Origin: an uncultured Candidatus Saccharibacteria bacterium | GTDB lineage: Bacteria > Patescibacteriota > Minisyncoccia > Ryanbacterales > 2-02-FULL-48-12 | Direction: 5' to 3' | Assembly: GCA_964349275.1 (NCBI GenBank) | Contig: CAYGFT010000002.1 | Span: forward strand, 1 to 41,720 | DNA length: 41,720 nt | Part shown: positions 1 through 41,720 of the stretch, one piece after another | Numbering within the stretch: position 1 is the first letter of the stretch | How the letters are laid out: every line of letters starts with the position of its first letter | Position numbers and translations under genes: made by a program | Notes under the pieces: generated by a model | Database searches by the model: none | What the model was told of the DNA's origin: nothing | Seen by the model: the letters and a program-made list of their open reading frames with translations, nothing else

Positions 1-2
1 GT

Positions 3-710
3 ATATACTCTTCAATGGATGGGGTCGGGTATCACGAGGTAATTGTCACACGCGAACATGAGGAGAGTTTGGGTCTCATGTCGGTTGCTGAAGCAGAGCT
101 CGTGATTCGTGCCTATAAAGAGCGATATATGTCGGTCAAGAGCGATCCTTGCCTTGCGTATGTATTGGTATTTCATAATCATGGGCATGAAGCGGGGGCG
201 TCTGTGCCGCATCCACACTCACAGATTATTGCGCTCCCCATCGTGCCACCTGATGTGGTGCGGAGTTTTGAGGGCTCGGAGCGGTTTTTTAAGCGGGAAG
301 AGGCGTGCGTGCATTGTCGAGTAGTTGCCGAAGAGCTTAAACTGGGCGAGCGTATCGTGTATGAGAATGAGCGATTTGTGGCTCTGGCGCCTTATGCCTC
401 GCATAGTTCGTTTGAGTTACGGATATATCCCAAGCGGCACAGTCCGCGTTTTGAAACATTATCTGATAAAGATATGCGACATCTTGCCGATGCCCTTACC
501 AGGATTTTGAAAAAATTGCACAAGGCGCTCAATGACCCCGCATATAATTTTTTTATTCATACCGCCCCACTTATCGGAGAAGCTGGTCAAAATTATCATT
601 GGCACTTAGAGATATTACCCAAAACTTCTACACCAGCAGGTCTCGAGCTTGGGACGGGGGTAGATGTTGTGGTGATTTCGCCCGAGGATGTGCCGCGGAT
701 GCTCAAGTAG
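3..710 (+). CDS. galT: galactose-1-phosphate uridylyltransferase (HIT-superfamily GalT), 5' end cut by the window edge
   Basis: The frame is open from position 3 with no upstream stop. HPHSQ (HxHxQ nucleotidyl-histidine motif) occurs in GASVPHPHSQIIALP. CVHC pair, FVALAPYAS, YNFFIHTAP and HWHLEILPK are typical GalT blocks. Confidence 0.85.
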   Translation: MYSSMDGVGYHEVIVTREHEESLGLMSVAEAELVIRAYKERYMSVKSDPCLAYVLVFHNHGHEAGASVPHPHSQIIALPIVPPDVVRSFEGSERFFKREEACVHCRVVAEELKLGERIVYENERFVALAPYASHSSFELRIYPKRHSPRFETLSDKDMRHLADALTRILKKLHKALNDPAYNFFIHTAPLIGEAGQNYHWHLEILPKTSTPAGLELGTGVDVVVISPEDVPRMLK

Positions 711-725
711 GATATATCAATACAT

Positions 726-1514
726 ATGAAAAGTTCGTTTGCAAAAACACTCATAGTTGCTAACTGGAAGCTCTATATCAAAACACAAGCGGAAGCCAGA
801 GCTTTGTATAAGTCTTGTGTGATGATTGCTTCCCAGCTGAAACGTACGGAGATGGTGCTCGCTGTGCCTTTTGTTTTTGTGCCGCATATGGCCAAACGCA
901 AAAATATGCATGTCGGTGCGCAGGATGTTTCTTGGGTTGTCGAAGGAGCTTATACCGGAGAGGTATCCGCACGCATGCTTGCTTCGGTGGGTGCTACACA
1001 TGTCGTTGCAGGGCATTCAGAGCGTAGAGACTTAGCGGGAGATACGGATGAGCGAGTAGCGCAAAAAGTAAAAGCCGCACTTGGCGCTGGACTGTGGGTG
1101 ATCCTTTGTGTCGGCGAGCGTGAGCGTGCGACCGATGGGTCATCTCTTGCGGTGGTCAAACGTGAGTTACTCGCGAGTCTCAAAGGTGTCAGTCGTACGC
1201 TTGCTGGCCGTCTCATCGTTGCCTATGAGCCGATCTGGGCTATTAGTGCGCATCATCCCAAATCGGTAGATACGCCGGAGAGTACTTTGGAGATGGCGAT
1301 CTATATCCGTAAAATCTTGCACGATCTCTATGGAAAAGCTACGGCTTCCCGAATCCGTGTTTTGTATGGAGGATCGGTAACTCCAGAAAATATCCGTGGA
1401 TTTTTGGAACGTGGTGGTGTGGACGGAGCTCTTGTGGGGCACGCGAGTGCAAGTGCCAGGAAATTTACACACATACTTCATGAGGCAGAGACGAGCTACT
1501 CGCAAGATGTATGA
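726..1514 (+). CDS. tpiA: triosephosphate isomerase
   Basis: VANWKLY, GHSERR, CVGE, AYEPIWAI and YGGSV signature blocks. The stop overlaps the pgk start (ATGA). Confidence 0.95.
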   Translation: MKSSFAKTLIVANWKLYIKTQAEARALYKSCVMIASQLKRTEMVLAVPFVFVPHMAKRKNMHVGAQDVSWVVEGAYTGEVSARMLASVGATHVVAGHSERRDLAGDTDERVAQKVKAALGAGLWVILCVGERERATDGSSLAVVKRELLASLKGVSRTLAGRLIVAYEPIWAISAHHPKSVDTPESTLEMAIYIRKILHDLYGKATASRIRVLYGGSVTPENIRGFLERGGVDGALVGHASASARKFTHILHEAETSYSQDV

Positions 1515-2653
1515 AACACGCACTGCCGCAATTATCTACTGAGCGTCTTGAGGGTAAGCGTGCGCTCATACGCGTAGATTTTAATGTACCACTTATCCGT
1601 GGGCGAATTGTAGATGATTTCCGTATTGTCATGACACTTCCGGCGTTGCTCGACTTGGAGCGGCGGGGTGCTACGATTACGATCCTAGGGCACCTTACCG
1701 AGAAAAAACGTCATCGAAGTTTTGCCCCTATGCGAAAAGCTCTGGAGCGGCTTTGCGGACGCAAAATTCTCCTGGCGCGGAGCGTGGAGGAGGCAATACT
1801 CCTTCAGCAAAGAGCTGATCGTAAAACTTGGATACTTTTGGAGAATTTGCGCGTATTCCCCGGGGAGGAAAAAAATAGCGCGCTATTCGCCCGCACACTT
1901 GCGACGCTTGGAGATGTGTATATCAATGAGGCATTTTCGCAATCGCACCGACCCTATGCCTCAATTGCACGTCTCCCCGGTTTTTTGCCGGCATATGCAG
2001 GGCCATTATTCTCTCGTGAAGTGGCCCATCTTTCAGAAGTACTTGATCCCGAACATCCTTTTTTGTGTATCGTAGGAGGCGTGAAGTTTAAAACCAAAGT
2101 GGCGGTACTGGATCGCTTTATGAAAAAAGCAGACGAGGTATTTGTGGGTGGGGGACTCGCCAATACCTTTCTGGATGCCGCTGGCTATGAGGTGGGTGTA
2201 TCTCCGATCGAAAAAGATGCGGAGCAAAACATCCGCCGTAAGTTTCTCTCCCAGAAAAATTTGATACTGCCATTTGATGTGGTAGTCAAAGGGCACAAGC
2301 AAAAATCAGTAGAGGCGGTATCCGCGCACGATAGGATTTATGATGCGGGTCCCGAGACGGTACGTATTTTGAAAGGAAAAATTGCATCTGCGCGTATGGT
2401 ACTTTGGAATGGTCCGCTTGGATTTATCGAGCAGGGATATGGGCAGGCGACCGAGGATTTGATTCGTGCGCTCGCCGGAGCAAAAGCAAAAACCGTCGTG
2501 GGAGGTGGGGACACGCTTGCGGTGATACATCGCTACAAACTGGAAAAAAAGTTTTATCATATCTCGACTGGCGGCGGGGCTATGCTTGAGTTTCTTGGGC
2601 GAGGAACACTTCCGGGGATTGAGGCATTGCTCGCCGAGCATAAACGGCGCTAA
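1511..2653 (+). CDS. pgk: phosphoglycerate kinase
   Basis: RVDFNVPL N-terminal motif, NEAFSQSHR, GGGLANTFL, WNGPLG, GGGDT and STGGGA blocks. Confidence 0.95.
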   Translation: MKHALPQLSTERLEGKRALIRVDFNVPLIRGRIVDDFRIVMTLPALLDLERRGATITILGHLTEKKRHRSFAPMRKALERLCGRKILLARSVEEAILLQQRADRKTWILLENLRVFPGEEKNSALFARTLATLGDVYINEAFSQSHRPYASIARLPGFLPAYAGPLFSREVAHLSEVLDPEHPFLCIVGGVKFKTKVAVLDRFMKKADEVFVGGGLANTFLDAAGYEVGVSPIEKDAEQNIRRKFLSQKNLILPFDVVVKGHKQKSVEAVSAHDRIYDAGPETVRILKGKIASARMVLWNGPLGFIEQGYGQATEDLIRALAGAKAKTVVGGGDTLAVIHRYKLEKKFYHISTGGGAMLEFLGRGTLPGIEALLAEHKRR

Positions 2654-2714
2654 ACTAAAAAGTAAATATTAGCGTGTCAGACAAAACGAAGCTTCACATG
2701 ATAAGGAGGGAAGT

Positions 2715-3077
2715 ATGTATACAGAGGATAGGTTGCGTCTCGTAGAGCTCCTCGGTCTTGTCGTGAAAGAGTCGTCTCCGCATGGAGAGATACCTGAGGC
2801 CGCAGAACCTCTTGCCAAAGCGCTGATTGGAGCGATTCTCTATAATGATCCTTTATTTTTTGGAAGTGCGGTGACGAGCTTACTGCGTCAGCTGATTGAA
2901 AAGGCGAAATCTCGTGATACCTGGGTGACCGAGGAAGAATGGCGAAGGGCTGAGGTATTAGTATTGCTTTTGGAGCGAAGTTTCAGAGATCGCGATGCGG
3001 CGATTGCGCAGGAAATTGCTTTAAGGAGACGCAACACTCCGGAGGTATTAGAACATACTTTTCGTGAAGCGGCGTAG
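2715..3077 (+). CDS. hypothetical protein (120 aa, helical, acidic/basic)
   Basis: Strong SD (AAGGAGG) lies 5-6 nt upstream of the ATG. A canonical terminator hairpin follows immediately. No recognisable family. Confidence 0.6.
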   Translation: MYTEDRLRLVELLGLVVKESSPHGEIPEAAEPLAKALIGAILYNDPLFFGSAVTSLLRQLIEKAKSRDTWVTEEEWRRAEVLVLLLERSFRDRDAAIAQEIALRRRNTPEVLEHTFREAA

Positions 3078-3106
3078 GTCGGCGAGTGCCGACTTTTTCT
3101 TTTTTG
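3078..3106 (+). terminator. rho-independent terminator
   Basis: GTCGGC-GAGT-GCCGAC hairpin (3078-3093) followed by TTTTTCTTTTTT. Confidence 0.75.
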
Positions 3107-3129
3107 GGGTGCTCATATATACTAATCAC

Positions 3130-4836
3130 ATGGCGGCAAAGCATTGGGTTATTCGAGCATTCCCCGAGGATGAGATGCAGGCGGTATTTTCTGGTGAGCC
3201 CGCTATTGTTCAGCGGTTACTCTGGCGGCAGGATATCCGTACCCGAGAGGCGGCGGATGTTTTTTTGTCCCCGGATTATGTGGCGCATGTTCATGATCCC
3301 TTTTTGCTCAAAGATATGGAGCGGGCGGTCTCGCGTATTACAGATGCGATACGGTCCAACGAAAAAATCATCATCTTCGGTGACTATGATGCGGACGGTA
3401 TCTGCGGCTCGGTCGTATTCCATGATTTTTTTCGTGCGGTAGATTTTGCTAATTTCCAAAATTATATTCCGCACCGGTATGAGGAGGGATATGGGCTGAA
3501 AATGCGTCATATCGAGGAGTTTGCCTCTGGAGGAGCCAAGCTTTTGATTACGATTGATTGCGGGGTTACCAATTACAAAGAGATCGAACGCGCGAGTGTG
3601 TTGGGCATGGATGTCATTGTGATTGATCATCATATTGTACCGCCGCAATGGCCGCCGGCGTATGCCATTATCGACTACAAGCATCCAGATGATGCCTACC
3701 CCTCCAAATATTTATCGGGTGCGGGGCTTGCATTTAAAGTAGTGCAAGGCATCCTCGTGCGTGGTACTTGGCCGGTGACACTGGAGTGGTCCAAATGGCT
3801 TTTAGATGTAGTAGCCATCGCAGGTGTTGCGGATATGGTGCCGATTCTTGGTGAAAATCGCGTCTTGGTGCATTACGGCCTCAAGGTGCTCTCCCGGGCG
3901 CGCAGAGCTGGTCTTAAAGAGTTGTACCGTACCCAACGCATGGGAGTGAACCCAACGATTACCTCGGATACGATCGGGTTTACTATTGCGCCGCGGATCA
4001 ATGCCGCATCCCGCATGGGGCACGCAACTACGGGATTTGAATTTCTCACTACCGAGTCGAGCGAGGAGGCGCGTTGGCTGGTGACGCGTCTTGAGGGAGA
4101 AAACGAAGATCGTAAAAAATTAGTCGAGGAGATTTGCATAGAGTTAAAAAAAGAAATTGCAAAACTTTCCGAGCTCCCGCCCGTGTTTTATTTTGGCAAA
4201 AAAGAATGGTTGCCGGGAGTTTTGGGAATCGCGGCTACGCGTTTGGTCGAAGAGTATGGGCGCTCGGCATTTCTCTATGGTGGTGCGCCGGATCACATAA
4301 AAGGATCTTGTCGCACGGCAAGTGGTATCAATGCGGTGGAGGTGATGCGAGCATGCGCGGATACGCTTTTGGATTTTGGCGGGCATCAGGCGGCGGGAGG
4401 ATTCTCTTTGGAAGAAAAAAATGTCGGCGCGTTTGGTTGTAAGCTCCGTGAGGTGATAGCACGCGAGCTTGATAATCCCCAACCAGTTGAGATTGTTTTG
4501 GAGGCAGAGCTTCGTGCGGGGGATGTTACCTGGGAGGCGTTTAATACAGTGGAGCGTTTTCAGCCATTTGGACAGGAGAATAAAAAACCACTTTTTCTCT
4601 TGCGGGATGCCCAAGTAGTATCTGCTCAAGTATTTGGGAGTGGCGGTAAGCACTTGCGTCTGGGACTCGCGGATAATGCACGGACGGTCTCGGCACTCAA
4701 ATTTAACGCGCCGCGTGAGTGGATGGATGTGGTCGCAGTGGGCGCGCATGTGGATGCGGTAGTATCGTTTGATCTTAATGAGTGGAATGGTAATCGCGAG
4801 CTTCGTCTGCGTCTTGAGGATATCCGGTTGAGTTAG
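3130..4836 (+). CDS. recJ: single-stranded-DNA-specific exonuclease RecJ (DHH/DHHA1)
   Basis: IIIFGDYDADGICG (DHH motif I/II), ITIDCG, VIDHH and GGHQAAGGF (DHHA1). The ATG at 3130 is chosen because the GTG at 3064 would read through the upstream terminator. Confidence 0.9.
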   Translation: MAAKHWVIRAFPEDEMQAVFSGEPAIVQRLLWRQDIRTREAADVFLSPDYVAHVHDPFLLKDMERAVSRITDAIRSNEKIIIFGDYDADGICGSVVFHDFFRAVDFANFQNYIPHRYEEGYGLKMRHIEEFASGGAKLLITIDCGVTNYKEIERASVLGMDVIVIDHHIVPPQWPPAYAIIDYKHPDDAYPSKYLSGAGLAFKVVQGILVRGTWPVTLEWSKWLLDVVAIAGVADMVPILGENRVLVHYGLKVLSRARRAGLKELYRTQRMGVNPTITSDTIGFTIAPRINAASRMGHATTGFEFLTTESSEEARWLVTRLEGENEDRKKLVEEICIELKKEIAKLSELPPVFYFGKKEWLPGVLGIAATRLVEEYGRSAFLYGGAPDHIKGSCRTASGINAVEVMRACADTLLDFGGHQAAGGFSLEEKNVGAFGCKLREVIARELDNPQPVEIVLEAELRAGDVTWEAFNTVERFQPFGQENKKPLFLLRDAQVVSAQVFGSGGKHLRLGLADNARTVSALKFNAPREWMDVVAVGAHVDAVVSFDLNEWNGNRELRLRLEDIRLS

Positions 4837-4881
4837 CACGCGCATCTTTTTCTTGTGGAAGTTCTATGCTACGGATAGTGC

Positions 4882-6423
4882 ATGCCCAAAGCGCGTGCTT
4901 TTTTGTATGTACTCTGTAGTTGTATCGCCGGCATAGCGGTACGTTCTTTTTGGCCGATTGCTATTCCCGTAGTGTACGTTTTGATCGCAAGCGCTATGGC
5001 ATCTTTTTCGTATGGGTTACTGGACGCACAGGTACACCAAAAGGCAAAGTTGAATCGTGCGGTAGTGCTTGGCATGATGCTGATGAGTTTTGGGCTCGGC
5101 ATATGGCGGTATGATGCGGTGGAGCTCACCCACCAAGATCCATTTATATTGGGGGATACAGGATCAAGGATTGTACTCGAGGGAATTGTAGCGGAAGAGC
5201 CGCAAGAAAATGCAAATTCACTGCGGCTTGTGATTGAGCTCAAGCAAATAGCGCACGATCAAGGAGTGCGTCCTTTATTGGGGCGGGTTGTCGTGTATGC
5301 GGACGAGTATCCTTCGTATGTATACGGAGACAACTTGCGTCTCTCTGGTGTCTTGGAACGGCCAGAGGCATTTGATGGGTTTGATTATCCTGCATATCTT
5401 AAGTCAAAAGGAGTATACGCGCTCATGCGTCGTCCACAAATAGAGCTGATTGGGCACGATCGAGGAGGCGTAGTATACCAATACTTATTGCGTATAAAAC
5501 AGCGTGTGGAGCAGGGAGTAGAGGAGATAGTACCGGAGCCACACGCTTCATTACTCAAAGGTCTTCTCGTAGGAGCGCGTACCGGCATCCCGGAAGATCT
5601 TTCTTTAGATTTGCAACGTACGGGGACGACTCATATTGTAGCGCTCTCCGGATTCAACATTATGATTATCGCCGAAAACATTGCCGTGCTCATGAGGGTT
5701 TTACATGTTGGGGCTGTAGCGGGGTTTTGGATACCGGTCATATGCGTGATTGGATTTACGGTGATGACGGGAGCGTCTGCTTCCATCGTACGGGCAAGTA
5801 TTATGGGTATTCTCGTACTTATAGCGCGTCGAGAGGGGCGGTCGTATCAGGCGGCTAACGCTATTGTGTGCGCGGGAGCACTGATGATGCTCTATGATCC
5901 GCGGATTCTGCGATTTGATGTAGGATTCCAGCTTTCATTTTTGGCGACATTCGGCATCGTGTATCTTGCGCCAATATTCAAGAGGCGTCTTCTGTGGTTC
6001 CCACAATATTTTGGTATACGCGAGAATCTAGCATCTACACTTGGCGCGCAAGCAAGTGTATTACCGACCCTCGTATACTACTTTGGAACATTGTCGTTTA
6101 TTAGTCCGCTTGCGAATATACTAGTCTTATCATTCATTCCGATCATTATGGCATTTGGTTTTGTGGCAGTGCTTGCGGGGTTTGGCGCATCCCTACTCGG
6201 AATGCTTTTGGGAGGCGTAAGTTATGCTTTACTTTCCTATGAACTTTTTATCATACATGCCCTGGGGTCTCTGCCGTTTGCATCGGTAGACTTAGGGCAT
6301 GTAGGATTTGTACTGTTGGTATCTTTGTATGGAGGAGCCTTTCTTAGGGGGCTGGTGAGTTACCGGCGGACGCAGAAGTATAGAGTGGCATCTGGAGACG
6401 ATGGAGCCCTTGGAGCGCGCTAA
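4882..6423 (+). CDS. comEC: ComEC/Rec2 DNA internalisation protein: N-terminal (DUF4131-like) plus polytopic competence-channel domains only, no MBL domain
   Basis: FDYPAYLKSKGVYA and GTTHIVALSGFNI are ComEC competence-domain blocks. Multiple TM segments. The protein ends without the usual C-terminal metallo-beta-lactamase domain. Confidence 0.8.
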   Translation: MPKARAFLYVLCSCIAGIAVRSFWPIAIPVVYVLIASAMASFSYGLLDAQVHQKAKLNRAVVLGMMLMSFGLGIWRYDAVELTHQDPFILGDTGSRIVLEGIVAEEPQENANSLRLVIELKQIAHDQGVRPLLGRVVVYADEYPSYVYGDNLRLSGVLERPEAFDGFDYPAYLKSKGVYALMRRPQIELIGHDRGGVVYQYLLRIKQRVEQGVEEIVPEPHASLLKGLLVGARTGIPEDLSLDLQRTGTTHIVALSGFNIMIIAENIAVLMRVLHVGAVAGFWIPVICVIGFTVMTGASASIVRASIMGILVLIARREGRSYQAANAIVCAGALMMLYDPRILRFDVGFQLSFLATFGIVYLAPIFKRRLLWFPQYFGIRENLASTLGAQASVLPTLVYYFGTLSFISPLANILVLSFIPIIMAFGFVAVLAGFGASLLGMLLGGVSYALLSYELFIIHALGSLPFASVDLGHVGFVLLVSLYGGAFLRGLVSYRRTQKYRVASGDDGALGAR

Positions 6424-8320
6424 TTGCAGTAAATGGAGAGGCATAGGCAATCTTATAAAGTGTTGCCGCCGAGTCTTGGTCTTCGATGTGCTCAAATGCT
6501 TCACCGAGCCAGATAAGTACAAATGGCGAAGGTGCAGGATATTTTTGTAATACTTGAGTTGTAAGGGCGATGCCATCTTTTGTTTGACCGGCGAGTATTT
6601 TTTTTCTTGCCTCAGAGAGTGGTACAAACAGCGCTTGCATCTCCGCCGGGGAGCGGAGCAGGAGTGCGCGTTCATATATTTTTGTATCTCCAGCTAAGGT
6701 AGCGGCAAGTACCGCATACAGTACATATTCATTGTCTTTTGGTGTGCGGGCCGTAAGCATCATGAATGCCGATGCCGCTTCTTGGTATGCCTGCTTATCC
6801 AAGAGGGCATTCCCATATACAAATGCCGCCTCATCGTTGTCGGGGAGGTTGGGGTATATTTGTGCGATGGTGCGGATGGCTTTGTCCGGTTGTCGCGCGC
6901 GTAGATACGCCCATCCAAGAGTAATAATCTCCCGCTTTTCCATGCTATTATCTCGAGCAAGATCAAGAGCTATCTGGTATTCGCGCAGGGCTTCATCGCT
7001 TGAGCTTTGTTTTTCTAGAGCAACGGCGAGGTTGTGGTGGTTCCGCACGTCATGTGGGTGGACACGCAGAGCGGCGCGCCAAAGGTGCTCTTCGTTTTGC
7101 CAGTCTTTGATGCGCGTATGTGATTGGTAGGCGAGGAATAGGAGTATAAGAAAAGTAGTACCTATGAAACCAAGTTGTACGGTGCGCACCTTTTGCGTAA
7201 AATATTTATCAAAAATCGAATACCCCGCCGCCGTAACTATAAGTGCCAGACCAGGGAGTGCAATATATAAAAAGCGCTCGTTGATAATTTCGCGCAATGG
7301 GTTAAACACATTGTTTACTGGGATAAGGGCGATAAAAAACCAACTGATGCCGAGTAATTGTAGGGGAGCGTACTCTGCAGTATGCTCCGTACGCCACAGA
7401 CGCCACATGTACCAGAGTATCGCTACGATGGCTGTTCCTGAGATTAAAACCCCGCTATCACTAATTGCGTACGATGTGCCAAAAGAGTCGTAGTTGACCG
7501 TAAGATGGTATGGGAGGAGACTAATTTTAATATAGTGGGCGGCACCGCGGATCATGGTAAGTATTGCGCTTCCATAAGATCCTCCCCAAGGAGTTTCTGT
7601 TTGGCTGAATGATCCAAGATACAGTATACGAAGCACGAGATATACGCTACTGCTCACCGAGAGAGAGATGATTGCGCGCCGTGCTATAGGTGTGGACCGT
7701 TGTTGCCGGGAGATGACGGCCGCAAGAAGCGGAATAATGATGGCCTGTTCTTTTGTGCATATCGCGAGAAACGATGCGATAGTGGCACCAGAAATATAGA
7801 GCCATGGTTGTTTGCCTGCTAGAGATTTTGTAAATAGTATGAGTGCGATGAGAGTAAGGCTGGTTGCCCAAAGGGTGGTTTGCTGGGTAATCCAAAGAAT
7901 TGCTTCGGTTCCGGCAGGATGTAGAGCAAATATCAGTGCCGCGATACATGCCATAGATTCTTTGCGAACGAGTAGGGAGACGAAGAAAAAAAACAGTACG
8001 GTATTTAGTATATGCACTCCCATGCTTACTATGTGCCAGCGTCCGGGGTGCATGCCGAGCAGTGACAGCTCTTGTGCGGATATCCATATGCCAAATGGTC
8101 GGTATATGCCGCCCGCATCTTTTACTTGAGATGCCCAGGCGGTTTCGGGATGAGTGATGTATTGTAGAATATTTGGCTCCCGGAGTGCAGTATTTGTTTC
8201 TATGGAGAGATAGTCGTCGTAGACAAATTCATATCGATGTGTTGGCCAAAAAAGCAGACCCACCATACTCACTAGGAAAATTATTATGAATGTATACCGT
8301 AGAGCCGGAGATTTTTTCAT
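6344..8320 (-). CDS. polytopic membrane protein with C-terminal TPR repeats (GT-C / TMTC-PMT-like glycosyltransferase candidate)
   Basis: About 10-11 predicted TM helices. The N-terminal YEFVYDDYLSIETN loop motif is typical of TMTC/DUF1736-type proteins. The C-terminal ~230 aa has TPR-like repeats (ALEKQSSSDEALREYQIALDL..., AYLRARQPDKAIRTIAQIY...). Confidence 0.7.
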   Translation of the reverse strand: MKKSPALRYTFIIIFLVSMVGLLFWPTHRYEFVYDDYLSIETNTALREPNILQYITHPETAWASQVKDAGGIYRPFGIWISAQELSLLGMHPGRWHIVSMGVHILNTVLFFFFVSLLVRKESMACIAALIFALHPAGTEAILWITQQTTLWATSLTLIALILFTKSLAGKQPWLYISGATIASFLAICTKEQAIIIPLLAAVISRQQRSTPIARRAIISLSVSSSVYLVLRILYLGSFSQTETPWGGSYGSAILTMIRGAAHYIKISLLPYHLTVNYDSFGTSYAISDSGVLISGTAIVAILWYMWRLWRTEHTAEYAPLQLLGISWFFIALIPVNNVFNPLREIINERFLYIALPGLALIVTAAGYSIFDKYFTQKVRTVQLGFIGTTFLILLFLAYQSHTRIKDWQNEEHLWRAALRVHPHDVRNHHNLAVALEKQSSSDEALREYQIALDLARDNSMEKREIITLGWAYLRARQPDKAIRTIAQIYPNLPDNDEAAFVYGNALLDKQAYQEAASAFMMLTARTPKDNEYVLYAVLAATLAGDTKIYERALLLRSPAEMQALFVPLSEARKKILAGQTKDGIALTTQVLQKYPAPSPFVLIWLGEAFEHIEDQDSAATLYKIAYASPFTAISALQGLHRLQMPLYTSASAGNSPAP

Positions 8321-8405
8321 GCTGGTATCATACCATGCGTTTTGGTGTGTGTTGGAGTTTCCCTATGGCTTGCCAGAAGATGCCATTACGCGCTAGGAAT
8401 GGTAT

Positions 8406-9275
8406 ATGTCTCGAGTCCAAAAAGCTATTTTGGCGATTCTTGTGGCTTCAGCCAGTGCCATTTGGTATGTCGTTTTGTCGGCGCCGCCGGAGGTACTGAC
8501 TATATATTTTTTTGATGTTGGCCAAGGGGATAGCGCACTCGTTACATCACCGGACGGCACGCAGATTTTGATTGATGGCGGACCGGATGATACGGTACTT
8601 CGTAGATTGGGGGAGGTAATGCCTTTTTATGACCGCTCTCTGGATGCGATTATTTTGACTCACCCACATGCAGATCATGTAAATGGTCTTGTGAATGTTC
8701 TGGAGCGGTATGAGGTTGGTATGGTGGTTGACTCGGGTGCCGTATATGCAACGAGTGCCTACAAGGAGTGGGAGCGCCGTATCAGGGACAAACATATACC
8801 GCATGTCATTGCAGTATCCGGCCAGCGCATGATTGCGGGGGGAGATTTACGGATAGATATGATTGCGCCGCTTGAATCATTCGAAGGCGTTTCGCGCAAA
8901 AATGTGCATGATGCTATGGTGGTTGCAGAGTTGGCATATGGTGAAACGTCGGTGCTATTTACGGGAGATATGGAAGACGATCTAGAGCGAAAACTTTTGT
9001 ATTTCGGAGTATTGCCGAATACAGATATTCTAAAAGTAGGACATCATGGATCAAAGACCTCCACTTCGGAAGTATTACTCAAAGCAGTATCTCCAGAGAT
9101 GACAATTATCTCAAGCGGCGAGAAAAATACATATGGCCACCCGCATGCGGATGTGCTCGCTCGCTTGAGGCAATTTAGCATACCCGTGCATAGAACGGAC
9201 GAGGAGGGGACGATCGTGCTTACTACTGATGGGTCCGGTATGTATGAGGTAACCTCAAAAACGGTAAAGGAATAG
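8406..9275 (+). CDS. membrane-anchored metallo-beta-lactamase fold hydrolase (ComEC C-terminal nuclease-domain homologue)
   Basis: One N-terminal TM, then FFDVGQGDSALV, LTHPHADHVNGL (HxHxDH), FTGDME and VGHHGSKTSTS. These are the blocks normally found at the C-terminus of full-length ComEC. Confidence 0.85.
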   Translation: MSRVQKAILAILVASASAIWYVVLSAPPEVLTIYFFDVGQGDSALVTSPDGTQILIDGGPDDTVLRRLGEVMPFYDRSLDAIILTHPHADHVNGLVNVLERYEVGMVVDSGAVYATSAYKEWERRIRDKHIPHVIAVSGQRMIAGGDLRIDMIAPLESFEGVSRKNVHDAMVVAELAYGETSVLFTGDMEDDLERKLLYFGVLPNTDILKVGHHGSKTSTSEVLLKAVSPEMTIISSGEKNTYGHPHADVLARLRQFSIPVHRTDEEGTIVLTTDGSGMYEVTSKTVKE

Positions 9276-9314
9276 TATTCACAAAGGGTTTTCTCTGTGG
9301 TAGTGTGGGTGCAT

Positions 9315-9815
9315 ATGACAAGCACTATTGAGAAAACATTGGTTATTATCAAGCCAGATGGCGTCAAACGCGGTCTTATAGGACGAATTCTCCAGCGCTT
9401 TGAGGATGCAGGATTAAAAATAGTTGGCATGAAGATGCGTTGGGTAGATGCCGGTCATGCTCAAAAACACTATACGGAAGATCTAGCGATTCGGCGTGGA
9501 GAGCATGTACGCAAACAAATGGTGGAGTTTATCACGAGCGGCCCGGTAGTGGCGTTTGTGATTCAGGGGGTTAATGCCATAGAAAACGTACGAAAAATGA
9601 TCGGAGCTACCGAGCCAAAAGCGGCGTCTCCCGGGACGATTCGAGGAGATTTTTCGCATATGAGCTTCTCTCATGCGGATGCGGAAGGTAAAGGTATTGA
9701 AAATTTAGTGCACGCATCCTCGGATGCTACTGATGCCGAGCACGAGGTCTGGCTTTGGTTCAATGTGGATGAGATTTCCGACTACAAAACGGTACACGAG
9801 ACACATACATTCTAG
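9315..9815 (+). CDS. ndk: nucleoside-diphosphate kinase
   Basis: TLVIIKPDGV, GPVVAFV, GTIRGDF and NLVHASD (active-site His) blocks. The ATG at 9315 is preferred over the upstream GTG at 9297. Confidence 0.9.
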   Translation: MTSTIEKTLVIIKPDGVKRGLIGRILQRFEDAGLKIVGMKMRWVDAGHAQKHYTEDLAIRRGEHVRKQMVEFITSGPVVAFVIQGVNAIENVRKMIGATEPKAASPGTIRGDFSHMSFSHADAEGKGIENLVHASSDATDAEHEVWLWFNVDEISDYKTVHETHTF

Positions 9816-9993
9816 TATTAGGCGTAGTCCCCAGAGAAGTGCTACAATACAAGCGGCTTTGCCCGGGTTATACTTTTAGGACACCACATATTTTGGGAGC
9901 CTTATATAGCAGGTCGCTGTGGCGATATGCCGCGGGCACCCACGTAGAGAAGGGCTAAAAGTTCGCCCGGGTAGGGCCAAGCTAATCTATAAC

Positions 9994-10410
9994 ATGCAAT
10001 TACCTAGCAAAAAAGCGATTATCGCTTTTTTCATTCTTATTGTGGCGGTTCATGTCGCCGGGTTGAGCTACCAGTGGTATCATAAACTGTGGTGGATTGA
10101 TATTGTCATGCATGCATCAGGTGGTTTCTGGGTCGCTATGGTAGCTGCGTATGGGTATCAGTTGGTAGCGCCTCAGTCACATTTCTCAATGCCACGGTGG
10201 CTCTATTTTTCTTCCCTCCTGGGTATCGCCATGATTATAGGCGTGGTGTGGGAGTGGGGAGAATTTGTCTCAGATGCATTATTTTTTCCAAACAGGTTTG
10301 TATTCCGTATGCAGTTGGGTCTTACAGACACTATGGGAGATCTCCTAGCAGATCTTGTTGGCGCGGCTGCGTATCTGGGGGGTCGCATATATACTAGACA
10401 TAAAGCGTAA
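9994..10410 (+). CDS. hypothetical integral membrane protein (about 4 TM, weakly VanZ-like acidic motifs)
   Basis: Hydrophobic segments. WEWGEFVSD and TDTMGDLLADLVGA motifs. The ATG at 9994 is chosen because the upstream extension is non-protein-like. The stop abuts the next gene. Confidence 0.6.
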   Translation: MQLPSKKAIIAFFILIVAVHVAGLSYQWYHKLWWIDIVMHASGGFWVAMVAAYGYQLVAPQSHFSMPRWLYFSSLLGIAMIIGVVWEWGEFVSDALFFPNRFVFRMQLGLTDTMGDLLADLVGAAAYLGGRIYTRHKA

Positions 10411-10411
10411 T

Positions 10412-11779
10412 ATGGTTAAACTTACTTTTTTTGGGGGCGCGCAAGAGGTTACGGGGGCATGTTATCTTTTGGAAACAGACACAGTACGTATCTTGATAGA
10501 TTGCGGGATGTTTCAGTGCCCGCGGTTTTGTGAAATGCGTAATGTCGATAAGTTTCCTTTTGACCCCGTCTCGATCGATGCTTTGTTTGTAACGCACGGA
10601 CATATGGACCATATTGGTCGTGTACCCAAACTGGTGCGAGACGGATTTAAAGGGACTATTTATTCCACACCACCCACCAAAGATTTTTCCAATATTATGC
10701 TCCGTGACTCGCTGGGCATTATGGAAAAAGAAGCGCACCACCATGAAGAAAAACTTTTTTATTCGGAGGAAGATATAGAAAAAGCCGTCTCAATGTGGCA
10801 GGGAGTTCCTTATAGGCAAAAGATTACTATAGGCAATCTTTCTCTGGTGCTTCGGGATGCAGGGCATATTCTTGGATCTGCCATCGTAGATATTACGGCA
10901 GACAATAACGGCGTTCCGGTGCGTCTCGCATTTACCGGTGATCTTGGTAATTCACCTACGCCAATTCTTTCACCGAAAGAGCAAGTGACAGGAATTGAGT
11001 ACCTGACTATCGAGTCGGCGTATGGAGATAGAATTCATGAGGACAAAGCCGATCGCAAAATTAAACTAGAGCGGGTCATTGAGGACACGATTAAGGCGGG
11101 GGGTACACTTATGATCCCGGCGTTTAGCTTGGAGCGTACGCAGGAGCTTTTGTTTGAACTCAATGATCTCGTGGAGCATGGGCGTATCCCGCGCGTACCG
11201 GTATTTATCGACTCACCCCTTGCCATTAATGCAACTACGGTATACCGCAATTACAGTGAGTATTTCAATAAAGATGCTCAAGCGCTCATTCAGTCAGGAG
11301 ACGACCTTTTTAAATTTCCCGGGCTCAAACTTACCAAGTCGACTGATGATTCCAAGGCAATCAATGATGTTCCAGCACCCAAAATTATCATGGCGGGAGC
11401 GGGCATGATGCAAGGGGGGAGGATACTCCATCATGCGCGCCGGTATTTGCCGGATTCTAAAAATGCTATTTTGTTTGTTGGGTATCAGGCATCTGGGTCG
11501 CTGGGGCGCAGGATCCTCGAGGGGGCGTCTGAGGCGGTTATTCATGGAGAGCGAATACCTATTCATGCCAAAGCCTATGATATTGGCTCATACTCGGCAC
11601 ATGCGGATTCAGATATGTTGTTTGATTATGTAGCGGGAGCTCGTGAAGGACTCAAAAAAGTATTTGTAGTGCAAGGTGAGCCAAAAGCGGCGTTGTATCT
11701 GGTACAGCGCATCAAAGACAATCTTGGTCTTGAAGCGATCGCGCCGCACTTGGGTGATAGTTTTATTTTGGCGGAGTAG
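10412..11779 (+). CDS. beta-CASP family metallo-beta-lactamase ribonuclease (CPSF73 / RNase J-like)
   Basis: FFGGAQEVTGACYLLE, LIDCG, THGHMDHIGRVP (HxHxDH), GHILGSA, TIESAYG, and a C-terminal SAHAD beta-CASP motif C region. Confidence 0.85.
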   Translation: MVKLTFFGGAQEVTGACYLLETDTVRILIDCGMFQCPRFCEMRNVDKFPFDPVSIDALFVTHGHMDHIGRVPKLVRDGFKGTIYSTPPTKDFSNIMLRDSLGIMEKEAHHHEEKLFYSEEDIEKAVSMWQGVPYRQKITIGNLSLVLRDAGHILGSAIVDITADNNGVPVRLAFTGDLGNSPTPILSPKEQVTGIEYLTIESAYGDRIHEDKADRKIKLERVIEDTIKAGGTLMIPAFSLERTQELLFELNDLVEHGRIPRVPVFIDSPLAINATTVYRNYSEYFNKDAQALIQSGDDLFKFPGLKLTKSTDDSKAINDVPAPKIIMAGAGMMQGGRILHHARRYLPDSKNAILFVGYQASGSLGRRILEGASEAVIHGERIPIHAKAYDIGSYSAHADSDMLFDYVAGAREGLKKVFVVQGEPKAALYLVQRIKDNLGLEAIAPHLGDSFILAE

Positions 11780-11792
11780 TATACTGGATAGT

Positions 11793-12380
11793 ATGCCTGA
11801 AGATACGAAAACCAGATCACCGCATTATCATCTCAAATACAAAATTTGCGTATCGGGTGCCGCAGAGACCGGGCACTGCTCGACAGATGCCCTCGATAAG
11901 GCAAAAGAGTTGGGGCGGGAGATTGTTCGGCACAATTGTGTGTTGGTCACGGGTGCCACTACCGGCTTTCCGTTTTGGGCCGCCATTGGGGCTAAAGAAG
12001 AACATGGCATTTCTATCGGACTCTCTCCAGCATCCTCGGAGCGAGAGCATGTGGAGCGATTTAAGCTCCCGGTAGACTATATGGATATGATTATTTATAC
12101 CGGATTTGATTACTCAGGCAGAAACCTGCTCCTTACCCGGTCTGCAGATGCGGTAGTGATTGGGTGCGGACGTATTGGCACGCTCAATGAGTTTACGATT
12201 GCATTTGAAGATGGGAAACCCATTGGGGTACTCTCTGGTACGGGGGGGACTGCGGATGTTATTGAAGATATCGTCAAAGCCTCCAACCGCAAGGCACGTA
12301 TTGTATACGATGAAGACCCAAAACGTCTTTTGGAAAAATTGATAGTTTTGATTGAAGAAGAAAAAATACAAAAAGAATAA
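11793..12380 (+). CDS. SLOG/LOG-like Rossmann protein (TIGR00725-type family)
   Basis: ICVSGAAETG, VLVTGATTG and GCGRIGTLNEFT blocks resemble LOG / DprA-related SLOG folds. ATG at 11793, 14 nt after the upstream stop. Confidence 0.65.
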   Translation: MPEDTKTRSPHYHLKYKICVSGAAETGHCSTDALDKAKELGREIVRHNCVLVTGATTGFPFWAAIGAKEEHGISIGLSPASSEREHVERFKLPVDYMDMIIYTGFDYSGRNLLLTRSADAVVIGCGRIGTLNEFTIAFEDGKPIGVLSGTGGTADVIEDIVKASNRKARIVYDEDPKRLLEKLIVLIEEEKIQKE

Positions 12381-12385
12381 TTTTT

Positions 12386-12859
12386 ATGTTACAGCTCGAC
12401 CCCATAACTATACGCATATGTTCGCAACTCTTGCTTGCGGTGATACTAGGGATGCTTGTGGGAGTGGAGCGCGAACACCGGCGCAAAGCGGCGGGACTGC
12501 GAACCTATACGCTCGTGTGCCTTGGGGCCGCGCTATTTACCATACTTTCGGTGGATGGATTTTCACGGTTTGCATTTCGGGATAGCTTTGACCCGGCACG
12601 TATTGCCGCACAAGTGGTGGTGGGTATCGGGTTTATCGCGGGGGGGCTTATCATCTTACATGACAATAGGATCCAGGGCTTGACCACTGCGGCAGGACTT
12701 TGGACGGTTTCCGCGATTGGTATGGCGGTTGGCCTTGAGTTTTATACGGTTGCTATTTTTACTACACTGCTCACACTTAGCATCATGTGGATATTACGAA
12801 GAGTGGAGGCGGGTATCCCACGCGAAGATATTGCGGAGGTGATTCAAATCGAAAAATAG
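12386..12859 (+). CDS. MgtC/SapB family membrane protein
   Basis: LLLAVILGMLVGVEREHRRKAAGLRTYTLVCLGAALF is the canonical MgtC N-terminal block. 4-5 TM. Confidence 0.85.
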   Translation: MLQLDPITIRICSQLLLAVILGMLVGVEREHRRKAAGLRTYTLVCLGAALFTILSVDGFSRFAFRDSFDPARIAAQVVVGIGFIAGGLIILHDNRIQGLTTAAGLWTVSAIGMAVGLEFYTVAIFTTLLTLSIMWILRRVEAGIPREDIAEVIQIEK

Positions 12860-12862
12860 TCC

Positions 12863-14002
12863 ATGGGAGCACATACCAAAGTCTACTCCAGTCTGGGGTT
12901 ACTGGTAGGGACGGTTGTCGGTGCGGGAATGTTCGCGCTACCGTATGCGGTAGTGCGTGCGGGGTGGTGGTGGAGCATGCTGCATCTGGTGTTTACGTTT
13001 GGTGTACTGACCGCACTACATCTTTTGTATAGTGATGTGATCTTCGCGACGCCCAAAAAACATCGCTTGCCGGGGTACGCACGTCTTTATCTTGGAAGTG
13101 TCTTTGGGCGGGTTTCGCTCGGCTCGGCGGTCATTGGCTTTTATGGAGCAATGCTTGCCTACGGTATTCTTGGGGGGATATTTCTTGAGCGCATCTTGGG
13201 GGGCGTGGTCTCTGCGGGGTCTTTGAGCGCACTCTTTTTTATGTGTGCCGGGGCGGTGGTGGCGGTCAACCTCATGCGCGTTGGCCAGATTGATTTTATC
13301 TTGAGTGTAGCATTGGTTCTGTTTGTAGGGGTTTTATTCTTACTTGCGTTTCCACATGCAGATATTGCGCGTATAGGGCCTGGGGATCCGGGTGCATGGT
13401 TTTTCCCATACGGCATCTTCCTCTTCGCATTTGCGGGAGCTTCAGCAATTCCAGACGCGGCGGACGTATTTCGTCACAACAATAAAAAATTATTTCGTAA
13501 GATTGTAATTGGCGGGACGGTCATCCCACTTGCCATTTATCTTTTGTTTATCTATACGGTTGCCGGTGTTTCTGGCACGACAACTTCGCCGGATGCTATC
13601 TCGGGTCTTTTGCCATATCTTGGGTCAGGAGCGGTGTTCTTGGGCGCACTCATTGGATTATGTGCCGTGTTTCGATCCTACATTTCTATGGGAGCGGATC
13701 TGCGTAATATTTACCGGTATGATTATGGCTGTGATGCTTTTGTAAGTTGGCTCTTGGTCGTGGTGGTGCCGCCGATGCTCTATTATCTTGGTATGAATGA
13801 TTTTTTGGGTGCGATTGGCCTTGCGGGTGGCGTAGCGATTGGCATAGACGGTATTACGATAGTCCTCTTGACGCTGGTATTGCGTCGCAAGAGCTCAAAC
13901 AGGCAAAATGGCTTAGGGGCAAGTTGGCTTCTTTGGATTATTCTTGCCGCATTGCTTGCTGGTGTTATGCGGGAGTTGTGGTTTAGTATTTTTAGCGTAT
14001 AG
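12863..14002 (+). CDS. amino-acid permease-like transporter (aromatic/hydroxy amino acid permease type)
   Basis: About 11 TM. The N-terminal GTVVGAGMFALPYA motif is typical of Trp/Tyr/Ser-type permeases. Confidence 0.7.
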   Translation: MGAHTKVYSSLGLLVGTVVGAGMFALPYAVVRAGWWWSMLHLVFTFGVLTALHLLYSDVIFATPKKHRLPGYARLYLGSVFGRVSLGSAVIGFYGAMLAYGILGGIFLERILGGVVSAGSLSALFFMCAGAVVAVNLMRVGQIDFILSVALVLFVGVLFLLAFPHADIARIGPGDPGAWFFPYGIFLFAFAGASAIPDAADVFRHNNKKLFRKIVIGGTVIPLAIYLLFIYTVAGVSGTTTSPDAISGLLPYLGSGAVFLGALIGLCAVFRSYISMGADLRNIYRYDYGCDAFVSWLLVVVVPPMLYYLGMNDFLGAIGLAGGVAIGIDGITIVLLTLVLRRKSSNRQNGLGASWLLWIILAALLAGVMRELWFSIFSV

Positions 14003-14004
14003 AC

Positions 14005-14628
14005 ATGAAACATGTTTCGGTAAATCGGGTCATTCGGATTCTCCTTCTTTTTATATTTACCGCCAATGTGGGGGAGGCCTTCTTTGTGCCGGTGTTTGCG
14101 ATATTTGTCACCGATATTGTCTCGGGAGCTACATTCTCCACAATCGGTCTTGCGGTCGCATTTTCCGCAATTGCGAAATCCATATGCCAAGTGCCGCTGG
14201 CACGATATCTAGATAAACGGCGCGGCGAGCATGATGATTTTTGGGCGATGATTGCCGGATCTTTACTTGCTACGCTTGCATCATTTTCACTACTCATAAT
14301 CTCTTTGCCGTGGCATCTGTACCTAGTGAACGTTGTCGTGGGTATATCGAGCGCGGCACTGATGGCCGCCTACTATTCGGTATTCGCACATCATGCAGAC
14401 AAAGGGTCCGAGGGACTTGAGTGGAGTCTATTTAGTGTGGTGGGGCTTACGGTCTCGACAGCCTTGGGTGCCGCTATCGGAGGCTATATCGCAGATTTTT
14501 TTGGTATACGGATTTTAATTGTTGCGGTGGGTATGATGAATGTTGCCGCAACAGTCATCCTCGTGTCTCTCTATCCGTTTTTGCTCCTGCGCACCAAACC
14601 AATACTTGAAGAACAAAAAAGACCATAA
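14005..14628 (+). CDS. six-TM half-size MFS-like membrane protein
   Basis: 207 aa, about 6 TM. An MFS motif-A-like loop (PLARYLDKRRGEHDD) sits between TM2 and TM3. Confidence 0.55.
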   Translation: MKHVSVNRVIRILLLFIFTANVGEAFFVPVFAIFVTDIVSGATFSTIGLAVAFSAIAKSICQVPLARYLDKRRGEHDDFWAMIAGSLLATLASFSLLIISLPWHLYLVNVVVGISSAALMAAYYSVFAHHADKGSEGLEWSLFSVVGLTVSTALGAAIGGYIADFFGIRILIVAVGMMNVAATVILVSLYPFLLLRTKPILEEQKRP

Positions 14629-14798
14629 CGGCCTTGGAGTTCTGTGTGTAGTTTATGGCGGGACGAGGAACGGAAATTCCTTGAGGAATAAGAGGGTTGG
14701 ATTGCGGGCGGGAAAACCCATCAAATCCGGAAAGTCCGTTCATTCGTCCCATAAGGAGGTCTTCCCTCCAGACTAGCGTTTTTATGCCAAATGTCAAT

Positions 14799-14828
14799 CA
14801 AAAAGAAATCCCTGCTTATTTGGCAGGG
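14799..14828 (-). terminator. rho-independent terminator of the infC-rpmI-rplT operon
   Basis: On the minus strand: CCCUGC-CAAAUAA-GCAGGG followed by AUUUCUUUUU. The rplT stop codon lies in the loop. Confidence 0.75.
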
Positions 14829-15169
14829 ACTGCTTTTTTGACGATCATTTCGAATGCTTTGGGATGCTTTGCGGCGAGCTCGGCGAGGATTTTACGATCA
14901 ATCTCGATGCTTGCTTTTTTGAGTGCCCCCATGAGTTTGCTATAGGAGATGCCGTGCAAACGGGCGGCGGCGTTGATCTTGATTTCCCAGAGCTTGCGGG
15001 CGGTGCGCTTTTTCTTGTGATTGTCCTGGAAGCGGTTGACGCCAGCATGCAGGAGTCCTTCACGGGCGGCGCGCTCTTTTGATTTGCGTCCCCAACGAAA
15101 CCCCTTGGTTTGCTTGAGTACCTTGCGGCGGCGTTTTACAGATATAGTTCCTCGTTTTACGCGTGTCAT
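14816..15169 (-). CDS. rplT: 50S ribosomal protein L20
   Basis: MTRVKRG...KGFRWGR...INAAARLHGISYS is canonical L20. Confidence 0.97.
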   Translation of the reverse strand: MTRVKRGTISVKRRRKVLKQTKGFRWGRKSKERAAREGLLHAGVNRFQDNHKKKRTARKLWEIKINAAARLHGISYSKLMGALKKASIEIDRKILAELAAKHPKAFEMIVKKAVPAK

Positions 15170-15191
15170 GTTCGGTAAATAAAATTAGCGG

Positions 15192-15386
15192 CTATGCGTG
15201 TATGGAAACAGGGTAGCGGCGCAAAGTGTCTTTGCTTTGGATAAACTTACTTAAACCTTTTCTGCCGAGCTGTTTGGTACGTCGGGCTTTGGCATTGAAA
15301 TGGTTTTGCCCTGAAGAGCGTCGGAGTGCTTTGCCGTTTTTGGTAACTTTGATTCGTTTGGAAACTGATTTGTTGGTTTTTGCCAT
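15192..15386 (-). CDS. rpmI: 50S ribosomal protein L35
   Basis: MAKTNKSVSKRIKVTKNGK...H is canonical L35. 64 aa. Confidence 0.95.
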   Translation of the reverse strand: MAKTNKSVSKRIKVTKNGKALRRSSGQNHFNAKARRTKQLGRKGLSKFIQSKDTLRRYPVSIHA

Positions 15387-15391
15387 GATGG

Positions 15392-15913
15392 TTATTCTTT
15401 CTCTATCGTCATATTGAGACCACGCGGACCCTTGAGGGCCGGAGCAGTAACTTTGTATGGGGTGGTAATGAGTTTTAAAAATGTATCGAGACGTCCTTGG
15501 ATAAAGTTCCTGTCCATGTACTTGGCTCTGCCTCGGAGGATAAACTCGACACGGACCTTGTTGGATTCTGCGAGAAACTCCTCGGCGGTTCGGGCTTTGA
15601 GCTCCATGTCATGTATGGAGGTATTGATCCCGATACGTACACCTTTGACCTCAATTTCTTTTTGTTTCTTTGCCGATTGCCGTGCCTCTTTTTCTTTTTG
15701 GTATTGGTACTTACCATAGTCCATGATGCGGACTACGGGTGGTACGGCTTTGGCGGCAACCTCAATGAGATCAAGACCTTGCTCCAAAGAAAGCTCAAGC
15801 GCCTTGGAAGTATCCATAACGCCAAGGTTCGAATCATCCGCGCCTATGACGCGGACTTGAGGAACCCGTATTTGGTTATTGATTCTTGGGTGGTCTATGG
15901 TTGATTTGTTAAT
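15392..15913 (-). CDS. infC: translation initiation factor IF-3, non-AUG start (AUU at 15913-15911; AUA at 15898 or AUC at 15883 are alternatives)
   Basis: The ORF-track ATG (15817) would remove the conserved N-domain. The same frame upstream reads ...RINNQIRVPQVRVIGADDSNLGVMDTSKALELSLEQGLDLIEV, the canonical IF-3 N-terminus. There is no in-frame ATG/GTG/TTG there. The 5' boundary is uncertain by up to 30 nt. Confidence 0.85.
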   Translation of the reverse strand: MNKSTIDHPRINNQIRVPQVRVIGADDSNLGVMDTSKALELSLEQGLDLIEVAAKAVPPVVRIMDYGKYQYQKEKEARQSAKKQKEIEVKGVRIGINTSIHDMELKARTAEEFLAESNKVRVEFILRGRAKYMDRNFIQGRLDTFLKLITTPYKVTAPALKGPRGLNMTIEKE

Positions 15914-15916
15914 CGC

Positions 15917-16274
15917 GGTGGAGACGGGGAGAGTTGAACTCCCGTCCGAGAGGCTAGGCCATAAAAATGTTTTACAGGCTTATTTCACTAAAAGCGAAAG
16001 GGGTTTGCCCGATAGTGTCGCAATCTTCATCGGACGTCGAGATTGCCAAGCTCGAAGATATAACACCGGGGTTCTGCCGTACGAGCGTGAGCAGATCCGA
16101 TGCCCTGGACGAATCCAGAGAATAGCTAGTGACCACTAGGCAAGCGCAAGCGCCGGCTCAGCGGAAAAAGCTTTTGTAAATAAGTTCGCACTTATTTGTT
16201 TGCAGATTGGTAAAGGAGTCCTGCGCTCCTGCCTGATTTTTAAGGTTTTACCTCCGTCGAAGCCTGTCGTCCCC
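15917..16274 (-). ncRNA. ssrA: tmRNA (SsrA), one-piece
   Basis: 5' GGGGACGACAGGCUUCGACGGAGG pairs with 3' CGUCUCC-A-CC, including the G3:U wobble alanine identity pair. T-arm GGGAG-UUCAACU-CUCCC. Tag reading frame 16189..16136 encodes ANLFTKAFSAEPALALA then UAG, with the stop inside a CUAGUG..CACUAG hairpin. Located beside smpB. Confidence 0.95.
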
Positions 16275-16379
16275 GCATCTTTCCTGCGACAATTTCCATG
16301 CAGGGCACATCGGAATATCAAATCGTTGCTGATGTACTGCCTATGGAGTATAGGGTCGTAAAAAAGAGGCGGGGCAGGA

Positions 16380-16832
16380 TTATTCCTGCGAGTATTTAAG
16401 CGTACGATTGATACGCCTCCCTTCCTCGCGTTTCTGTATCTTTTGGCGTTTGTCTATGGTCTTTTTCCCACGTCCAAGGCCAAATTTGAGCTTAATGAGA
16501 TTGCGCTTAGTATACACCTCAAGAGGCACTAAAGTCAACCCCTGTTCGGTCGATTTGCCTGTCAGATACTTAATTTCTTGCTTGTGGAGTAGGAGCTCCC
16601 GGGTGCGATCAGGGTCGTAATCCTCGGGGGTATTGGCGGTCTGAAAGGGGGGGATATGTGTGCCGACGAGTAGCGCTCGGCCGTCGCGAATGATGATGTA
16701 GGAGCCTTGAATACGAGCCATGCCTTTTCGTATTGCTTTTACCTCATAGCCTTTCAGCGCCAAACCAGCCTCGAAGGTCTCCAGGATCTCATAGTCAAAA
16801 TGCGCTTTGCGGTTTTCGGTAAGGGATGGCAT
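16380..16832 (-). CDS. smpB: SsrA-binding protein SmpB
   Basis: ENRKAHFDYEILETFEAGLALKGYEVKAIR and a basic C-terminal tail are canonical SmpB. Confidence 0.95.
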   Translation of the reverse strand: MPSLTENRKAHFDYEILETFEAGLALKGYEVKAIRKGMARIQGSYIIIRDGRALLVGTHIPPFQTANTPEDYDPDRTRELLLHKQEIKYLTGKSTEQGLTLVPLEVYTKRNLIKLKFGLGRGKKTIDKRQKIQKREEGRRINRTLKYSQE

Positions 16833-16902
16833 AAGGAGATTGTAACATACCTTTTATATGTGGTAGATTTGATGCGGATATAAAACAAAAGGAGGCATAG
16901 GT

Positions 16903-17556
16903 ATGCCGCAAGCAATTCTTTTAAAACCAACCGAGCGTCGCTGGGTTAATCGGTTTTTCCTCGTGATGGAGCTTTTACACAAAGTTGCATTTCAAGAAAA
17001 AAATGTTTTTAAGCGCATCTTTCTAGCAAAAGGAGGCACGAACGTCGTAGCTCAATACGTTACGCCGGAGGATGCAAGCCGCTTCTATCCGGGGCACGTT
17101 CCAAGCGGGGAGGATATGTTTCTTTTATTGCCACGGCGTTTCTTGTCTGCACTCAATATTCTTGGTGATATGGCGGTTGTGTTGGGTATAAACAAACATC
17201 GTCCCTTGCCGAAATATCTCATGGTTATAGCTATAGCTATTCATGAGTGCCGGCACAAGGCACATGCGCGAGGGGCGCCGGTCCTTAAAAGTGCTGCGGT
17301 GAGAGCGTGCATGATGGAAATGATTTTCCCTTCTGACGCTAGCATATTTGCATCTTTCTTGGCGGACTGGCTTGCTATAAATGGGATAGCTCGCGGCACT
17401 CCCGCTACATGGGATGAATGGGATGCAGTTCTTATAGAGGGAGCAGTTGTGTTTTTATGGGACAGGTATTTGCGCAGATTTCGGACTACATTTGATCCCG
17501 AGCGTGTCCTTTTAGAGTGTTATGCTCCGCGGATAATTAAATTAGGGATGATGTGA
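16903..17556 (+). CDS. hypothetical protein with an HExxH motif (putative metallopeptidase-like ORFan)
   Basis: SD AAAGGAGG is 7 nt upstream of the ATG. HECRH at 17242-17256. Followed by a terminator. No recognisable family. Confidence 0.6.
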   Translation: MPQAILLKPTERRWVNRFFLVMELLHKVAFQEKNVFKRIFLAKGGTNVVAQYVTPEDASRFYPGHVPSGEDMFLLLPRRFLSALNILGDMAVVLGINKHRPLPKYLMVIAIAIHECRHKAHARGAPVLKSAAVRACMMEMIFPSDASIFASFLADWLAINGIARGTPATWDEWDAVLIEGAVVFLWDRYLRRFRTTFDPERVLLECYAPRIIKLGMM

Positions 17557-17565
17557 GTGAGAAAG

Positions 17566-17598
17566 GAGTAGTGAAATGGCTACTCTTTTATTTTTTTA
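17566..17598 (+). terminator. rho-independent terminator
   Basis: GAGTAG-TGAAATGG-CTACTC hairpin followed by TTTTATTTTTTTATT. Confidence 0.75.
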
Positions 17599-17661
17599 TT
17601 AGGCCTCCGCCCTATGACCAGGAACCTTTATTTTTTGGCATTTTACAGGTACATTGTACAT

Positions 17662-19416
17662 ATGCTTATGAAGGAGTACATCAGAAAACTTGTTGCAGAT
17701 AGTCTTACAAGTCTCTACCCGGAGGTGAGTCTTTCGGATTTCTCTATAGAGTATCCGGAGGATTTTTCGCATGGGGATTATGCTACGAACGCCGCTTTGG
17801 TGCATGCGCGGGCGCTTGGCAAGAATCCGCGAGAAATTGCCGAGGCTTTGGTGCAGAAGATGCAGTTCGCAAAAGGTGAGAAGATTGATCGGGTGGAGAT
17901 TGCGGGTCCCGGGTTTATCAATTTTTATGTATTACGTTCAGTACTTGCGGATGGTGTGGCTGAAGTCTTGGAGCGCGCCGATAGATATGGAGCAAATGAT
18001 GCGCTCAAAGGAAAACGCGTTGTCGTAGAATATACCGATCCCAATCCCTTTAAAGAATTTCATATCGGGCACTTTATGACCAATGCCATCGGTGAGTCTC
18101 TGTCGCGCATTGTGGCATTCTGCGGCGCGGATACCAAACGGGTCAACTACCAGGGAGACGTGGGACTTCATGTGGCAAAAGCGGTCTGGGGGATGCTGGT
18201 CGCGCGTGATGCCGGAGAGCTTGTGCAGGTCCGTGCACAGAGTACCGCGAAGAAAGCCATGTTTTTGGGGCGCGCCTATGCATATGGCGCCGGCATGTAT
18301 GAGGATGATGAGACGGTCAAAAAAGAGATTCAGGAGATCAACAAAAAAATATTTGCAAAGTCCGATCTAGAGATCATGGCTTTGTATGCTGAGGGGAGAG
18401 CGTGGAGTCTTGAGTATTTCGAGACGATATATGCGCGCTTGGGTACCAAATTTGACTATTACTTTTTTGAATCCGAAGTCGCGGCTCTTGGCAAAGAGCT
18501 CGTAGAATCCGGTATTGAGAAAAATATTTTTGAGCGATCAGACGGGGCGGTGGTATTTCATGGAGAAAAATATCCAGGCTTGCACACAAGAGTATTTATA
18601 AACTCCGACGGGCTTCCAACCTATGAGGCCAAAGAACTTGGTCTTGCGGTGACCAAGTATGAGCAGTGTCCGCATGATATAGCGCTTGTAGTGACTGCGA
18701 GCGAAGTCGCGGATTATTTTAAGGTGGTGCTCAAAGCTTTGGGGGAGTTGCGTCCCGATCTTGCAGAAAAGATTCAGCATGTACCGCATGGTGTGTTGCG
18801 TCTGAAGTCCGGCAAGATGTCTTCGCGTACCGGCAATGTAATACGGGCAGAGGATCTTATCGAGGAGGTGAGAAAGAAGCTTATGAAACTTCCGGTGCAT
18901 AGCGATGTCACAGCAGAGGTTGTTGCAGGGATACGACACGACGATAGCTTTGCTTCCACAGAGAATGTTGCCATAGGTGCTATAAAATATTCAATTCTGC
19001 GCCAATCTGCAGGCAAAGACATTATCTTTGATTTTGAGACCTCGCTTTCATTTGAGGGGGACTCGGGACCCTATCTGCAGTACACGCATGCGCGCACGTG
19101 CTCGATTTTGCGAAAAGCCGGAGAGGCGGGTATTAAAGATATTTTGGAAGCGCCGTCGGATACGACCAAGAACCTTGAGCGGATACTTTTGCGCTTTCCC
19201 GATGCGGTGCGCGCGGCAGGGGACGAACGGGACGCGCACTATATCGCTACGTATCTCTATGCGCTTGCGCAGGAGTTTAACGCTTTTTATGCGCATGAGC
19301 GGATCGTGGATTCCGGAGATGACGCTCCCTATCGTGTAGCGCTCACAAGAGCCATATCCATAGTACTCAAAAACGGCCTCGATCTTTTAGGTATGAGAGC
19401 ACCGGATCGGATGTAA
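17662..19416 (+). CDS. argS: arginyl-tRNA synthetase
   Basis: YTDPNPFKEFHIGHFMTNAIGESL (HIGH), MSSRTGN (KMSKS-equivalent) and a C-terminal DALR anticodon-binding region (YIATYLYALAQEFNAFY). The start is at ATG 17662 or 17668; the upstream extension is implausible. Confidence 0.93.
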   Translation: MLMKEYIRKLVADSLTSLYPEVSLSDFSIEYPEDFSHGDYATNAALVHARALGKNPREIAEALVQKMQFAKGEKIDRVEIAGPGFINFYVLRSVLADGVAEVLERADRYGANDALKGKRVVVEYTDPNPFKEFHIGHFMTNAIGESLSRIVAFCGADTKRVNYQGDVGLHVAKAVWGMLVARDAGELVQVRAQSTAKKAMFLGRAYAYGAGMYEDDETVKKEIQEINKKIFAKSDLEIMALYAEGRAWSLEYFETIYARLGTKFDYYFFESEVAALGKELVESGIEKNIFERSDGAVVFHGEKYPGLHTRVFINSDGLPTYEAKELGLAVTKYEQCPHDIALVVTASEVADYFKVVLKALGELRPDLAEKIQHVPHGVLRLKSGKMSSRTGNVIRAEDLIEEVRKKLMKLPVHSDVTAEVVAGIRHDDSFASTENVAIGAIKYSILRQSAGKDIIFDFETSLSFEGDSGPYLQYTHARTCSILRKAGEAGIKDILEAPSDTTKNLERILLRFPDAVRAAGDERDAHYIATYLYALAQEFNAFYAHERIVDSGDDAPYRVALTRAISIVLKNGLDLLGMRAPDRM

Positions 19417-19442
19417 AAAAAGAACGCCAGTAAATGGCGTCT
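19415..19442 (-). terminator. rho-independent terminator for the minus-strand ORF 19459..19875
   Basis: On the minus strand: ACGCCA-UUUAC-UGGCGU followed by UCUUUUUUU. It sits in the convergent gap with argS. Confidence 0.65.
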
Positions 19443-19458
19443 CACTCGAAGTTAAGTC

Positions 19459-19875
19459 TTAGTTCCCGATATTTGCGAAATAATAAAGAGCGGTGTTTTG
19501 TAGGTGATAGTTTTCCACAAGAGCTATGCTGATAAAATCGGTTAGCTTTGTTGTTGCATAGGTTTTATCAGCCTTAATATGTGAGGAATGGACTTCTATG
19601 ATCTCTGCTATGGGTGCAGAGAGGGCAATGCCGAGCATATCCCGTCGGACCATTTCATCAGGCCATGCGACCTTTACGAGAGTTTCGTGTAAAAGCTCTT
19701 GGTTTACCTCAAGGATCTGCATTATTTTTTGCGTAAGGTCGTGAGCCAACTCATCTTCATCGCCGGTATAGAGACCGACATTCTTGAGGTATTCCATAAG
19801 ACTCAGTACGGTCCCTGATAAGGCCGCGCGTAAAGCATCAAGCAACTCCTCAAACGTATAATGTGGTTGTTCCAT
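19459..19875 (-). CDS. hypothetical protein (138 aa, helical)
   Basis: A G-rich SD-like AGGGGG lies upstream of the ATG, and a terminator lies downstream. No recognisable family. Confidence 0.55.
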   Translation of the reverse strand: MEQPHYTFEELLDALRAALSGTVLSLMEYLKNVGLYTGDEDELAHDLTQKIMQILEVNQELLHETLVKVAWPDEMVRRDMLGIALSAPIAEIIEVHSSHIKADKTYATTKLTDFISIALVENYHLQNTALYYFANIGN

Positions 19876-19977
19876 CGTGTACCCCCTTGTGGAAATTTAA
19901 GCACACCGTAGCACATATATTCAATTTTTACAATAGTTTGAATTTAAGCCAGTTTTTCATTATGATAGGTGCATCAT

Positions 19978-22900
19978 ATGGCAGAAAAAGAACAACCTGC
20001 GAAGCAAAAGACCATAGCCGGGCGTGAGGAGGAGACGCTCGCTTTTTGGCGTGAGCGCCAAATTTTTGAAAAATCTTTGGAGGCTACCAAGGGTCGGGAC
20101 CCGTTTGTATTTTATGATGGACCGCCGTTTGCGACTGGGCTCCCGCACTACGGGCACCTACTTGCTTCTATTATCAAGGACGCCGTACCCCGCTATCAGA
20201 CGATGCGCGGGAGATACGTCGAGCGCAAGTGGGGGTGGGACTGTCATGGTTTGCCTCTTGAGAATGTGGTGGAGCAAAAACTTGGCCTGAAAAGCAAAAA
20301 AGAAATAGTAGAGTATGGGATAGACAAGTTCAATGAAGTTGCCAAGACCGAGGTGCTTCGCTATGCGGATGACTGGAAGCAGATCATTCCGCGGATCGGG
20401 CGCTGGGTGGACATGGAACATGATTACAAGACCATGGACCCTACATATACCGAGACTGTTTGGTGGATATTTAAAAATCTCTACGACAAGGGATTGATCA
20501 GTGAAGGATACAAATCCATGCACCTCTGCCCTCGATGTGAGACGACTCTTGCGAACTTTGAGGTCTCGCTTGGATATAAAGATATTACTGATGTCTCAGT
20601 GACGGTGAAGTTTAAACTTGAATCGGGACAGAAGATTGGGGATGTTGTGACGGATGACAATACATATATTCTTGCCTGGACTACAACCCCGTGGACCTTG
20701 CCGGGGAATGTGGCTCTTGCGGTGGGGGAGGAGATTGAGTATGTCTTGGCCAAAATATTTATTTCGCAAGGTGATGTTGCAGAAATAAAAAATGGTGGAG
20801 AATACCCCGAAATAAAAAACTTAGAAAATTTTGTCATCTTGGCGAAAGACAAAGCGGAAGACGTTTTAAAAGAGTATGAGGATTACGAAATACTAAAGAA
20901 TTTTAAAGGCTCTGACCTTGTCGGCAAAAAATACAAACCAGTTTTTGATTACTTTGCCAAAGATGAGACTCTCAAAAACCGCGAAAACGGCTGGCAGATC
21001 TACGCCGCGGATTTTGTAAAGACAGAGGAGGGGACGGGCGTAGTGCATATCGCGCCGGCATTTGGCGATGACGACATGCAACTTGGCAAAAAGTTTAGTT
21101 TCCCTTTTGTCCAGCACGTGACCCGAGACGGCAAGTTTGTGCCGGAGGTCAGGGATTTTGCGGGACGAGCGGTAAAGCCGAAAGATACGGCACTGCAGAG
21201 AAAAATTGACGAGGAGATTTTGACGTATCTCAAGGGGCATGACGCATATTTTTCGGAAACGCCGCTCACACACTCCTATCCGCACTGTTGGCGGTGTGAC
21301 ACGCCGCTTTTAAACTACGCGGCTTCTTCGTGGTTTGTAAACGTGGCGCGTATTCGCGATGATCTGCACACGTACAACAAAGAAATTACTTGGGTGCCCG
21401 AGCACATAAAAGAGGGGAGATTTGGGCATGGCCTGGAGACCGCGCCCGACTGGGCGATATCGCGCTCGCGATTTTGGGGGGCGCCGATTCCGGTCTGGAA
21501 ATGTGCGGATTGTAAAACGGTAGAGGTTGCCGGGTCTCTGAAAGATTTGGAGGCAAAGCGGTATACAAAGCCAACGACTCTGATACTCGCGCGCCACGGT
21601 GAGCGTGACGATATGCCGGCTGATATCATGAATAACCCCGCGCGCCACGGAGAGATAACTCTGAATACACATAAAGACGCCAATGTGCATGTTACAGAAA
21701 ACGGCAAAAAAATGATCGAGGAGCATGCGCAAAATCTCAAGGCAACTGGCGGCGTGGATGCCATCTACTCTTCCGAGTATATTCGCGCCAAAGAGACGGC
21801 GGATATTTTTAGTAAAGTGCTCGGTATAGCGGTCTCCTATGATAGCCGTCTCAACGAGCTCAATCATGGTCCGATGTTTGAGGGTAAAAAAGTTTCTGAA
21901 TACTATGGATATTTCTCAACGCCGCTCGAGCGATTTACCAAGGTGCCCGAGGGCGGAGAGTCGCTCGCGCAAGCCCGGGCGCGCATAGTCTCTGCCGCAC
22001 GCGATATTGCCGCTCGCCACGAAGGTGAGCGGGTGCTCATCGTGAGCCATGGGGATCCTTTGTGGATGCTCGAAGGGGCACTTACCTTTACTGCTCCCGA
22101 GGCTATGCTCTTGTCCCGTTCTGCTACATATATACAGCAGGGGGAGATGCGCGAGATGATATTTCCAAACTATCCCTTCAACAACGACGGCGAGGTGGAT
22201 TTTCACCGGCCGTATAGTGATGCGGTGTCTTTGCAGTGTGCGTGTGGCGGAGAGACGCGACGCATTCCGGAGGTATTTGACTGTTGGTTTGAGTCGGGAT
22301 CCATGCCCTACGGACAGATGCACTACATGGGGGAGCCGCTTCTGCATTTTGATCCCCGGAGCGGCCGAGGATTTCCGGCGGATTTTATCGCCGAGGGACT
22401 TGATCAGACTAGAGGCTGGTTTTATTCGTTGCATGTTTTAGCCGGAGCGTTGTTTCAAAAGCCGGCCGCGACACATATTTTGGTAAATGGTCTGATACTT
22501 GCCGAGAACGGACAAAAAATGTCTAAGCGCCTTAAAAATTATCCCGATCCGATGACGGTAGTGGAGAAATACGGAGCCGATGCATTGCGTCTCTATCTTC
22601 TCGGCTCGCCAGCGGTAGCGGCAGACGATCTGAATTTCTCCGAGCGCGGGGTGGACGAGATACTCAAAAAAATGATTCAGCGCCTTGCCAATGTCGCTAC
22701 GTTTTATGAAATGTATCGCGATGAGGCGGTACCGGCGTTTGAGCTTTCGCACGCCACGCATGTGCTCGACAAGTTTTTGGTCTACGAGCTCGCGCAACTT
22801 TCGCAAAACGTCTCGCGTGCTATGGATACCTGTCGCCTTGACCGCGGAGTGCGCGCCCTCAATGATTTCGTAGACATGTTTTCCACGGTGTATCTCCAAT

Positions 22901-23616
22901 ATTCGCGGGATAGGTTCAAAGAAGGAGAGGAGGGGAGAGTGGAGGCGCTTAGTACACTTCGCTATGCGATTTTGGAGACTGCAAAAATTATTGCGCCATT
23001 TGCACCGTTCTTGGCGGAGCGTCTCTACCAGGGCGTACGTCAGGAGTCAGACAAAGAGTCGGTGCACCTGGAGCCGTGGCCGGAGTTTGGGCGCGAAATT
23101 GATGGCTGGAGTGATGTGCGTGAGGAGATGGCCAAGGTTGCTAAGTCGGTGGAGGTGATACTAGCAGAGCGGAGTTCTGCGGGTATCAGTGTGCGTCAAC
23201 CCCTTTCACTCTCTGTCATACATGCGGATATCATCCCGCAAGGAGCGGAGTATCGTGATATCGTAAGCAAAAGAACAAATGTCGAAGTGTTGAAAGAGGC
23301 AACGAACCTTCCTGAAGGGAAGTATGCCGAGCTTGATACGACTATTACACCAGAGCTTAAAGAGAAAGGCATGCTTCGCGAATTTGTACGCGGGGTGCAG
23401 GATGCACGCAAAAAGAGTGGGTTTGTCCCGCAACAAAAAATAACGGTTTTAAAGATCTATGGTTCGTCGGAAGTTCTTGCATTATTTTTTGAAAAATTTG
23501 GGGCAGAAATTAAAAAGGCAGTGGGCGCGAGCGATGTGGATGTGGTATTGGTTGGACAAGGGGAGTATACGATTTCTCTTGGTGAGGAGGATGTTTCTAT
23601 TTCACTCGGATCCTAA
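19978..23616 (+). CDS. ileS: isoleucyl-tRNA synthetase (type-2-like) with a nested histidine-phosphatase domain
   Basis: HYGH (20146-20157), WTTTPWTLPGN (editing CP1), WAISRSRFWGAPIPVW, CWFESGSMPY and KMSKR (22516-22530). An extra ~205 aa at 21574-22188 carries RHG / RAKETA / E / SHG histidine-phosphatase blocks. ATG 19978 is preferred over GTG 19969. Confidence 0.93.
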   Translation: MAEKEQPAKQKTIAGREEETLAFWRERQIFEKSLEATKGRDPFVFYDGPPFATGLPHYGHLLASIIKDAVPRYQTMRGRYVERKWGWDCHGLPLENVVEQKLGLKSKKEIVEYGIDKFNEVAKTEVLRYADDWKQIIPRIGRWVDMEHDYKTMDPTYTETVWWIFKNLYDKGLISEGYKSMHLCPRCETTLANFEVSLGYKDITDVSVTVKFKLESGQKIGDVVTDDNTYILAWTTTPWTLPGNVALAVGEEIEYVLAKIFISQGDVAEIKNGGEYPEIKNLENFVILAKDKAEDVLKEYEDYEILKNFKGSDLVGKKYKPVFDYFAKDETLKNRENGWQIYAADFVKTEEGTGVVHIAPAFGDDDMQLGKKFSFPFVQHVTRDGKFVPEVRDFAGRAVKPKDTALQRKIDEEILTYLKGHDAYFSETPLTHSYPHCWRCDTPLLNYAASSWFVNVARIRDDLHTYNKEITWVPEHIKEGRFGHGLETAPDWAISRSRFWGAPIPVWKCADCKTVEVAGSLKDLEAKRYTKPTTLILARHGERDDMPADIMNNPARHGEITLNTHKDANVHVTENGKKMIEEHAQNLKATGGVDAIYSSEYIRAKETADIFSKVLGIAVSYDSRLNELNHGPMFEGKKVSEYYGYFSTPLERFTKVPEGGESLAQARARIVSAARDIAARHEGERVLIVSHGDPLWMLEGALTFTAPEAMLLSRSATYIQQGEMREMIFPNYPFNNDGEVDFHRPYSDAVSLQCACGGETRRIPEVFDCWFESGSMPYGQMHYMGEPLLHFDPRSGRGFPADFIAEGLDQTRGWFYSLHVLAGALFQKPAATHILVNGLILAENGQKMSKRLKNYPDPMTVVEKYGADALRLYLLGSPAVAADDLNFSERGVDEILKKMIQRLANVATFYEMYRDEAVPAFELSHATHVLDKFLVYELAQLSQNVSRAMDTCRLDRGVRALNDFVDMFSTVYLQYSRDRFKEGEEGRVEALSTLRYAILETAKIIAPFAPFLAERLYQGVRQESDKESVHLEPWPEFGREIDGWSDVREEMAKVAKSVEVILAERSSAGISVRQPLSLSVIHADIIPQGAEYRDIVSKRTNVEVLKEATNLPEGKYAELDTTITPELKEKGMLREFVRGVQDARKKSGFVPQQKITVLKIYGSSEVLALFFEKFGAEIKKAVGASDVDVVLVGQGEYTISLGEEDVSISLGS

Positions 23617-24254
23617 TGTCTTACCATATACATGAGACGGAGGCGATTGTCCTTGCATCACGCAATGTTGGCGAAGCGGATAAGATTATCCGATTCTACA
23701 CCAAAGACTTTGGGACTATTGCGGTGATTGCCAAAGGGGTGCGTCTCGAAAAATCAAAACTGCGTGGGAGCCTGGATATGTGCATGCATACACGCATCGC
23801 GTTTGTGGTGGGTAAAGACATGTATCGTCTCACGGATGCATATGCGCTCGATGTCTACCCACTCATCGGCAAGGAGGGTCCACGGTTTGACGCGCTCTCA
23901 GCGATAGCGCGTTTTGTGATAGGGATCGCTTCAGGAGAGGAGCCAGATGTGGATCTCTGGGCGCTCTTGAGTGCTACGCTCGGTCGGGTTGGCTCGGGAG
24001 TCTTTGGTCCAGAGCATGTGTTGCCAATATTGTATGCGTTTCAGGCAAAAGCTTTAGCACATCTCGGATATATGCCCGAGGGTCAGCCAGAAGTAGTGAG
24101 TGAACTTTTGCGGTCGGGAGATATTGTCCCTGCGGTATCGCTTGCGGAGCTCCGTAAAAGTGAGGTGCGGGAATTTTTTGAACAAATCTATTTTTATGCG
24201 CTCAAAGAAATGCGCACACCGGAGGATTTCGCGAGTAGGCAATGGGCGGTATAA
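23616..24254 (+). CDS. recO: DNA repair protein RecO
   Basis: An N-terminal OB-fold block (EAIVLASRNVGEADKIIRFYTKDFGTIAVIAKGVR) is typical of RecO. The start overlaps the ileS stop (TAATG). Confidence 0.8.
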   Translation: MSYHIHETEAIVLASRNVGEADKIIRFYTKDFGTIAVIAKGVRLEKSKLRGSLDMCMHTRIAFVVGKDMYRLTDAYALDVYPLIGKEGPRFDALSAIARFVIGIASGEEPDVDLWALLSATLGRVGSGVFGPEHVLPILYAFQAKALAHLGYMPEGQPEVVSELLRSGDIVPAVSLAELRKSEVREFFEQIYFYALKEMRTPEDFASRQWAV

Positions 24255-24266
24255 TACATCATACCT

Positions 24267-26174
24267 ATGGGCAGAGTAGATGAATTAAAAAATCGGTTGT
24301 TTCGCCAAGAGGAACATTTTGAGGAACGTGCGGGAGATCCCCAGCTGGATCCTGCAGAAGTCCAAAAAAGTCCGCATACCTGGGCTGATGCACCACAAGA
24401 TGAGATCAAGGCATTTTGGCTACGCAAACAACAGCGTCGGCGGCGTGCGGTGATTTGGGGTATATCGATTACGCTCGTGTTGGTGCTTGTCGGAGCGGGT
24501 GCGACATTTTATTTTTTGCAGAATGTCGGACGGGTGAACACCAAAAATGTTGATTTGCAGATTATTGCGCCGGAGCGGATTACGGCAGGAGACCGCATAG
24601 CCTATGAGGTGCATTTTAAAAACAACAATCAAACGGTGCTCGAGTCTGTAGAGCTCACATTTAATTATCCAGAAGGAGCCTTGCCGATTTTCGGCAGTCC
24701 TCCAAAGGGGAAGTTTCGAGACCGCCGTGATATCGGCCGCTTGAATATTGGCGAGGAGCGTACGGAGCGTTTTGAGGCATATTTGTTGGGCAAAGAGGGG
24801 ACCAAGCTTACCGCTCAGGCATCACTTGAGTATCGGCCATCCAACTCCAGCGCGCGGTTTGGTAACGACGCGGACCTCTCGACTATTGTGGATCGTTCAC
24901 CAATCGGCGTATCTATCGAGTTTCCCGATGAGATCAATGTTGGTCAGGAGGTAGTGCTGGAGGCACGCTACGTTTCTACTGCAGAGACGGTATTTAAAAA
25001 TATTTCGCTCAACCTCGAATACCCCGAGGGGTTTGAATTTGTGGCATCTGATCCTGCACCCGCAAAAAATAATGCTATCTGGAATCTGGGTGACCTCTCG
25101 CCCGGGCAGTCAGGGGCTATTACGGTCAGAGGCATCCTTAATGGTACGGCTGATGAGCGCAAAAATATCAATGCCAAAATCGGCATATTCAATAGCGAGG
25201 TCAATACCTGGACTATTTATGGTGATACGCAAAAAATAGTACTCTTGCGTGCGCCACTGCTTTCTATCGACGCATTTGTAAACAACTCCAAAGATTATGT
25301 AGCGGCTCCCGGGGATACGGTTACCATGACATTCGCTTGGAAAAATAACCTGAAAGTCACGGTGACAGATGTGATCATCGAAGCCGAGCTCTCCGGCAGA
25401 ATATTTGATTATGGGTCGGTGAAGGTACAGCAGGGAGTTATGGATGGCGCCACACGCAAAGTCGTCTGGAATGGATTTTCCGAGCCGGCGCTTAAGTTTA
25501 TACAACCAGGCAAATCGGGGAGAGTATCCTTTACAGTTAAACTCTTAAGTGATCTCCCCATCGCGGATGCCAATGACCGCAATTTTACGGCTTCAGCCTC
25601 GGGGCGTATCGCGACCAATAATATTCCGCAAGGGTACGAGGGTATTGATATTACGGGCAAAAGTTCGGTAACATTCAAGACGACCACCCAGCTGGGTATC
25701 GCCGCACGTGGCTACTACTATACAAGTCTTTTGCCCAACTCCGGGCCATTGCCGCCGCAAGTGGGCGAAGAGACGACGTATATGATTACGCTTTCCTTGA
25801 GCAATCTTTCCAATGACGTGGAGAATGTGGTAGTGACTACGGGTCTTCCCTCATATGTAAAATGGAAAGAGACGGTAAACCCTCCGGATGCCGCGATTCG
25901 ATACAATACCAACACCGGCGAGATCTCCTGGGACGTAGGTTTACTGGAGGCAGGAACTGGCAGAGTCCATCCAGCACGTGAAGTTTCTTTTCAGGTAGGC
26001 ATTATTCCGGGTCCAAACTTGGCAAACACCACCCCTGATTTAACCGGACGTATTCTCGTGAGTGGGCGTGATACGTTCACCGGGCAGAGTCTACAGAGTG
26101 CGGCAAACAAAATTACTACTGCGGTGCGCACAGATCCGCGCGTACTTCCCAACCAATATAGCGTAACCCCATAA
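24267..26174 (+). CDS. membrane-anchored surface protein with about four DUF11/CARDB-like beta-sandwich repeats
   Basis: A charged N-terminus, one TM (AVIWGISITLVLVLVGAGATFYF), then the repeated pattern G-D/E-x-[IV]-x-Y/M-x-[IV]-x-[FW]-K-N...[IV]-x-[LV]...P-E/S-G four times. Confidence 0.7.
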   Translation: MGRVDELKNRLFRQEEHFEERAGDPQLDPAEVQKSPHTWADAPQDEIKAFWLRKQQRRRRAVIWGISITLVLVLVGAGATFYFLQNVGRVNTKNVDLQIIAPERITAGDRIAYEVHFKNNNQTVLESVELTFNYPEGALPIFGSPPKGKFRDRRDIGRLNIGEERTERFEAYLLGKEGTKLTAQASLEYRPSNSSARFGNDADLSTIVDRSPIGVSIEFPDEINVGQEVVLEARYVSTAETVFKNISLNLEYPEGFEFVASDPAPAKNNAIWNLGDLSPGQSGAITVRGILNGTADERKNINAKIGIFNSEVNTWTIYGDTQKIVLLRAPLLSIDAFVNNSKDYVAAPGDTVTMTFAWKNNLKVTVTDVIIEAELSGRIFDYGSVKVQQGVMDGATRKVVWNGFSEPALKFIQPGKSGRVSFTVKLLSDLPIADANDRNFTASASGRIATNNIPQGYEGIDITGKSSVTFKTTTQLGIAARGYYYTSLLPNSGPLPPQVGEETTYMITLSLSNLSNDVENVVVTTGLPSYVKWKETVNPPDAAIRYNTNTGEISWDVGLLEAGTGRVHPAREVSFQVGIIPGPNLANTTPDLTGRILVSGRDTFTGQSLQSAANKITTAVRTDPRVLPNQYSVTP

Positions 26175-26179
26175 CTTTT

Positions 26180-27583
26180 ATGAATGAAGTGACGATGGAA
26201 AAAATTAGCAGTCTCTGTAAAAGACGGGGATTTATCTTCCCCGGTTCGGAGATTTATGGTGGGCTCGCGAACTCCTGGGATTATGGTCCTCTGGGTGTGG
26301 AGCTCAAAAACAATATCAAGCAACTTTGGTGGAAGCGGTTTGTCCACGAGAGAGACGATGTGGTGGGGATTGATGCGGCACTTATTATGAATCCCAAAGT
26401 GTGGGAGGCGAGCGGGCATCTCAAAGAGTTTTCTGATCCCTTGGTGGAGTGCAAGGAGTGTCATAGTCGGTTTCGTGCGGACCATCTTTTGGATGAATGG
26501 AAAAAAGAGCCAACTATCGATATGAAAGATGTGCCTGAGGGTTCGGTCATCGATATGCCACACGCCTCTTCCACGCTCTCTATGATCAAGGATTTTTTGG
26601 ATGAAAAAGTAAAATGTCCGCACTGTGGTAAAAAAAATTGGGCAAAGCCCCAACAGTTCAATCTCATGCTCAAAACATACCTAGGTCCTGCCGAAGAGCA
26701 GGCCAATACGGTATTTTTCCGTCCCGAGACGGCACAAGCTATGTTTGTAGATTTTAAAAACGTGGCCGATTCTTCACGTAAGCGCCTGCCATTTGGTATC
26801 GCACAAATCGGCAAGGCGTTTCGTAATGAAATAACGCCAGGGAATTTTATATTCCGTATGCGTGAGTTCGAGCAGATGGAGATTGAGTATTTTGTGCGCG
26901 AGGAGGACTGGCAAACCTATTTTGACCATTGGCTCGCCGAGATGCGCGCTTGGCTCAAAGAGTTGGGAGTGAGTGAGGCGCGTATACACGAGGCTGAAAT
27001 CCCGGACGGTGAGCGTGCGCATTATTCCAAACGTACGGTGGATTTTGAATACGAGTATCCTTTTGGTCAAAAAGAACTTTATGGTCTTGCCTATCGGGGC
27101 AACTTTGATCTGAAAAATCATTTTCCGGATGGTGGACCATATCGTGATCCGGAGACTCGTGAAGAGTTTTGGCCGCACGTGATAGAGCCGACCTGGGGAG
27201 TGGATCGCTCGGTGTTGGTGACGCTTCTGGAAGCCTACCAAGAGGATACAGAAAAAAAACGTGTGTACCTCAAGCTCCCGCCAAAACTTGCTCCATATAA
27301 AATAGCGGTGTTCCCGCTTTTAGCCAACAAACCCGATCTTGTGGCAAAAGCGCGTGAGATATATGATGCGCTCCGCAAAAAGTTTGCGGTCTCTTGGGAT
27401 GATCGCGGCAACGTCGGTAAGCGTTATTATGCGCAGGATGAGATCGGCACCCCGTGGTGTGTCACCGTAGATTTTCAGACGCTTGAGGATGCTACGGTGA
27501 CGGTGCGGGATCGTGACACGGGGGAGCAGGTGCGTGTGGCTATCGCGGATCTTGACTCTTTCATCGGTGAGAGGTTAGTCTAG
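26180..27583 (+). CDS. glyQS: glycyl-tRNA synthetase (class II, homodimeric GlyQS type)
   Basis: LCKRRGFIFPGSEIYGGLANSWDYGPLG, FRPETAQAMF, GKAFRNEITP, FRMREFEQMEIEYF and an anticodon-binding C-terminus. The start could be ATG 26195 instead. Confidence 0.93.
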   Translation: MNEVTMEKISSLCKRRGFIFPGSEIYGGLANSWDYGPLGVELKNNIKQLWWKRFVHERDDVVGIDAALIMNPKVWEASGHLKEFSDPLVECKECHSRFRADHLLDEWKKEPTIDMKDVPEGSVIDMPHASSTLSMIKDFLDEKVKCPHCGKKNWAKPQQFNLMLKTYLGPAEEQANTVFFRPETAQAMFVDFKNVADSSRKRLPFGIAQIGKAFRNEITPGNFIFRMREFEQMEIEYFVREEDWQTYFDHWLAEMRAWLKELGVSEARIHEAEIPDGERAHYSKRTVDFEYEYPFGQKELYGLAYRGNFDLKNHFPDGGPYRDPETREEFWPHVIEPTWGVDRSVLVTLLEAYQEDTEKKRVYLKLPPKLAPYKIAVFPLLANKPDLVAKAREIYDALRKKFAVSWDDRGNVGKRYYAQDEIGTPWCVTVDFQTLEDATVTVRDRDTGEQVRVAIADLDSFIGERLV

Positions 27584-27614
27584 TCCCAGTAGTATCTTTT
27601 TTAGGGAGGTATGT

Positions 27615-27851
27615 GTGTTTCATCTTCCTTCGATGCCACCAAATCGTCTCAGTCCGCGTGGGTGGATGTTGTTGGGTTTCTGTATCCTCGTACTCCTCTC
27701 GCAGTCCTGGCAGGCGTTTTCTTATGCAGGCAGACCCGGCGGCACGGATTGGTTTGCGAGCTTACTAGGCATTTTCTGTCTGGTGCTCGCGATAGGGGTA
27801 GCGGGTTTAGGGTATCTCTATCTGCCAAGGAGTAGCAGGCAAAAGAAATGA
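27615..27851 (+). CDS. hypothetical small membrane protein (2 TM, 78 aa)
   Basis: SD GGGAGG (27604-27609) is 5 nt before the GTG at 27615. Two hydrophobic helices. A terminator follows. The alternative ATG-frame ORF at 27611 is non-hydrophobic and less protein-like. Confidence 0.45.
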   Translation: MFHLPSMPPNRLSPRGWMLLGFCILVLLSQSWQAFSYAGRPGGTDWFASLLGIFCLVLAIGVAGLGYLYLPRSSRQKK

Positions 27852-27857
27852 AATTTT

Positions 27858-27886
27858 GGAAGGAGGCACATCCTCCTTTTTTGTTT
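27858..27886 (+). terminator. rho-independent terminator
   Basis: AAGGAGG-CACA-(U)CCUCCUU hairpin followed by a U-run (TTTTTTGTTT). Confidence 0.7.
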
Positions 27887-27920
27887 GAACTTTTCTGGAT
27901 GCATGTGTTACCATCCCAAT

Positions 27921-29189
27921 ATGCAACACTCAAAAACGACTCTTCCCAATGGTATGCGGGTAATTACGGTTCCTATGCATGATACCAAAAGCCTCACACT
28001 GCTCGTGCTTTTTGGTACAGGTTCAAAGTATGAGACTAGATCGACGAGTGGTATCTCGCATTTTTTGGAGCACCTCTTTTTTAAAGGCACAAAGCGCCGT
28101 CCACGTCCTGGGCAAGTGCACCAGGAGCTTGATGATGTAGGAGCAGAGCATAACGCGTTCACTTCCAAAGAGCTTACCGGCTACTGGGTCAAGGTAGACT
28201 CACGGCGATTTGATCTTGCACTTGATATTGTTTCGGATATTCTCCTTGATCCGTTGTTTGATGCGAAAGAAATAGAAAAAGAGCGGGGAGTGATTTTGCA
28301 GGAGATGAGCATGTATATGGACAGTCCCATGCGTCGGGTACATGAGGTGTTTGAGTCGCTACTTTATGGGGATCAGCCTGCCGGTTGGGAGACAATAGGC
28401 ACCAAGGAGATTATCTCCAGTCTCAAACGGACAGATTTTGCCAAGTATCGTGAGTCGCAATACGTCGGCTCCAACGCGGTGGTAATTGTCGCGGGCAACT
28501 TTGTAGAGGATACGGCGAGCAAGCGCATCCACCAGGTATTTTCTAAAATCAAAAAAGGTAGTCCCAAACCAAAACTCAAAGTACGGGAGGCACAAAAAAA
28601 TTCCCAGGTCTCGATTGAGTACAAAGATACCGATCAGAGTCACGTGGTAATTGGGGTACGCGGATATACCATGTTTGATGAAGATCGCTATGCGGCCTCG
28701 CTTTTGGCAACTATTCTGGGTGGCAAGACAAGTTCACGGTTGTTTCGCGAGATTCGTGAGAAGCGGGGTCTTGCCTATGCACTCATGGCCGATGCAGAAC
28801 ACTACACCGATTCTGGGTATCTAAGTGTGTATGTTGGCACGCCCCATGATAAGTTAAAAGAGGTGGTGCGGCGCGTAGTAGAGGCGTTTGGCAAGATTCG
28901 TGACGAGGGTGTCTCGGAGCGTGAGCTGGCTCGTGCCAAGGATTTTTATCGGGGGCACTTGGCTATTGGTCTTGAATCTTCAGACGAAGTGGCATCATTT
29001 TTTGGGACCCAAGAGCTGTTCAAAAAAACGCTCATGGCGCCTGAAGCGGTCATGGAGCGCATCCAGGCCGTAACTACCAAAGATCTCCAGCGCGCTACGG
29101 ATTTTATGTTTCGGCTGGAGAAGCTGAATGTCGCGATTATTGGACCACACAAAGACCCACAGCTATTTCAAGCGTTACTCAAATTATAG
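27921..29189 (+). CDS. M16 family zinc peptidase (pitrilysin/insulinase-like)
   Basis: Inverted zinc motif HFLEH in GISHFLEHLFFKGT, a downstream E in NAFTSKE, and the start LPNGMRVITVPM. The ATG at 27921 is chosen because the upstream extension overlaps the terminator. Confidence 0.9.
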   Translation: MQHSKTTLPNGMRVITVPMHDTKSLTLLVLFGTGSKYETRSTSGISHFLEHLFFKGTKRRPRPGQVHQELDDVGAEHNAFTSKELTGYWVKVDSRRFDLALDIVSDILLDPLFDAKEIEKERGVILQEMSMYMDSPMRRVHEVFESLLYGDQPAGWETIGTKEIISSLKRTDFAKYRESQYVGSNAVVIVAGNFVEDTASKRIHQVFSKIKKGSPKPKLKVREAQKNSQVSIEYKDTDQSHVVIGVRGYTMFDEDRYAASLLATILGGKTSSRLFREIREKRGLAYALMADAEHYTDSGYLSVYVGTPHDKLKEVVRRVVEAFGKIRDEGVSERELARAKDFYRGHLAIGLESSDEVASFFGTQELFKKTLMAPEAVMERIQAVTTKDLQRATDFMFRLEKLNVAIIGPHKDPQLFQALLKL

Positions 29190-29194
29190 ATTGT

Positions 29195-30232
29195 ATGCCC
29201 AAAGATAAAACCATTATCATCTCTACCGGTACGATATTGCGTACTATTCTTTTGCTTCTGGGGGTAGTATTTTTATATTACGTGCGCGATGTGGTAGCTA
29301 TTCTTTTGATAGCGGTGGTTATCGCCTCTGCGATAGAGCCGGGGATAAAGTGGTTTTGTAAGTGGGGGCTCCCGCGAGTGATTGCTGTCCTTGTTATCTA
29401 TCTTACAACCATCGCGCTTTTGGGTTTTTTGTTTTATCTCGTGATTCCTCCCACCATCAATCAATTGCAGGATTTTGTTTCCGGGTTCCCCGCATATCTT
29501 GAGAGTACCTTGTTGCAGCTCAAAGAGACGTTTACCTTCCTGCCATTTGATGCATTCTCTCCATCTATTTCCACGCTCGCGTCGCGGCTTGACGTTCTAG
29601 TGAGTGAGAAGTTACTTGAGTTTTTCTCCCCTGGGTCGTTTTTGTTTGACGGGCCTATGGCTATTGTATTTGCGGTCATCATCGCGTTTTATCTGTCCGT
29701 GCAAGAGGACGGCGTGGGAGATTTTCTTCGGATCGTTACTCCCTATCGGCACGAATCGTATCTTATAGATCTTTGGGGTCGGTCCCAGTACAAGATTGGA
29801 CGGTGGTTTCAAGGGCAGATTTTGCTGGGGGTTTTGGTGGGAGTGCTTGTGTATCTCGGTCTTACACTTTTGGGAGTGAAATACGCGCTCGTGCTTGGCA
29901 TTGTTTCGGCCACGTTTGAGATTATTCCTTATTTTGGTCCGGTAATGGCAGCTATCCCGGGGATTGCGATCTCGGTAGTGCAAAGTCCGGTCTTGGGTCT
30001 CTGGGTAGTGCTCTTGTATGTAATGGTCCAGCAACTCGAAAATCACCTCATTTATCCGGTGGTGGTGCGTAAGACCGTTGGCGTGCCGCCGCTTTTGGTT
30101 ATCATCTCTCTCTTGATTGGGGCAAAAATTGGCGGGTTTTTCGGGGTTGTGCTTGCTGTGCCCTTGGCGGTAGTATTAGTGGAGTTTCTCAATGACGTCG
30201 CAGAGAAGAAAAAGACCTTTCAAGTAGAATAA
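29195..30232 (+). CDS. AI-2E family transporter (PerM/UPF0118)
   Basis: About 8 TM. The C-terminal blocks IIPYFGPVMAAIPG and LENHLIYPVVVRKTVGVPPLLVIISLLIGAKIGGFFGVVLAVPLA are typical of the family. Confidence 0.85.
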   Translation: MPKDKTIIISTGTILRTILLLLGVVFLYYVRDVVAILLIAVVIASAIEPGIKWFCKWGLPRVIAVLVIYLTTIALLGFLFYLVIPPTINQLQDFVSGFPAYLESTLLQLKETFTFLPFDAFSPSISTLASRLDVLVSEKLLEFFSPGSFLFDGPMAIVFAVIIAFYLSVQEDGVGDFLRIVTPYRHESYLIDLWGRSQYKIGRWFQGQILLGVLVGVLVYLGLTLLGVKYALVLGIVSATFEIIPYFGPVMAAIPGIAISVVQSPVLGLWVVLLYVMVQQLENHLIYPVVVRKTVGVPPLLVIISLLIGAKIGGFFGVVLAVPLAVVLVEFLNDVAEKKKTFQVE

Positions 30233-30239
30233 TTATCTT

Positions 30240-31811
30240 ATGGCAGACAAATTTTATATCACCACATCTATACCATATGTAAACTCCGTGCCTCATGTGG
30301 GGCACGCTTTGGAGTTTGTGCAAGCCGATGCCATCGCACGCTACCGGCGGATTTTGGGGGAGGACGTGCGGTTTCTCACCGGTACCGACGAGCATGGTGC
30401 CAAAATCGCTCGCGCTGCCCAAGCGGCAGGGAAGAGTCCCCAGGAGTTTGTGGATGCAAATGCCGCGCGCTTCAAGGAGCTTTTGGCGGCCTTGTCTATT
30501 TCCCATGACGATTTTATTCAGACGTCGGATCAAAAGCGCCATTGGCCAGGAGCTCAAGCTTTGTGGCAAAAACTTGATGCGGCGGGGGATATTTCCAAGG
30601 CTTCTTACAAAGGTCTGTACTGTGTCGGCCATGAGGCATTTGTTACCGACAAAGACTTGGTAAATGGGATTTGTGAGGATCATGGCAAGCCACCGGAGGT
30701 TGTAGAAGAGGAAAATTATTTTTTCAAACTCTCGCGCTATACTGCCGACATTAAAAAAATTATTGAGTCGGGCGAGTTGCAGATTATTCCGGACGCGCGC
30801 AAAAACGAGATGCTGACGTTCTTGGATGCTGGACTTGAGGACGTAAGCTTCTCGCGCCCCGCTAAAGATATTCCGTGGGGAGTGCCGGTGCCGGGGGATG
30901 AGTCGCAAAACATGTATGTTTGGTGTGACGCGCTTTCCAACTACATCAGTGCGCTTGGATACGGTAGTGCTCATGAGGCGTTATTCAAAACCTACTGGCC
31001 GGCGGATATGCATCTTATTGGCAAAGACATTCTTCGTTTCCATTCATTGATCTGGATCGGCATGCTCCTTTCTGCTAAACTCCCGATCCCGAAGCGCATT
31101 CTCGTGCATGGATTTATTATTTCCGGTGGCAAAAAAATGTCTAAGTCTTTAGGAAACGTCATCGACCCATTTGAGATGATAGAAAGATATGGCGCGGATG
31201 CGCTTCGCTATTTCTTTTTACGCGAGATATCTACATTTGAAGATGGTGATTTGACCGCGGAGCGCTTTCAGATGGCGTACAATGCCAATCTCGCCAATGG
31301 TCTTGGCAATCTTGTCTCACGCACGGCAAAAATGATCGAGTCGTATTTCGATGGCCGCATTCAGAAGCCTGCCGAGGAGGTGCTTCTCTCAGTGCCGCTT
31401 CAGGCTTCTCTTGCCCTGTTTGATGGCGCACAGCAAAATCTCTCCGTAAAAAGTACCAGCTTGCGTTATTTTGTGCAGGAGGTAGTAGAGCCGCAGTATA
31501 CACAAGCCATGGACAATTTCCGTCTCAATGAAGCGCTTGGAGTTCTGTGGCATCTCATCTCGGTGATGGACGCCTACATTCAAGAGTATGAACCGTTCAA
31601 GCTTGTGCACGTGGATAAGACCAAGACACAAGCTATTCTGTGGCAGTTGGCGCAAGCCAGTGCACGTCTCGGACTCTTGTTGAGTCCTTTTATGCCCGAT
31701 ACTGCGGCAAAAGTGCTTGCGACATTTGGCGCAGGTAAGGTTGCTTCTTTGGAGGATGCGACAGAGTTTGAGGTAAAAAAAGGCGAGGGATTGTTTCCGC
31801 GCATAAGCTGA
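30240..31811 (+). CDS. metG: methionyl-tRNA synthetase (short form)
   Basis: FYITTSIPYVNSVPHVGHALE (HIGH region), WCDALSNY and KMSKSLGNVIDP. Confidence 0.95.
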   Translation: MADKFYITTSIPYVNSVPHVGHALEFVQADAIARYRRILGEDVRFLTGTDEHGAKIARAAQAAGKSPQEFVDANAARFKELLAALSISHDDFIQTSDQKRHWPGAQALWQKLDAAGDISKASYKGLYCVGHEAFVTDKDLVNGICEDHGKPPEVVEEENYFFKLSRYTADIKKIIESGELQIIPDARKNEMLTFLDAGLEDVSFSRPAKDIPWGVPVPGDESQNMYVWCDALSNYISALGYGSAHEALFKTYWPADMHLIGKDILRFHSLIWIGMLLSAKLPIPKRILVHGFIISGGKKMSKSLGNVIDPFEMIERYGADALRYFFLREISTFEDGDLTAERFQMAYNANLANGLGNLVSRTAKMIESYFDGRIQKPAEEVLLSVPLQASLALFDGAQQNLSVKSTSLRYFVQEVVEPQYTQAMDNFRLNEALGVLWHLISVMDAYIQEYEPFKLVHVDKTKTQAILWQLAQASARLGLLLSPFMPDTAAKVLATFGAGKVASLEDATEFEVKKGEGLFPRIS

Positions 31812-31818
31812 TATCTGT

Positions 31819-32655
31819 ATGCACCCAAAACTCATAGACATCCATACGCACGTCAATTTCAATGCTTTTAAAGAAGATGGGCCCGCAATTATTGACCGCA
31901 CGCTCAAAGGCGATGTTTGGATGATTCTTGTGGGATCACAGATTGATACCTCGCGGCGTGCGGTCTCGTATGCGGAACAATATCCCGAAGGCGTGTATGC
32001 CGCCGTGGGTCTCCACCCGATTCATTTATTTGAGGATCACTTTGATGTGGCAGAGGCCGAACAAAAAGCAGGAGTCCCGAGCTATACTACACGTCCGGAG
32101 GTATTTGACCACGATGCATACAAAGAAATTGCGATGCACCCAAAGACGGTAGCGATAGGGGAGTGTGGACTTGATTATTTTCGTGGGAGAGACACAGACG
32201 AGGTCAAAAAAGCCCAGCAAGATACATTTCGCAAGCAAGTGGCGCTCGCTCGTGAGGTCAAAAAACCGCTCATGATTCATTGTCGCAATGCCTATGAGGA
32301 TGTGATTACAATACTCAAAGAGGAAAAGGCTGACGAGATCGGTGGCGATATTCATTTTTTTGCTGGATCTTGGGATATCGCGAAACAGTTTCTAGACCTG
32401 GGTTTTTATCTCTCATTTACGGGAGTTATTACATTTGCCCGGGATTATGATGCGGTGCTCCGAAACGTGCCACTGGATCGCGTCATGGTGGAGACGGATG
32501 CGCCCTATGTGACGCCGGTGCCGTATCGAGGTAAGCGTAACGAGCCTCTGTATGTGGAATATGTAGCCAAAAAAATCGCGGAAATAAAAGGTATCGTGCC
32601 TGAAAAAGTTTTTGCGCAAACCGTGCAAAATACACGCAAACTATTTCGCATCTAA
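31819..32655 (+). CDS. TatD family metal-dependent hydrolase/DNase
   Basis: LIDIHTHVNF, AIGECGLDY, MIHCRNA and ETDAPYVTPVPYRGKRNEP. Confidence 0.9.
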   Translation: MHPKLIDIHTHVNFNAFKEDGPAIIDRTLKGDVWMILVGSQIDTSRRAVSYAEQYPEGVYAAVGLHPIHLFEDHFDVAEAEQKAGVPSYTTRPEVFDHDAYKEIAMHPKTVAIGECGLDYFRGRDTDEVKKAQQDTFRKQVALAREVKKPLMIHCRNAYEDVITILKEEKADEIGGDIHFFAGSWDIAKQFLDLGFYLSFTGVITFARDYDAVLRNVPLDRVMVETDAPYVTPVPYRGKRNEPLYVEYVAKKIAEIKGIVPEKVFAQTVQNTRKLFRI

Positions 32656-32745
32656 CTATAGAGCTGATTTTTAGGTGCAGGTCCTAAATAGCTCAAGGGC
32701 GAAGTGTATGGAGGGGAAGGGGGAATTGGCACGGTATCAACTAAA

Positions 32746-32781
32746 TGTAGCATATTTCTGCTATCGCTTTTATATGCTACA
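32746..32781. repeat. palindromic element copy 1 (TGTAGCATA-N4-TGCTATCGCT-N4-TATGCTACA)
   Basis: A 10-bp perfect inverted repeat flanks the core TGCTATCGCT (32759-32768). It ends 4 nt before the ATG of the PaaX-like gene. Confidence 0.7.
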
Positions 32782-32784
32782 TTT

Positions 32785-33351
32785 ATGGGTATGCATAAGA
32801 GAAAAAAGGGAGAATTGGGTTTTAAAATCTTGTATGCAATATCTGTAGGAGTGATGATCCCTACAGCGCTAGTCGTTCCTAATGTACCCAAAGCGTTCAT
32901 GCCACTTTTACGTGAACTGGCAAAGAAATTTAATACGCGGCCACAGTCCTTCCGCCGTTCGCTCACAACTTTAAAACAAAAGCGCTTACTTTCGATACAG
33001 GAAAAAGGAGAGGAGGTAACCTACGTGCTTTCTGAGGGCGGTAAGCTACGAGTGGTGAGGGGCAGGTTGGATGAGCTGGTGATTAAACAGCCAAGAAAGT
33101 GGGATGGGAAATGGCGCATTGTTCTTTTTGATATTCCAGAAAAACATAAGGCTGCACGAGAGGCATTGCGTGGTAAGCTCAATAGTTTGGGGTTTTACCA
33201 AATTCAGAAAAGTTGCTTCGTATATCCTCATGAGTGCCGTGCCGAAATAGATTTTGTCACAGAGTGTTTTATGATATCTCAACATGTCATGTATGTTGTC
33301 GCTGAATCGCTAGAGGGAGAGGGTATATTGAAAAAACATTTTCAATTGTAA
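32785..33351 (+). CDS. PaaX-like winged-helix regulator (CPR-type, with a Cas2/VapD-like fold region)
   Basis: KWDGKWRIVLFDIPEKHKAAREALRGKLNSLGFYQIQKSCFVYP matches the W..W.iv.fdIPe..r..R..lr..L...GF..lq.Sv.v.P block of the PaaX family. A wHTH-like LKQKRLLSIQEKGEEVTYVLSEGG lies upstream. Start at ATG 32785 or 32791. Confidence 0.7.
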   Translation: MGMHKRKKGELGFKILYAISVGVMIPTALVVPNVPKAFMPLLRELAKKFNTRPQSFRRSLTTLKQKRLLSIQEKGEEVTYVLSEGGKLRVVRGRLDELVIKQPRKWDGKWRIVLFDIPEKHKAAREALRGKLNSLGFYQIQKSCFVYPHECRAEIDFVTECFMISQHVMYVVAESLEGEGILKKHFQL

Positions 33352-33375
33352 TTATTGTAGTTGGAGTACTATAGC

Positions 33376-33410
33376 GTAGCACAAAAATGCTATCGCTGGT
33401 ATGTGCTACG
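33376..33410. repeat. palindromic element copy 2 (CGTAGCACA-N4-TGCTATCGCT-N4-TGTGCTACG)
   Basis: A 9-bp perfect inverted repeat flanks the identical core TGCTATCGCT (33388-33397). It lies 25 nt after the stop of the PaaX-like gene, in the same orientation as copy 1. Confidence 0.7.
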
Positions 33411-33463
33411 TTGTGTGAATGGCTTGCTGGAGTATAGATGTTGCTTGCTTGATTTTTGGGAGT

Positions 33464-33499
33464 ATAAAAAATCTGCCGGAAGATCAAGTCTTTCGGCAG
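33464..33499 (-). terminator. rho-independent terminator for a short minus-strand transcript
   Basis: On the minus strand: CUGCCGAAAG-ACUUGAU-CUUCCGGCAG (10 bp including one G:U) followed by AUUUUUUAU. Confidence 0.7.
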
Positions 33500-33524
33500 T
33501 TGGTGGAGAATACGAGGTCGTGTT

Positions 33525-33728
33525 TTAAGATCTAGTTACAGGATTAAAGTTCCGCGGAAAAAGTAAAACCACCGTACGAATCTCTCGACCATTCGGCCAT
33601 GTTGATATGGCGAGAATTTTTTCGGGGTTTGAAAATGAAGTTCCAGGGATACATTCGTAACGAACAGTGGGTTCCTTGTCCGCGGGCCTCTGGATTAACA
33701 GAGAGAAATGTTTTAAGAATCTTTTCAT
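33525..33728 (-). CDS. hypothetical small protein (67 aa); frame uncertain
   Basis: A strong SD GGGAGGAG is 6-7 nt upstream of the ATG at 33728, and the terminator lies 25 nt after the stop. An overlapping alternative frame (33544..33744, 66 aa) starts at the ATG embedded in that SD. Confidence 0.4.
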   Translation of the reverse strand: MKRFLKHFSLLIQRPADKEPTVRYECIPGTSFSNPEKILAISTWPNGREIRTVVLLFPRNFNPVTRS

Positions 33729-33815
33729 AAAGATCTCCTCCCATAATTAAAAGAGCAATATTTTTATTTATTGTCAAGTCCACAAAATGACCGATTCGCG
33801 CTATTCTTGTAATAT

Positions 33816-36305
33816 ATGAATCGCTATCATCCAGCAAAAATCGAAGCCAAGTGGCAAAAGGCTTGGGAGAAGAAAAAACTTTACAACGCAAAGCCATCAT
33901 CGCGCAAGAAAAAATATTACGCGCTGATAGAGTTTCCCTACCCATCTGGTGACGGGCTTCATGTGGGGCATGTCCGAAGCTACACCGCGATGGATATCGT
34001 CGCTCGCAAACGCCGTGCCGAGGGCTATGAGGTGCTCTACCCCATTGGCTGGGATGCGTTTGGTCTGCCCACCGAAAACTACGCGATCAAACATAAGATC
34101 CATCCCAAGATTGTTACCAAAAAAAATACGGATAATTTTCGCCGACAGCTCAAGTCTCTCGGTTTTTCCTTTGACTGGTCGCGCGAAATCAACACTTCGG
34201 ATCCGAGCTATTATAAATGGACGCAATGGATATTTTTGCGACTTTTTGATGCCGGCCTTGCCTATAAGACCAAAACATTCATTAACTGGTGTCTAAATTG
34301 CAAGATTGGTCTTGCTAATGAAGAGGTGGTGGGAGGTAAGTGCGAGCGGTGCGGTGGCACAGTAGAGAAACGTGAGAAAGAACAGTGGATGCTTCGTATC
34401 ACCGCGTATGCGGACAAACTCCTCAAGGGTTTGGAAACGGTCAACTATATCCCGGAGGCGAGAGTCCAACAGGAGCATTGGATCGGGAGATCAGATGGCG
34501 CGCTTTTGAAGTTCCCAGTATTGCATGCACAAACGCCGATAGAAGTTTTTACTACGCGCCCGGATACACTCTATGGCGCCACCTATCTGGTACTTGCACC
34601 CGAGCATCCGCTGGTTGATAATTTTCGCCCGCGTATCAGCAACTTTCATGAGATAGAGATATACAGAGAGGCGAGTAAGAAAAAAACCGAAGAAGAGCGC
34701 TTGCGTCTGGAGCGTGAAAAAACGGGCGTGGAGCTCCATGGGCTCAAAGCCATTAATCCTGCGACACACGAGGAGATGCCGGTTTGGATTTCCGACTATG
34801 TGCTTGCGGGATACGGAACAGGCGCCATTATGGCGGTCCCAGCGCACGATGAGCGGGATTATGAGTTCGCGCGCAAATTTAATCTTGCAATTCGCGAGGT
34901 AATACGCCCCCTATCAGGAGCCCCTATAGAGGAGGGCAAAGTATTTGTCGGTGAAGGTATGGTATCTGCGTCCGGGCGGTTCGATGGTACGCCATCGGCA
35001 AAGGCCAAATGGGAGATTACCAAATCTGTAGCAGGAAAACGTGTCACCCAATACAAACTGCGCGATTGGGTATTCTCCCGTCAGCGGTATTGGGGAGAGC
35101 CGATACCATTGGTTTTTTGTTCTACGTGCCAAAAAGATGCGGCAAACCCCAAATCTCAAATCACCACTACCAAAAAGATGCGACAGTTTTCCAAAGGCGA
35201 GAGACTCAATCCGGGCTGGGTAGCAGTTTCAGCAAAAAAACTTCCGGTAGAGCTTCCCAACGTCAAAGAATACATGCCGACCGATACCGGGGAGTCGCCG
35301 CTTGCCAATATTGCTTCTTGGGTACGTGCCAAGTGTCCGCGGTGCGGGAGCGCGGGGGTGCGTGAGACGGATGTCATGCCTAACTGGGCGGGATCCAGCT
35401 GGTATTTTTTGCGCTATATAGATCCGAAAAACAAAAAAACATTTGCCGATATAAAACAGCTCAAGCGTTGGATGCCGGTCGATTGGTACAATGGCGGTAT
35501 GGAGCATACGGTCCTACATCTTTTGTATTCTCGTTTTTGGAATCAATTTTTATATGATCAAAAGCTGGTACCAGTGCGCGAACCGTATCAGAAACGCACT
35601 TCTCATGGTTTGATTATGGGTGAGGGGGGGATGAAGATGTCTAAGTCCAAAGGGAACGTGGTGAACCCCGACAGTGTGGTTGCAGATTTTGGAGCAGACG
35701 CCTTGCGACTCTATGAGATGTTCATTGGGCCATTTAATCAGCCGGTTGCTTGGGATGTGCATGGCATATTAGGTGTTACGCGATTTTTGGAGCGTGTTTG
35801 GATGTTGGGTGATCCCAAGCGCATTGCCAAAAAACATGCGGACAAAGAACTGGAGGCGCTTTTGCACAAAACCATCAAGAAGGTTTCTCAAGATATTGAG
35901 TCTATGGCATTCAATACCGCGGTGAGTGCTTGCATGGTATTCGTCAATGAATGTGCAAAGCGTGAAATGCTGGATCGCGCTTTGTGGCAGACGTTTTTGC
36001 GCATGCTCTCACCGTTTGCGCCGCACATTACCGAGGAGCTCTGGCAGATACTTGGCAACAGAAAAAGCATCCATGAGGAGCTGTGGCCCGTCTATAATCC
36101 TAAGCTTATTCGGGATGAAGAGTTTGTGCTTGTTGTCCAGATAAACGGCAAGGTCAGAGATTCATTTCTTGTGCCAAGTGGTATTACTCAAAAAGAGGCA
36201 GAACGCTTAGTATTTTCTCGCGAAAAAATAAAGGCACTCCTGGGCGCCACAGAGCCCAAGAAAATTATCTTTGTCCCAGGACGCTTACTAAATATCGTAT
36301 TCTAG
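33816..36305 (+). CDS. leuS: leucyl-tRNA synthetase
   Basis: FPYPSGDGLHVGHVRSYTAMD (HIGH), CxxC...CxRCG zinc knuckle, TTRPDTLYGATY (CP1 editing) and GMKMSKSKGNVV (KMSKS). Confidence 0.95.
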   Translation: MNRYHPAKIEAKWQKAWEKKKLYNAKPSSRKKKYYALIEFPYPSGDGLHVGHVRSYTAMDIVARKRRAEGYEVLYPIGWDAFGLPTENYAIKHKIHPKIVTKKNTDNFRRQLKSLGFSFDWSREINTSDPSYYKWTQWIFLRLFDAGLAYKTKTFINWCLNCKIGLANEEVVGGKCERCGGTVEKREKEQWMLRITAYADKLLKGLETVNYIPEARVQQEHWIGRSDGALLKFPVLHAQTPIEVFTTRPDTLYGATYLVLAPEHPLVDNFRPRISNFHEIEIYREASKKKTEEERLRLEREKTGVELHGLKAINPATHEEMPVWISDYVLAGYGTGAIMAVPAHDERDYEFARKFNLAIREVIRPLSGAPIEEGKVFVGEGMVSASGRFDGTPSAKAKWEITKSVAGKRVTQYKLRDWVFSRQRYWGEPIPLVFCSTCQKDAANPKSQITTTKKMRQFSKGERLNPGWVAVSAKKLPVELPNVKEYMPTDTGESPLANIASWVRAKCPRCGSAGVRETDVMPNWAGSSWYFLRYIDPKNKKTFADIKQLKRWMPVDWYNGGMEHTVLHLLYSRFWNQFLYDQKLVPVREPYQKRTSHGLIMGEGGMKMSKSKGNVVNPDSVVADFGADALRLYEMFIGPFNQPVAWDVHGILGVTRFLERVWMLGDPKRIAKKHADKELEALLHKTIKKVSQDIESMAFNTAVSACMVFVNECAKREMLDRALWQTFLRMLSPFAPHITEELWQILGNRKSIHEELWPVYNPKLIRDEEFVLVVQINGKVRDSFLVPSGITQKEAERLVFSREKIKALLGATEPKKIIFVPGRLLNIVF

Positions 36306-36320
36306 CGTTATATAGAAATC

Positions 36321-37022
36321 ATGAAAGCAATTATCGTGGCCGCTGGTGAGGGTACGCGTATGCGACCGCTTACCAATGACAAGCCCAAACAATTGGTAGA
36401 GCTTCAGGGGAAGCCGCTCCTGGATCATATTCTGAATTCTTTGCCAGAAGAGATTTCTGCGCTTATTATCGTTGTGGGATACAAGGGAGATCAAATTCGT
36501 ACGTGGTACGGCGCCACCTATACAGGTAAGCCCATTACGTATGTGGAACAGACGGAACGCAAAGGCACGTGGCATGCGCTTTCGTTGTGTGAGCCGTATA
36601 TTGAAAAGGGTGAGAAATTCTTTTATCTATATGCAGATGACCTGCATGGGAGGGAGGGATTGCGAGAATGCATTGCGGCGTCTGATAAGGGGTGTACGAT
36701 GTCGGTGACCGAGGTGGAGGATCCGCGCCGATTTGGTGTGGTGGAAATTGATGAGACAGGGAAAATCACGCACGCGGAAGAAAAACCGGATACACCGCGT
36801 TCCCACCTAGTCTCGACGGGCGCTTTTGTTCTCACTCCCGAAGTATTCAAGTATCGCCCCGCGCTTTACAAAGGGGAGGAGTACCTATTTCAAAGTGTTG
36901 CCGCGATGATACAAGATGGTCATGCATTTTATGCGATACCCTCTACATTTTGGTTTCCTATCGGATATCCGGAAGACGTCGCTCGAGCCGAAGCAGAGGT
37001 TCGTCCGGAGCATCTCCTCTAG
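36321..37022 (+). CDS. sugar-phosphate nucleotidyltransferase (NTP_transferase family)
   Basis: MKAIIVAAGEGTRMRPLTNDKPKQLV is the G-x-G-T-R-x-x-P-x-T signature. GTWHAL and FGVVEID blocks. Confidence 0.85.
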   Translation: MKAIIVAAGEGTRMRPLTNDKPKQLVELQGKPLLDHILNSLPEEISALIIVVGYKGDQIRTWYGATYTGKPITYVEQTERKGTWHALSLCEPYIEKGEKFFYLYADDLHGREGLRECIAASDKGCTMSVTEVEDPRRFGVVEIDETGKITHAEEKPDTPRSHLVSTGAFVLTPEVFKYRPALYKGEEYLFQSVAAMIQDGHAFYAIPSTFWFPIGYPEDVARAEAEVRPEHLL

Positions 37023-37066
37023 GATCCCTCTTACCAATATGCTTGGTCTTTGGTATCGTAAATCGT

Positions 37067-37732
37067 ATGCCAAAACCAGGCCTCAAAATACTCGAGCTCA
37101 ATGAAAAAACAGAAACTCTGGTGCTGTTGGAGGCGACTGATGTCTTAAAGCGTGGTGGCGTGGTTGTAGTGCCGACTGATACACTTTATGGTCTTGCGGC
37201 AGATGCCACCAATGAACGGGCGGTACAAAAAGTTTTTTCCATAAAAGGTCGCGATGCAGGCAAGCCTTTGCCGGTTTTGGTCTCGGATTTTGCTATGATG
37301 AATAAGGTAGCGCTTCTTTCCGAGAAAAACCGTGACCGGATTGCTAAGTTTGATACGGTGACTGCGGTGTTGCCGGCTCGGGGGTGGATGCCGCTCAACC
37401 TTCGTGCTGGACAGCTTACGATTGGGGTGCGTATACCCCAACACTCATTTCTCCTGCGTCTTATTAAAATGTTCGGGGGGCCTATTACCGGTACGAGTGC
37501 TAATAAGTCTGGGGGATCATCACATACGCACATCCAGTATGTGGTAGAGGATTTTCAAAAAGGACGCGCGAGACCAGATTTGATCATTGACGCGGGTAAT
37601 CTTGGAGAACATAGCGCATCTATGATTGTAGATTTTACCAAAGAGCCGGCACAAGTTATCCGTACGGGGCCCATGAGCAAAGAAGCGCTCCTCGCGTTTT
37701 TGAGTGAAGAGCAATCGCAAAATACTTGTTAA
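37067..37732 (+). CDS. tsaC: L-threonylcarbamoyladenylate synthase (YrdC/Sua5/TsaC family)
   Basis: GGVVVVPTDTLYGLAADATNERAVQKVFSIKGRDAGKPLPVLV, IGVRIP and GTSANKSG. The ATG at 37067 avoids a 73-nt overlap with the upstream gene. Confidence 0.88.
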   Translation: MPKPGLKILELNEKTETLVLLEATDVLKRGGVVVVPTDTLYGLAADATNERAVQKVFSIKGRDAGKPLPVLVSDFAMMNKVALLSEKNRDRIAKFDTVTAVLPARGWMPLNLRAGQLTIGVRIPQHSFLLRLIKMFGGPITGTSANKSGGSSHTHIQYVVEDFQKGRARPDLIIDAGNLGEHSASMIVDFTKEPAQVIRTGPMSKEALLAFLSEEQSQNTC

Positions 37733-37741
37733 TGAAATTGC

Positions 37742-38911
37742 ATGATAGACGATAAACGCCTTTTTGATCTTATACAAAAAGAAGATAAGCGCCAGAGGCA
37801 GGTAATCAATTTAATTGCTTCGGAAAATTACGTTTCCCGGGCAGTACTCAAGGCTCTCGGATCCACACTCGTCAATAAATACGCCGAGGGGTATCCGGGC
37901 AAGCGCTACTATGGTGGTAATACTATTGTCGATGAGATAGAAAATCTTGCCAAACTTCGTGCGCTCAATTTATTTAAACTCGATCCGCGCAAATGGCAGG
38001 TCAATGTCCAGCCGTATTCTGGATCACCTGCCAACCTGGCTGTCTATCTGGCGCTAGTCCCACCGGGGGAGAAGATTATGGGTATGGAGCTTTCTATGGG
38101 CGGGCATCTCACCCATGGGCATCGGGTCAGTGCCACGGGCAAATTCTGGGAACAGGTCGCTTATGGGGTAGACAAAAAAACGGAGCGGATTGATTATGAT
38201 GCTCTGAAAGTATTGGCTAAAAAAGAAAAGCCAAAACTTATTGTTGCCGGATTTACCGCATATCCGCGCCGTGTTGATTTTAAAAAATTTCGCCAAATTG
38301 CGGATGCCTGTGGGGCGATATTACTAGTGGATATGTCGCATATTGCGGGCTTGGTGGCAGGAGGCGTTCACTCCTCGCCATTCCCGTATGCTGATGTAGT
38401 AATGACCACCACCCACAAGACCTTGCGCGGACCGCGTGCGGCAATGATATTCTCTCATTCGATGTTTAGTTCGCTTATTGATAAGGCGGTATTCCCAGGG
38501 CTCCAAGGTGGGCCGCATATCAATCAAATCGCTGCGGTCGCAACAGCGCTCTACGAGGCTTCCCAGCCCGCGTTTAAAATATACGCCAAACAGACAGTGG
38601 CAAACGCCCAAGCTCTTGCGCTCGAGCTTAAAAAACTTGGCTGGCGGATAGTCTCGGGTGGTACTGATACACACCTTTTGCTGGTGGATACCTGGGCGCG
38701 AGGTGTCTCGGGTGCTGTTGCAAGCGATATGTTAGAGCGCGAGGGGATTGTCGTTAACAAAAATACTATCCCCTATGATACGCGTACCCCCATGGATCCC
38801 TCGGGGATGCGTATTGGTACTGCCTCGGTGACCACGAGAGGTATGAAAGAGAAAGATATGCTACGTATTGCTCGTAAAATCAATACTGTTTTGACACAGA
38901 GAAAAATTTAG
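37742..38911 (+). CDS. glyA: serine hydroxymethyltransferase
   Basis: LIASENYVSRAVLKALGSTLVNKYAEGYPGKRYYGG, GGHLTHG and TTTHKTLRGPR (PLP lysine). Confidence 0.95.
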   Translation: MIDDKRLFDLIQKEDKRQRQVINLIASENYVSRAVLKALGSTLVNKYAEGYPGKRYYGGNTIVDEIENLAKLRALNLFKLDPRKWQVNVQPYSGSPANLAVYLALVPPGEKIMGMELSMGGHLTHGHRVSATGKFWEQVAYGVDKKTERIDYDALKVLAKKEKPKLIVAGFTAYPRRVDFKKFRQIADACGAILLVDMSHIAGLVAGGVHSSPFPYADVVMTTTHKTLRGPRAAMIFSHSMFSSLIDKAVFPGLQGGPHINQIAAVATALYEASQPAFKIYAKQTVANAQALALELKKLGWRIVSGGTDTHLLLVDTWARGVSGAVASDMLEREGIVVNKNTIPYDTRTPMDPSGMRIGTASVTTRGMKEKDMLRIARKINTVLTQRKI

Positions 38912-38946
38912 ATATAGTTAAGAAAATCTTTTAGGAAGGAGCTTGT

Positions 38947-39267
38947 ATGGCAAGCAAAGAAGAAGTTTTGGTCGAATGGAGAAAAATCCGTTCCTATATG
39001 GTCCCCACGGTGGGAGTCCAATTCCTTTTATCCGAGGAAAAGGCTCGTCAGTTGTTCGAAATGTTGACAGAAGAGGGCATCCCTCTAACGTTTTCTACAA
39101 AGGGTTTTATGGTCCCATCTGCTTTTGTCTCCCTGTGTGAGGGGGTCCCCGGAGTACGGGTTTTTAGGAAAGGTGATAAGAAGGAGGAGCCGCGAGGACG
39201 ACGGTATCTGCCAACAGCAGAAGAGGCCAGCCGCATTCTTGGGGAGCGTGCTAAGCAGTTTGGGTAG
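38947..39267 (+). CDS. hypothetical protein (106 aa, ORFan 1 of the glyA-folD insert)
   Basis: SD AGGAAGGAG is 6 nt upstream. A terminator lies downstream. No recognisable family. Confidence 0.6.
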   Translation: MASKEEVLVEWRKIRSYMVPTVGVQFLLSEEKARQLFEMLTEEGIPLTFSTKGFMVPSAFVSLCEGVPGVRVFRKGDKKEEPRGRRYLPTAEEASRILGERAKQFG

Positions 39268-39302
39268 CTATTTGATAATGATTCTTGGTTGGTCGTGGTG
39301 AC

Positions 39303-39331
39303 AGGGAAGCCAAAGCTTCCCTCTTTTATTT
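39303..39331 (+). terminator. rho-independent terminator
   Basis: AGGGAAGC-CAAA-GCTTCCCT hairpin followed by CTTTTATTT. Confidence 0.75.
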
Positions 39332-39375
39332 GGATGTGGCGGGGAGCATGTATTACAAAGCATATCCGCGAGATT

Positions 39376-39404
39376 TTGACAAAGAATACATAAGAGGCTA
39401 GTTT
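39376..39404 (+). promoter_or_regulatory. candidate sigma70-type promoter
   Basis: TTGACA (39376-39381), a 17-nt spacer, then TAGTTT (39399-39404), about 37 nt upstream of the 39442 start. Sequence pattern only. Confidence 0.3.
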
Positions 39405-39441
39405 TAAATCAGATACGGGTATCTCGAAAGGAGGGGCTGGT

Positions 39442-39774
39442 ATGACAGCGAGTCGTACATTACTAACTCTATACTGTCTTTTACTGGGTCTTTTGCCATT
39501 TTGCCTTCACTCATCTTACGGCGTGTGGAGCAAAGACATGCTTCCAGGCTTGGTGCTTGGCATGGTGCGTGGAGAGCACCTTGATACTGTTACCATAGGT
39601 ACCGTCATACTGGTTAGCTCTTTGATTTTCTGCATAGCGTACTTTGGACCGTTGGGTATCCAGGCTATGTTCCCGGACATTCGCTATTTCTGGATTTTCA
39701 ATGGTCTCATACTGGGGACTATGCTTATGGCGAATTTCCTTGGAGGATTTGTCCTTGCCATGCTGGAGAAGTGA
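39442..39774 (+). CDS. hypothetical membrane protein (110 aa, about 3-4 TM, ORFan 2)
   Basis: SD AAAGGAGGGG is 5 nt upstream. Hydrophobic helices. Confidence 0.6.
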   Translation: MTASRTLLTLYCLLLGLLPFCLHSSYGVWSKDMLPGLVLGMVRGEHLDTVTIGTVILVSSLIFCIAYFGPLGIQAMFPDIRYFWIFNGLILGTMLMANFLGGFVLAMLEK

Positions 39775-39818
39775 TGCGTGGTTGCCTAAAGTAAAAAACT
39801 TAAAAAAGGAGGTGAGGA

Positions 39819-40196
39819 ATGTCTCAAGAGCTAGTTTTGTCATCAGGGGCCGAGGAGATTTTTTGCCAATCTGCGCGTGCAGTAGCTCTTACTGTACCAT
39901 CGGTATTGCTGACATTCTCTGATGAGGATGAGTATCTCTTGGCACTAGAACTACTGAAAAGCAGGCGGATTCCACATCAATGTTACGGCCGTCCACGGAT
40001 TCTCGTGCCGGAGGCGATCGCGTCAGTTTTTGTGAATGCAAAAGCAGAGAAGATAGAGCTAGTGTCAGATTCTATCCCGCTCCGCGCGTACCAGCAAGAT
40101 GTTTGGCATGGAGTTGTCAATGATTTGGTTGTGATGGGTACTGTGCGGGTTGTAACAAACATAAGAGGAATAAATATGGATGGGATGCTCCCCTAA
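39819..40196 (+). CDS. hypothetical protein (125 aa, ORFan 3)
   Basis: SD AAGGAGGTGAGG lies directly upstream, and a terminator lies downstream. It shares a spaced motif with ORFan 1. Confidence 0.6.
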   Translation: MSQELVLSSGAEEIFCQSARAVALTVPSVLLTFSDEDEYLLALELLKSRRIPHQCYGRPRILVPEAIASVFVNAKAEKIELVSDSIPLRAYQQDVWHGVVNDLVVMGTVRVVTNIRGINMDGMLP

Positions 40197-40228
40197 TCGA
40201 GCGCATGGAGAAAAAGAGAAAGTATACA

Positions 40229-40257
40229 AGGAAGCCGAGACTTCCTTTTTTTATTTG
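40229..40257 (+). terminator. rho-independent terminator
   Basis: AGGAAG-CCGAGA-CTTCCT hairpin followed by TTTTTTTATTT. Confidence 0.8.
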
Positions 40258-40268
40258 GGGAGGGTAGT

Positions 40269-41105
40269 ATGTGGGGTATGATTGCAGATGGTAAAAAAAT
40301 ACGCGATGCTATTGCCGACGAGATTCGTGCCCAGATTGCGGAGCGTGCACATCCCTTGCGGCTTGCGATTGTGCTGGTGGGCGAGGATCCGCGGTCGCTT
40401 GCTTTTGTGCGGCAAAAAGAAAAATTTGCAGCACGTGTTGGCATCGAGACGAGGCTGTATACATTTCCTGCTGATATTTCAACTACCAAGTTGCGGAGCG
40501 AGGTTTCCAAGATCGTGCACATCACAGAGAACGATGGTGTGATTGTGCAGTTGCCTCTGCCGGCACATATTCCACCCCAAAATATACTCAATGCGGTAAC
40601 GCCTGAAAAAGATGTAGATATGCTTTCGGCGCGCTCGGTAGGCAATTTTGCAACAGGGGTGGGGAAAATCGTGCCCCCTGTTGTGGGAGCAGTTGCCGCT
40701 ATATTGCATACTTATATCCCCGAGCTCTCACTGAAAGGTAAGCGCGCGGTGATTGTGGGGAGAGGGCGACTCGTAGGATCACCTGTTGGTCAATGGCTGA
40801 TGCATGCGGGTGCTTCAGTGTTTTTTGTGGATGAGCATACGGCGGATATTGGTATCTATACAAAGCAAGCTGATATTGTCATATTGGGCGCTGGTGTACC
40901 TGGGCTTTTGACGGGAGAGATGGTATCCGAAGGAGTAGTGGTGATTGATGCGGGAACTACTGAGTCCCAAGGGAGATTGGTGGGGGATGTGGACGCAGTA
41001 TCTGTCGAACCGAAAGCCGCTCTTGTAACTCCAGTCCCGGGCGGCGTGGGACCGGTCACCGTCGCTCAAGTATTTGAGAATCTTGTTATGTTACAGAAAA
41101 AATAA
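40269..41105 (+). CDS. folD: bifunctional methylenetetrahydrofolate dehydrogenase / methenyltetrahydrofolate cyclohydrolase
   Basis: IADGKKIRD, LAIVLVGEDPRSLAFVRQKEK, VQLPLP, VIVGRGRLVGSPV and TPVPGGVGPVTVA. Confidence 0.93.
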   Translation: MWGMIADGKKIRDAIADEIRAQIAERAHPLRLAIVLVGEDPRSLAFVRQKEKFAARVGIETRLYTFPADISTTKLRSEVSKIVHITENDGVIVQLPLPAHIPPQNILNAVTPEKDVDMLSARSVGNFATGVGKIVPPVVGAVAAILHTYIPELSLKGKRAVIVGRGRLVGSPVGQWLMHAGASVFFVDEHTADIGIYTKQADIVILGAGVPGLLTGEMVSEGVVVIDAGTTESQGRLVGDVDAVSVEPKAALVTPVPGGVGPVTVAQVFENLVMLQKK

Positions 41106-41125
41106 AACGCGGGTATTAGTCCGCG
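41096..41125 (-). terminator. candidate terminator for minus-strand ORF 41116..41424
   Basis: On the minus strand: CGCGG-ACUAAUAC-CCGCG followed by UUUUAUUUUUU. The ORF stop codon lies in the loop. Confidence 0.5.
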
Positions 41126-41424
41126 CTCGGCTTTGATTTTTTTCTGATATCCCAAAGGCTTGAATTTATCCATGTCACATTCCCTGGAGAAAGGGATGTC
41201 TCTTGCAGGGCCACTAAAATTCTACAAGAATCTTGGTATTGCACCGCCTCAAAGATTTTTTTATCAGCCCCGAGGGAGTATGTTTTTAAACAGAATATGC
41301 TTCCCCAGGGCGTCTCGAAGTTTGTCACTGCACAAGCATCTAGATTTTTTATAATTTCCCAAGACCCCGGAGAAAGGTACACCTTATAGGGTGTCATCCA
41401 GAGTGGGTCTATAGGACGGGGCAT
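41116..41424 (-). CDS. hypothetical protein (102 aa)
   Basis: SD AAAGGAGGG is 8 nt upstream of the ATG. No recognisable family. Confidence 0.55.
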   Translation of the reverse strand: MPRPIDPLWMTPYKVYLSPGSWEIIKNLDACAVTNFETPWGSIFCLKTYSLGADKKIFEAVQYQDSCRILVALQETSLSPGNVTWINSSLWDIRKKSKPSAD

Positions 41425-41607
41425 GCATACAACCCTCCTTTCCTAGTAAATAAAAAGAATCCTCCCCATAGCTTACGGTATGGAAAGACAAAGTCAAGCA
41501 GGGTGTTTGTATTGTGCCAAGCTCGCACTTATTTTCAAAACAAAGTGAGGTAATGATGTCGCACGCTTCGCGCGTTTCGGCTTCCAAAAAATCGCTAAGT
41601 TCCATTC

Positions 41608-41694
41608 TGGTGCCGCGGGAGAGACTCGAACTCTCACAACCTTTCGGTTATTGGATTTTGAGTCCAACGCGTCTACCAATTCCGCCACCGCGGC
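41608..41694 (-). tRNA. tRNA-Leu (anticodon CAA), class II with long variable arm, CCA encoded
   Basis: The reverse complement folds as: acceptor GCCGCGG/CCGCGGC; D-arm GCG-GAAUUGGUAGA-CGC; anticodon stem UUGGA/UCCAA with loop CUCAAAA; variable stem AACC-GAAA-GGUU; T-arm GAGAG-UUCGAGU-CUCUC; then A-CCA. Confidence 0.95.
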
Positions 41695-41720
41695 AGGCAC
41701 CATATTATATGCACTAGCAT

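Follow-up and report, generated by a model that had tools for sequence, protein, structure and literature searches.

Aminoacyl-tRNA synthetases (aaRS) are among the best-studied enzymes, and the domains inserted into them, for editing or for tRNA binding, define how they work. The CP3 of Thermus thermophilus isoleucyl-tRNA synthetase (IleRS) constitutes a zinc-binding subdomain, and CP3 varies structurally among IleRS (PMC7191050). In one survey the LeuRS editing domain is listed among the modules that occur only as insertions, its hosts being synthetases (PMC13114784), and the AARS Online paper, from which the word "phosphatase" is absent, tabulates domains that recur across aaRS families (PMC11580382). 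No second catalytic domain was found at the CP3 site in the solved IleRS aligned from the PDB. A full-text literature search, with most subscription journals outside its coverage, returned no description of an IleRS or any other aaRS with a histidine phosphatase, in agreement with the earlier sequence-only reading, to which no described aaRS with a nested phosphatase was known. Nor did the literature searched describe a synthetase whose Rossmann fold harbours another catalytic domain of unrelated origin. The architecture is nevertheless already auto-annotated in public databases, clade-wide, under the names "class I tRNA ligase family protein", "isoleucyl-tRNA synthetase" or "hypothetical".

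The window, by which is meant the whole stretch of 41,720 nucleotides that was analysed, carries the following synthetase gene and signatures:

19969-23616, forward strand: ileS, an unbroken open reading frame; 1215 aa with GTG as start codon, 1212 aa if translation starts at the ATG at 19978
20146-20157, forward strand: HYGH, the HIGH class I signature; His in 118/120 homologues, a gap in the other 2
20677-20703, forward strand: WTTTPWTLP, the CP1 editing domain's Thr-rich motif, read directly
21502-21513, forward strand: CADC, the CxxC that makes up the first half of the zinc knuckle in CP3; lies upstream of the insert and is aligned to the CxxC of T. thermophilus IleRS
22237-22245, forward strand: CAC, the CxC that makes up the second half of the zinc knuckle in CP3; lies downstream of the insert and is aligned to the CxC of T. 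thermophilus IleRS
22516-22530, forward strand: KMSKR, the KMSKS class I signature; first K invariant in 120/120
22768-23211, forward strand: anticodon-binding domain (PF08264), Pfam Anticodon_1 E 7e-25, aa 934-1081

The product is a type-2 (eukaryote-like) IleRS with a nested domain. It scores 816 bits against the TIGR00392 equivalog (cutoff 621), in two stretches around the insert, and its closest PDB sequences are type-2/eukaryotic IleRS (E 1e-183 to 1e-200), type-1 enzymes in the PDB matching more weakly (E 1e-68 to 1e-80), and the top type-2/eukaryotic matches standing at E 1e-195 to 1e-200 against 1e-79 for type 1; the Foldseek ranking of IleRS structures agrees, with type-2/eukaryotic ahead of type-1. 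All four cysteines of the zinc knuckle (CxxC and CxC) are invariant in 120/120 homologues, and W228, T229-231, W233, T234 and L235 of the CP1 motif are invariant in a 53-sequence alignment. C-terminal to the anticodon-binding domain lies DUF5915 (aa 1121-1213, Pfam). The NCBIfam model NF040702 (ileS_w_GNAT) gives the protein 300 bits, against a cutoff of 1999.

Between the two halves of the zinc knuckle lies the feature under study:

21574-22197, forward strand: nested His_Phos_1 domain with its linkers, aa 536-743; boundaries from alignments to 1ILE and 9W01

The insert is bounded by ...YTKP and DFHR... and adds about 208 residues. In pairwise HMMER alignments, query residues 535 and 744 correspond to residues 483 and 489 of T. 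thermophilus IleRS (1ILE), and the human cytoplasmic enzyme gives the pairs 529/490 and 744/498, so that about 203-208 residues stand in the window IleRS where other type-2 IleRS have 5-7. On these alignments the insertion point is placed in the loop of the zinc-binding CP3 hairpin. The insert alone matches PF00300 (His_Phos_1) at E 4e-31 and 108.6 bits, with a gathering score of 21.7, and within the whole protein at E 3.7e-29 and 102.2 bits; Pfam splits tRNA-synt_1 into two stretches that flank this match. An AF2 model of the phosphatase domain has pLDDT 95.8 and pTM 0.92, and one of aa 10-1105 has pLDDT 89.8 and pTM 0.85, with pLDDT 84-97 in the insert. The core of the whole-protein model compares with the IleRS structures 7D5C and 1ILE at target-normalised TM-scores of 0.84-0.85. 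As modelled, the synthetase body is unperturbed and the phosphatase is predicted to form a separate compact lobe; it is joined on by short linkers, of which the C-terminal linker is conserved, with P201 invariant. Foldseek places the domain closest to PspA (4ij5, E 1e-13) and PhoE (1h2e), with probability 1.0 and TM 0.65-0.75 to the small phosphatases PspA, PhoE, CobC and GpgP; the closest solved folds are PspA, PhoE, GpgP, E. histolytica PSP and CobC.

The residues on which catalysis would depend are as follows:

21592-21600, forward strand: catalytic RHG (Arg542, nucleophile His543, Gly544), directly after strand beta-1 (E2-7 of the model)
21643-21654, forward strand: a second RHGE (aa 559-562), a look-alike in a subclade-specific loop of about 14 aa, in the 3 closest relatives only
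21784-21786, forward strand: Arg606 (in SSEYIRAKET), second phosphate-pocket arginine; R in 119/120
21856-21858, forward strand: Glu630 (in LNELNHG), presumed general acid; E in 120/120 nested homologues
22048-22050, forward strand: His694 (in VSHGDP), second catalytic histidine; H in 120/120

The R and H of the catalytic RHG are invariant (120/120) and its G is present in 117/120. Pfam and phmmer alignments start at the second RHGE and not here; the first RHG is nevertheless taken as the catalytic motif because in the model it follows strand beta-1, which precedes it in the context TLILARHG, and because it is invariant in homologues. The second RHGE was rejected as catalytic, being present in only 3/120 homologues, in a column that is a gap in 100/120. 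The Asn of RHGExxxN is common, not universal, in the histidine phosphatase superfamily; it is present in 96 nested homologues and absent from the window, which reads RHGERDDM, the window's subclade having I, L, V or M. The flanks of the catalytic residues differ by clade (HGDPLW or HEYPxW), the residue following the second catalytic His being G, E, N or D. Around the acid the window has E-L-N-H-G, where other clades have E-V-N-T-G or D-I-N-W-G, PhoE has E-I-H-L-G and dPGMs have E-R-H-Y-G; split-gene relatives have D or E at the Glu630 position. Taken together, the full set for phosphoryl transfer through a phospho-histidine is conserved (His543; Arg542, Arg606 and His694 of the pocket; the acid Glu630), and the insert is apparently an active branch-1 histidine phosphatase of the small PhoE/PspA/CobC-like type.

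The sequence-only reading had announced a complete histidine-phosphatase domain nested in the catalytic core of an unbroken ileS of about 1212 aa, and in this it is borne out: the length is that from the ATG, the family cutoffs are passed, with an insert match to His_Phos_1 at E 4e-31 and flanks that match tRNA-synt_1, the catalytic residues are kept in 119-120/120, and AlphaFold is confident, the insert folding as its own compact lobe with domain pLDDT 95.8. Its motif coordinates (HYGH 20146-20157, KMSKR 22516-22530, RHG 21592-21600, SHG 22045-22053) are exact, and its statement that in Thermus no more than a handful of residues separates the flanking blocks holds, the number being 5 and the insert replacing a CP3 loop of 5-7 residues in type-2 IleRS. 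Of the span it gave, the start at 21574 stands, while the end at 22188 falls 3 codons short of 22197. The insertion is shared by 120/120 best homologues, and the judgement that the domain is probably catalytically competent is upheld by conserved catalytic residues and by purifying selection equal to that on the host. The label "PGAM-like" is not to be taken in the mutase sense, no dPGM model being reached at cutoff and the fold being that of a small phosphatase.

Subfamily assignment was attempted with NCBIfam and related models. A dPGM identity of the insert was rejected (dPGM_arch 53 vs cutoff 225, pgm_1 20 vs 81.7, PRK14115 20 vs 305), as was any specific subfamily among cobC, PspA, GpmB, SixA and dPGM, scores being under the cutoffs for the insert and its free relatives alike; the insert has 65 bits against cobC (cutoff 163) and 51 against PspA (cutoff 350), and its top NCBIfam match is NF005567 (RNase H / acid phosphatase) at 80 bits against a cutoff of 326. 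The free relatives find their best NCBIfam match in the short archaeal dPGM (dPGM_arch 76-102 bits vs cutoff 225). At about 205 aa the domain is shorter than a fold of dPGM length (about 230-250 aa), and its target-normalised TM-scores are 0.55-0.62 to dPGMs vs 0.64-0.75 to phosphatases of about 200 aa. PADLOC defence models gave no match for the insert or for P0171, and one marginal, unrelated match for P0175 (E 5e-4). By the models searched, the insert is neither a dPGM, nor an intein, nor a known defence protein.

PF00133 and PF00300 occur together in all 120 best homologues, which are 46-84% identical and come from many independent assemblies (NCBI, JGI, ENA and Logan), with the insert at the same alignment position. 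Compared with the closest genome (L009), dN/dS is 0.074 for the N-terminal part of the synthetase, 0.090 for the insert and 0.088 for the C-terminal part; by this measure purifying selection on the insert is the same as on the synthetase. A search with an insert profile returned 446 representative clusters at E<=1e-30, and 109 of the best 149 representatives have IleRS flanks. A large clade of Paceibacteria has inherited this design, which hundreds of related species, belonging to a major uncultivated radiation, have in common.

The gene lies in a conserved block, argS-ileS-recO-DUF11-like-proS-M16-AI2E, which has the same order in relatives and whose two neighbours of ileS are:

17614-19416, forward strand: argS (Pfam)
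23616-24254, forward strand: recO (Pfam), downstream neighbour of ileS

Its place in the argS-ileS-recO block argues that the window ileS is the housekeeping copy, a reading drawn from 41.7 kb of the genome. The source is a Ryanbacteria-like Patescibacterium, and the IleRS encoded in the window is probably its housekeeping type-2 enzyme. The window also contains tpiA and pgk, and in the argS-ileS spacer there is a 138-aa minus-strand ORF without a Pfam match. A six-frame HMM search at maximum sensitivity of this spacer (19381-19990) found no relic of a free phosphatase gene.

In some relatives the two functions are separate: a free phosphatase gene of about 190 aa stands directly upstream of an insert-less ileS (L001, L002, L004, L005, L089), with the synteny argS-phosphatase-ileS-x-recO in L001, L002, L005 and L089. 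In 12/13 split cases the distance from the phosphatase stop to the ileS start is -11 to +9 nt. Among 80 GTDB loci, taken from a narrower alignment and biased toward SHGDPLW-type domains, 70 are nested and 10 split. An apparent ileS split in L073 and an odd ORF in L048 were both set aside as runs of N (scaffold gaps). In a neighbour-joining (NJ) tree of IleRS computed without the insert, the nested enzymes form one clade and the split-type enzymes lie on deeper branches, which is suggestive of a two-gene phosphatase-ileS arrangement having come first, followed by nesting in one insertion event; the order is only suggestive because the tree is an NJ tree, midpoint-rooted and without support values. 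The NJ tree of the phosphatase domain (183 columns) is poorly resolved; in it the window's subclade groups closer to the split forms than does the main nested clade, and it was given no weight on the question of one or several insertions.

Other IleRS hold two to four His_Phos domains. Two proteins (P0184, P0266) have no CP3 insert and carry two domains, inserted after core residues ~584 and ~710, in the two loops that flank the KMSKS segment; P0154 and P0197 combine a CP3 domain with the ~584/~710 sites, and in P0190, P0229, P0188 and P0252 it is CP3 that holds two domains. Every copy in these multi-domain proteins retains its RH[G/A] motif, and a pattern search found the later Arg and His motifs in most, not all, copies. 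Copies within one protein are 24-35% identical, their best matches being same-site copies in other proteins, and IleRS is the host of 9/11 multi-His_Phos proteins among the best representatives. We infer that IleRS has acquired His_Phos domains again and again, whether as operon partner, within CP3 or, in other lineages, at two further loops, with up to four copies. Related Paceibacteria (P0340, P0362, P0378) have an ileS without an adjacent phosphatase, and in L094/L095 ileS has gone from the syntenic block, the phosphatase remaining as a fusion to ArgRS. Fusion partners of Sua5 include MGMT, TruB, a 2H phosphoesterase, NUDIX, GNAT and also the insert-type phosphatase.

An artefact or selfish element, whether a chimeric assembly, a frameshifted gene pair or an intein-like mobile insertion, is so improbable as to be negligible; it was considered because the window is a single metagenomic contig, and nothing spoke for it. 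The reading frame is open throughout ileS, the architecture recurs in each of the 120 best homologues as well as in 70 GTDB genomes, the insert's G+C (0.47-0.57) is similar to that of the flanks and its dN/dS is 0.09; the window IleRS has no Hint, intein or endonuclease (LAGLIDADG) match in Pfam, and the insert's first residues T-T-L and last residues G-E-V, with D next in the chain, are not intein junctions. As far as sequence can show, this explanation is refuted, and the initial verdict that the insert is not an intein is sustained. It is also quite improbable that the domain is a non-catalytic module, its pocket kept but serving as a ligand sensor or as a structural or tRNA-binding extension of CP3. 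The window's subclade has lost the Asn after RHGE and gained the 14-aa loop there, G, E, N or D may follow the second catalytic His, and the short linkers, the conserved C-terminal linker and the whole-protein pTM of 0.85 together suggest a fixed, integrated lobe. Pseudo-enzymes, however, normally lose at least the nucleophile, and here all five catalytic residues (nucleophile and second His, the two Arg, the acid) are kept in 119-120/120 at 46-84% identity, and RH[G/A] is retained in every extra copy of the multi-domain proteins; SixA and similar histidine phosphatases are also without the Asn.

Between the two remaining accounts of an active enzyme, a phosphatase that serves the synthetase is favoured, with about even confidence, over an unrelated metabolic enzyme fused by chance. 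From the repeated recruitment of His_Phos domains to IleRS we infer such service. The phosphatase would take a phosphoryl group off whatever is bound at the synthetic site or close to it and would, if left as it is, prevent charging. A phospho-serine of the KMSKS loop, a tRNA whose 3' end is phosphorylated and a nucleotide by-product are candidate targets. A phosphorylated target on a class I synthetase has precedent, because the HipA and HipT kinases inactivate GltX and TrpS via Ser phosphorylation of KLSKR/KMSKS (PMC6581861). Against this role, ileS does without an adjacent phosphatase in the related Paceibacteria named above, and adjacency may be no more than synteny passed down, with recO and a surface protein of unrelated kind as equally constant neighbours. 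The ArgRS fusion in L094/L095 and the promiscuous fusion of patescibacterial genes also speak against it. To our knowledge, the IleRS of all other organisms works without a phosphatase domain, and we know of no branch-1 histidine phosphatase that acts on RNA ends. The residues beside the catalytic ones vary by clade, with the Asn replaced in the window's subclade. Small metabolites are the substrates of all the nearest solved relatives. In the competing account, possible though rated as less likely, a housekeeping small-molecule phosphatase or mutase, for instance a phosphoserine phosphatase or the phosphoglycerate mutase "missing" from Parcubacteria, lay by chance beside ileS in a conserved gene block and was fused or inserted through genome compaction; it would work independently of aminoacylation, the fusion only tying its expression to an essential gene. 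The closest solved folds (PspA, PhoE, GpgP, E. histolytica PSP, CobC) are indeed metabolite phosphatases, the free relatives' best NCBIfam match is the short archaeal dPGM (98-102 bits), and tpiA and pgk are in the window. The phosphatase was kept in the block, fused to ArgRS, where ileS is absent (L094/L095); gene fusion in Patescibacteria is promiscuous, Sua5 showing that fusions of unrelated function are common in these genomes, and genes are tightly packed at all junctions of these loci. Jaffe et al. are cited for this account, under which the nested domain would hide behind the IleRS annotation. It has to contend, however, with the failure of every dPGM, PspA or CobC model to reach cutoff, with a domain of about 205 aa whose TM-scores are lower to dPGMs than to small phosphatases, and with an acid motif that looks PhoE-like (E-L-N-H-G / E-V-N-T-G) and seems unlike the E-R-H-Y-G of dPGMs. 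His_Phos domains at three or more separate IleRS loops are not easily put down to chance, which also leaves the share of IleRS among multi-His_Phos proteins (9/11) unexplained. That the nested phosphatase makes the IleRS self-repairing or toxin-resistant, removing an inhibitory phosphate from its own position on the KMSKS side of the Rossmann fold, is unlikely; the target would then be the KMSKS-loop serine, the residue hit by Hip-type kinases in GltX/TrpS (PMC6581861), or a tRNA 3' end phosphorylated or pyrophosphorylated by toxSAS-type toxins (PMC11559606).

These proteins offer a natural series for asking why the two enzymes are joined, running from no phosphatase through a separate upstream gene and one nested domain to two to four domains in different loops. 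If the phosphatase serves the synthetase, it would be a new accessory activity in the aaRS repertoire and may bear on how cells reverse phosphorylation that inhibits synthetases or tRNA ends. If a metabolic enzyme is what lies hidden here, it would account for what looks like a gap in the glycolysis of Parcubacteria, and one-name-per-protein annotation would be shown to hide nested enzymes. Should the self-repair reading be true, this would be the first synthetase with a built-in antidote and a pointer to an unknown reactivation route of phosphorylated synthetases.

Set against known systems, the window protein aligns with T. thermophilus IleRS (PDB 1ILE/1JZQ) in HIGH, KMSKS, CP1, the CxxC...CxC knuckle and the anticodon-binding domain, and differs in having about 208 residues where that enzyme has 5. 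The IleRS with GNAT (NF040702) is, by model name alone, also an IleRS variant with an extra enzyme domain, but the added domain is a GNAT and not a phosphatase. With PhoE/YhfR (1H2E, 1EBB), PspA (4IJ5), CobC and GpgP Rv2419c the insert shares the fold, a length of about 200 aa, the order RHG...R...E...H and 25-28% identity; those small branch-1 phosphatases are free-standing with known small-molecule substrates, whereas the insert is embedded in, or its relatives encoded beside, IleRS, and its subclade lacks the canonical Asn. The Rv2228c-type RNase H / acid phosphatase (NF005567) likewise joins a His_Phos_1 (CobC-like) domain to a nucleic-acid enzyme, but as an end-to-end fusion with RNase H as partner, and the window protein is not a member of that family. 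The CP1 editing domain of IleRS, ValRS and LeuRS is, like the insert, a whole domain in a loop of the Rossmann fold, and works beside the synthetic site; CP1 is universal and ancient and acts on aminoacyl-tRNA, whereas the insert is a member of an unrelated superfamily of phosphatases, occurs only in some uncultivated lineages and has free-gene counterparts.

The ileS frame (19969-23616, + strand; 1215 codons) is open throughout, and Pfam places along it, in order, two stretches of tRNA-synt_1 flanking His_Phos_1 (E 3.7e-29), then Anticodon_1 and DUF5915. The product scores 816 bits against the NCBIfam IleRS equivalog TIGR00392 (cutoff 621), and the insert scored alone matches Pfam His_Phos_1 at E 4e-31. 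The sequence-only reading had proposed a histidine phosphatase nested within an intact IleRS, as the His_Phos_1 match between the tRNA-synt_1 stretches bears out, and every motif coordinate that it gave proved exact on re-check. In view of the open frame, the family matches and the exact coordinates, the nested domain is real and far beyond chance.

The architecture is neither an artefact nor unique to the window. PF00133 and PF00300 occur together in all of the best 120 database homologues, which are drawn from NCBI, JGI, ENA and Logan assemblies; the same arrangement in so many independent sources answers the concern about misassembly raised earlier. Named hosts include Ryan-, Niyogi-, Yonath-, Sung-, Campbell-, Zambryski-, Lloyd- and Vogelbacteria; a Nealsonbacteria chromosome (CP179887.1) is of the nested type as well. 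The source annotations read 'class I tRNA ligase family protein', 'isoleucyl-tRNA synthetase' or 'hypothetical'. At E<=1e-30 a search with the insert profile returned 446 representative clusters, built at 50% identity, and IleRS flanks are present in 109 of the best 149 of these. Apparent splits of ileS in two GTDB records, L073 (~4997-5095) and L048, come from stretches of N within the gene, at scaffold gaps whose flanks are duplicated, and are no true interruption.

HMMER alignment to Thermus thermophilus IleRS pairs query residues 19-535 with 13-483 and 744-1073 with 489-821, and human cytoplasmic IleRS gives the same pattern (query/human pairs 529/490 and 744/498). A loop of 5-7 residues in solved IleRS is replaced by about 208 residues (aa 536-743, nt 21574-22197), with one half of a four-cysteine knuckle on either side:

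21502-21513, + strand: CxxC half of the knuckle (CADC), upstream of the insertion loop
22237-22245, + strand: CxC half of the knuckle (CAC), downstream of the insertion loop

Each of the four cysteines is invariant in 120/120 homologues. In published structures the region is termed the CP3 subdomain; zinc is bound there by T. thermophilus IleRS and not by the Candida or S. aureus enzymes, and the three are unlike in its topology (PMC7191050). Because zinc binding and topology both vary, CP3 is a structurally plastic surface element. An AF2 model of residues 10-1105 (53 sequences) reached pLDDT 89.8 and pTM 0.85, with 84-97 over the insert, and its synthetase body superposes on IleRS crystal structures at a target TM-score of 0.84-0.85, so that in the model the host synthetase is undisrupted by the insert.

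Modelled separately with AlphaFold2 from a 30-sequence alignment, the insert reached pLDDT 95.8 and pTM 0.92, which is a very high confidence. Foldseek groups it with the branch 1 phosphatases of about 200 residues, the matches being the PspA phosphoserine phosphatase 4IJ5 (E 1e-13), PhoE 1H2E, GpgP Rv2419c, E. histolytica PSP and CobC. Cofactor-dependent phosphoglycerate mutases (dPGMs; 230-250 residues) match with lower target coverage and TM 0.55-0.62, versus 0.64-0.75 for the small phosphatases. No specific NCBIfam subfamily exceeds its cutoff on the insert, the best scores being RNase H/acid phosphatase (80 vs 326), cobC (65 vs 163) and dPGM_arch (53 vs 225). The insert is a histidine phosphatase without a specific subfamily match, and not a recognisable mutase.

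Two RHGE strings occur in the window domain, and the Pfam and phmmer alignments take the second (aa 559-562). That string was rejected as the catalytic motif: it is found only in the three closest relatives, inside a subclade loop of about 14 residues. The first RHG follows directly upon strand beta-1 and is invariant. Across the homologues (46-84% overall identity) the nucleophile His (His543) with its Arg, the acid Glu and the second His are each kept in 120/120, and the second Arg in 119/120. In comparison with the closest genome, Candidatus Ryanbacteria RIFCSPHIGHO2_02_FULL_48_12 (87-89% identity), the N-terminal part of the synthetase has a dN/dS of 0.074, the insert one of 0.090 and the C-terminal part one of 0.088. 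These data show a strongly constrained polypeptide made of two enzymes, an intact IleRS and a phosphatase that has its phospho-histidine catalytic set intact and is predicted to be active.

A caveat to the predicted activity concerns the canonical Asn of RHGExxxN, which is kept in 96 homologues and is I/L/V/M in the window subclade (P0001-P0020), where the extra loop of about 14 residues (21601-21654, aa 545-562) lies right behind the catalytic RHGE. This subclade has SHGDPLW, in common with free-standing relatives; in the main nested clade the Asn is present and the motif reads SHEYPxW.

The window contains five synthetase genes in a span of 19 kb (17614-36305), and of these ileS alone has a phosphatase domain. 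No phosphoglycerate mutase gene turned up in the window ORFs that were run against Pfam.

Features of the window
15-710: HIT/GalT-like protein, immediately before tpiA; weak matches to Ap4A-phosphorylase-N and DUF4921
726-1514: tpiA, overlapping pgk by 4 nt
1511-2653: pgk, overlapping tpiA by 4 nt
11676-12380: SLOG cluster4 (LDcluster4) protein
15917-16274, - strand: tmRNA gene, tag peptide ANLFTKAFSAEPALALA
17614-19416: argS
19969-23616, + strand: ileS, with the phosphatase domain
26180-27583: class II ProRS-like gene
30240-31811: metG
32704-33351: protein with PaaX central Cas2-like domain (PF20803)
33816-36305: leuS
41608-41694, - strand: tRNA-Leu(caa)

The insert's closest relatives include free proteins of 187-198 aa. 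For all of those looked up, the gene comes immediately before that of an insert-less IleRS of 931-974 aa, within the block known from the window, which here runs argS, phosphatase, ileS, x, recO, a DUF11-like protein and a class II synthetase. The distance from phosphatase stop to ileS start is -11 to +9 nt in 12 of 13 cases; the sole split-type locus with a long spacer (579 nt) is L087 (837-1406 and 1986-4844). A GTDB scan, in which the choice of search patterns biases the sampling, confirmed 297 stretches, and all 80 loci kept are linked to ileS, 70 with the domain nested and 10 with a free gene just upstream. More distant insert-less IleRS (63-65% identity to the split type) have no adjoining phosphatase. 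In a neighbor-joining tree of IleRS without the insert columns, midpoint-rooted and without support values, the nested enzymes form one clade and the split-type enzymes sit on several deeper branches, which suggests that the operon arrangement came first and was followed by a single probable insertion; the phosphatase-domain tree is unresolved. The nested phosphatase is shown to be derived from, or to alternate with, a neighbouring gene. No phosphatase relic was found in the argS-ileS spacer of the window. A 138-aa ORF lacking a Pfam match (19459-19875, - strand) fills that spacer, where split relatives have the phosphatase gene.

Other ARRANGEMENTS comprise an ArgRS fusion, Sua5/TsaC fusions and IleRS with two to four His_Phos domains, and they alter the weighting between explanations. 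In two assemblies (L094:5001-7070 and L095:5001-7070) ArgRS carries His_Phos_1 at its C-terminus in an otherwise usual block, smpB-argS-recO-...-proS-M16-AI2E, from which ileS is missing at its position. Sua5/TsaC-phosphatase fusions form 4 clusters; they say little, since Patescibacterial Sua5/TsaC (P0210, L093:977-2140, among others) is joined to many unrelated partners, MGMT (PF01035) most commonly, and also TruB, 2H cyclic phosphodiesterase (PF07823/PF13563), His_Phos_1, methylpurine glycosylase, NUDIX and GNAT.

Diverged His_Phos domains, two to four in each protein, are found in the IleRS relatives P0184, P0266, P0154, P0197, P0190, P0229, P0188, P0252 and P0121. Among the best representatives, 11 proteins have more than one His_Phos domain, and 9 of these are IleRS. 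Sites were mapped on the window enzyme minus its insert (junction between 535 and 536, DCWFESG at 563, KMSKR at 642). P0184 (L096:5001-9260) and P0266 (L097:4034-8173) have nothing at the window's site; one of their domains follows ~584, in the loop leading up to FPADFIAEG, and the other ~710, beyond KMSKS where the anticodon-binding helices begin, so that these two loops bracket the KMSKS segment. In P0154 and P0197 a CP3 insert (~551, behind the CxC) occurs together with the ~584/~710 sites, and P0190, P0229, P0188 and P0252 have two domains in tandem within CP3. The P0184 type is found on six contigs of up to 1.06 Mb. Every copy keeps the RH[G/A] motif, and a pattern search for the later Arg and His motifs matched most copies, not all. 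Copies inside one protein are only 24-35% identical, and same-site copies from different proteins are mutual best matches. From these mapped sites, His_Phos domains entered, or stayed in, IleRS at at least three loops, all in the KMSKS-bearing half of the Rossmann fold.

Repeated recruitment to one host at multiple sites, together with the operon form, favours a phosphatase that serves the synthetase, a reading with perhaps an even chance of being correct. Under such coupling a candidate target would be the Ser of the KMSKS loop (Ser852 in the KMSKR of the window enzyme), a residue whose phosphorylation by HipA and HipT inactivates GltX and TrpS (PMC6581861); another would be tRNA 3' ends, which toxSAS toxins pyrophosphorylate (PMC11559606; bioRxiv 10.1101/2021.04.30.441581). 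Both candidates are compatible with coupling. The arguments against it are real: IleRS elsewhere has no need of such a domain, in the ArgRS-fusion locus L094 the phosphatase has remained in the block and not with ileS, synteny here also keeps functionally unrelated neighbours together, fusions are frequent in these genomes, and its closest relatives of solved structure are phosphatases of metabolites.

Owing to these counter-arguments the main rival is a housekeeping metabolic phosphatase or mutase fused by chance, which we consider possible, if somewhat doubtful. It includes the suggestion, made from the sequence alone, that the domain supplies a missing phosphoglycerate mutase. Jaffe et al. 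report that several shallow clades of Parcubacteria lack this enzyme (PMC7304191), but the dPGM tests by curated models and by fold came out negative for the domain. A non-catalytic role for the domain is very improbable, the nucleophile being invariant. Artefact and intein are excluded for practical purposes; the sequence-only reading, too, had found the insert not intein-like.

No description of the IleRS-phosphatase nesting was found in the full-text literature searched, which lies outside most subscription journals, so that an earlier description is possible; in the AARS Online paper (PMC11580382) the combination is absent and the word 'phosphatase' occurs nowhere. The natural series of none, split, nested and multi-site forms makes the question experimentally tractable and hence of above-average interest. 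Both IleRS and the histidine phosphatases are well-known families, and nested domains are a hallmark of the class Ia synthetases.
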